Below, one piece after another: positions 1-37,126 of a stretch of DNA of 37,126 bases. The translations under genes and the position numbers were made by a program. This DNA is from Thermoanaerobaculales bacterium (lineage in GTDB: Bacteria > Acidobacteriota > Thermoanaerobaculia > Thermoanaerobaculales > Sulfomarinibacteraceae): positions 1 to 37,126 of the forward strand of contig JALOKS010000001.1 of NCBI GenBank assembly GCA_025456385.1, read 5' to 3'. Under the pieces are notes generated by a model. That model saw nothing but the letters and a program-made list of their open reading frames with translations. It had not been told where the DNA came from and did no database searches. The stretch's first letter is position 1, and every line of letters starts with the position of its first letter.

Positions 1-180
1 GGCCACCGCCGCGAGCTCCTGGTCGGGATCGGCGGAGAGGATCGTCTGCAGGCTGAGCAGGTCCTCGCGGGACACGGGCAGCAGACCCTGGGCCGCGAAC
101 AGCCGCACCGGGCGCGGCACCTCGCCCTTGACGACTCCTTTGATGAGGTCGGCGGCTGACGTGAAGCGGGACTCAGTCAC
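1..180 (-). CDS. hypothetical protein, N-terminal fragment (gene continues past the window start)
   Basis: Open minus-strand frame from GTG at 180..178, overlapping the upstream rodZ-like stop by 8 nt. Translation: VTESRFTSAADLIKGVVKGEVPRPVRLFAAQGLLPVSREDLLSLQTILSADPDQELAAVA. GC-rich third positions match neighbouring genes. It is missing from the ORF track because no stop lies in the window. Confidence 0.35.
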   Translation of the reverse strand, partial: MTESRFTSAADLIKGVVKGEVPRPVRLFAAQGLLPVSREDLLSLQTILSADPDQELAAVA

Positions 181-991
181 CGGCGCGTCCCTGCCCCAGC
201 ACCACGAGCCCGTCCGCGCTCACCTCCGTGTGCACCACCTGTCCGGGACGGCCGAGGTCGGCGTAGACCCGACCGGCCACCTCCAGGGTCGCGGCCCCGG
301 CGTCGCCGATCGTGAGCTTGATCGGTCCGACGAGCACCATGCTCTCCTCGGCGCCTCCCGCGAGCAGCTTGCCCCCGGCGACCCCGTTGTGGTCCCGGTA
401 GTGGACCCAGCACTCGCTCTCCGGCCGCACGCGGATCGTGATCGCCACCTCCTCGGGGTCGAGCCTTTCCGTCTCGACGGCAACGACGGGCGACGGCGTC
501 GGCAGCCTCGGCACGGTCTCGACCGGCGACGGATCGCCGATCCGCCTGTCGGAGAGATCGCGCCCGGGGCCCGCGAAGCCCGTCTCGTGGAGGGAGGCCC
601 GCCAGATCACAAGGGCCGCCAGCAGGGCGATCACCGCCGCCGCGGCGACCGGTCCCCAGAACCGCCAGCGCACGGTCCGCACGAGGGGCGGTTCGTCGAC
701 GCTCAGGCTCGGAAAGGATCCGGAGGCGAGCAGAAACCTGTCCCACGCCGCGTCGAAGGCCTTCGCCATCCGCTTCGGATCGGCGCCAACGATCTCGGCG
801 TACTGGCTCACGAAGTTGCGGCAGAAAACCTTCTGTGGCAGGAAGCGGAAGTCGCCTGACTCGAGGCTGCGCAGGATCTGGCGCGAGATCTTGGTGCGAT
901 CGGCGATGTCCTCCACGCTGAGACCGGCCGCCTCGCGCATGCGCTGAAGTTCCTCACCAAAGGTCCTCGGGTGATTTGGAGGCCCCTCCAT
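173..991 (-). CDS. rodZ: RodZ-like cytoskeleton/HTH membrane protein
   Basis: Internal ATG (MEGPPNHPRTFGEELQRMRE...) of ORF 173..1336. XRE-type HTH (AAGLSVEDIADRTKISRQILRSLESGDF), one TM helix (WGPVAAAAVIALLAALVIW), and a C-terminal beta-rich DUF4115-like region (ITIRVRPESECWVHYRDHNG...LTIGDAGAATLEVAG). This is the RodZ architecture. Confidence 0.7.
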   Translation of the reverse strand: MEGPPNHPRTFGEELQRMREAAGLSVEDIADRTKISRQILRSLESGDFRFLPQKVFCRNFVSQYAEIVGADPKRMAKAFDAAWDRFLLASGSFPSLSVDEPPLVRTVRWRFWGPVAAAAVIALLAALVIWRASLHETGFAGPGRDLSDRRIGDPSPVETVPRLPTPSPVVAVETERLDPEEVAITIRVRPESECWVHYRDHNGVAGGKLLAGGAEESMVLVGPIKLTIGDAGAATLEVAGRVYADLGRPGQVVHTEVSADGLVVLGQGRAGD

Positions 992-1730
992 CGCCACTCT
1001 CACTGCCGGAGTGTAACACCCTTCGCAGGCCCAGAGCCTCCCGTGCGAGCAGGGCGCGGGCTGCTGCCCGGACGCCGTCCGCGAGGGCCGGGCGATCCAG
1101 GAGCTGACGCAGCTCGCCGCCCGGCAGCTCGACGAGCAGGGACAGCGCCAGCGGAAGTGGCGTCGACGGCGACTCCACGATCGCGCGCCGGATGGCCCGG
1201 TAGCGCCCCCAACGGTGATGGCGGGCGAGCTCGGTGAGGAACTCGGGCGGCGCTGCCCGGGTGTTGACGATGACCAGGATGTCGTTCTCCACCATCCGGG
1301 GGTTGTTGAGCAGAGCGAGGAGCACCTGCAGGTCACCGCACACGGTCAGATCGCGAAAGAGCGCACGGTGCGCCCGGCGCGCGAGTGCGATCTTCTCGCC
1401 CAAGGTCATCGTCGGCAGCTGCGCGAGCAACCGCCTTTCGGCATGGCGCCGCACCATGGGCTGCGAGCGTGGCGCCTGCGCCACGCCGAGGAGGGAGACC
1501 CAGGGCAGGGTCGCCATGAGGTCGACGGCGCGCGGGAAGCTGAAGCCAGGAAAGCCTGCGAGGAGCTCACGCACGCCGTGCAGGGAGAGCACGCGCCGGT
1601 TGGCGGCGATGAGGTTGGCGATCTGCGGCGTGCAGAAGGGGCTGCGCAGAACCTGCAGCGCCCCGACCTCGTCGAGACCGCCGCCGGTGACGAGCTCGAG
1701 AAGCTCGCGCGAGTCGAGGTCCGCAATCAC
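954..1730 (-). CDS. hypothetical helical-repeat protein
   Basis: C-terminal 258 codons of ORF 954..2579; the upstream part of that ORF overlaps prsW in another frame. GTG start at 1730 is preceded by GGGGGCTGAGG. Leu/Ala/Arg-rich helical sequence (LGEKIALARRAHRALFRDL...LLALLNNPRMVENDILVIVN). No family recognised. Confidence 0.5.
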   Translation of the reverse strand: MIADLDSRELLELVTGGGLDEVGALQVLRSPFCTPQIANLIAANRRVLSLHGVRELLAGFPGFSFPRAVDLMATLPWVSLLGVAQAPRSQPMVRRHAERRLLAQLPTMTLGEKIALARRAHRALFRDLTVCGDLQVLLALLNNPRMVENDILVIVNTRAAPPEFLTELARHHRWGRYRAIRRAIVESPSTPLPLALSLLVELPGGELRQLLDRPALADGVRAAARALLAREALGLRRVLHSGSESGDGGASKSPEDLW

Positions 1731-1834
1731 CTCAGCCCCCGAAGTCCATCGTACCTTCCGGTTCGGCGGGGCCGCGTCGGCCGAGGGCGATTCGACGAAG
1801 TTTTGACAATCGGCGGCGACCGCCGCGTGCGGCC

Positions 1835-2842
1835 TCAGTCCTCGGTGGACGGGCGTGGCGCGAGGATCTCCCGCACCCGCTGCCGCAGCCTGATCACCTC
1901 GAGCGACGCGATCGCCGCCTCCGAGGCCGGGAGGTGGCGCAACGCGTGCTTGCGGAAGGCGACCCGCGTCAGCAGGCGGGCGATGATCGCGCGCTCCCTG
2001 CGGACCGGCCACCAGTCGCCGCGGACACGACGGCGGTAGTAGGGCATGATGTCCACCACCCAGGGTGGCGCCAGACCGAGCTCGACCTCCTGCGCAAGCT
2101 GCCGCTTCAGGATCGAGTGCTCCGAGCGCAGGAAGAGGGCGAAGACGACCAGGTACGCGAGGTACACCGCGGGAACGATCACCAGCCAGGCGCGCAGCGC
2201 GCCGTCGGCGGTGAAGACGCCGGCGAGGACGAGCGCGCCGTTCCAGGCGCCGTGCATGGCCGTGGCCGCCACCAGCCCGAGGCAGGCCCAGGACGCGCGG
2301 ATCCACAGCCGCCGGGCCAGTACGGCGTGGCCCACGAGGCCGCCGAAGGTCGCGCTGCTGATCGCGTGGACGCCCGCCGAGAACAGGGTGCGCCCGATGG
2401 TCAGCAGCAGCAGCCCGCCGACCGTTGCCTCTCCGGCCGCGCCAGCCCCCATTCCGTACAGGGCATTCTCGGTGACGGCGAACCCGAGGCCCGCGGCCGT
2501 TCCGTACACCAGGCCGTCGGTGGGGTTGTCGAGGCTCCGCGCCAGAAGCACCACCAGAACCACGCCCAGCGCCTTGCACAGCTCCTCGACCAGCGGGCCC
2601 GCCACGGCGGTCGAGAACAGGCCCGGCAAGGCCGTGGTCAGGCCCTGGCGCTCGAGCCCGGTGAGGGCCAGAACGGCCAGCGTCGGCGCGGCTGCAGCTC
2701 CCCAGAGGAAGACCGCGGCCACCAGGTGCAGTGGCTCCCGGTCGTAACGATCGATGAACCAGGTCAGACCGACGACCGCCAGCAGAATCGCCGCCGAGAC
2801 GAGCAGGCAGGCGAGCAGAACGACCGCGTCGCCGAGGATCAT
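1835..2842 (-). CDS. prsW: PrsW-family intramembrane metalloprotease
   Basis: Polytopic membrane protein with the PrsW signature motifs EELCK (EExxK), FAVTENALY (FxxxE) and HAISSATFG. Its start overlaps the ribF stop (ATGA). Confidence 0.75.
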   Translation of the reverse strand: MILGDAVVLLACLLVSAAILLAVVGLTWFIDRYDREPLHLVAAVFLWGAAAAPTLAVLALTGLERQGLTTALPGLFSTAVAGPLVEELCKALGVVLVVLLARSLDNPTDGLVYGTAAGLGFAVTENALYGMGAGAAGEATVGGLLLLTIGRTLFSAGVHAISSATFGGLVGHAVLARRLWIRASWACLGLVAATAMHGAWNGALVLAGVFTADGALRAWLVIVPAVYLAYLVVFALFLRSEHSILKRQLAQEVELGLAPPWVVDIMPYYRRRVRGDWWPVRRERAIIARLLTRVAFRKHALRHLPASEAAIASLEVIRLRQRVREILAPRPSTED

Positions 2843-3804
2843 GGGAGCACGAGCGCCAGGCCGCTCATCGGACGCGCTTCGAAAAAGGCGCGGGTCGCCT
2901 CGACGTCACGGGCGATCTGTGTCATCAGCTGCGTGGTCGAGGCGAAGGCGCGCTCGTCGCGCAGGCGCTCGAGAAAGTACAGGCGGACCCGCTCGCGATA
3001 GAGGTCGGCGGTGAAGTCCAGGAGGTGGCTCTCGACCGTGGTCATCGAGTTCTGGTAGACCGTCGGCCGCACACCGACGTTGGTCACCGCGCTGAAGGTC
3101 CGGGAGAAGGACGGGATGTGGACCGCGGTCACGTACACGCCGTGCCCCGGCTCGATCTCGTTCGTCACCTCGATGTTGAGGGTGGGGAAGCCGAGAGTCC
3201 GACCGAGACGCTTGCCCTCGAGCACTCGGCCGTCGACATAGAAGAAGCGGCCGAGGAGCTCGGAAACCTCTCCCATCCGACCGGTCGCCACCGCCTCCCG
3301 GACCCGGGTCGACGACACCACGCCGCCCGCGGCCTCGACGATCGGGGACGACGCCGCGCGAAAGCCGAGCTCGGCACCCATCTCCCTGAGGAGCTCGACG
3401 TCGCCCCCGCGATCAGCACCGAAGCGGAAGTTCTTGCCGATGTACACCTCGCTCACCGCAAGGCGCTGCACCAGCACCGCACGCACGAACTCGGCAGCGC
3501 TCATGCGGGCGAGGCGGTGGGTGAAGGGGGTCACCAGAGCGGTCTCGATGCCGGTGGCGGCGATGAGCTCGAGCCGCTGCTCGAGCGTGGTCAGCAGCGG
3601 CGGCGCCTCGGAAGGTCGCAGCAGCTTCACCGGGTGCGGATCGAAGGTCATCGCCACCGACGGGGCGCCGAGGCCGCGCGCCTTCGTCGCCACGTGAGTC
3701 AGAACGGCCTGGTGGCCGAGGTGGACGCCGTCGAAGTTGCCGATGCTGAGGACCGAGCCGCGGGGCGGGTCGTCGTTGCCGAGCGGATCACGGAGGATCT
3801 CCAT
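2839..3804 (-). CDS. ribF: bifunctional riboflavin kinase / FAD synthetase
   Basis: N-terminus SIGNFDGVHLGHQAV (FMN adenylyltransferase nucleotidyl-transferase motif). C-terminal riboflavin kinase region GRTLGFPTLN...GVY. Full-length at 321 aa. Confidence 0.9.
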   Translation of the reverse strand: MEILRDPLGNDDPPRGSVLSIGNFDGVHLGHQAVLTHVATKARGLGAPSVAMTFDPHPVKLLRPSEAPPLLTTLEQRLELIAATGIETALVTPFTHRLARMSAAEFVRAVLVQRLAVSEVYIGKNFRFGADRGGDVELLREMGAELGFRAASSPIVEAAGGVVSSTRVREAVATGRMGEVSELLGRFFYVDGRVLEGKRLGRTLGFPTLNIEVTNEIEPGHGVYVTAVHIPSFSRTFSAVTNVGVRPTVYQNSMTTVESHLLDFTADLYRERVRLYFLERLRDERAFASTTQLMTQIARDVEATRAFFEARPMSGLALVLP

Positions 3805-3813
3805 CCCCGGCCC

Positions 3814-5226
3814 TCAGCCGACCACCGGCAGCCGCACCGCCGGCGCCGTGCCGCTGCGGAGCACCCGGACGACGCCGCCCACGAGGTCGTAGGGGTGGGC
3901 GTCGCTGATCTCCACCTCGACGATCGACCCCGGAGCCGGCGAGCCGTCGTTGATCAGCAGCCGGCCGTCGATCTCCGGCGCCTGGCGACGCAGCCGCCCC
4001 TCGAGCAGAAGGTCCATCTCCGCGAGCGGCCCGGCGACGAGAGCCTCCTGCGTCGTGCCGATGAGCCTGCGGTTGTGGGCGAGGGCGATGTCCTGCTGGA
4101 GGGCGAGCAGGGTGTCGCGCCGGCGCAGCTTCTCCTCCTCGTCGACCGGGTCGCCGAGCGCGGCGCCGGGGTTCTCCTCCTGCCAGGAGTAGGTGAACGC
4201 GCCGAGATGGTCGAAGCGGAGCTCGCGCACGAAGTCCAGCAGCTCCTCGAACTCAGCCTCCCCCTCACCCGGGAAGCCGACGATGAAGGTGGTCCGCACG
4301 GCGAGACCGGAAACCTCCGCCCGAGCCCGCTCGATGAGGGTGCGGTAGCTGCGCGCGTCCCCTCCCCTCTTCATCGCCTTGAGAACCTTGCGGCTCGCGT
4401 GCTGCAGGGGAATGTCGAGGTAGGCCAGGAATCGCGGTTCCTCGGCCATGAGCCGGAACAGACCCTCGTCGAGGGTCGCGGGATAGGCGTAGAGAAACCT
4501 GATCCATGGAATCGTCGTGCGCTCGAGGAGCTCGCCGACCAGGGTGCGCAGGCCCTTCTCGAGGCCGAGGTCCTCTCCGTACCGGGTCGTGTCCTGGGCC
4601 ACGAGGACGAGCTCCTGGACGCCGCCGGCCGCAAGGGCGTTCGCCTCGCGCACCAGGTCGTCGAGCGGGCGCGAGCGGAAGGACCCCCGCATCGCGGGGA
4701 TGTGGCAGAAGGCGCAGGGATTGTCGCAGCCCTCGGCGACCTTGAGGTAGGCGTAGGCGCCGGTGGAGAGGACGCGCGGGCTGTGATGGTCGTAGACCCT
4801 GAGGGCGCCGCGCTGATCCGGCACGTGCCCGGCAAGCTCGCCGCGCACCGCCTCGGTGATGCGCTCGAGCTCATCGAGGCCGACGAACGCGTCGATCTCC
4901 GGAATCTCGCGCTTGAGGTCGCGGGCGTAGGCCTGGGCCATGCAGCCGGCCACCACCAGCCTGCGGACTCTCCCCTCCCCCTTCGCGCGAGCCACCTCGA
5001 GGATGGCCTCGATCGACTCGCGCTTCGCGTCGTCGATGAAACCGCAGGTGTTGACGACCACCACGTCGGCCGCGGTCGGGTCGGCGGTGAGTGCGACCCG
5101 AGCCTGCTGCAGGTAGCCCAGCATGAGCTCGCCGTCGACCAGGTTTTTGGCGCAGCCGAGGCTGATCATCCCCACCCGCACGGGCGGCGAAGGCGCTCCA
5201 GCCCCCCCTCGATCGACCTTGGACAC
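3814..5226 (-). CDS. rimO: ribosomal protein S12 methylthiotransferase RimO
   Basis: UPF0004 N-domain (MISLGCAKNLVDGE...VVVVNTCGFI), radical-SAM CxxxCxxC (EGCDNPCAFCHIP), and a C-terminal TRAM domain. GTG start at 5226 is preceded by GGAGGAG. The 904-aa ORF in the track is an artefactual upstream extension. Confidence 0.9.
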   Translation of the reverse strand: MSKVDRGGAGAPSPPVRVGMISLGCAKNLVDGELMLGYLQQARVALTADPTAADVVVVNTCGFIDDAKRESIEAILEVARAKGEGRVRRLVVAGCMAQAYARDLKREIPEIDAFVGLDELERITEAVRGELAGHVPDQRGALRVYDHHSPRVLSTGAYAYLKVAEGCDNPCAFCHIPAMRGSFRSRPLDDLVREANALAAGGVQELVLVAQDTTRYGEDLGLEKGLRTLVGELLERTTIPWIRFLYAYPATLDEGLFRLMAEEPRFLAYLDIPLQHASRKVLKAMKRGGDARSYRTLIERARAEVSGLAVRTTFIVGFPGEGEAEFEELLDFVRELRFDHLGAFTYSWQEENPGAALGDPVDEEEKLRRRDTLLALQQDIALAHNRRLIGTTQEALVAGPLAEMDLLLEGRLRRQAPEIDGRLLINDGSPAPGSIVEVEISDAHPYDLVGGVVRVLRSGTAPAVRLPVVG

Positions 5227-5249
5227 CAGGCTCCTCCGGCCGGGGGATT

Positions 5250-6383
5250 CTATCCGATCCCCACCGCAGCGAGGTGCTCGGCGACCGCCCGTGCCGCCGC
5301 CCGCGACGCGCCCGGCGGGCCCAGCCTGTCGCGGACCCGCGCCAGACCCCGGCGCTGCGCCTCGCCCTCCGTGCCGAGCAGGCGATGGGTGGCGGCAGCC
5401 AGGCGCTGCGGCGCGAAGTGCCCCTGCAGCAGCTCGGGGACGAGCCCCTGCTCGGCGATCAGGTTGACGAGCGCGACGTGCGGCACCCGCACCAGCAGCC
5501 TGGCGAGCGCGAACGAGAGTCCGCGGAGCCGGTAGCCGACGACCATCGGCACGTCGAGCAGCGCGCACTCGAGGGTGGCCGTGCCGGAGGCCGTCCACGC
5601 CAGCTGCGAGCGTGCGAGCTCCTCGCGCCGCACCGCTCCCGCCACCCGACGCAGCCGCGGGTCGGGCTCGCTCGCAGCGAGCACGGCGTCGATCGGGGCC
5701 GCGACGCCCGGCGCCTCCACCAGCACCGCCTCGCTCACCAGACCGGGGTCGATCGAGGCGAGGGTGCGCAGCATCACGGGCAGCAGCTGCCTGACCTCCA
5801 TCGCGCGCGATCCAGGCAGGAGAGCGAGGCGCTGCGGGACCCGCTGCGGTCGCGCGCCGAGAAGGCCGACCCTCGCGATCTCGTCGACGAGGGGATGTCC
5901 GACGTAGCGCGCTGCGACGCCGTGAGCGGCGTAGAACGGGACCTCGAAGGGCAGCAGGCACAGCACCTCGCGGGCGAGGCGGGCGACGGTCCGCACCCTC
6001 CCCTTCCGCCACGCCCAGAGCTGAGGCGAGACGTAGAGGACCACCTCGACGCCGAGGTTCCGCAGCCGCTCGGCGAGGCGCAGGTTGAAGTCGGGCGAGT
6101 CGACGAGAACCGCCAGGCCGGGGCGGCGCCGCGCCGCCTCCGCCACCAGCGCGTCCATCAGGCGCCGGATCCGGGGCAGCTCGCGCAGCACCTCGACCAG
6201 GCCCATGTGGGCAAGCTCGTCGACGCCGGCCACGGCCTCGAGACCGGCCTCGACCAAGCGCTCGCCGCCGACCCCGAAGGCCTCGAGTGCCGGCTCGAGC
6301 GCGCGCAGCTCCGCCAGCATGTTCCCGGCGTGGGTGTCTCCCGACACCTCGCCGGCGACGATCATCAGCCGCTGCGTGGCCAC
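5250..6383 (-). CDS. lpxB: lipid-A-disaccharide synthase
   Basis: N-terminus MIVAGEVSGDTHAG, DSPDFNL and YVSPQLWAWR motifs typical of LpxB. Length 377 aa. Confidence 0.9.
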   Translation of the reverse strand: MATQRLMIVAGEVSGDTHAGNMLAELRALEPALEAFGVGGERLVEAGLEAVAGVDELAHMGLVEVLRELPRIRRLMDALVAEAARRRPGLAVLVDSPDFNLRLAERLRNLGVEVVLYVSPQLWAWRKGRVRTVARLAREVLCLLPFEVPFYAAHGVAARYVGHPLVDEIARVGLLGARPQRVPQRLALLPGSRAMEVRQLLPVMLRTLASIDPGLVSEAVLVEAPGVAAPIDAVLAASEPDPRLRRVAGAVRREELARSQLAWTASGTATLECALLDVPMVVGYRLRGLSFALARLLVRVPHVALVNLIAEQGLVPELLQGHFAPQRLAAATHRLLGTEGEAQRRGLARVRDRLGPPGASRAAARAVAEHLAAVGIG

Positions 6384-6422
6384 GCGTCCGGGCTTCCGGC
6401 GGGGGTCGCCATGCAGCTCCGG

Positions 6423-6590
6423 TCAGGGAAAGGGGAACATCAGCCACCCGAGCAGGGTGCTGCCGACGCTCATGACGAGAAATGTCTTGAGAAACAGGCG
6501 CCGGCGACCCTCGGCCGTCGAACGCCACAGGAAGGCGAAGAACACCGACACCAGCAGAGCGTGCCAGAGCATCAGGAAGAGGTGGTCCAT
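6423..6590 (-). CDS. small hypothetical membrane protein (55 aa)
   Basis: MDHLFLMLWHALLVSVFFAFLW...FLVMSVGSTLLGWLMFPFP gives two predicted TM helices. The ATG lies 1 nt after the stop of the upstream gene. Confidence 0.4.
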   Translation of the reverse strand: MDHLFLMLWHALLVSVFFAFLWRSTAEGRRRLFLKTFLVMSVGSTLLGWLMFPFP

Positions 6591-6591
6591 G

Positions 6592-7038
6592 TCAGCTCTT
6601 CTCGCCGCGCGCAATGTCGGCCACATCGAGCACCAGCAGCAGGTTCATGAGCCCGGCGGTATAGAGGAAGGTGTTGCCGTAGGCGAAGCCGGCAACTGTG
6701 GGATCTCCGCCGCCGCTCAGCCCGAACGGTATGCCGCCGAGGGCTCCGCCCAGCCCGTTGAGCCACACCATGCGCACCAGGTAGAGCACCCCGTTGCCGA
6801 GGCAGGCGAAGGTCGCGAGCCACGAAAAAGGGTGCCCGGGCTTCGGCGTGCCCAGCTCGCCCCCGAGCAGCACCCCGGTGACGAAGGAGGCGACGACCAC
6901 GACAACGAAGACCGCCGCCCGCAGCCGCTTGCCGAGGAGCCAGTGACCGAGGCCCGGCACCAGCCACGCGGCCGCCAGCAGCAGACGCGACACCCGCTTC
7001 CGCGGCACGGCCTCGGCGCGAGGCTCCTGCGCGCTCAC
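6592..7038 (-). CDS. hypothetical integral membrane protein
   Basis: GTG at 7038 overlaps the HIT gene stop (GTGA). Hydrophobic segments: LLLAAAWLVPGLGHWLLGKR, AAVFVVVVVASFVTGVLLGG, LATFACLGNGVLYLV, FLYTAGLMNLLLVL. Confidence 0.5.
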   Translation of the reverse strand: MSAQEPRAEAVPRKRVSRLLLAAAWLVPGLGHWLLGKRLRAAVFVVVVVASFVTGVLLGGELGTPKPGHPFSWLATFACLGNGVLYLVRMVWLNGLGGALGGIPFGLSGGGDPTVAGFAYGNTFLYTAGLMNLLLVLDVADIARGEKS

Positions 7039-7544
7039 GGACCCTCTCCTCGAATTCCGGCCAGCGCGCCCAGCATCCTCTCGTGGGTGACCTGCAGGTC
7101 CTCCGGGATCACGCGCGTGCCGCCGACGACCGTCATCATGTTGGCGTCGCCCCGCCACCTCGGCACAACGTGCAGGTGGAGGTGCTCCTCGATCCCGGCG
7201 CCCGCCGCCTCGCCGACGTTGAAACCGACGTTGAAGCCATGCGGCCGGTAGATCTCCCGCAGGGCCGTCATGATGTGCCGCGTGGTCGCCATCATCTCGG
7301 TGAGCGCCTCCACGCTCACCTCGCCGAGGTCGCTCGCGTGCCGGATCGGCGCCACCATCGCGTGACCGGTGGTGTAGGGGTAGAGGTTGAGAAGGGCGAA
7401 GCTGTGCTCTCCCCGGCAGAGCGTGAGGGTGTCCCTGTCATCTGTCGAGGTGAAGGCCGCGCAGAAGATGCACCGGTCGCGGTCGCGACCGTCGGCCGAG
7501 GCGACATACGCAAGCCGCCAGGGAGCGTAGAGAATGCCTGCCAC
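7035..7544 (-). CDS. HIT (histidine triad) family nucleotide hydrolase/transferase
   Basis: Histidine triad motif EEHLHLHVVPRW and the typical LLNLYPYTTGH core. Confidence 0.85.
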   Translation of the reverse strand: MAGILYAPWRLAYVASADGRDRDRCIFCAAFTSTDDRDTLTLCRGEHSFALLNLYPYTTGHAMVAPIRHASDLGEVSVEALTEMMATTRHIMTALREIYRPHGFNVGFNVGEAAGAGIEEHLHLHVVPRWRGDANMMTVVGGTRVIPEDLQVTHERMLGALAGIRGEGP

Positions 7545-7550
7545 CGCCGC

Positions 7551-7835
7551 TCACTGCTGCAGGAGCTCTTCCCTGAGGTGCTTGCCCGGCTTGAAGTAGG
7601 GGATCTTCTTCGGTGGCACGTGCACCTGGTCGCCGGTCTTCGGGTTGCGTCCGGTGCGCTCCCCCCGCTGGCGGATGCGGAAGGAGCCGAAGCCGCGCAG
7701 CTCGACCTTCTCGTTCTGCCGGAGGGCCGAGATGATGCTGTCGAAGATCACCTGCACGACCTCGTCAGCCTGCTTGCGCGGGACGTCCGCTGCTTCCGCG
7801 ACCGTGTCCACCAGGTCCGCTTTCGTCATCGTCAT
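7551..7835 (-). CDS. HU/IHF-family DNA-binding protein (IHF-like)
   Basis: MTMTKADLVDTVAE...VELRGFGSFRIRQRGERTGRNPKTGDQVHVPPKKIPYFKPGK is the canonical IHF/HU fold signature. AAGGAG lies 8 nt upstream of the ATG at 7835. Confidence 0.85.
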   Translation of the reverse strand: MTMTKADLVDTVAEAADVPRKQADEVVQVIFDSIISALRQNEKVELRGFGSFRIRQRGERTGRNPKTGDQVHVPPKKIPYFKPGKHLREELLQQ

Positions 7836-7876
7836 CGCCGGTGCTCCTTGGTCTCGCCCTCTGCCCTGCAACGCGC

Positions 7877-9634
7877 TCAGGCTCCGTCCTCAGCGTCCTC
7901 GCCCGCGGGCGCCGGGTCCTGCGCCGCCGCCCCTTCCCCGTCGGCAGCGCCTTCGGCGTCCGTGCCGCCATCCTCGACCACGCCGCCCGCCCGCAGCGCC
8001 GCGGCCATCGCGGTCTCGCCTCCGCCCGGGCGTGCCGAGCTCGTCAGCGCCTCGACCGCGCCGTCCTGGTCGATACCGTGCATCGACAGACCGATGCGGC
8101 TCTCGTGCCAGTCGATGCGCAGGATGCGGCACTGCACAGCCTGACCCGTGCTGAACATCTCCGCCAGCGCCAGGCCCTCGTCGCGGTCGATCTCCGAGAT
8201 GTGGCACAGCCCTTCGACCCCGGGTGCGAGCTCGACGAAAACGCCGAAGTCGGTGATGTTGGTGACCGAGCCGGCCACCACGTCGCCGACCCCGTGGGTG
8301 TTGGCGTACTCCTCCCACTCGTTGGGAAGGAGCTCCTTCATCGACAACGAGATGCGTTGGTTGTAGGAGTCGATCGAGGTGATGACCGCCTCGACCTCGT
8401 CGCCCTTCTGCACGACCTCGCTCGGGTGGTTGATGCGCCGCGTCCAGGACATGTCGGAGATGTGCACGAGGCCGTCGACTCCGGGCACGATCTCGACAAA
8501 GGCACCGAAGTCCGTCAGGTTGCGGACCACCCCTTTGATCGTGGTGCCGACGGCGTACGACTCGGCGACCTGCTCCCAGGGGTTGGTCTGGGTGGCGCGC
8601 AGCGACAGCGACAGGCGGCGCTTGTCGACGTCCACCTCCGATACGACGACCTCGACCTCCTGGCCGATGTCGACGATCGAGCGCGGGTTCTTGACCTTCT
8701 TCGTCCAGGACATCTCGCTGACGTGGATCAGCCCCTCCACGCCCTCTTCCAGCACGACGAAGGCGCCGTAGTCGACGATGCTCACGACCTTGCCGGAGAC
8801 CCTCTTCCCCATCGGGTACTTCTCGGGAACCAGGATCCAGGGGTCCTCGAAGCGCTGCTTGTAGCCCAGGGACACGCGTTCGCGCTCGCGGTCGAAGCGA
8901 AGCACCACCACGTCGACCTCGTCGCCGACCTTGAAGTACTCCGAGGGGTGCCCCACGCGGCCCCACGAGATGTCGGTGATGTGGAGGAGACCGTCGAGGC
9001 CGCCGAGGTCGACGAAGACACCGTAGTCGGTGATGTTCTTCACCACCCCGTTGACCAGCTTGCCCTCCTCGAGCCCTTCCATGGTCTCGGCCTTGACCTT
9101 GCCCTGACGCTCCTCGAGGATCGCCTTGCGCGAGAGCACGACGTTGGAGCGGCGGCGGTCGAAGGAGATGATGCGCGCCTCGATCTCCTGCTCGAGGTAG
9201 TCCTCGAGGCGGCGGTTGGGCAACAGGTCGACCAAGGAGCCCGGCAGGAACGCCCGCACTCCGATGTCGACCGACAGGCCGCCCTTGACCCGGTCGAGCA
9301 CCTTGCCCTTGACCGCGGCACCGCTCTTGTAGGCGTCCTCGATGTGCCGCCAGGTCTTGAGCTTGGCCGCGCGGTCGCGGGACAGGCGAACCCTGCCCTC
9401 GCTCTCGTCGAGGCGCTCGACGAAGACCTCGACCTCGTCGTCGACCTCCACCTCGACCCGGTTGGTGTCGGGATCCGTGAACTCGGCGACCGGCACGCTG
9501 CCCTCGCACTTGAAGCCGATGTCAACGAGCACCTCGTCCGCGGTCACGGCGACAACCGTGCCGCGCACGACCTCGCCCTCTCTGAGAGACTGCAGCGAGG
9601 TCTCCATGAGCTGCTCCATGGAAAGCTCGTTCAT
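7877..9634 (-). CDS. rpsA: 30S ribosomal protein S1
   Basis: Six repeated S1 domains (G.VV.G.V...T.FG.FV.L..G..GL.HIS). ATG at 9634 is preceded by AAAGGGGGG. Acidic C-terminal tail. Confidence 0.9.
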   Translation of the reverse strand: MNELSMEQLMETSLQSLREGEVVRGTVVAVTADEVLVDIGFKCEGSVPVAEFTDPDTNRVEVEVDDEVEVFVERLDESEGRVRLSRDRAAKLKTWRHIEDAYKSGAAVKGKVLDRVKGGLSVDIGVRAFLPGSLVDLLPNRRLEDYLEQEIEARIISFDRRRSNVVLSRKAILEERQGKVKAETMEGLEEGKLVNGVVKNITDYGVFVDLGGLDGLLHITDISWGRVGHPSEYFKVGDEVDVVVLRFDRERERVSLGYKQRFEDPWILVPEKYPMGKRVSGKVVSIVDYGAFVVLEEGVEGLIHVSEMSWTKKVKNPRSIVDIGQEVEVVVSEVDVDKRRLSLSLRATQTNPWEQVAESYAVGTTIKGVVRNLTDFGAFVEIVPGVDGLVHISDMSWTRRINHPSEVVQKGDEVEAVITSIDSYNQRISLSMKELLPNEWEEYANTHGVGDVVAGSVTNITDFGVFVELAPGVEGLCHISEIDRDEGLALAEMFSTGQAVQCRILRIDWHESRIGLSMHGIDQDGAVEALTSSARPGGGETAMAAALRAGGVVEDGGTDAEGAADGEGAAAQDPAPAGEDAEDGA

Positions 9635-9739
9635 CCCCCCTTTTCGATTCCCCTCATCGTGCGGTCCCCGGTCCGTGTTCAAGCCTCATCCTCCTCGCTA
9701 GATGCACCCGATTGTGAACCTAGCCTCCGTAATTCCATG

Positions 9740-9768
9740 ACCTTACGGGTTCCCCCGCGTGCTGTCAA
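9740..9768 (-). promoter_or_regulatory. candidate sigma70-type promoter for rpsA
   Basis: Minus strand reads TTGACA (9768..9763, overlapping the cmk stop), a 17-nt spacer, then TAAGGT (9745..9740). This would give a ~100-nt lower-GC leader before rpsA. Confidence 0.4.
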
Positions 9769-10520
9769 GCACCGCCGTCCAAAACCCGTGCGACCTCCCC
9801 GAGGAGGCGTTCGACCACCTCCTCGAGCTCGAGACCGGTGGTGTCGACGACGACCGAGCCGGTCGCGACCTGGAGCGGGCTCTCCGCCCGCATCGTGTCC
9901 TGGAGATCGCGCTGGCGCTGCTGCTCCCGCACCGCGTCCAGGCTCGTGTCGGCGCCGCAACCGCCGAGGTCGCGATGCCGGCGGCGCGCCCGCTCCTCGG
10001 GGCTGGCGGTGAGGAAGACCTTCAGCGTCGCGTCGGGGAGAACGACCGTTCCGATGTCGCGGCCCTCCATGACGCCGCCGTGGAGCTCGCCCAGGCGCCG
10101 CTGCATCGGGACGAGGGCGCAACGAACCGCCGGCAGCGCCGACACCGCCGATGCCATCAGCGAGCAGTCGGCGCTGCGGAGCTCGCGGCTCACCTCCTCG
10201 CCGTCGATCAGGACCCTGGTCCCTTCGGGCCCGACCTCGACGTCGAGCGAGTGGGCCGCCATCAGCTCGCCGATCCGCGCCTCCGCACCGCCCTCGAGCG
10301 GCGGCGTGAGGCCGTCACGGAGAGCCAGGAGGGCGACCGCGCGGTACATGGCGCCGGTGTCGATGTGGGGCACCCCGAGGCGCGCGGCGAGCCGCGCCGC
10401 CACCGTCGACTTGCCGGCCCCCGCCGGGCCGTCGATCGCGACGAGCACGGGCGCTGGCGGGTGGCGACGTACGATCGGGGGCACGGCTCCGGGTCCTTTC
10501 GCGCTCGCGCGACGCGGCAT
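9765..10520 (-). CDS. cmk: cytidylate kinase
   Basis: VAIDGPAGAGKSTVA P-loop, then HIDTGAMYRAV and GRDIGTVVLPDA motifs. The true start may be the GTG at 10484. Confidence 0.9.
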   Translation of the reverse strand: MPRRASAKGPGAVPPIVRRHPPAPVLVAIDGPAGAGKSTVAARLAARLGVPHIDTGAMYRAVALLALRDGLTPPLEGGAEARIGELMAAHSLDVEVGPEGTRVLIDGEEVSRELRSADCSLMASAVSALPAVRCALVPMQRRLGELHGGVMEGRDIGTVVLPDATLKVFLTASPEERARRRHRDLGGCGADTSLDAVREQQRQRDLQDTMRAESPLQVATGSVVVDTTGLELEEVVERLLGEVARVLDGGA

Positions 10521-10580
10521 TGTACCCGGCCGCCACCGATCTTCAAGCCCGCCGTTGCGGCGGCGGGGAACGGTCGGGGC

Positions 10581-11708
10581 TCAGACCCCGCCGCGCACCG
10601 GCCGCGAGCCTGGAGCCCGCGTCGCAGCGATCACCACCGGCACCTCGACCGTGGGTCGCTCGTCGTCGCTGGTGCTGATCCGGACCCAGCCCCGGACGCC
10701 CGCTCCGAGCGCTGCAGCGTCGAGGCCCTCCGGGAGGGCGATCCTCACCGTCTGCTCGCTCGACGCCTCCCGCGACACGGCGCTGGCGACGAGGTGCTGC
10801 GGATGCGAGACCTCGACCGCGCGGATGGCGAATGGACGGCCGCCGTTGTGGCGCAGTCTGAGAAAGGTCGATCGCCCCGACTCGTCCGCGGAGGCATTCG
10901 CCCACATCCGCACCGACGCGGGCAGGGCCTCGATGAGGGGCCGCACCCTGAGCGTGTAGGGGATCTCGAGCGACGGAGCCTCGGGGTGGTCGGTCGTGAT
11001 CCGGACGGCGCCGGAGAAGATGCCCGCCGGCAGTGAGGGCGCTGCCTGCAGCTCGATCGGCACCGCGTCCGGTGCCGGTGGGGCGGGCGGCGCGTCCTCG
11101 ACCTGACCCCATGGGGTCGGCGTTCCGCGGCTCGCGGCCGGCCCACTCTCACCGCCGGCGGCGGCGCCCCCGACGACCAGGTCGAGGCCCTCGCGGTCCG
11201 TGCTCGCCTCGAGAACCCGGAGCGGGCGGCCGTCGTCGCGTGCGAGAAGGAGCCGGGCCGCGCCGCTGCGGCCCTCGATGAGCGAGAGGCTGAAACGGAA
11301 CGCCGGGCTCACCGTCACGGGCATGTGAACGTCGACGGAGAAACGGAGGCGGATCTCGGCCGCACCCGGCGCGTCGGTCGTCACCGCGATCAGCTTGGAC
11401 AGACGCCCGCTCTGGCCCGCTGCGGTCTTGAGCCTCGCGACCAGCTTTCCCGACGAACCCGCCGGGATGACCGAGTCGAACTCGGCCACCGTGCAGCCTC
11501 AGGAGGGCGCGGCCTTGAGGATGCGGACCTCGGAAGGGCTGTCGTTGCGAAACACGAAGGTCGCGGTCGCAAGCTCACCGGCCGTGATGCGCCCGAGGTC
11601 GAGATCGGCCATCTCGACCCGGAACAACCCTTCGCCCCTCTCCTCCTCGCCGGCTGCCACAGACGCCAGCAGCAGCGCGAGCGCGAGCGTTCCGACCGCT
11701 TTCCTCAT
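10581..11708 (-). CDS. exported DUF1573-like protein interrupted by one in-frame TGA (11499..11501): candidate Sec codon or pseudogene
   Basis: ORFs 11499..11723 and 10581..11489 share a frame and are separated only by TGA-GGC-TGC-ACG. The joined sequence has a signal peptide (MRKAVGTLALALLLASVAA) and a DUF1573-type domain ...FVFRNDSPSEVRILKAAPS-[TGA]-GCTVAEFDSVIPAGSSGKLVARLKT. The TGA replaces the first Cys of the family's S-C-G-C-T motif. Confidence 0.6.
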
Positions 11709-11759
11709 GCGTCCCCCAGGCACCGCGCGACCTCGGACGATTGTAGCAGCGGGCCCGCT

Positions 11760-12530
11760 TCAGCCCGCGACGGCCCGCTGTCCGAGGAGCCGCCCGTCGG
11801 TGGCGACCACGAGGCACTCGACCGGCACCGTCCGCCGCGCCCGCCGCACCGCCTCGGTGGCGAGGCGCAGCAACCCGCCGCAGCACGGCACCTCCATGAC
11901 CATGACCTGCAGTGAGCGGATCTCCGCCTCGTCGATCATCGCCACCAGCTTGCCGAGGTAGACCTCCTGGTTCGAGTCGAGCTTGGGGCAGGCGATGGCC
12001 AGCGAGCGTCCCCTGAGGTAGCGGCGGTGGAAGTCGCCGACGGCGAAGGCGACACAGTCGGCCGCCAGCAGCACGTCGGCGCCGCGGAAGAAGGCGGCCG
12101 TCGGCGGCACGAGGTGCAGCTGCACCGGCCAGTGCCGCAGCTGCGAGGTCTGGTCGCCGCCAGCCGCGGGCGGGCCCTCGACCGGTCGCGGCATGAGCTG
12201 CGGCCGCGAGCCCGGACAGCCGAGGTGGGGCTCGGGCTGCGCCAGCACCTGCAGGACCGGGGGCGTCGCCGGCGCTGCCGCCGCGCCGCCGGCTGCGAGG
12301 TGCCGGGCGACCGCAGCCTCGTCGAAGGCGGCGGCCTCGCGGCGGATGACCGTGATCGCGCCCTGCGGACAGTGGCCGAGGCATGCCCCGAGGCCGTCGC
12401 AGTAGGTGTCGCTCACCAGCCGCGCCTTGCCGTCGACGATCGCGATCGCGCCCTCGGCGCAGGCGCTGACGCAGTCGCCGCAGCCGTCGCAGCGCTCCTC
12501 GTCGATGACGATGACGTCCCTGAGCGGCAT
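11760..12530 (-). CDS. 4Fe-4S dicluster domain protein
   Basis: Two ferredoxin-type clusters (CDGCGDCVSAC and CDGLGACLGHCP). Conserved C-terminal region with ADCVAF...IACPKLD...MEVPCCGG. Confidence 0.75.
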   Translation of the reverse strand: MPLRDVIVIDEERCDGCGDCVSACAEGAIAIVDGKARLVSDTYCDGLGACLGHCPQGAITVIRREAAAFDEAAVARHLAAGGAAAAPATPPVLQVLAQPEPHLGCPGSRPQLMPRPVEGPPAAGGDQTSQLRHWPVQLHLVPPTAAFFRGADVLLAADCVAFAVGDFHRRYLRGRSLAIACPKLDSNQEVYLGKLVAMIDEAEIRSLQVMVMEVPCCGGLLRLATEAVRRARRTVPVECLVVATDGRLLGQRAVAG

Positions 12531-12532
12531 GC

Positions 12533-12892
12533 TCAGGCTCCTTTGGGCTCGCGCAGCATCGTCAGCAGCATGCGCGCTCGCTCCGGAGCGTGCAGCGCGT
12601 GCGGCACGCCGGCGGGCATCCGCACGATCTCGCCGGCCCGCGCGTGGACTGCGACGCCGCCGATGCTGAGGTCGAGCGCCCCGTCGACGACCAGCACCAG
12701 CGCGTCGAAGGGAGCGGTGTGCTCGGACAGCCCCTGCCCGCGGTCGAAGGCGAACAGGGTCACGTTGCCGCCGCCGGTCCGGGCGAGGACCCGGCTCACG
12801 ATCGCCCCTTCGGCGACCTCGACGAGTCCGCTCACGGCCGTTGCGCGGTCGGCCGGGAGCTCGATCGGGGCTTGGGACTGCGGTGCGCTCAT
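12533..12892 (-). CDS. cupin domain protein
   Basis: Internal ATG (MSAPQSQ...) preceded by GGAGG. Cupin motifs G.GLSEHTAPFDALVLVVDG and RMPAGVPHAL. Its stop lies 2 nt before the start of the 4Fe-4S gene. Confidence 0.7.
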   Translation of the reverse strand: MSAPQSQAPIELPADRATAVSGLVEVAEGAIVSRVLARTGGGNVTLFAFDRGQGLSEHTAPFDALVLVVDGALDLSIGGVAVHARAGEIVRMPAGVPHALHAPERARMLLTMLREPKGA

Positions 12893-12969
12893 GGTCGTGC
12901 CTCCAGTGGACGATGCCTTGTCACGGCCCCGATGATGACGGCCCGGAAGGCAGGCGTCCTTGACCCGGG

Positions 12970-14235
12970 TCAAGCGCGCGGGTACACGGCCCCGGAGACC
13001 ATCACCCCGACGGTCGCCCCAGGGCGCTCGGCGCGCCACCGGTCCGCGACCTCGGCAGGCCCGGCAACCGGCACGAAGCCCAGGCGGAGGGCGAGCTCCG
13101 GCGCGAGGCCGGAGTGGAGCCGCACCGTGTACCTCCCGGTCTTTTCCACCAGGCGCAGCGTGGTGTGACCGTACTGCACCCAGCCGCGGGCCAGGCGCTC
13201 GGCGATGGCCGCGGGGCTGGGGTCGGCCAGAAAGGGCTCCATCGCGGGCGAGCCGGCGCCGCCGTCGAGAGCGGCGACGAACAGCAGCTCGCCCCCGGGG
13301 GCGAGAAAGCGGCTGGCCGCGTCCAGTGCCTTGTGGGCCTGGATCAGGGTCCTGTCCTCGGGGGCCCCGCCGGCCGCGGCGACCATGAGCTCGAAGGGTG
13401 GTCCGGCCGGGACCTCGAACCAGGTCCGCACCCGCTCGACGGCAGCCGCGAAGCTCTGCTCCAGGGGCCCCGCCGCCGCCCACGCCGTGCCGCCGTCGCG
13501 TCCGCGCACCAGGCACACCGCCAGATCCGGAGGGCGCAGGGCGGCGCCGCGGCGGATCTCCTCCGCCACCGGGTTGCCGACCAGCAGCCCGGGCTCGCAC
13601 CCCGGATGGCGGGCCATCCCTCCGCCGGGCGAGGCGCTCATCACCAGCGCGTGGTTGGCCTGGATCTCGGTGTGCCCGGCGAGCCCGGGGAAGATCATCT
13701 TCGGGCCGCCCCCGAAGCCTGCAAAGTAGTGGTGCCGGACGGTGCCCACCGTCACCAGGAGCCCGGCCTCGACCGCCCGCCGGTGCAGGCGCAGGGGCAG
13801 GCCCGGACGCAGCTCGCCGACCGCGATCAGAGAGGCCTCGTCGCGGCTGTCGTGCTCGATGAGCTCGACCCCGGCCGGAAGCTCGCCGACGAGCTCGCGT
13901 GCGCCCGCCGCGCCGAGCCCGGGGTGGGTGCCGCAGGCCACGGCCACCAGCGTCCGGTCCGCGGGGACGCCGGCCTCCCGCAGCCTGCCCAGGAGCACCG
14001 GCAGGATCCGGGGCAGCTCGACCCTGCGGGTCGCGTCGGGAACCACGAGAACCGCGCTGCCGCGGCCGCGGGCGAGCTCCGCGAGAGACGGACCGCTCAA
14101 CGGGCGGTCGACCGCATCGCCGACGATCCGGGCCGGGTCGCCGCCGCCGGGAGCCGAGGGCGCGAGCGGCCGCACCCGAAGGCCCCGCAGATCGACCGCC
14201 AGCCGTTCCGTGCCGCAGGGCAGCGTGACGATCAC
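12970..14235 (-). CDS. larA: LarA-family (DUF2088) nickel-pincer-dependent racemase/epimerase
   Basis: VPDATR, ACGTHP, and HHYFAGFGGGPK (the Lys-containing NPN attachment region), in a 421-aa protein collinear with lactate racemase. Substrate cannot be inferred. Confidence 0.75.
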   Translation of the reverse strand: MIVTLPCGTERLAVDLRGLRVRPLAPSAPGGGDPARIVGDAVDRPLSGPSLAELARGRGSAVLVVPDATRRVELPRILPVLLGRLREAGVPADRTLVAVACGTHPGLGAAGARELVGELPAGVELIEHDSRDEASLIAVGELRPGLPLRLHRRAVEAGLLVTVGTVRHHYFAGFGGGPKMIFPGLAGHTEIQANHALVMSASPGGGMARHPGCEPGLLVGNPVAEEIRRGAALRPPDLAVCLVRGRDGGTAWAAAGPLEQSFAAAVERVRTWFEVPAGPPFELMVAAAGGAPEDRTLIQAHKALDAASRFLAPGGELLFVAALDGGAGSPAMEPFLADPSPAAIAERLARGWVQYGHTTLRLVEKTGRYTVRLHSGLAPELALRLGFVPVAGPAEVADRWRAERPGATVGVMVSGAVYPRA

Positions 14236-14297
14236 CGCTGCACCATAGCACCCCGAGCGGGACCCGGTTCGGGTGTCGCCGCCGATGGCGACGGAGC

Positions 14298-16250
14298 TCA
14301 GAGCTCGATGCCGAGGACCTGGCGTTGGTACGCGCCGAGGCTCGGGTAGGAGCGGAAGGGCTGACCGCGGGCCGCGTCCCAGTCCGGCAGGGGCACCGCG
14401 ACCGAGGCGTCCAGGATCTTGACCGCGAACAGGCGAAAGGCCGCCCAGAGCTCCTCGCCGCCGACCATCGTCCGCGGGTCGAAGCCGTCGCTCGTCACCC
14501 GCAGGCTGCGCGCGCCGCCCGCCGCTCCAGGCTGATCGAGGAGCAGGTCGAGGACGCCGATCGGTTTCGAGCCGGGCCGCGCCACCACCCCGACCGCCAC
14601 CGCCTGCACCTCCCGCAGGTCGAGCTCGCGGCTGTGGCCGCTGCAGTCAACGCGCAGGAGGTGGCCGTCGAGGGCGAGCGGGACGGCCTCGGTCACCTCG
14701 AGGACTGCGGTCCGCGAGGTGGCCGCCGCCGGGTCCGTTGCGGGCGGCCGGTTCGCCGACGGCCCGGCGGCGCCGCGCACGCGCCCGCCCCGGGCGAGGC
14801 CCCACATCGCCACCTCGAGCTCCGGACGGGCATCCGCCGGGGTCTCGGGGTGCTCGAGCGCGGCGCGGACCATCGCCTCGATGCTCGGCGCCTCGAGCAG
14901 GAGGCCGAGCCGTGCCATGCGCAGCAGCACCGCCGCCGGCGTCGAGGACGACGCGCGCTGCCGCGCGAGCTCGAGGGTCTCGACGGCGGACACCACCCGT
15001 TGCTCCTGGTCGAGGATCTCCGCGATCCGCACCGCCGCCAGCGGGTCGATCGCGACCTCGGGAACGTGGACCAGAACCTCCTCCCAGTGCGAGACCACGA
15101 AGCCCGAGTCGTCGGAGCGGAGCGCGCCGAGGATCGCCCGCACCATCGGCTCCACCGCCCGCGCGGTCTCGCCGTGGGCCACAGCCAGGTTCCAGAGCGC
15201 CATCGCCGCGTCGACATTGTCGGGCTGCTTCGCGACCTCGTGCTGGAGCGCCTCCAGGGCCCCTTCGACATCCCCCGTCCTCGCCTTCGCCACCGCGCGG
15301 TCGACGGCGGGGTTCTCCAGCAGGGTGACCTTGTCCTCGATCGCCTGATGGATGAAGCGATCCTCGATCCGGAAGTGGGCCATCACCGCCGCGAAGACCA
15401 CTCCGAACGCGAAGCCCCAGACGTGGGCCCAGAAGCCGACCCCGCCTCCCCCGGACCTGCGCAGCACCGCGTCCATGGCCTGGGCCGACAGCAGCTGGAT
15501 CCCGAACCAGCCGGGGAGGATCACCCAGGCCGGCGCCTGGAAAGGGCCCACCGGCACGCCCAGCCAGAGGAGGAAGCGGACCTGCGAGCGGAAGTAACGC
15601 ACCAGGAACGCGCCCATCACGCCGGCGATGGCGCCGGAGGCCCCCACCAGGGGCACCTCGAGAGCCGGGTAGCGCACGGCGTACATGAGGCCCGCGACCG
15701 CGCCGGCCGCGAGGTAGAAGGCGACGAAGAGGGGGCGCCCCCAGACGTCCTCGACGAAGGGGGCGACGACCCAGAGCATGAGCAGGTTGAGCAGCAGGTG
15801 GAACCACCCGGTGTGCAGGAACTGGTAGGTGACGAGGTCAGCGGCCTCGAGCCTGACCGGGACCAGACCGAAGCGGTAGAGCAACGACTCCTGCAGGCCG
15901 CGGTGGTAGGCGTCGAGGATGGTGTCGAAACGCCGCTGCTCCCACTGCAGGCGCTCGGGATCCGAGGGCGCCCGGGGGCCGTCGCGCCGCATGTGCTCGG
16001 CGAAAGCGACCGCCTTCTCGTCGCCGAGCTCGATGGCGAAGATCTGCAGGAAGCGCTCGTCGATCTCGAGGTAGGGATGCTGGGTGAAGTACCCGAGAGC
16101 CTGGTGGAGGCGAAGGAAGCCGAGCATCTGCTGCTCGTGCTCGCCCGGCGCCATCAGGATGAAGGTCACCGTGCACGCGACGATGATCGAGAACGTGACC
16201 CACGGCAGCCGGCGCACGCTCGTCTGCTCGTGGCCGAGGGGAATGATCAT
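14298..16250 (-). CDS. rhomboid-family intramembrane serine protease with ~380-aa C-terminal extension
   Basis: ATG at 16250 (MIIPLGHEQ), with GGAGA upstream. Rhomboid core: HTGWFHLLLNLLMLW, catalytic GASGAIAGVMGA, and WAHVWGFAFG (His). The remainder is a soluble helical/TPR-like region plus a terminal beta-rich domain. Confidence 0.8.
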   Translation of the reverse strand: MIIPLGHEQTSVRRLPWVTFSIIVACTVTFILMAPGEHEQQMLGFLRLHQALGYFTQHPYLEIDERFLQIFAIELGDEKAVAFAEHMRRDGPRAPSDPERLQWEQRRFDTILDAYHRGLQESLLYRFGLVPVRLEAADLVTYQFLHTGWFHLLLNLLMLWVVAPFVEDVWGRPLFVAFYLAAGAVAGLMYAVRYPALEVPLVGASGAIAGVMGAFLVRYFRSQVRFLLWLGVPVGPFQAPAWVILPGWFGIQLLSAQAMDAVLRRSGGGGVGFWAHVWGFAFGVVFAAVMAHFRIEDRFIHQAIEDKVTLLENPAVDRAVAKARTGDVEGALEALQHEVAKQPDNVDAAMALWNLAVAHGETARAVEPMVRAILGALRSDDSGFVVSHWEEVLVHVPEVAIDPLAAVRIAEILDQEQRVVSAVETLELARQRASSSTPAAVLLRMARLGLLLEAPSIEAMVRAALEHPETPADARPELEVAMWGLARGGRVRGAAGPSANRPPATDPAAATSRTAVLEVTEAVPLALDGHLLRVDCSGHSRELDLREVQAVAVGVVARPGSKPIGVLDLLLDQPGAAGGARSLRVTSDGFDPRTMVGGEELWAAFRLFAVKILDASVAVPLPDWDAARGQPFRSYPSLGAYQRQVLGIEL

Positions 16251-16351
16251 GCGGTCTCCAGCCGCCTCCAACGTTACTACAGCGGGCGCCCGCCAGAACC
16301 CGCTCGCCTCGGTCCGAGATGTCTCCCGGTACCCCCCGGGTTCCTGCTGCC

Positions 16352-17602
16352 TTAACCGGGCCCGACCTCGCTCCGCAGCCGCTGCGCGAGCTGCAGCAGG
16401 GCCGGGTCGGTCGGGTGGCGGTCGAGGGCTCGCGCGAGGGTGCTCGCGGCCTCGGCGAAGCGGCCCTGGCGGAGCTGCAGCGAGACCAGGCTCGCCGCCA
16501 GCGGCGCGGAGTCCGGCTCGAGCTCGAGCGCTCGCGCGAGCGCCAGCGCGGCGTCGCTGCCGCGGTCCGCCCGCTCCGCGACCCGTGCGATGCGCGTCAG
16601 GAGGCGGACATCCCCGGGCGCCATGCCCCACGCGCGCCGCAGGTGAGCGAGAGCCGTCGGCGCGTCGCCGCGGCGCTCGGCCAGTGTCGCGAGCGCGAGG
16701 TAGGGGTACGGAGAGCCGGGGTCGAGGCGCAGGGCCTCCTGCGCCGCAGCCAGGGCGCCCGCCGCGTCCCCCTCGAGGTCCCGCGCGACCGCGAGCAGAG
16801 ACCAGCACCGCGCGCGCTGGCCGCGCGCGGCCGGGGGCTTCGCGAGCAGTGCCTCCAGGTGCTGTCGCGCCGGGGCCGGGTCACCGTCATCGATCGACCA
16901 CTGGGCGAGCTCGAGCTGCACGGCCGGCGCCGCGGCGAGCGGAGCCAGGACCTGTCGGGCCTCGAGGTCGAGGCCCAGGCGTCGCAGCTCGCCGGCGAGG
17001 GCGAGCGCGTTGTCGACCCGGCGTCGCGGGTAGAAGCTGTCGCGCAGCTCGAGGCCCCGCATCCGGACCCCTGCCTCCTGCCCGGGTGTCAGGTCGACGG
17101 GCGGCGACCGCAGGCCCGGGGCGATGGCCTCGGCGATCGCCAGCTCGGCAAGCGCGGGCTCGACGCGGCCGTCGGCGAGGAGCGTCAGGGCTCGCAGCCG
17201 CCGCAGACCAGGCAGCGAGGGATCGCGGAGGAGCGCCGCCGCCAGCTGCTGCTCGGCCTCAACCACGTCGCCGCTCAGCAGTGCGGAGCGCGCGAGGTTG
17301 GCCGCCCCCACCGGATGGGCGGGCATCCACCGCGCCTGCAGCGACCCGATGCGGCCGAGCATCGGCGCCAGCACCTCCCGCGGGACCTCGCCGAAGTCGC
17401 GCAGCGCGAGGCGGCGGGTGCGCTCGACGACCGGCGGCCAGGCGATCGCTCGCCCTCCGGCGAGCTTCGCCGCCAGCGCCCCGGGGTTCTCGGGCGCGGT
17501 CGCCCGCGCCCGCAGCCACCACCACCACCCCGCGGTGTCGACGCTGAGAACCGCGGCCGCGGCGATGGCGAGGCCGATCCACGCCCGCTTCCCCGGGCTC
17601 AC
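16352..17602 (-). CDS. membrane-anchored TPR repeat protein
   Basis: GTG at 17602 overlaps the murB-like stop (GTGA). N-terminal TM helix (AWIGLAIAAAAVLSV), followed by repeated TPR-like A..L..AL.L.P units. Confidence 0.65.
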   Translation of the reverse strand: MSPGKRAWIGLAIAAAAVLSVDTAGWWWWLRARATAPENPGALAAKLAGGRAIAWPPVVERTRRLALRDFGEVPREVLAPMLGRIGSLQARWMPAHPVGAANLARSALLSGDVVEAEQQLAAALLRDPSLPGLRRLRALTLLADGRVEPALAELAIAEAIAPGLRSPPVDLTPGQEAGVRMRGLELRDSFYPRRRVDNALALAGELRRLGLDLEARQVLAPLAAAPAVQLELAQWSIDDGDPAPARQHLEALLAKPPAARGQRARCWSLLAVARDLEGDAAGALAAAQEALRLDPGSPYPYLALATLAERRGDAPTALAHLRRAWGMAPGDVRLLTRIARVAERADRGSDAALALARALELEPDSAPLAASLVSLQLRQGRFAEAASTLARALDRHPTDPALLQLAQRLRSEVGPG

Positions 17603-18516
17603 GGGTCGATGCCCTCCCCGTCCTCGTCGACGAAACAGAGCGCCGAACGCAGCACGGTTCCGGTCCGCGCCGTCACGCGATCGCGGGCCAGCCGCACGAG
17701 GTCCAGGACCTCGGCGGCCCGCGCGTTCTTGGCGGTCGAGACGCGGTTGGCGCCATCCGACGCCAGGCTCGCTCCGCCCACCGTGAGGCCGAGGCACCCG
17801 GCATCGGCGAGCACGGTCTCCGCCCGCACGCCCTCCGAGCCGACGAAGACGGGCGCCGTGGTGCGGGGTCGCCGTGGCGGCGGCCCGCCCGCGTCCCCGC
17901 GCCGCCGGTGCAGGTCGTGGCGGCCGTCGGCCGCGAGGTGCAGCCGCGCCCTGATGACGACCCGACGCCGGAGATCGAGCCTGCGGCGTGAATCGGGCTC
18001 CACCGACCGGGTGGTCAGTCGCAGCCGCTCGACCGCGGCACCGGGTCGCGCCACCTCCACCCAGTCCAGGACGCCGTCGAGCGGGAAGTCGCCCCGTCCG
18101 GAGGCCTGGATCACTCCGCCGACCGTGCTCGAGGCGGCGGCAAGGGGCTGCGTGCCCGGGAGGCCGGTCCGTGCCGCGGCTCGGCACACCTGTGCCATCA
18201 TGGCACCACCGCCTGCGACCGCACCCTCGAGCTCGAGCTCCCACAGGCCCAGGCTTCCGCTGAGGTTGAGCACCGGCACCCGCAGCCCGCGGTCCGAGGG
18301 CACGAGGCGGCTGCCCGAGCCGAGGACCAGCCACTGCCGGCCGTGGGTCGCGAGCAGGTCAAGGGCCCGCTGAAGCCCGTCGGCACTGCGACATCTGATC
18401 AGCAGGTCGGCCGTGCCGCCGACGCCGAGGGCGGTCCAGGCGCGGAGGTCGACCCGCTCGTGGATCTCGGGCTCGCCGCCCTGCTGCAGGCTCCGGAGGT
18501 CTTTCTTCAGGCTCAC
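17599..18516 (-). CDS. MurB-like FAD-binding oxidoreductase (divergent UDP-N-acetylenolpyruvoylglucosamine reductase homolog)
   Basis: Collinear with MurB: RVDLRAWTALGVGGTADLL, WLVLGSGSRLV, GLPG...STVGGVIQ, and a C-terminal GLTVGGASLASDGANRVSTAKNARAAEVLDLV. Start placed at GTG 18516, which gives an N-terminal length like Bacillus MurB. The ORF could extend to GTG 18594. Confidence 0.6.
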   Translation of the reverse strand: MSLKKDLRSLQQGGEPEIHERVDLRAWTALGVGGTADLLIRCRSADGLQRALDLLATHGRQWLVLGSGSRLVPSDRGLRVPVLNLSGSLGLWELELEGAVAGGGAMMAQVCRAAARTGLPGTQPLAAASSTVGGVIQASGRGDFPLDGVLDWVEVARPGAAVERLRLTTRSVEPDSRRRLDLRRRVVIRARLHLAADGRHDLHRRRGDAGGPPPRRPRTTAPVFVGSEGVRAETVLADAGCLGLTVGGASLASDGANRVSTAKNARAAEVLDLVRLARDRVTARTGTVLRSALCFVDEDGEGIDP

Positions 18517-18555
18517 GAACCGGTCCCGGACGCCAGACGGCAGGTTCTGAAGATG

Positions 18556-18572
18556 CTGGCACGCACTTTGCT
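18556..18572 (+). promoter_or_regulatory. sigma54 (-24/-12) promoter
   Basis: CTGGCACGCACTTTGCT matches the consensus YTGGCACG-N4-TTGCW, with the GG and GC elements correctly spaced. It is the only such full match I found in the window. Confidence 0.6.
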
Positions 18573-18582
18573 TTCTATGGCG

Positions 18583-18666
18583 GCAGCCGGACACCCAACG
18601 ATCCGGTCCACCGCATCATACCTCCTCCTTCCTCCTGCGGGCCCCCCGGCCCGCACCCTTTTTTTT
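18583..18666 (+). ncRNA. candidate sigma54-dependent small RNA with CU-rich anti-Shine-Dalgarno tract
   Basis: Lies between the sigma54 promoter and an intrinsic terminator. Contains hairpin CCGGA-N10-UCCGG (18587..18606), the single-stranded tract CAUCAUACCUCCUCCUUCCUCCU (18614..18636), and a terminator hairpin plus U8. No + strand ORF. The 5' end is inferred, not observed. Confidence 0.5.
18636..18666 (+). terminator. rho-independent terminator (+ orientation)
   Basis: GCGGGCC-CCCC-GGCCCGC (7-8 bp GC stem, 4-nt loop), then ACCC and T8 (18659..18666). In the minus orientation an A-tract precedes the stem and no U-tract follows it. Confidence 0.6.
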
Positions 18667-18711
18667 GCGAGCCGGATCATCCCTGCTCCCCGGTCGCTCC
18701 GTTCGAGCGTC

Positions 18712-21700
18712 TCACCCGTCGTCCTCCAGGTCCGTGAGGCAGAGATTGCGGATGTGGTAGAGCAGCACCTGGCGCGAGATGCCGAGCTCGCGCGCCGCGG
18801 CGCTGCGGTTGCCGCCGTGCCGCGAGAGGGCCGCGGTCAGGAAGCGGCGCCGAAAGTCCTGCTGGGCCTGCTCCCAGGTCGCCGCCGGTGCCGGCTCCTC
18901 GCCGGCGCAGGGCAGGTGCTCGGGGCGCACGACGCCGCCGCGCGCCCTGACCATCGCCACCTCGACCACCTGCTTGAGCTCGCGGACGTTGCCCGGCCAG
19001 TGGTACCGGCGCAACGCGCCTTCGGCCTCGGCGCTCCACGACGGCAGTCGCAGCCCGTGGCGGGCGCAGGCCTCGCGCTCGAAGAGAGAGCGCAGGAGCG
19101 GAATGTCCTCGCTCCGCTCCCGCAGGGGCGGGATGAGCACGTCCGGCGCCGCGATGCGGAAGAAGAGGTCGCGGCGGAAGGCGCCGTCCCGCATCCGCCG
19201 TTTGAGGTCGCGGTGGGTCGCCGAAACGATGCGGACATCGACCCGCCGCGCCTGGTGGGCGCCGACAGCCCGCACCTCGCCGGATTCGATGAAGCGCAGC
19301 AGCTTGACCTGGAGCCCGGGGTCGAGGTCACCGATCTCGTCGAGGAAGAGCGTGCCGCCGTCGGCAGCGACCGCCAGGCCCAGTCGTGAGCGGTCGGCGC
19401 CCGTGAAGGCCCCTTTGACCGATCCGAAGAGCTCCGCCTCGAGGAGGCTGCCGGGGATGGCGGCGATGTTGACCGCGACGAAGGCGCCGGAACGGCCCGA
19501 GAGGCGGTGCAGCGCTCGCGCTGCGACCTCCTTGCCGACGCCCGTCTCACCGAGGAGGAGGATCGGAAGGTGGGTCGGTCCGAGCTCGCGCAGCTCGCTG
19601 CGAAGCCACCTCGCCGCCTCCGACACGCCAGCGAAGCCGGTGTCGTCGACCTCGCCGCTCGTCGCCACCCGGCCTCTCGGCAGCACGAGGTCGAGAATGC
19701 CGAGGATGAGATGCCGGACCGGTCCCTCGCTGAGCTCACCCCCGAGCGGAACCACGAGCAGCCGGCCATGACGCATCTCGGGTCCCGGAGGCCCGTCGCC
19801 GTGGCGCCACAGGAGGCTGCGGTCGGCGCCGTCCCGGATTTCGAGCCCTCCCACCCCGAGCGCGGCGAGCAGCGTGGCCGCCTCCGCGGGCTCTCCGCCG
19901 TCGACACCGCCCCTCTCCACGACCCTGGCGAGCGCGGTAACGACCTCCCCCGCGCGGCCGGCGACGCCGTCGCAGGCGTCAGCCCAACCCACCAGCCCAG
20001 CCGCGCGGAGGGTCCGTGCCGCGCGCCGCCGGCGCTCGGGTTCGACCGCCAGCCGGCGTCCGGCGACCCGCTCGGCAAGAACGAGGGCGAGCGCGCCGGC
20101 GGGTGTCTCGACATCGATCTCGACGGCCCCGGCCGCAACCCGACCGCTGTCGGAGGGGCCCGCGAGGAGGGCGGCCGCCTGCGCCACCCCCCACCCGTCA
20201 CCGGGCGCCGCGGGCGGTCGGTCGCCGGCCGCGGCGGCGCTCAGCGCCAGCCACGCCTCGCCCTCCTGACCGGCCCGCCGCAGCAGCTCCGCGGCGCGGC
20301 GCGGGTCGCCGTCGAGCAATGCGGCGGCTCCCCGCAGGAGGCTCAGCCCTTCGTCGAAGCGGGCGTCGCCGTTCGCGACCGTCCGCGAAAAATCCTCCAG
20401 GCGCCGGCGGAATGCGACTTCGTCACCGACGGCGAGCGCGAGCCTCGCCAGCTCGCCCTTCGCGAAGGGGTCCACCGGGTCGAGCTCGAGCAGTCGCTCG
20501 AGCCGCTCCGCGGCCTGCTCCACCCGCATCTGGTCGACGTCGGCGACCGCGAGGTTGAAGAGCGGACCCGAGATGAGGTGCGCGAAGCCGGCCGCCCGCA
20601 GCAGCTGATAAGCGAGCAGATCGTGCCGCACCGCCACCCGGCTCTCGCCGAGAGCGAGGGCCGCGGCACCGAGGTCGAGCTCGAGCATCCCGCGCAGGCC
20701 CGGCCCCATCGGGTTCCGCGCCAGCACCCGCAGCAACCGCCGCGCTGCGGAGGCGTCGCCCCGGTCGATCAGCGCAACCGCCTCGCGGTGAGCCGCACGG
20801 ACCCGCAGTGCGGTGTGCCGACCGGCGAGAGCCCGCGTCGCGCGGGTCCCGGGTCTCCCGCCGGGTGGGTCCGCGAAGAGGAGATCGATCTCGATCCGCC
20901 GCGCGACGAGCTCGCCGAGGCCCGGGCGGCACGCCGCGAGCGCCGCCCGCGGCGGCGCGCGGTCCGCTTCGGGGTTGCAGCGCTGGCCGACCAGCACCAG
21001 GGCCGCCGCCTCGGCTGCCGCTCGCGGCTGTGATCTCGCCTCGTCGAGGGAAGGGACCCGCCGCGCCGCACCCGGCGCCGGGTCCAGGTTGTCGAGCCAG
21101 ACGGTCAGCGCACCGCGACCTGCCGGCGCGACGCCCGCGAGGGCGGTGCGTGCTCCCGCGAGGTCGAGCACGGCCAGGCAGGCTTCGGCAAGCAGCAGCT
21201 GCAGCCGATCGCCGAGGGCTCCGCCGGCGAGCTGCGCCAGGAGCTCCCGCACGAGACCTGAGTCGAGGCGGTCGAGGCTCCCTCTCGCCCACGCCTCGAG
21301 CTCCTCCGCGTCACCGCTGCCGAGGGCCTCATGCAGCAGCCGCTGGGGGCTCCCGGGCGCGTGCAGGGCCGCCACCTGGAGGTGCCGCGGGTCCGCCGCG
21401 AGCGCCCGTGGTTCCGGAAGCCGCCAGCGTCCCTCGGACTCCACGACTCCGAGAAACCGGCGCTGGATCTCCAGATCCGCCGGTGGGAGCGCCGCGTGCA
21501 GCGCGAGAAAGCCGGGCGGCAGGCCGTCCGGCGCCAGCGCCAGCCAGCTCTCCAGGATCGACCCGCCGCTCCCGGCCGCGGGCCCGCCCGGCGGCCGCCG
21601 CCGCGGCGCCGGCGTCAGCCTCCGCAGGAGGCCGTTCGTGAGGGCCCCCCGATCGGCCGCTGCAAAGGGCTCGAACCGCCGCTGCCGGGCGTCAATGAGC

Positions 21701-22602
21701 TCCTGAGCGACCGCGGGCGGTACGCCGGTGATCGCGAGGTTGCGGGGCGAGATCCCCGCACCGGGCGGCGGCGGCTCAGCCGCCCAGCCGCGGGGAAAGA
21801 GCCCCACCGCGACCGCGCTGCAGCCCTCCCGCTGCGCCCAACGGGCCAGTGCGTTGAGCTCTCCGTGCGACAGCCTGCCGACCACGATCAGGGCGCCGTT
21901 CTCCCCCGGAGTCCGCGCCCACCGCTGATCGGCGCCCGGCTCGTCGGCCGCCTCCAACCACGCCGACCGGCCGCGGCGGCGCAACGCGCACCAGAGGGCC
22001 GCCGCGAGCCGCCGCGCCGTCTCCTCGGGGGGGACCCGCCACTGGTGGAGATCGCCCTCAGCCGGCAGCGGCAGAGGGTCCCACCGGAGAGCCCAGAGCG
22101 CCCGGGCCGTCAGGGGGTCGAGCGATCCTCCCAGCTCTCGCAGCTGTCGTGCGAGCGCGCCCTCGAGGGACAGCCCGGGCTCCGCCCGGTTGCCGTCGAG
22201 CTCCCCCGGCGGGAGCCCGGTGGCGCGCGCGACCCGATCGATGACCGCAGCACGGGCGGCCTCCATGGCGCCCTCGCCGCCGCCGAGGCGATCGAGGAGC
22301 GGCGACAGCGGGCACGGAAGGCGGCCGAGCACCGCCCGCACGCCCTCCTCGCAGCGATGCAGCCGGAGCCCGGCAAAGGCCGCGCGGCCGAGCCAGAGGT
22401 CGAAGTCGCTCAGGAGGGACGCGGCCGCCGTCAGCTGGACCGCGGCGCGGAGGCGGTCCCGGCGCGACAGCGAGGCGGCGTTCACCGCGCGACGGGTGGT
22501 TGCCGTCTCCTCGGCGACGAACGGGGCGAGCCGCGGCAGGGGTAGGCTCGGGTGCTCGACCAGCAGGGCCGCAGGCTCCGGTATCCGCACGTCCCTACCC
22601 AT
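18712..22602 (-). CDS. sigma54-dependent transcriptional activator (bEBP) with very large non-canonical N-terminal region
   Basis: C-terminal AAA+ sigma54-interaction module: GETGVGKE (Walker A), VKGAFTGA (GAFTGA loop), LFLDEIGDL (Walker B), [16 protein letters not shown]. Fis-type [22 protein letters not shown]. About 950 preceding residues are Ala/Leu/Arg-rich and helical, with no receiver, GAF or PAS signature visible. ATG at 22602 overlaps the aroA stop by 8 nt; the alternative start is 22665. Confidence 0.85.
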
Positions 22603-23872
22603 CCCGCGCGCCCGCCACCAGCCCCTCCCAGGCGGCCCAGAAGCCCGGGAAGGACTTGCCGACACAGCTGCCGTCGTCGACCGTGAGAGGCCCCGCCGCC
22701 AGCGCTGCGACCGCCATCGCCATCGCCACGCGGTGATCGCCCGCGGCGGTCACCGGGCGCGCCGCACCGCTCTGCCGCCGGAGGGGCGAGGCGACGGTCA
22801 GCGCCGACTCCCCCACCTCGAGGACCGCCCCGAGCCCGCGGAGGTTGGCGACCATCACCGTGAGTCGGTCGCTCTCCTTGTGCGCCAGGTTGCCGAGGCC
22901 GGTGAGACGGGAGCCCGGCGGGGCGCAGGCCGCCACCACCGCGAGCGCCGGGAAGAGATCGGGCGTGCTCTCGAGGTCGGCCGCAATCGGGTCTGCGACC
23001 GGCCCGCTCGCCGAGACCCACTCCCCCTGCCAGGCGCACCTGAGACCGGCGGCGGCGAGCACCTCCAGAACCGCACGGTCGCCCTGCCGGCTGCGCGGGT
23101 CGAGAGGGCCGACGGTGACCCGACCGCCGGTGACCGCAGCAGCCGCGAGCAGGAACGCGGCCGCCGACCAGTCACCCTCGACCGTGAGGGTGCTCGGGCG
23201 CAGCCCTCCGGCAGGCACCTGCCAGAGCCGCCGGTCGGCGCTCGCCACCACCTCCGAGCCGAAGGCGCGGAGGACCTCGCTCGTCAGGTCGAGGTAGGGT
23301 GCGGAGGGCAGGGGACCGGCCACCTCGAGCTCGAGCCCCTGCTGCATCAGCGGCGCCGCCAGCAGCAGGGACGAGACGAACTGTGAGGACAGCCCGGGCC
23401 GAATCGCGGCTCGCCCGCCGGCGAGCCGGTGGCCCTCGACCGTGGCCGGCAGAAAGCCGCCCGCGGCCTCGATCCGCGCCCCGAGAGCCCCCAGCACCTC
23501 CAGCAGGGGCGCCATCGGGCGCTCGCGCAGGCGCGGGCTGCCGTCGACGGTCGCCCGGCCGGGAAGCGCCGCGAGCAGCCCCAGGATCAGGCGCGCGCCG
23601 GTGCCGGAGTCGGCGAGATCGAGAAGCGGCCGCCCGGCGGGGGTCGAACGTCCGCCGACGGTGACCTCGTCGCGCCACTCCACGGGCCAGCCGGCAGCGG
23701 CCAGGGCCGCGGCGAGGACCCGGGTGTCACCGCAGTCCAGCGGCCGGCGGATCCTGCCTCCGCCGGCGGCCGCCGCCGCGATCAGCGCCCGGTTGCTGAT
23801 GCTCTTGGAGCTCGGGACCTCGACCGCCGCGTCGAGCTCCGCGTGCGGTCCCGGGAGCTCGCGCGGGATCAC
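22595..23872 (-). CDS. aroA: 3-phosphoshikimate 1-carboxyvinyltransferase (EPSP synthase)
   Basis: [44 protein letters not shown] and [11 protein letters not shown] motifs. GTG at 23872 overlaps the upstream stop (GTGA). Confidence 0.9.
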
Positions 23873-24651
23873 GGGCCGGCGCTCCCCTCTCGCACCGGAG
23901 GGCCGTCGGCGAGCGCGAGCGGCAGCGGCTCGAGGCGCTCGCCGACGAGGGCCCAGGAGCCGTCGTCTGCGACCAGCACCGAGGTCCTCGTGTCGAGCCA
24001 GGCCGGCATCACCAGCGCCTCGCGCTCGCCGCTGCGCCGCAGCCACGGCGAGTGGAAGTGCCCCCAGAGGACGACATCCACACCCTCGGCCCAGGCCGCC
24101 TCGGCGCTCCGCTCGAGGTCGGCGACGGGCTTGAAGAAGCGGAACCTGCGGTTCGTCATCGCGAGGTGGGCCTCCATGCGGCGGACGATGGACGTCGCCA
24201 GCCCGCGCGGCAGCAGTCGCGCCCACAGCCTGGCCGCCGCCGACTTCGAGATCGTCGACCAGAAGCGGTACTGGAGGTCGCGGCGGTTGACGAGATCGCC
24301 GTGCACGAGCTCGAAGACCCGGCCGCCGGCACTGAACCGGTAGCTCCGCCCGCTCCAGTCGAGCTCGGCGGCGAGCTCGGGCTCGTCGAGGAAGAAGTCG
24401 CGGTTGCCCTCGACCACGACCAGCCGGAGGCCGCGACCGCGCAGCTCGCGCCACACGCCCAGCACCTGCCGCACCGACGCCGTCCAGAACTTGGACATGC
24501 CGATCAGGTACTGGAAGGCGTCGCCGAGATAGATGATCTCGGCGACGCCCTCCTCTTCGGCCGCGCGCAGCAGCGCGATCATCGCCGCCGCGTCGTCGGC
24601 GCCCTGCCCGACGTGCGAGTCCGCGACGATCAGGCGTTTCATGCCGGCCAT
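23869..24651 (-). CDS. LpxH-like calcineurin-type metallophosphoesterase (probable UDP-2,3-diacylglucosamine diphosphatase)
   Basis: IVADSHVG, YLGDAF, EGNRDFF, VHGD and WGHFH motifs in LpxH order. The start is ATG 24651 or 24642. Confidence 0.65.
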   Translation of the reverse strand: MAGMKRLIVADSHVGQGADDAAAMIALLRAAEEEGVAEIIYLGDAFQYLIGMSKFWTASVRQVLGVWRELRGRGLRLVVVEGNRDFFLDEPELAAELDWSGRSYRFSAGGRVFELVHGDLVNRRDLQYRFWSTISKSAAARLWARLLPRGLATSIVRRMEAHLAMTNRRFRFFKPVADLERSAEAAWAEGVDVVLWGHFHSPWLRRSGEREALVMPAWLDTRTSVLVADDGSWALVGERLEPLPLALADGPPVREGSAGP

Positions 24652-24722
24652 GGTAGCGCAGGCCGGGAGGTCGTCACACGTTGGAACGACGCACGCTCGA
24701 ACGACGGGACCGCCTGTGCCGG

Positions 24723-25808
24723 CTAGCCGTTGCGGCGCGCGAACTCCTCCATGAAGGCGCACAGCGCCTGCACTCCTGCCAGCGGCATCGCGTTGTAGAT
24801 CGAAGCGCGGCAGCCGCCGACCGAGCGGTGGCCCTTCAGCCCGACCATGCCCTGGGCCTTGGCCTCCGCCACGAACTTCGCTTCCAGCTCCTCGCTCGGG
24901 AGCCGGAACACGACGTTCATGAATGAGCGGCTCGCCGGGTCGACCGGGCAGCGGTAGAACGCGGGGTGCGCCTCGATGGTCCCGTAGAGCAGCCCACCCT
25001 TCTGCCGGTTGCGCGCCTCCATCGCCGCGAGCCCGCCCTCGTCGCGCACCCACTCGAGGACGTTCCGGACCATGTAGATGGCGAAGGTCGGGGGCGTGTT
25101 GTAGAGCGACTCGTTGTCGGCGAAGGTGCTGTAGCGCAGCATGGTCGGCAGCTTGCCGTTCGCCTTCTCGAGCCAGGACTTGCGGACGATGACGATCGTC
25201 ACCCCGGACGGGCCGACGTTCTTCTGGGCGCCGGCATAGATGAGGTGGAAGCGATTCGCGTCGAAGGGTCGCCAGAGAAAGTCCGACGACATGTCGGCGA
25301 CCAGCGGGACCTGGCCGCTGTCGGGGAAGTCGTGGAACTGGGTCCCCTTGATGGTGTTGTTCGAGGTGACGTGGAGGTAGGCCGCCGCCGGGTCGAGCTC
25401 GTACTCGCCGGGTCCCGGGATGCGCGTGAAGCCGCCTGGCTCGCCGGTCGCGGCGGCGCGCGCCGAGGCGACGATCTTCGCCTCCTTGAGGGCCTTCTGC
25501 GACCAGGAGCCGGTGACGACGTAGTCGGCCGATCCGCCCGGCGGGATGAAGTTCATCGGCACCATCGCGAACTGGAGCGATGCGCCGCCCTGGATGAAGA
25601 GGACCAGATGGTCGTCATCGAGGCCGAGGAGAGCCTTCAGCAGGTCCATGGCCTCGTGATGCACGGCGTCGTACTGCGCCGAGCGGTGCGAGATCTCGAG
25701 CACCGACATGCCGGTGCCGGCCCAATCGGGCATGTCGGCCTTGGCACGCTCGATGGCGGGCGCGGGGAGAATCGCCGGCCCGGCGTAGAAGTTCAAGGTT
25801 GTGCTCAT
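24723..25808 (-). CDS. serC: phosphoserine aminotransferase
   Basis: NFYAGPAILP N-terminus, QGGASLQF, and class-V aminotransferase layout. Length 361 aa. Confidence 0.9.
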   Translation of the reverse strand: MSTTLNFYAGPAILPAPAIERAKADMPDWAGTGMSVLEISHRSAQYDAVHHEAMDLLKALLGLDDDHLVLFIQGGASLQFAMVPMNFIPPGGSADYVVTGSWSQKALKEAKIVASARAAATGEPGGFTRIPGPGEYELDPAAAYLHVTSNNTIKGTQFHDFPDSGQVPLVADMSSDFLWRPFDANRFHLIYAGAQKNVGPSGVTIVIVRKSWLEKANGKLPTMLRYSTFADNESLYNTPPTFAIYMVRNVLEWVRDEGGLAAMEARNRQKGGLLYGTIEAHPAFYRCPVDPASRSFMNVVFRLPSEELEAKFVAEAKAQGMVGLKGHRSVGGCRASIYNAMPLAGVQALCAFMEEFARRNG

Positions 25809-25817
25809 GGTCGCCTC

Positions 25818-26699
25818 CTATGCGGTGTGCTGCTGGAAGTCCTCGAGAATCCTGACCACGACGTCGCCGATGCGCAGCATGTTCTCACGGGTCGAGGCGC
25901 CGAGGTGCGGAGTCATGATCGCGTTCGGCGCGTCATAGAGAGGGCACGCCGCATCCGGCGGGTCGCTCATGAACACGTCGGTGGCGTACGCGCGGACCTT
26001 GGCCGAGCGCAGCGCCGCGACGAGGTCCTGCTCGTTCACGCAGCCGCCGCGCGCGGTGTTGATGATGGTCACGCCGTCCTTCATCTGCGCAATCGTATCC
26101 GCGTTGATCATGCCCCGGGTGCTGTCGGTCAGCGGCACATGCAGCGAGATGTAGTCGGCCTGGCCGAACAGCGCATCGAGGCTGACCAGGTCGACGCACT
26201 CGTGGCTCTTCAGCAGGGGGTCGTAGGCGATGACTCTCATGCCGAAGGCTATGGCGCGCCGCGCGAGCTCGGTGCCGATGTTGCCGGCGCCCACCAGGCC
26301 CAGGGTCTTGCCCATCAGCTCGCTGCGCTTGAGCTCTTTCTTGAGCCACTTCCGCCCGCTCATCGCGACATGCCCGTCCACGAGCCTGGTCGGCACCGCG
26401 ATCATCAGAGCGAAGGCCAGCTCGGCCACCGCGACCGCCGAGGCCTCGGCGGTGTTGAAGACCTGGATGCCCTTCGACCGCGCGTACTCGACGTCGATGT
26501 TGTCGAGACCGACGCCGCCGCGGATGATCAACCGCAGGTTCGTCGCCTGGTCGATGTAGTCGCGGGTGCACTTGGTCTTCGAGCGCACGAGCACGACGTC
26601 GACCTCGGCGAGCCGGGCCTTGTCCTCGGTCACCTCACCGAAAACCTCGAGCTTGGCGGGCAGCGACGGATCGAAGGCGTCTGAGATCAGAATCTTCAT
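25818..26699 (-). CDS. serA: D-isomer-specific 2-hydroxyacid dehydrogenase, probable short-form D-3-phosphoglycerate dehydrogenase
   Basis: ATG at 26699 preceded by GGAGGGA. NAD-binding site GLVGAGNIGTELARR, and catalytic region INTARGG...TPHLGAST. It lies 9 nt upstream of serC. Confidence 0.75.
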   Translation of the reverse strand: MKILISDAFDPSLPAKLEVFGEVTEDKARLAEVDVVLVRSKTKCTRDYIDQATNLRLIIRGGVGLDNIDVEYARSKGIQVFNTAEASAVAVAELAFALMIAVPTRLVDGHVAMSGRKWLKKELKRSELMGKTLGLVGAGNIGTELARRAIAFGMRVIAYDPLLKSHECVDLVSLDALFGQADYISLHVPLTDSTRGMINADTIAQMKDGVTIINTARGGCVNEQDLVAALRSAKVRAYATDVFMSDPPDAACPLYDAPNAIMTPHLGASTRENMLRIGDVVVRILEDFQQHTA

Positions 26700-26716
26700 G
26701 CTTCCCTCCCCGGGCA

Positions 26717-27958
26717 TCAGTCGTCGAGCGGCCTCACCAGGAGACCGGAACGGAGCTTCGGTTCGAACCAGGTCGATTTGGGCGGCATCACGAGGCCTGC
26801 GTCCGCGACCGCGAACAGCTGCGCGATCGAGGTCGGATGGAGCGCGAAGGCGACGGCCCACTTTCCGGAGTCCACGAGCCGCTCGAGCTCCGCGAGCCCG
26901 CGAATGCCGCCGACGAAGTCGATCCTCTCGTCCGAGCGCGGGTCGCCGATGCCGAGCACCGGGCCGAGGAGGTTGTCCTGCAGGATCGCGACGTCGAGGC
27001 TCCGAACCGGGTCGGTGGCCGGATAGCTCCCCGCCTTCGCCCGCAGGAGGTACCACGCGTGGTCCAGGTACATGCCGAAGGCGGTCGGGGCCGGCGGACG
27101 ACCGTCCTCGCCAGGCGCGAGATCGAAGCGCTCGCCGATCCGCGCCAGCAGGGCCTCGCGCCCGAGCCCGTTGAGGTCGCGCACCACCCGGTTGTAGTCC
27201 AGGATCTTCATCTCCCGGTCGGGGAAGATGACCGCGAGGAAGAAGTTGTACGCCTCCTCCCCGGTGTGCTTCGGGTTGGCCTCCCGGCGCAGGGTCCGGA
27301 TGCGCGTGGCGGCCGCCGAGCGGTGGTGGCCGTCCGCCACGTAGAGAGCCGGGACGGAGCTGAAGGCGGCCGCGAGAGCCTCACGGTCCTGCGGCCGTTC
27401 GACAACCCACAGCACGTGCTGAATGCCGTCCGGCGCGACGAAGTCGTAGAGCGGCGCTCCCGCAGTCAGGCGTGCGACGAGGGCGTCGATCTCGGGGCGC
27501 GCTTTGTAGGTCAGGAACACCGGGCCGGTGTTGGCGTTGAGCGCGTCCACGTGTCGCGTGCGGTCGTCCTCCTTCACCCGGCGGGTGTGCTCGTGCTTTT
27601 TGATCCGGTCGTTCTCGTACTCGTCGATGCTCGCCCCGGCCACCAGCCCGGTCTGCACGTGGTCCCCCATCCGCTGCCGGTAGAGGTAGAAGGCGGGTGC
27701 GGCCTCGCGCACGAAGACGCCGTCCTCCTGCAGGCGGCGGAGGTTCTCCGCGCCCTTGGCGTAGACCTCGGGAGAGTAGACATCGGTCCCGGGTGGGAGG
27801 TCGATCTCGGGTTTGTTCACGTGCAGGAAGGACAGCTGGTTGTCGGCTGCCATCGCACGCGCCTCGTCGCTCGACAGCACGTCATAGGGCGGGCTCGCGA
27901 CCCGGGCCGCGAGCTCCGGTCGCGGGCGCCACGCGCGAAAGGCTTCGATTCGGGCCAT
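26717..27958 (-). CDS. DUF1015 family protein
   Basis: MARIEAFRAWRP...ASPPYDVLS...FYLYRQ...IKKHEHTR...ADGHHR matches the DUF1015 family signature. Its stop lies 17 nt before the serA-like start. Confidence 0.8.
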   Translation of the reverse strand: MARIEAFRAWRPRPELAARVASPPYDVLSSDEARAMAADNQLSFLHVNKPEIDLPPGTDVYSPEVYAKGAENLRRLQEDGVFVREAAPAFYLYRQRMGDHVQTGLVAGASIDEYENDRIKKHEHTRRVKEDDRTRHVDALNANTGPVFLTYKARPEIDALVARLTAGAPLYDFVAPDGIQHVLWVVERPQDREALAAAFSSVPALYVADGHHRSAAATRIRTLRREANPKHTGEEAYNFFLAVIFPDREMKILDYNRVVRDLNGLGREALLARIGERFDLAPGEDGRPPAPTAFGMYLDHAWYLLRAKAGSYPATDPVRSLDVAILQDNLLGPVLGIGDPRSDERIDFVGGIRGLAELERLVDSGKWAVAFALHPTSIAQLFAVADAGLVMPPKSTWFEPKLRSGLLVRPLDD

Positions 27959-28003
27959 ATCCCTGTCCTCCCCGCACATCCGGCAGCTTCGCCGAGCACG
28001 TGA

Positions 28004-28012
28004 AATCTATCA
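28004..28012 (-). promoter_or_regulatory. candidate extended -10 promoter element (TGATAGATT) for the DUF1015-serA-serC cluster
   Basis: Minus strand reads TG-A-TAGATT about 45 nt upstream of the DUF1015 ATG, in a locally AT-richer patch. No convincing -35 element. Confidence 0.3.
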
Positions 28013-28052
28013 CATGCCCGGGTGGACGGCTAGATACCGGGTTCGCGCCCGC

Positions 28053-28640
28053 TCAGGAGAGGGTGAGGCGGAGGCGGATCGGGGCCTCCCAACCCTCCGC
28101 CATGACGGTGAGGAAGAAAGGCCTGCCCGCCTCGAGCTGGCGCGGGCGCTCGAAGTACATGAGGTCGGCCATGCCGTAGCCCTGGGGCAGAGTGACCACG
28201 TCCCGGGCGGTGCCGCCGCGGGTGACCTGGAGGTCGGGAAAGAAGTTCGTCTGCGAGAAGCGGCCAGAGCTCGCCCACACCTGCCACGGGATCCCGCCGG
28301 TGCTGACCATCCGCCGGTCCATCGAGATCCTCCCGTAGCCCTTGCGCCACTCCCGCACCGTCGGCATCGGGTAGAGCACCTCATCGAGGTCGCTCAGCCA
28401 GAAGCTCTCGCGGTCGAGCGTTATCTTGGCCGCCGCGAGGTTCTGGACGCCGATCACCATCGGTACGAAGGGCTCCTTATCGCGCTGCCCGGTGAGGCTG
28501 AGGTTGGCCCACACCTTGCCGGAGGCGTCCTCGGCGACGAACAGGATCTGCGACGGCTCGTCGTCGTACCCGCCCACCGAACCGGCCACGGCCACCGCCA
28601 CCCCGAGCGCGCCGACGACTGCAACGAGCCACTGCCGCAT
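28053..28640 (-). CDS. hypothetical exported protein
   Basis: Internal ATG at 28640 preceded by GAGGGGG. Signal-peptide-like N-terminus MRQWLVAVVGALGVAVAVAG. 195 aa, no recognised family. Confidence 0.55.
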   Translation of the reverse strand: MRQWLVAVVGALGVAVAVAGSVGGYDDEPSQILFVAEDASGKVWANLSLTGQRDKEPFVPMVIGVQNLAAAKITLDRESFWLSDLDEVLYPMPTVREWRKGYGRISMDRRMVSTGGIPWQVWASSGRFSQTNFFPDLQVTRGGTARDVVTLPQGYGMADLMYFERPRQLEAGRPFFLTVMAEGWEAPIRLRLTLS

Positions 28641-28742
28641 CACCACCCCCTCGTACCCGCACCCTCGGCAACGCGTCCCGAGAGCCGTGTGTTCCAGAGC
28701 CGCGCGTAGAATACCCCCTGCTCGGCTCGGCCGACTGCGGTC

Positions 28743-29927
28743 ATGGTATCGAGAGACCTCCGACGCGCGCTCCTCGCCACCGTCTTCTTCGGGGCGGCCT
28801 CCGGCATCTTCACCGCGAGCCTCAACAACTATCTGGCCGAGGTCCACCATCTCGACGCCCAGGCGCGGGGCTGGCTCGAGCTGCCGCGCGAGCTCCCGGG
28901 CTTCCTGATCATGTTCGTCGCCGGCGCCATGCTCACCGTCTTCCGCGAAAGCCAGATGGCGGCCGCCGCGATGCTCCTGAGCGCCCTCGGCGCCGTCGGC
29001 CTCGGCTACCTCGCTCCCGGGCACGCGACCCTGGTGGTCTTCATCGTCATCTGGTCGCTGGGGGATCACATCATCTTCGCGGTCGAAGGACCGATCGGCC
29101 TCAAGCTCGCCGAGGGCGGCAAGGAGGGCCGGCGCCTCGGCCAGTTCGGAGGCGCCCGCAACCTCGGCACGATCGTCGGCGTCGGCGCGATCTTCCTCCT
29201 CGCCCGTCTCGTCGGCGACCGCTTCTCCCTCTTCTACGCGATCGCGGGTGCGTCCGCACTCGCCGCCGGCATTCTCTACGCCGGCCTCGGCGTCGGCCGT
29301 GGGGAGGCTCCGTCGCGCCGGCTCGTCTACAAGCGCAGGTACAACCTCTTCTACGCGATCTCGGCGCTGTTCGGCATCCGCAAGCAGATCTTCCTCGCGT
29401 TCGGCGCCTGGGTGCTGGTCGAGATCCACGGGGTCTCGGTCAGCACCATCGCCCTGCTGTACTTCATCGCCGCCACCCTGGGCGTGGTCTGCCGCCCCCT
29501 GCTCGGCGAGGTCATCGACTGGCTCGGGGAACGCACGGTGCTCGCCGTCGACGAGCTGCTCCTCCTCGCCATCTGCCTGACCTACGCCTTCGCGTCCGAT
29601 CTGCTGCCGGGTCCGGTGGCGTTGTACGCGCTGTACGCGGCCTACGTTCTCGACATGGTGCTGTTCGCGCTGCGCGTCGCCCGTACCACCTACCTCAGCA
29701 AGATCGTCGACGACCCGGCCGACATCACCCCCACGATCTCCATGGGCCTCACCATCGACCACGCCGTCGCCATGACCCTGCCGGTCCTCTCCGGGTACAT
29801 CTGGGAGGCCTACGGCTTCCGCTGGGTCTTCATCCTCGCCGGCGCCATCGCACTCGCCGGCTTCTTCGTCTGCCTGCGCATCCGAATCCCCGAGCGGTCA
29901 GGGATCAACGGTCAACGTCGACCATAG
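28743..29927 (+). CDS. MFS transporter
   Basis: About 12 hydrophobic segments across 394 aa, with an MFS-like loop (GPIGLKLAEGGKEGRRLGQFG). Confidence 0.8.
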   Translation: MVSRDLRRALLATVFFGAASGIFTASLNNYLAEVHHLDAQARGWLELPRELPGFLIMFVAGAMLTVFRESQMAAAAMLLSALGAVGLGYLAPGHATLVVFIVIWSLGDHIIFAVEGPIGLKLAEGGKEGRRLGQFGGARNLGTIVGVGAIFLLARLVGDRFSLFYAIAGASALAAGILYAGLGVGRGEAPSRRLVYKRRYNLFYAISALFGIRKQIFLAFGAWVLVEIHGVSVSTIALLYFIAATLGVVCRPLLGEVIDWLGERTVLAVDELLLLAICLTYAFASDLLPGPVALYALYAAYVLDMVLFALRVARTTYLSKIVDDPADITPTISMGLTIDHAVAMTLPVLSGYIWEAYGFRWVFILAGAIALAGFFVCLRIRIPERSGINGQRRP

Positions 29928-32562
29928 ACGGGGGCGGCAGCAGCAGCGCGTTGAAGACGAGCTTGAAGGTCGCGGGCGTCGAGCCCCGGAACTGGGGCCG
30001 GATCGCGAACAGCACCAGCTGGCCCCTCCCGGCGCGCACCCAGACCTCGGCCGGCGTGTTCTGGAGCCCGTGCTCGCCCTCGAGGTAGCCGCTGCGGAGG
30101 AGCTCCCGCTGCGGATAGACGGCGACCACGCGGCGGTCGGTGTCGAGGCTCGGGATCGCGGTCGCCAGCACCGGCTCGCCGCGGCTGAAGGCGCCGCCGG
30201 CCGCCGGCATGCCCCAGGTCAAGGGGTGGTCTGCCACGAAGTCCACCGCCAGGAAGGCGCCGGGCACGCGCACGCCGCGCCCCTCGGCGACGTCGCGGAC
30301 CGGCAGCTCGACGGTCTCGCCCTCGCCATCGTCGGAGCCGGGGCTCGCGAGGCCTTCGAGGAAGAGCCCGGTGGATCCGCCCCAGGACACCACCGTGCCG
30401 CCGCCGAGGACGAAGGCGGAGAGCTTCGCGAGGCCCTGCTTCGAGATCGGCGCCCGGTACTCGGGAGGAAAGTCGTTGACGACGTAGCGGTCGCCGCGCT
30501 TGTACTTGCCCTTGCTCAGCACGTCCCTGCTCGCATCCGGGAAGACGAGCACGTCGAACTCGCGCGCGAGCTCGAGGCTCTCGAACTCCGCCGGGCGGAG
30601 GACGCGGTACGGGATTCCGTAGCTGTCGAACAGGTAGCGCGTCCAGCCCGCGTCCATGTCGTGGAAGAAGGTCTCCACCAGCGCGATCCGCGGCCGGCGC
30701 AGCGGCAGGCGGGCGACCGCGGGCTCGGCGCCGAGGACGGTCGGCGGAATCGGCATCTCGTCGGCGAGGGCGCGCAGAGCCGTCGCACCGCGGCGGCCGC
30801 CCGTGATGACAAACGAGCCGGCCGGGAGGCTGCCGCCCGGGATCTCGAGCGCGGCGGTGATCCGGCTGACCTCGAGGCCCGCGGCGAAGGCGGCGAAGGC
30901 GGCCCGGTACGAGCCGTTGCTGGCCGCCGGGTAGGCGATCCCCCACGCGTCGTCCGGAACCTCGACCTCAACTCGAAATGCACCCTCGGGCAGCGGTTCG
31001 AGCAGCTCCTCGAGCGCCGCCGAGCGGAGGTCGACCTGGACGGTGTCGACTCCCATGTGCAGCGGCAGCGACCAGCTCGTGATGTCGTACGGCCGGATGA
31101 GCTCGCCGTCCGGGGTGTAGTGGCGCTCGGGGTAACGCTGCGCCTCGAGCACCTCCTTGATGAAGGGGCGGTAGGGTTGGGCCATCCGCACGACGATGTC
31201 GCCCTCGCGCAGCAGGAGCCGTTCCACCGCGACCTCTCCGCCCAGACGGTGGAGCTCGACCCCGTGCTCGCGCAGCAGATCCACCAGGGCGGCGAGCTCA
31301 CTCGGGTCGTGCTGCGCCAGCGGCATCACGAAGTAGTACGGGGCCTCGCTCCGGCCCTTCACCACCTCCTTGCGGCAGAGGTCGTTGCGGAAGCGGAGGA
31401 TGGCGTCCCGGTGCCGCGAGGCGGTGGCGAGGATCGAGCCCATCGACGACAGCTCGTAGGCGACGATGTCGTCGAGGCCCCAGCGGCCGCCGGGCCACGG
31501 CGCCAGCATGTTGACGCCCTTCGCGTACTCGGCGAGGCCCTTGCCGCCGACGCCGAGCTCGGTCGGCTCGACGACGATCGGGGTCGCGAGGCGGCAGCTC
31601 GCGGCCTCGGTCAGGAAGCTGATGACGTTCTTCCAGTGCGAGGTCTCGGTCGAGCCGGGCCAGTAATCGTCGAAGAGCCAGTGGCTCGCGACGCCGAGGT
31701 GGCCGTCGGCCGTCATGTCGCGCGCGAGGTTGGCGCCGAAGACCGCCGACCAGCCCCACAGCCCCTCATCGACCACCTGCGCGATCGGATCGTGGTTCGG
31801 CGGCACGTAGTAGCGCGGACCCGTCGAGCCCATCTGGTGCTTCTCGACCAGCACCTGCGGGTACCACTCCGTGCTGTAGAGGCGCGAGATGACGCGGGTG
31901 TCCTCCTGGGTCAGGGCGACGAAGTCGCGGTTGTTGTCGTGCCCGACATAGCGGTGGTAGACGCCCGGCAGCGACGAGCCCTCATAGGGCGTTCCGAGGT
32001 ACTTCCGGTAGTGCTCGACGACCATGTCCATGCCGTCGGGGTTGTGGCTCGGGACCACCATCAGGACCACGTCCTCGAGCTGCCGCAGCACCGCCGGGTC
32101 CTCGGTCGTCGCCAGGGCGTGCGCGAAGATCGGCAGAGCCTGGCTCGGCGCGACCTCGCCGGAGTGCATTGACAGGGTCTGCATCACGAACACCCGGGCG
32201 CCGGCGAGCAGCACCTCGCGCTCGGCCTCCGGGATCGCGGGATCGAGAGCCAGGCGCCGGTTGACCTCCCGCAGCTCGTCGAGCCGCGCGAGGTTTGCCG
32301 GCGCCGAGATGAAGGCGACGACCATCGGCCGACCGAGCGGCGAGAGGCCGACCTGCCGCATCTCGAGCCGGTCCGAAACCGCGTCCAGCCGCTGCAGGTA
32401 GCCCGTGAGCTCGCTGTAATCCATGAGCCGGCGCTCGCTCCCGGGCTCGAAGCCGAGGACCTCGGCCGGTGTCGGAACCCCAGAGGTCGCCGCCGCGCCC
32501 GCTGCCGTCAGCACGCCCGACCCGATGGCGGCGAGCAGCAGTGCCCTGTGCAGTGCTTTCAT
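29905..32562 (-). CDS. secreted M14-family zinc carboxypeptidase-like protein (885 aa)
   Basis: Signal peptide MKALHRALLLAAIGSGVLTAAGAAA. M14 motifs SMHSGE (HxxE zinc ligands), PSHNPDG, GHDNNRD and FLTEAAS. Large C-terminal extension. The 3' end overlaps the MFS gene by 23 nt (convergent). Confidence 0.8.
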   Translation of the reverse strand: MKALHRALLLAAIGSGVLTAAGAAATSGVPTPAEVLGFEPGSERRLMDYSELTGYLQRLDAVSDRLEMRQVGLSPLGRPMVVAFISAPANLARLDELREVNRRLALDPAIPEAEREVLLAGARVFVMQTLSMHSGEVAPSQALPIFAHALATTEDPAVLRQLEDVVLMVVPSHNPDGMDMVVEHYRKYLGTPYEGSSLPGVYHRYVGHDNNRDFVALTQEDTRVISRLYSTEWYPQVLVEKHQMGSTGPRYYVPPNHDPIAQVVDEGLWGWSAVFGANLARDMTADGHLGVASHWLFDDYWPGSTETSHWKNVISFLTEAASCRLATPIVVEPTELGVGGKGLAEYAKGVNMLAPWPGGRWGLDDIVAYELSSMGSILATASRHRDAILRFRNDLCRKEVVKGRSEAPYYFVMPLAQHDPSELAALVDLLREHGVELHRLGGEVAVERLLLREGDIVVRMAQPYRPFIKEVLEAQRYPERHYTPDGELIRPYDITSWSLPLHMGVDTVQVDLRSAALEELLEPLPEGAFRVEVEVPDDAWGIAYPAASNGSYRAAFAAFAAGLEVSRITAALEIPGGSLPAGSFVITGGRRGATALRALADEMPIPPTVLGAEPAVARLPLRRPRIALVETFFHDMDAGWTRYLFDSYGIPYRVLRPAEFESLELAREFDVLVFPDASRDVLSKGKYKRGDRYVVNDFPPEYRAPISKQGLAKLSAFVLGGGTVVSWGGSTGLFLEGLASPGSDDGEGETVELPVRDVAEGRGVRVPGAFLAVDFVADHPLTWGMPAAGGAFSRGEPVLATAIPSLDTDRRVVAVYPQRELLRSGYLEGEHGLQNTPAEVWVRAGRGQLVLFAIRPQFRGSTPATFKLVFNALLLPPPSMVDVDR

Positions 32563-32571
32563 GCCGTCCCC

Positions 32572-33924
32572 CTACTCCGGCGTACCGAGGTAGCCCAGGA
32601 GGAGCTGCTTCTTGTCCTCCATGAGCTCGCGGCTGCGGGCCTCGAGGACGAGCCGGAGCAGCGGTTCGGTGTTCGATGGGCGGACGTTGAACCACCAGTC
32701 GTCGAACTGGACCGTGACGCCGTCGAGGTAGTCGACCGCACCGTCCGCGAAGTCCTCGGCGAGCCGGCGGATCATGCCCGCCTTGTCGTCGACGTGGAAG
32801 TTGATCTCGCCCGTCGCGTGGTAACGGGAGAGCGGCGCGACGAGCTCCGACAGCGGCTGCCGGCTTTCACGGAGCTGGTTCAGGACCTCGATCACCGTCA
32901 TCAGCGACGAGTCCGCCGTGTAGTTGCGGCGGAAGTAGAAGTGGCCCGCCAGCTCGCCGCCGAAGGGCGAGCCGTGGCGGCGCATCGTCGCCTTCATGAA
33001 GGAGTGTCCGACCCGCTCCCGAACCGGCACCCCACCGGCCTCCTCGATCGCCTCCTTGGTCGCCCACGACGAGCGCAGGTCGTAGATGATGGCCGCGCCG
33101 GGCTCGCGCTTGAGGAAGCGCGGCGCCAGCAGGCCCGTGATCTTGTCGGCCGAGATGAAGCGGCCCTTCTCGTCGATCAGGATCGCGCGGTCGGCGTCGC
33201 CGTCGAAGGCCACCCCGAGGTCGCAGCCGTGCTCGAGGACCGCCCGCTCGACGTCGACCAGGTTCTCCTGCTTGAGCGGGTTCGCCTCGTGGTTGGGGAA
33301 GCTGCCGTCGAGCTCGAAGTACAGCGGCACGAGCTCGAGGTTCAGCCGCTCGAGGATTGGCAGGTAGATCGTGCTCATGCCGTTGGCGGCGTCGGCCGCG
33401 AGCTTGAGGCGCGGTCCGGACAGCGTCAACTCGGCGAGCACGTGCTCGGTGTAGGCGGCGAAGACCGAGCGCTCCTCCTCGCCCGCCTGCGGCGGCAGGC
33501 CGGTCGCGACCGCGCTCGTCAGCACGAGCTTCTCGAGCTCGGCGATTCCGGTCTCGTAGGAGACCGGAATCGCGTCCCGCCGCGACATCTTGAGGCCGTT
33601 GTAGACCGCCGGGTTGTGGCTGGCCGTGACCTGGATCCCGCCCGAGGCGCCGAGAAAACCGGTCGCGAAGTAGTTCTGCGGCGTGTCGGCGACTCCGATG
33701 TCGATCACGGCGATCCCCCGCGCGCGAAGCCCGGCCTTGAGGGCACGAGCGATCGGCACCGAGTGGGTGCGCATGTCCCGCGACACCACGACCTGAGGTC
33801 CGCGCGCGAGGTCCTCGGCGTCGAGGAGGTCCCGGAAGTGGTAGCCGACCCGGTACGCGATCCCCTCGTTCACCTGGTCGGGGTAGGTGCCCCGGATGTC
33901 GTAGGCCTTGAAGATCCCTGCCAT
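32572..33924 (-). CDS. phosphomannomutase/phosphoglucomutase
   Basis: MAGIFKAYDIRG N-terminus, active-site VTASHNPAVYNGLK, metal loop FDGDADR. ATG at 33924 preceded by GAGGGGGAG. Confidence 0.9.
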   Translation of the reverse strand: MAGIFKAYDIRGTYPDQVNEGIAYRVGYHFRDLLDAEDLARGPQVVVSRDMRTHSVPIARALKAGLRARGIAVIDIGVADTPQNYFATGFLGASGGIQVTASHNPAVYNGLKMSRRDAIPVSYETGIAELEKLVLTSAVATGLPPQAGEEERSVFAAYTEHVLAELTLSGPRLKLAADAANGMSTIYLPILERLNLELVPLYFELDGSFPNHEANPLKQENLVDVERAVLEHGCDLGVAFDGDADRAILIDEKGRFISADKITGLLAPRFLKREPGAAIIYDLRSSWATKEAIEEAGGVPVRERVGHSFMKATMRRHGSPFGGELAGHFYFRRNYTADSSLMTVIEVLNQLRESRQPLSELVAPLSRYHATGEINFHVDDKAGMIRRLAEDFADGAVDYLDGVTVQFDDWWFNVRPSNTEPLLRLVLEARSRELMEDKKQLLLGYLGTPE

Positions 33925-34001
33925 GTCTCCCCCTCGCGCTGGCTCGGCCGGCCGGGTCATGATACTGCAGCGGCGCGGCGGCCCCGGGTTATCATCCGGG
34001 C

Positions 34002-34676
34002 ATGTGCGGACGCTTCGCCCTGGTCGTCGATGCTGCTGTCCTGGCCGAGGTTTTCGAGCTCGAACCTCCGCCCGGGCTCGCACCGCGCTACAACATCGCG
34101 CCGACCCAGGAGCTGCTGGCGGTGCGTGCCGGGACCTCCCGACCGCGGGAGTGGTCGCGTCTGCGCTGGGGGCTGGTGCCGTCCTGGGCGAAGGAGCCCG
34201 CGATCGGCGCGCGGATGATCAACGCCCGTTCCGAGACCGCGGCCGAGAAACCCTCCTTCCGCAGCGCCCTCGCGGCGCGGCGCTGCCTGGTTCCGGCGAG
34301 CGGCTTCTTCGAGTGGCAGAAGAAGGGGGCCGCCAAGCAGGCGCACTTCATCCACTTCCGCGACGCGCGGGTCTTCGCCTTCGCCGCCCTGTGGGAGCGC
34401 TGGTCGGGTGTGAGCCCTCCCCTCGAGAGCTGCACCCTTCTCACGACGACGCCCAACGAGCTCGTCGCGGAGCTCCACGACCGGATGCCCGTCATCCTGC
34501 CGCCCCGGCACCACGAGGAGTGGTTGCGGCCCGGTCCCCTCGCCCCGGACCGTCTGACCGAGCTGCTCGTCCCCCACCCCGCCGCCGGCATGGAGGCGCA
34601 CCCGGTCAGCGGCTACGTCAACCGGCCGGGCAACGACGGCCCGGAGTGCATCGCACGCTCAGCGACACACGACTGA
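34002..34676 (+). CDS. SOS response-associated peptidase (SRAP/YedK-type abasic-site processing protein)
   Basis: N-terminal MCGRF (catalytic Cys2), YNIAPTQ, WGLVPSW, NARSET, SGFFEW and HDRMPVIL motifs. Confidence 0.85.
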   Translation: MCGRFALVVDAAVLAEVFELEPPPGLAPRYNIAPTQELLAVRAGTSRPREWSRLRWGLVPSWAKEPAIGARMINARSETAAEKPSFRSALAARRCLVPASGFFEWQKKGAAKQAHFIHFRDARVFAFAALWERWSGVSPPLESCTLLTTTPNELVAELHDRMPVILPPRHHEEWLRPGPLAPDRLTELLVPHPAAGMEAHPVSGYVNRPGNDGPECIARSATHD

Positions 34677-34730
34677 CCTTCGATCGCTCGGCCCATTCCG
34701 AGATCCGCGAGGTGGGCAGAGGTCGATTCC

Positions 34731-34751
34731 GGATTTCGGATTTCGGATTTC
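34731..34751. repeat. tandem heptamer GGATTTC x3 (a degenerate fourth copy lies immediately upstream)
   Basis: Direct reading gives ggatttc ggatttc ggatttc at 34731..34751, preceded by tcgattcc. Confidence 0.85.
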
Positions 34752-34762
34752 CGCTCACCCTC

Positions 34763-34903
34763 CTGAACCACAGCGGCACAGAGAACACAGAGAAGCCACA
34801 GAGAGAGTTCATGACCTCACAATACGATCATCTCTGAGTGGTCCTGCGATGGGTCGGACAGCTCCCTGTGCGGCTCTGTGCACTCAGTGCCTCTGTGGTT
34901 CAG
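34763..34903. repeat. 141-nt imperfect inverted repeat (MITE-like or structured-RNA-like element) built from phased CACAGAG units
   Basis: Left arm: CTGAACCACAGCGGCACAGAGAACACAGAGAAGCCACAGAGAG (34763..34805). Right arm: CTCCCTGTGCGGCTCTGTGCACTCAGTGCCTCTGTGGTTCAG (34862..34903). About 35 of 43 positions are complementary. The 56-nt AT-richer spacer separates them. Confidence 0.8.
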
Positions 34904-35108
34904 AGCACCCCTGGAATCGATTGGTGTGACCGACCCGAGAGGGCCATGCCGCGGCCGCAGTACCTGCCTGCTGCCGCGGCCGCTGCTCCCAGCCGTCACC
35001 GCCATCTGCCGCTCTCACTGAGCCTGAATCCGGGCGCGGGCACGGAGACGGAAACGGGTGCGGTGGAGGTGCGTATACTCTCTCGACTCTATGAGCGGAG
35101 GACGAGCG

Positions 35109-36119
35109 ATGAGCGACAGAATGTGGTACGTGGCGGTCGGCGGCCAGAGCGTCGGACCGATGAGCGAGGCCGAGCTGGTGGATGCCCTGCAGGCCGGGAC
35201 CTACGCCCCCAACATCCAGGTCTACTGCCAGGGCGTGACCGAATGGGCGCCCGCGAACGCGGTGCCGGTCCTCAAGGCCCACACGCCGCCCCCGCCGCCC
35301 CCCGGCCAGGCCCGTCGGAGCCGCGCCGACGAGGTCGACTTCGAGATCCACGGCTCCGAGATGCAGTTCGTCGAGATCGAGCTCGACCCCGCCGAGAGCG
35401 TGGTCGCCGAGGCCGGCTCCATGATGTACATGGGCGACGGCATCCAGATGCAGACGATCTTCGGCGACGGCTCCGGCCAGCAGGGCTCCTTCATGGACAA
35501 GCTGGTGGGCGCCGGCAAGCGCCTGCTCACGGGCGAGAGCCTGTTCATGACGATCTTCACCCACCAGGGCGCGGGCAAGGCCCGGGTGGCCTTCGCCGCC
35601 CCCTACCCCGGCCGGATCGTGCCGGTCGACCTCGGCCGCCACGGCGGCACCGTGATCTGCCAGAAGGACGCCTTCCTGTGCGCCGCGAAGGGGGTCGCGG
35701 TCTCGATCGCCTTCCAGAAGCGGATCGGCACCGCGCTCTTCGGCGGTGAAGGCTTCATCATGCAGAAGCTCGAGGGCGACGGCCTCGCCTTCATGCACGC
35801 CGGCGGCACCATCGTCGAGCGCGAGCTCGCGGCCGGCCAGAGCCTGCGCGTCGACACCGGCTGCCTGGTCGCCCTCGAGTCCTCGGTGAGCTTCGACATC
35901 GAGTTCGTGGGCGGCGTCAAGTCGGCGATCTTCGGCGGCGAGGGGTTCTTCTTCGCCCGCGTCCAGGGCCCGGGCAGGGTCTGGCTGCAGTCCCTTCCGT
36001 TCTCCCGCCTCGCCGGTCGCATCTGGCAGTCGGCGCCGCAGGCCGGCGGCAAGGACCGCGGCGAGGGCTCGCTGCTCGGCAAGATGGGGGGCATCGGCGG
36101 GTTCTTCGACGGCAATTGA
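35109..36119 (+). CDS. GYF_2 (DUF4339) domain fused to an AIM24/TIGR00266 (DUF124) family protein
   Basis: ATG at 35109 preceded by GGAGGA. N-terminal [27 protein letters not shown]...[11 protein letters not shown], then a Pro-rich linker. AIM24-type body follows: [20 protein letters not shown]...GSMMYM...GESLFMT...[14 protein letters not shown]...[18 protein letters not shown]. Confidence 0.85.
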
Positions 36120-36121
36120 CA

Positions 36122-36174
36122 CGATTCGGGCACGCCCGAATCGCGCCACTTGCGAGCGTTCGCTGCGCGAACGC
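36122..36174. terminator. two GC-rich hairpins between convergent genes (possible bidirectional terminators)
   Basis: CGATTCGGGC-ac-GCCCGAATCG (36122..36143) and GCGTTCGC-tgc-GCGAACGC (36156..36174), between the AIM24 stop (36119) and the M20 stop (36180). Neither has a clear U-tract. Confidence 0.35.
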
Positions 36175-36179
36175 GAGAC

Positions 36180-37126
36180 TCAGGCGTCGCCGAGACGCGC
36201 CGCGAAGGCGTCGAGGATCCGCAGGTAGGGCTCGATCGACGGGATGAAGTGCCGCTCGTCGCGCGCGTGCGGGCCGATGCCGGTCTGGCCCCAGACGACC
36301 TGGTTGCCGCCCGGGGCGAAGCGCGCCGAGGAGCCCGGCAGCTTCCTGCCGACGACCGCCGGCGAGCCCGAGACCTCCGCCACCGCCGCGAGCAGATGGT
36401 GCAGCCAGGGGTTGTCGGGCGGGCAGGCGACGCCGGGCTCCATCAGCTCGACGGTCGCGGCGAGGCCGAGCTCGAGGCACAGGGCGCGGACCTCGGCGAG
36501 GAGGCCCTCGAGATCGTCGCCGGGGATCGGCCGCACCTCGACGCCGAGCACCCCGGTGCCGGCCGTGATGTTGTAGACGCCGGCCTCACCGACGGAGAGG
36601 AAGGGGAACCGCGTCGAGCTCTCCCAGCCGTCGATGCTGGACAGCGTGAGGTGGCGCGCGAAGACCGAGCCGAGAACCGCGCGGACCTCGATCAGGCGGT
36701 CGAGGAGGTCGGCCGGGCCGCCGGCGGTGCCGGTGTGACCGCAGGCGCCGCGGGCCTCGATCCTGAGCCGGAGGATGCCGCGGCTCTCCGGGCACACCGC
36801 GCCGAAGAGCTCGCTGCCGCGCTCGCCGGTCCGCTCGCCCACCACCAGCAGCTGCGGGCTCCAGCCCCGCTGCAGCGCCTCGGCCGCGAGCACGTGCGGG
36901 GTGCCGAAGGGCTCGCCCTCGCCGTTCTCCTCGTTGCCGACCAGCAGCAGGTTGAGGGTCGGGAAGGGCGGTCCCGCCGCCGCCCGCCGGGTCATCCAGA
37001 CCATGTCGCTCGCCACCACCGTCTTCATGTCGGCGGCGCCGCGCCCCCACAGGTACTCGCCCTCGACCCGCGGCTCGAACTGACGGTCATCGGGCTCGGG
37101 GCGGACGACGTCGAAGTGCCCGCACA
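36180..37126 (-). CDS. M20-family metallopeptidase (ArgE/DapE/acetylornithine deacetylase-like), 5'-partial
   Basis: The frame stays open upstream of the track's ATG to the window end. It reads GHFDVVRPEPDDRQFEPRVEGEYLWGRGAADMK (M20 metal and catalytic motifs), followed by LVGNEENGE. Confidence 0.8.
   Translation of the reverse strand, partial: CGHFDVVRPEPDDRQFEPRVEGEYLWGRGAADMKTVVASDMVWMTRRAAAGPPFPTLNLLLVGNEENGEGEPFGTPHVLAAEALQRGWSPQLLVVGERTGERGSELFGAVCPESRGILRLRIEARGACGHTGTAGGPADLLDRLIEVRAVLGSVFARHLTLSSIDGWESSTRFPFLSVGEAGVYNITAGTGVLGVEVRPIPGDDLEGLLAEVRALCLELGLAATVELMEPGVACPPDNPWLHHLLAAVAEVSGSPAVVGRKLPGSSARFAPGGNQVVWGQTGIGPHARDERHFIPSIEPYLRILDAFAARLGDA

Follow-up and report, generated by a model that had tools for sequence, protein, structure and literature searches.

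A reading frame interrupted by a single in-frame TGA

The window analysed here is a stretch of 37,126 nucleotides, and its minus strand carries a gene of the DUF1573 family whose reading frame contains one TGA triplet (Table 1). The frame runs from a GTG at 11723, or an ATG at 11708, down to 10581, and the TGA at 11501..11499 is its sole interruption. Translation across the junction reads ...EVRILKAAPS-TGA-GCTVAEFDSVIPAGSSGKL. A preliminary description of this DNA had stated that an ORF caller would split the locus into parts of 74 and 302 aa that are in frame and separated by this TGA alone. The ORF listing contains exactly these two (11499..11723 and 10581..11489), and the relationship between them is directly observed in the translation of the minus strand. 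The start codon of the gene is likely to be the ATG at 11708, with the GTG at 11723 only opening the longest ORF. The same ATG was chosen by gene callers on contigs that are 99.7-99.9% identical, where the upstream part is called as a fragment of 69 aa beginning MRKAVG. In public annotations of near-identical and related contigs the locus is divided in the same manner, into 69+302, 70+302, 72+313 and 77+294 aa.

The two sides of the TGA share one frame and have GC3 values of 0.84 (upstream) and 0.89 (downstream), and therefore both look coding. TGA is the ordinary stop codon for 15 of the 23 confidently coding ORFs of the window, including the terminator of the DUF1573 gene itself, and has therefore not been reassigned in this genome.

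Table 1. Features of the window, with positions numbered from its first nucleotide
Feature	Position	Strand	Description
Neighbouring genes, first part of window	1 to ~10,500		rodZ-like, prsW, ribF, MiaB/RimO-type radical SAM enzyme, lpxB, DUF6677, HIT, HU, rpsA, cmk
Gene for putative selenoprotein precursor	10581..11708	minus	375 codons plus terminal TGA stop at 10583..10581; predicted Sec is residue 70
Predicted N-terminal signal peptide	11646..11708	minus	MRKAVGTLALALLLASVAAGE; basic n-region followed by hydrophobic core
DUF1573 (PF07610) Ig-like domain	11334..11618	minus	Pfam match extends across the TGA
C-terminal ~245 residues	10584..11321	minus	no Pfam match; two further beta-sandwich (Ig/ASH-like) domains predicted
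In-frame TGA, probably read as selenocysteine (U70)	11499..11501	minus	first position of U-G-C motif
Block of suppressed synonymous variation, candidate SECIS	11448..11486	minus	codons +5 to +17 after UGA
Hairpin 1	11467..11489	minus	mRNA nt 13-35, numbered from the U of UGA
Hairpin 2	11449..11466	minus	mRNA nt 36-53; stem CCCGGC/GUCGGG (nt 36-41/48-53)
Neighbouring genes, last part of window	~11,760 to end		4Fe-4S protein, cupin, LarA-like, rhomboid, TPR, murB, sigma-54 activator, EPSP-synthase-fold protein, class-V aminotransferase, 2-hydroxyacid dehydrogenase, DUF1015, MFS, M14 peptidase, PGM/PMM, AIM24

Pfam annotation of 20 further ORFs of the window revealed housekeeping genes only. The murB and sigma-54 activator genes were assigned by synteny with L001 and L002, and for the ORF at the edge of the window (36180..37028) the look-up gave no record. 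Genes for the insertion of selenocysteine were sought in the window and in related DNA. ARAGORN found no tRNA of any kind, and so no tRNA-Sec, in the window and 15 loci, and tblastn with E. coli SelA, SelB and SelD gave no match for selA, selB or selD in the window and the fetched related loci; since the ~236 kb of the lineage that were covered represent part of the genome only, this absence is uninformative rather than negative. At the level of the phylum, Acidobacteria are recorded as containing selenoproteins (PMC1794560). We found no literature that joins Thermoanaerobaculia with selenocysteine.

Predicted structure of the joined protein

The N-terminus, read by eye, resembles a signal peptide, suggesting that the protein is exported. 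A comparable hydrophobic leader is present in the orthologues, and in one of these (L003) it includes the lipobox-like sequence LAGC. With U replaced by C, residues 31-125 of the joined protein align with positions 3-96 of the 98 in the PF07610 profile, with a score of 54.9 bits (E = 8.9e-15) that exceeds the cutoff of 26.1.

Over its full length the window protein aligns with the cysteine-containing homologue P0019, a protein of 345 aa that is named as a Thermoanaerobaculia DUF1573 protein and has the same three-part architecture. We have used this homologue as a structural stand-in for the window protein. Its AlphaFold2 model comprises three beta-sandwich domains with a mean pLDDT of 84.6, and the C-G-C sequence (residues 73-75) lies in a tight turn between the strands 64-71 and 75-80 of domain 1. 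A Foldseek search with this model returned nothing but HYDIN/ASH-type and other proteins with tandem Ig domains, and one P. gingivalis protein whose function is unknown; these are generic matches to tandem Ig/ASH folds and provide no functional lead. Searching the PDB by sequence gave no match.

The TGA is conserved and corresponds to cysteine in more distant homologues

We collected 19 distinct orthologous loci that cover the site, taken from the DNA of homologues found in the protein search and of further relatives, all of them Thermoanaerobaculia/Acidobacteriota MAGs. Their proteins share 38-96% identity in pairwise comparison (median 46%), and GC3 ranges from 0.67 to 0.90. TGA occupies the homologous codon at every one of the 19 loci, and none has TGC or TGT. 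The surrounding sequence is also maintained, in the form [S/G]-TGA-G-C-[T/A]-x-A-E-[F/Y/H]-D-S-V-I-P. Upstream of the TGA the orthologues conserve, in frame, the predicted signal peptide together with the first half of the DUF1573 domain (the N-terminal ~70 aa), and the C-terminal part that follows is likewise conserved in frame, with no decay of the frame on either side. An in-frame UGA that is conserved within a protein conserved on both sides is the pattern expected of a bacterial selenoprotein, and it is found at all 19 loci. The preliminary description had proposed aligning orthologues at this codon, and had named decay of the downstream part as an observation that would count against selenocysteine. 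The outcome of the alignment is clear down to 38% identity, and no such decay is seen.

Searching the protein database with the joined sequence, we identified 18 close homologues (38-92% identity). All 18 begin just past the site of the TGA, and therefore the public gene callers have truncated every one of them at the same place. The GTG at which the callers restart is present in 11 of the 19 orthologues, and is replaced by GTC, GTT, GTA, GCA or CTG in the other 8. The TGA is also retained in three independent assemblies whose sequence has 99.65-99.9% identity to the window gene, and these near-identical assemblies serve here in place of a check of read support. GCA_025490995.1, GCA_025491015.1 and JGI 3300037524 contain near-identical contigs; more distant relatives include the MAGs GCA_964546965.1 and GCA_964565045.1, and the contigs CAWGLE010000013.1 and CAWAUY010000004.1 of 0.8-0.9 Mb.

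In three more distant homologues (P0019, P0020 and P0021) a C-G-C sequence is aligned with the U-G-C of the window protein. The TGA thus lies at the first cysteine of the DUF1573 C-G-C motif, as had been claimed from the window sequence. We considered P0019 as a positional cysteine orthologue and rejected it because its genomic context is unlike that of the window gene; it is therefore a cysteine homologue and not a positional (syntenic) orthologue.

A conserved RNA element lies downstream of the UGA

Synonymous variation is strongly suppressed shortly after the UGA. Using the conserved columns of four- or sixfold degeneracy in a codon alignment of the 19 orthologues, we find a mean codon entropy of 0.31 bit in codons +5 to +17, compared with 1.50 outside (n = 8 versus 57; Mann-Whitney p = 4e-6). 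Elsewhere along the gene the orthologues exhibit ordinary synonymous variation. Within the block GCC (Ala), GAG (Glu), GAC (Asp) and UCG (Ser, at two separate codons) are each fixed in 19 of 19 sequences, and GUC (Val), AUC (Ile) and CCG (Pro) are each found in 18. Of the remaining codons, GCA (Ala) is present in 15 of 18, GGU (Gly) in 17 of 19 and GGA (Gly) in 15 of 19. GCA, GGU and GGA are non-preferred codons, and their fixation in GC-rich genomes therefore suggests that the RNA is under selection.

RNAalifold places two adjacent hairpins exactly within the constrained block (nt +16 to +54). The core stem of hairpin 1 is GCCGAG/CUCGGU (nt 16-21/27-32, 11486..11470), and its pairs are kept in all 19 orthologues and are invariant. 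Conservation falls away outside the core, such that the next two pairs are kept in 18 of 19 orthologues, the 15-33 pair in 13 and the outermost pair (12-36) in 6. The loop begins 18 nt after the UGA and is UUCGA in the window (11480..11476), with the consensus YWYGA among the orthologues; the variants are UUCGA, UACGA, CACGA and CAUGA, so that G occurs at position 4 only. All 19 orthologues form hairpin 1 with 6-10 bp, a loop of 3-5 nt and dG between -9.0 and -13.7 kcal/mol. The preliminary description had drawn a hairpin of 10 bp (11490..11466) with its loop at this distance from the UGA. That hairpin exists as described, but it is conserved only in its inner 6 bp and two further pairs. Conservation of the hairpin among TGA-containing orthologues, the lack of which had been put forward as evidence against selenocysteine, is thereby observed for the core pairs.

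The earlier account of a SECIS with a single hairpin was incomplete, having missed the second conserved hairpin that lies directly 3' and carries a GGU loop. Each of the 6 pairs of the stem of hairpin 2 is kept in 18-19 of the 19 orthologues. Its loop starts at nt 42, which is 38 nt after the UGA, and is GGGUUC in the window (11460..11455), with the consensus NGGUNN; G43 and G44 never vary, and 17 of 19 orthologues have U45. Across the full set of 19 orthologues, hairpin 2 has 6-8 bp, a loop of 4-6 nt and dG between -8.0 and -13.2 kcal/mol. For 42-62 nt past the UGA in the window, the folding z is -2.6, with 2-3 of 200 shuffles folding as well. In the one cysteine homologue that was checked, only 2 of 6 and 3 of 6 pairs of the two stems are kept.

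Covariance analysis had been suggested as a check on the hairpin. The two-hairpin structure exhibits only one compensatory change and its score is reached by 113 of 500 shuffles; the stems are invariant, and because they do not vary there is no support from covariation. Taken alone, the window sequence has as its MFE fold one long stem, which is in competition with hairpin 2. We rejected this long stem as the conserved structure, as its lower pairs 2-47, 3-46, 6-43 and 12-38 are present in only 6-10 of the 19 orthologues, and it leaves the constraint at nt 48-54 unexplained. Rfam gave no match at the gathering threshold over the whole window, and between 11380 and 11560 (E <= 10) only chance-level matches (E >= 0.05), with scores far below gathering.

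Comparison with known SECIS elements

The consensus rules for bacterial SECIS elements (bSECIS) are a loop of 3-9 nt on a stem of 4-16 bp, an MFE <= -7.5 kcal/mol, a G within the first two positions of the loop, and a distance of 16-37 nt from UGA to loop (PMC13188914, Fig. 2A), and a subset of bacterial selenoprotein genes falls outside this model (PMC13188914). Both hairpins agree with the consensus in loop length, stem and MFE in 19 of 19 orthologues. Hairpin 1 has a fitting distance (18 nt) but fails on the loop G, whereas hairpin 2 has the loop G, in the form (A/G)GGU.., but lies at 38 nt where 16-37 are expected. Neither hairpin by itself accords with all four rules. Of the SECIS-like hairpin originally proposed, what stands is a conserved RNA element just past the UGA; the hairpin itself lacks the consensus G in its loop.

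The SECIS of E. coli fdhF (NC_000913.3) has a GGUC apical loop whose first position is nt 22, at a distance of 18 nt from the UGA. The element of the DUF1573 gene resembles it in being formed within the coding region immediately 3' of the UGA, in the distance of 18 nt (hairpin 1), and in the G-G-U motif (hairpin 2), so that the canonical position and the loop motif are carried by neighbouring hairpins. This division between separate hairpins is also a difference from fdhF. The YWYGA loop of hairpin 1 lacks G at positions 1 and 2, and hairpin 2 is spaced at 38 nt, and we identified no equivalent of the bulged U here.

Discussion

It had been suggested that DUF1573 might be a new selenoprotein family, as the author of the preliminary description was not aware of it as a described one. 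This is incorrect. Zhang & Gladyshev defined OS_HP2 in 2007, as a new selenoprotein family, in the metagenome of the Olavius symbionts (PMC1976440). The GOS analysis of 2008 lists it with pfam07610 and gives its motif as UxC (PMC2398784), and reviews of 2022 (PMC9312934) and 2026 (PMC13188914) likewise count DUF1573/pfam07610 (OS_HP2), with its UxC/UGC motif, as a selenoprotein family. There is in addition an NCBIfam model, NF041425, for the 'OS_HP2 family (seleno)protein'. The domain, the motif and the position of selenocysteine have already been published, and the family is therefore not a new one.

We place the window protein in the broad DUF1573 family, and also in the DUF1573/UGC selenoprotein class of the literature. 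It has the PF07610 domain above the gathering score, the predicted selenocysteine is the first residue of a UxC/UGC sequence (in the motif S-U-G-C-T), and like the known members it has many homologues with C-G-C. Against NF041425 it scores 51.5 bits (E = 1e-13; profile positions 8-97 of 98) and does not reach the cutoff of 100, and so it lies outside the narrowly defined OS_HP2 subfamily of NCBI, though it is related. It differs from the published selenoproteins of the family in having 375 aa and three domains, and in coming from Thermoanaerobaculia-type Acidobacteriota, whereas OS_HP2 was defined in deltaproteobacterial symbionts of Olavius. A further difference is that its orthologous group consists entirely of selenocysteine forms among the members seen. 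The novelty is modest. It resides in this all-Sec orthologous group of Thermoanaerobaculia-type MAGs, in the three-domain architecture, and in a two-hairpin RNA element with sharp boundaries that, taken as a single hairpin, departs from the consensus SECIS.

We think it very probable that the locus is a genuine selenoprotein gene in which the UGA at codon 70 specifies selenocysteine; insertion of the amino acid is what we infer from the single reading frame, the conserved TGA, the correspondence of selenocysteine with cysteine and the conserved RNA element. One gene would then encode an exported, three-domain Ig-like DUF1573 protein, in which U-G-C replaces the C-G-C of its relatives. By the standard bacterial mechanism, a ribosome arriving at the UGA would encounter SelB carrying Sec-tRNA(Sec), recruited by the SECIS located just downstream. 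The SECIS would be the conserved block from nt +16 to +54 with its two adjacent hairpins, either of which could contact SelB. Hairpin 1 may contribute the fdhF-like distance of its loop from the UGA (18 nt), and hairpin 2 the G-G-U loop motif that is typical of loops that bind SelB.

The data must also be set against other readings of the TGA. Conversion of TGC to TGA requires a single substitution, and from the window alone the gene could be an ordinary C-G-C DUF1573 gene inactivated by a nonsense mutation, or altered by a sequencing error. Yet the TGA is found in all 19 orthologues, down to 38% identity and with the frame intact on both sides, and again in the three independent near-identical assemblies, and therefore we reject both pseudogene and sequencing error. 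TGC or TGT occurs in none of the orthologues, and both GC3 and the match to DUF1573 run on across the site. With the TGA and the sequence on either side conserved, selenocysteine is strongly favoured over this explanation, to which we attach almost no probability. Alternatively the TGA could be a true stop, with the 302-aa ORF translated separately from the GTG at 11489 to give two polypeptides. Gene callers have annotated it so in every public assembly examined, and 11 of the 19 orthologues have GTG at the restart position; against this, the restart codon is some other triplet in the remaining 8, and the frame relation of the two pieces is kept in all orthologues. Moreover, the stop would cut a single beta-sandwich domain midway, at the conserved C-G-C, and the downstream piece would be without a signal peptide. 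We regard two separate genes as highly improbable.

A different possibility is that the UGA is read through without selenium, the hairpins stimulating a near-cognate tRNA (Trp/Cys), or that it acts as a regulatory switch for termination. This would accord with the failure to find the machinery for selenocysteine in the sequence covered, the window and ~236 kb of related loci, and with the departure of each individual hairpin from the strict bSECIS model (PMC13188914). However, if cysteine were needed at this position, TGC is one mutation away and would be fully efficient, and no orthologue uses it. The position is already documented as selenocysteine in the DUF1573 family, hairpin 2 carries in its loop the G-G-U of SelB ligands, as in the GGUC loop of E. 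coli fdhF, and selenoproteins are on record for the phylum Acidobacteria (PMC1794560). Read-through of this kind is in our view very unlikely.

Turning again to the interpretation as a selenoprotein, we can ask what the U-G-C sequence might do. Redox motifs of the CXC or vicinal Cys-Sec type include the CGC peptide that mimics PDI, and the GCUG of mammalian thioredoxin reductase. By analogy with these, the window protein would have two chalcogens one glycine apart in an exposed turn, which could form a strained selenenylsulfide ring with a role in redox chemistry or the binding of metal ions; the setting is different, as the fold here is an Ig/ASH-like beta-sandwich. Judging by the motif, the U-G-C most likely provides a selenenylsulfide/selenol-thiol redox centre or a metal-binding centre outside the cytoplasm.

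More speculatively, the two-hairpin block (nt +16 to +54) may be a distinct, bipartite type of bacterial SECIS. A spacer hairpin would be placed canonically, with the SelB-binding GGU hairpin stacked behind it (38 nt), and the element would serve an exported protein that uses U-G-C in redox chemistry or metal binding, that always contains selenocysteine, and that is specific to one clade of Thermoanaerobaculia. We put this forward as a tentative suggestion, and on balance a doubtful one.

The finding opens no new class of biology, but it has consequences for annotation and for the family. The locus is mis-annotated as ORFs of ~70 and ~300 aa in every public assembly examined, where the correct annotation would be one selenoprotein precursor of 375 aa. 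To a selenoprotein family without known function it adds a group from Thermoanaerobaculia-type Acidobacteriota that is exclusively in the selenocysteine form. It is also an unusually clean case, in which the RNA element is exposed by the loss of synonymous variation. Models of bacterial SECIS elements are known not to cover all genes, and this example could help to refine them.

Gene order around the selenoprotein gene

The order LarA-like gene, cupin gene, 4Fe-4S protein gene (AF_0155 domain), selenoprotein gene, cmk and rpsA is retained in almost all of the orthologous loci. Synteny was followed from positions 11760..14235 and 7877..10520 of the window into L001, L002, L005-L012 and L015-L017 from our set of fetched loci carrying orthologues or relatives of the gene. 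The neighboring genes are much better conserved than the gene they flank, with identities of 61-99%, whereas the selenoprotein itself lies at about 40-50%. The stop codon of the 4Fe-4S gene (11760) and the ATG of the selenoprotein gene (11708) are separated by only 51 nt in the window, and because this gap is so short the two genes could possibly be co-transcribed. Several lineages carry, directly 3′ of the selenoprotein gene and before cmk, a radical SAM gene in convergent orientation. No radical SAM gene is present between the selenoprotein gene and cmk in the window, L001 or L002.

Very long ORFs of the window, and the interval 3′ of the selenoprotein gene in related loci
Feature	Locus	Coordinates	Strand	Remark
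1317-aa ORF, very long	window	18712..22665	-	sigma-54 activator by synteny with L001 and L002
836-aa ORF, very long	window	14298..16808	-	holds rhomboid domain
Radical SAM gene	L006	10919..12922	-	
Radical SAM gene	L003	1296..2858	-	
Gap of about 1.6 kb at corresponding place	L008, L012, L015, L017			

The sigma-54 activator has counterparts of about 1290 aa in L001 and L002. The rhomboid-domain protein is about 650 aa in relatives, and the true start of the window ORF is therefore probably internal.

TGA is the ordinary stop codon in 15 of the 23 confidently coding ORFs of the window, which is 72% GC, and several adjacent gene pairs are by chance in frame across a TGA. These pairs, among them HU/HIT at 7551 and a small ORF and lpxB at 6423, were rejected as further selenocysteine candidates, since on inspection they are ordinary gene boundaries.

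Related records and divergent orthologues

L005 (DATIVB010000056.1) is titled as a 'Chondromyces sp.' MAG. Its gene order is that of the Thermoanaerobaculia MAG L002, and its neighboring genes are 63-88% identical to those of the window, very similar to the values for L002. The title is probably a taxonomic mislabel, to judge by these comparisons. L007, labeled 'Deltaproteobacteria bacterium', is a similar case.

Assembly indel errors, rather than gene decay, seem to account for the state of L009 (CAWAUY010000004.1, about 8930..14930), where the orthologue is cut short by a stop codon about 105 codons past the selenocysteine codon and the adjoining genes give only fragmentary Fer4, cmk and rpsA matches. 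The most divergent orthologue (L003, 118..351) has a leader with a lipobox-like LLAGC, in contrast to the plain predicted signal peptide lacking cysteine of the window protein, and this leader suggests a lipoprotein form.

Follow-up and report, generated by a model that had tools for sequence, protein, structure and literature searches.

We describe a non-coding RNA gene of ca. 85 nt that, judged from its sequence, is very probably transcribed in its own right from roughly position 18583 to 18666 on the + strand of a 37,126-nt stretch of DNA from a Thermoanaerobaculales bacterium (the whole stretch analyzed here, hereafter the window), where it is the sole + strand unit inside a long array of minus-strand genes. 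The best overall explanation for it, to which we give a probability of about 0.7, is a regulatory small RNA (sRNA) that would depend on sigma-54 and on a bEBP, would carry an anti-Shine-Dalgarno (anti-SD) seed, and would act in trans as well as in cis. The features of the locus are listed here together with the evidence on which each was placed:

18557 to 18572, + strand: sigma-54 promoter with -24 element TGGCAC and -12 element TTGCT (exact pattern, invariant in homologues)
18582 to 18584, + strand: predicted transcription start, ca. 11-13 nt past the -12 GC (standard sigma-54 promoter geometry)
18586 to 18607, + strand: stem-loop 1 with a 6-bp stem, GCCGGA/UCCGGU, and a 10-nt loop (RNAalifold and covariation)
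18608 to 18636, + strand: unpaired linker and CU-rich tract, the candidate anti-Shine-Dalgarno/start-codon seed (fold and invariance)
18637 to 18666, + strand: intrinsic terminator made of a 7-8-bp GC hairpin, ACCC, and U8 (terminator scan and covariation)
17599 to 18516, minus strand: MurB-like FAD-binding gene, divergent from the sRNA (Pfam FAD_binding_4 and MurB_C)
18712 to 22602, minus strand: bEBP gene of ca. 1296 aa, convergent with the sRNA and candidate activator (Pfam and NCBIfam)
22595 to 23899, minus strand: aroA, immediately upstream of the bEBP gene and overlapping its start (scores above the NCBIfam aroA equivalog cut-off)

The promoter letters TGGCACGCACTTTGC occupy positions 18557-18571 of the + strand and, as TGGCAC-N5-TTGC, combine the -24 GG and the -12 GC of a sigma-54 promoter at the correct spacing. 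A preliminary description of this locus had called the site near-perfect, and this assessment stands: the pattern TGGCAY-N5-TTGC has a single exact match on either strand of the 37-kb window, with 0.04 expected from shuffled sequences, and both elements, TGGCA and TTGC, are retained without exception in the homologues (85/85 distinct sequences). Downstream follow the two arms of stem-loop 1 (GCCGGA at 18586-18591 and TCCGGT at 18602-18607), the CU tract CATCATACCTCCTCCTTCCTCCT at 18614-18636, which includes CAUCAUACCUCCUCCUUCCUCCU, and the terminator hairpin GCGGGCC-CCCC-GGCCCGC at 18637-18654 with ACCC next to it and T8 at 18659-18666, all on the + strand. The terminator scan called this hairpin and its T-tail on the + strand only. 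The preliminary description had located promoter, hairpin, CU tract, and terminator correctly to within one base; while the features of its transcription unit are all present, the end that it gave, 18667, has to be moved by one base to 18666, where the T-run stops. Its claim that the + strand holds no ORF here is borne out as well, with no plausible ORF found and one-base indels among the homologues excluding one.

The RNA from 18583 to 18667 is predicted to fold into two hairpins with an MFE of -24.9 kcal/mol (z = -3.7), and ca. 29 nt including the whole CU tract are unpaired in the MFE fold and the centroid fold alike. Both helices were also predicted by unguided RNAalifold from the homologous sequences (alignment A2), in which we quantified covariation for 13 specified pairs across 85 sequences, i.e., 1105 cells. 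Standard pairs fill 99.9% of these cells compared to 23-44% after a shift of the partners by 1-3 columns, and both sides have changed in 59 cells compared to 18.4 +/- 4.0 in shuffled alignments, none of which reached 59 in 500 trials. In stem-loop 1, where 99.8% of the cells are paired, compensatory changes from GC to UA, AU, or CG occur at columns 39/51, and columns 34/56 form a G·U pair in 85/85 sequences. The terminator stem is paired in 100% of its cells, with GC replaced by AU in 33 sequences and CG by UA in 10, and a T-run stands behind the hairpin in every full-length homologue.

The same statistics also discriminate between the strands, given that the + strand pairs 1104 of the 1105 cells and the minus strand no more than 944, with 160 G·U cells turned into C·A. 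These 160 G·U pairs restrict the fold to the + strand, and since the promoter and the T-run point the same way, we assign the functional RNA to this strand. Its terminator on the same strand, the lack of a conserved ORF, and the covarying structure are the marks of a stand-alone sRNA, and a real + strand RNA gene having a sigma-54 promoter is very probably what this locus contains.

The most direct evidence on conservation comes from 34 genome loci that were retrieved by peptide motifs of the MurB-like protein and hence independently of the RNA sequence. The MurB-like proteins of these loci are 41-65% identical to the one encoded in the window, and all 34 loci carry the complete unit on the opposite strand upstream of the MurB-like gene, with TGGCA(C/T)-N5-TTGC, a GCCNGN/NCNGGT hairpin, CATCATACCTCCTCCTTCCTC, a GC hairpin, and a T-run as the parts common to all of them. 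The 34 distinct protein-anchored sequences (the window and 33 loci) agree in every base of the 21-nt core CATCATACCTCCTCCTTCCTC and likewise in TGGCA, TTGC, TGCGG, and CCGC, while the 16 columns of the spacer from the -12 element to the hairpin are the least conserved part with a mean pairwise identity of 46%. Four-fold sites in the first 100 MurB-like codons have an entropy of 1.2-1.9 bits with plain 3-nt periodicity; since neutral positions have diverged this extensively, the conservation of the unit reflects selection. The preliminary description had proposed to look in relatives for promoter, CU tract, and terminator as a unit, and 34/34 protein-anchored loci have them together; the loss of TGGCA/TTGC or of the U-tract, which it had named as evidence against such an RNA, was never seen. 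The window differs from its closest relative, locus L064, whose MurB-like protein is 89% identical, by substitutions that affect spacer, linker, and flanks and spare the promoter elements, stems, and core. From the terminator to the bEBP stop codon, the loci vary in both length and content.

Additional instances came from metagenome contigs that were scanned with a 20-mer of the core, which returned 82 contigs, and the full unit is present in 74 of them. These 74 instances add variation outside the core and cannot be counted towards its invariance because they were found with the core 20-mer itself. The total is 109 instances with 85 distinct promoter-to-terminator sequences, which make up alignment A2. 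A covariance model (R1) recovers one copy in the window, at 113 bits, and one per locus, and it detects no paralogue or extra copy of the sRNA in the window or the loci. The MurB-like homologues and their contigs belong to the Acidobacteriota and mostly to the class Thermoanaerobaculia, chiefly as Candidatus Sulfomarinibacteraceae MAGs. We also considered a viral or mobile origin and rejected it: two matches to the 20-mer in IMG/VR and six in metagenomes are unrelated SD-plus-ATG sites that have neither promoter nor hairpins, fall on the other strand, and score <18 bits with model R1.

The sRNA gene is embedded in a fixed gene order of aroA, a bEBP gene of ca. 1300 aa, the sRNA on the opposite strand, and the MurB-like gene. 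The probable GTG start of the latter lies 41 nt from the -24 element, and in every instance with room the MurB-like start is found 96-104 nt from the sRNA core. The encoded protein scores 91 bits against a cut-off of 259 for the NCBIfam MurB equivalog, and it reads ...APVFVGSEG... where Thermus MurB has ...GCAFKNPPG.... The RNA has been hidden in annotation because gene callers often stretch the MurB-like ORF to 331 aa, and this version runs across the promoter and the first hairpin.

On the other side, the bEBP gene ends with its stop codon at 18712-18714 (minus strand). The C-terminus of the protein matches the Pfam families Sigma54_activat (E = 3.9e-56), AAA_lid_14, and HTH_8 and has a GAFTGA motif in its translation. 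Pfam detects no receiver domain (no Response_reg), and the long N-terminus (ca. 990 aa were scanned, of which ca. 970 from the probable ATG) gave only faint TPR matches with Pfam and NCBIfam and no relative in a PDB sequence search. An orthologue of this bEBP is encoded in convergent orientation 36-473 nt past the core in 104/104 instances with sufficient reach (tblastn; window included), and 73 of those 104 have also kept the long N-terminal region. The GAFTGA-containing bEBP gene that the preliminary description had noticed next to the unit therefore adjoins it in every contig long enough, and we consider this bEBP a likely activator of the sRNA promoter.

At the upstream end of the bEBP gene, its ATG and the aroA stop codon overlap (ATGGGTAG), and aroA directly precedes it in 24/25 instances with room (window included). 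Scans of 17500-19500 detected no sigma-70-like promoter and, on the minus strand, no terminator separating the bEBP gene from the MurB-like gene. The lack of a detected minus-strand promoter or terminator in the spacer together with the apparent coupling of bEBP and aroA therefore indicates that the sRNA is probably antisense to an intercistronic mRNA, i.e., that it likely overlaps an aroA-bEBP-MurB-like transcript from the opposite strand. The minus-strand array as a whole consists nearly entirely of housekeeping genes, with serC, aroA, the bEBP gene, the MurB-like gene, and genes for a TPR protein and a rhomboid protein in this order, and cmk, rpsA, and an IHF-beta-like gene lie farther along the same array.

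A binding site for the activator had been proposed, with low confidence, in the form of the direct repeat CGGAGGTC at 18443-18450 and 18494-18501. The repeat is present at these positions, but both copies lie inside the MurB-like coding sequence, and CGGAGGTC is the reverse complement of GAC-CTC-CGN, the codons for D-L-R in KDLRS and in the invariant ERVDLRAWT. We have discarded the enhancer role because the two copies are Asp-Leu-Arg codon triplets whose third positions vary freely across homologues, without constraint at the DNA level. No conserved UAS was found in the ca. 300 bp upstream, where ungapped and codon-aware profiles show coding periodicity only.

In the mechanism that we favor, sigma-54 RNA polymerase would bind the TGGCAC-N5-TTGC promoter, the bEBP would activate it once its N-terminal sensor region receives a signal, and transcription of the sRNA would end at the intrinsic terminator. 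In trans, CAUCAUACCUCCUCCUUCCUCCU would then pair with the SD and start-codon regions of target mRNAs and block their translation; in cis, the sRNA would be perfectly antisense to the bEBP-to-MurB-like spacer of the aroA-bEBP-MurB-like mRNA, and this pairing could couple bEBP activity to MurB-like expression. The CU tract is the complement of GGAGG...AUGAUG, an idealised translation initiation region, and sRNAs with anti-SD motifs in alpha-proteobacteria offer a precedent, as the ultraconserved CCUCCUCCC silences targets in NfeR1/alpha-r14 (PMC10746234). We put the odds that translational repression by anti-SD pairing is the mode of action at about even. Among sRNA-mRNA duplex energies calculated in the window, which has 72% GC, the cis-antisense site is best at -63 kcal/mol; apart from it, duplex energy singles out no distinctive trans target in these 37 kb, and the start regions of the bEBP and MurB-like genes have no special complementarity to the sRNA.

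Several of these observations would also suit a simpler reading, possible though clearly less probable than the favored one, in which the RNA is mainly a cis-antisense regulator of the aroA-bEBP-MurB-like mRNA and has no important trans targets. It would tune the expression of the MurB-like gene, and perhaps of the bEBP gene, either through convergent sigma-54-driven transcription or through perfect pairing and RNase III-type cleavage. This would fit an sRNA that stands alone on the + strand within a long minus-strand array, the overlap of the aroA stop codon by the bEBP ATG, the lack of any detected sigma-70-like promoter or bEBP/MurB-like minus-strand terminator in 17500-19500, the fixed distance of 96-104 nt to the MurB-like start, and a cis site whose duplex, at -63 kcal/mol, clearly surpasses every other one in the window. 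However, antisense pairs stay complementary at any sequence, and yet a tract of 21-27 nt is invariant amid variable spacer and synonymous sites; moreover, the co-transcription of the MurB-like and bEBP genes on which this reading builds is itself presumed from the gene layout. We therefore rank trans action or an additional partner first because pure antisense pairing cannot explain the invariance of the tract, and we view cis action as a likely added layer, given that the two models can both hold.

The length of the invariant tract deserves attention in its own right. A typical sRNA seed comprises 7-12 nt, and the 21-27 invariant nt here hint that something further constrains the tract, for example a protein partner, mimicry of rRNA, or a role for the opposite strand. 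One speculative and rather unlikely possibility is that the ca. 27 invariant nt serve both strands, namely as an anti-SD/anti-start seed on the + strand and as a ribosome-loading site of SD plus AUGAUG on the minus strand, in an autoregulatory circuit that operates in cis and in trans. In such a circuit, the activated bEBP may silence or cleave the MurB-like cistron of its own operon by antisense pairing, while the RNA may also mimic the 16S 3' tail in trans and titrate Shine-Dalgarno sites. If true, both translation and the synthesis of cell-envelope precursors would be linked to a signal in Thermoanaerobaculia.

The tract AUCAUACCUCCUCCUU resembles what we take to be the 3' tail of 16S rRNA (GAUCACCUCCUU), and the RNA might accordingly be imagined as a decoy that titrates SD sequences globally or sequesters a protein recognising the 16S tail or CU-rich RNA. 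The invariant tract of 21-27 nt is indeed longer than ordinary seeds need and is exposed between two hairpins; nevertheless, the known anti-SD sRNAs that carry comparable motifs have specific mRNAs as targets (PMC10746234), and we hold a pure decoy to be improbable.

The weakest alternative moves the function to the minus strand, where the conserved region would be the 5' leader of the MurB-like mRNA, with the SD sequence AGGAGGAAGGAGGAGG and AUGAUG acting as a leader peptide start, a ribosome-loading site, or a GGA-rich site bound by a protein, and the + strand features would be incidental. The reverse complement AGGAGGAAGGAGGAGGUAUGAUG does read as a textbook and very strong SD followed by a start codon, and every homologue has a short ORF that opens at AUGAUG, in one locus (L006) even in frame with the MurB-like gene, but its peptide is not conserved, with three different frames (MMSCTRSL..., MMRVPGRC..., and MMRYQVVV...) and lengths from 3 to >68 codons, the helices lose ca. 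15% of their pairs on this strand including the invariant G·U that turns into C·A, and the invariant TGGCA/TTGC and the T-run have no role there, all of which makes this reading very improbable. A conserved peptide is excluded because one-base indels shift the frame among homologues, and a small minus-strand protein starting from AUGAUG was rejected on account of its differing frame and length. The preliminary description had itself named conservation only as the 5' leader of the murB-like gene as a finding that would speak against the RNA; the strand-specific pairing and the ORF data argue against this being the case.

As a sigma-54/bEBP-dependent sRNA with an anti-SD seed, the RNA can be compared to several known systems. 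A cmscan search of the whole window against Rfam gave no match at gathering thresholds. This includes Qrr (RF00378), which did not match at the gathering threshold in the window or at E <= 10 in 18300-18800. The only Rfam model that aligned at all in the latter interval at E <= 10 was SorY (RF02651), which has CAUACCUCC followed by a terminator in common with our RNA; with 12.8 bits where the gathering threshold is 111, and with E = 6.1, this alignment is at chance level.

Qrr1 of Vibrio is a sigma-54/bEBP-dependent sRNA that adjoins luxO, the gene of its activator, and has a single-stranded seed and an intrinsic terminator. The RNA described here resembles it in lying next to an activator gene, in a conserved candidate seed that is single-stranded, and in ending with an intrinsic terminator, while its dependence on sigma-54 and the bEBP is predicted. 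It differs in that LuxO is a phosphorylated response regulator, that Qrr seeds are not known to be CU-rich anti-SD tracts, and that there is one copy of the Thermoanaerobaculia sRNA per locus. LuxO is a bEBP of the NtrC type (PMC4878744).

Pxr is an sRNA with a sigma-54 promoter beside the bEBP gene nla19 in Myxococcus and other Cystobacterineae (PMC5568312). Like the RNA described here, it has a size of ca. 100 nt, a sigma-54 promoter, and an adjoining activator gene that is conserved together with it, and each locus has an oxidoreductase gene as its other neighbor (PMC5568312). However, Pxr folds into three stem-loops and the Thermoanaerobaculia sRNA into two; Pxr follows nla19 and is co-directional with it, whereas the Thermoanaerobaculia sRNA converges with the bEBP gene; and Nla19 is a response regulator, whereas the Thermoanaerobaculia bEBP has no receiver domain and instead an N-terminus of ca. 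970 aa without a clear match. The C-rich probe target CCCCCCACCCCUUCAGC of Pxr, the quoted probe segment by which the two sequences were compared, is absent from the Thermoanaerobaculia sRNA (PMC5568312). The host is not a myxobacterium and the RNA is therefore not Pxr itself, which was rejected also for its differing fold and sequence in this acidobacterial window. The preliminary description had set the locus beside Qrr and Pxr, and as a claim of kinship this comparison fails: because the bEBP has no receiver domain, they are analogues and not relatives.

With the alpha-r14/cuckoo sRNAs (NfeR1, CcsR), our RNA has in common an ultraconserved pyrimidine anti-SD motif in an unpaired region, and CCUCCUCCU in the Thermoanaerobaculia tract equals 8/9 bases of the alpha-r14 motif CCUCCUCCC (PMC10746234, PMC4615179). 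The cuckoo motif occludes the ribosome-binding sites of many mRNAs, including ntrBC of a bEBP system (PMC10746234, PMC4615179). In these sRNAs, however, CCUCCUCCC is presented by hairpin loops, two or three per RNA, whereas the RNA described here has one linear tract between two hairpins. They are also alpha-proteobacterial and not sigma-54-dependent, with NfeR1 being activated by LsrB and repressed by NtrC. The repeated-loop motif of alpha-r14/cuckoo members is absent from the Thermoanaerobaculia sRNA, which has no Rfam match.

A full-text search of a literature collection found no description of such an sRNA in Acidobacteriota. We regard it as a new sRNA family, though mechanistically of an established kind, because it has no covariance model match, comes from another phylum, folds into two stem-loops around a linear tract, and adjoins an activator without a receiver domain. 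Unusual about it are the very long invariant seed and the antisense placement inside the aroA-bEBP-MurB-like block.

Thermoanaerobaculia such as Ca. Sulfomarinibacter are mostly known as MAGs, and the previously unannotated sRNA adds to what can be read from the genomes of this poorly studied, mostly uncultured class. Covariance model R1 allows members of the family to be annotated in MAGs. The locus offers a defined promoter, defined ends, a fold, and a seed, with an orphan bEBP of ca. 1300 aa as the candidate activator and the divergent MurB-like gene as the candidate cis target. With this sRNA, the arrangement of an activator gene and an adjacent sRNA that is known from Qrr/LuxO and Pxr/Nla19 would extend to another phylum, and the use of CCUCC-type anti-SD seeds would reach beyond the Proteobacteria.

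The sRNA gene interrupts a long array of co-directional housekeeping genes on the minus strand (window 7551-25808), which resembles the enterobacterial serC-aroA-cmk-rpsA-ihfB neighbourhood and includes the following members:

24723-25808, minus strand, serC
22595-23899, minus strand, aroA
9765-10580, minus strand, cmk
7877-9685, minus strand, rpsA
7551-7889, minus strand, IHF-beta-like gene

In this array, the bEBP (sigma-54 activator), sRNA, MurB-like, TPR, and rhomboid genes lie between aroA and cmk. The stop codon of aroA and the start codon of the bEBP gene overlap (ATGGGTAG, window 22595-22602), which suggests that the regulator is translationally coupled to this aromatic amino-acid biosynthesis gene, and aroA lies upstream of the bEBP gene in 24 of the 25 instances with enough room (window included). 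Searches of Pfam, NCBIfam, and PDB with the N-terminal ca. 970 aa of the bEBP (19696-22602, minus strand) gave no match except faint TPR signals. This region is kept in most orthologues at 33-54% identity and has been replaced in some lineages, e.g., at the homologous loci L024, L034, L043, and L091.

On the other side of the sRNA, the atypical “MurB” (17599-18516, minus strand) scores 91 bits versus the 259-bit cut-off of the MurB equivalog, and where Thermus MurB (2gqt) has its ...GCAFKNPPG... motif, the aligned segment is APVFVGSEG; this protein may not be the housekeeping MurB. Many of its database homologues are annotated with 331 aa rather than 305 aa, and a longer reading frame also exists in the window, starting at a GTG (18594, minus strand); its additional part (18517-18594) extends across the sigma-54 promoter and hairpin 1. 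Because the residues preceding “SLK” are not conserved, the 331-aa annotation probably results from a start codon called too far upstream, which conceals the sRNA gene.

In some relatives (L005 at 1700-1760, L010, and L014), the stretch that separates the terminator of the sRNA from the stop codon of the bEBP gene contains a second GC-rich hairpin. With the T-run of the sRNA on its 5' side and an A-run on its 3' side, it does not form a canonical terminator on either strand. Several MAGs with a Thermoanaerobaculia-type sRNA locus are labelled as Chondromyces sp., Deltaproteobacteria bacterium, or Ca. Methylomirabilota (L007, L005, and L023), and these contigs are probably mis-binned or mis-classified.

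Elsewhere in the window, an MFS transporter gene (28710-29927) is preceded, at a distance of ca. 190 nt, by a sigma-54-like site with one mismatch (TGGCCCACACCTTGC, 28505-28519, plus strand); the two one-mismatch sites found are within chance (2.1 expected).

Outside the sRNA, the 20-mer core of its CU tract occurs as the reverse complement, GAGGAAGGAGGAGGTATGAT, in eight unrelated contigs (L060, L067, L073, L082, L107, L111, L117, and L118), two of them from IMG/VR. There, it forms a strong Shine-Dalgarno sequence and ATG without promoter or hairpins, and these sites illustrate what a perfect target for the sRNA seed would look like.
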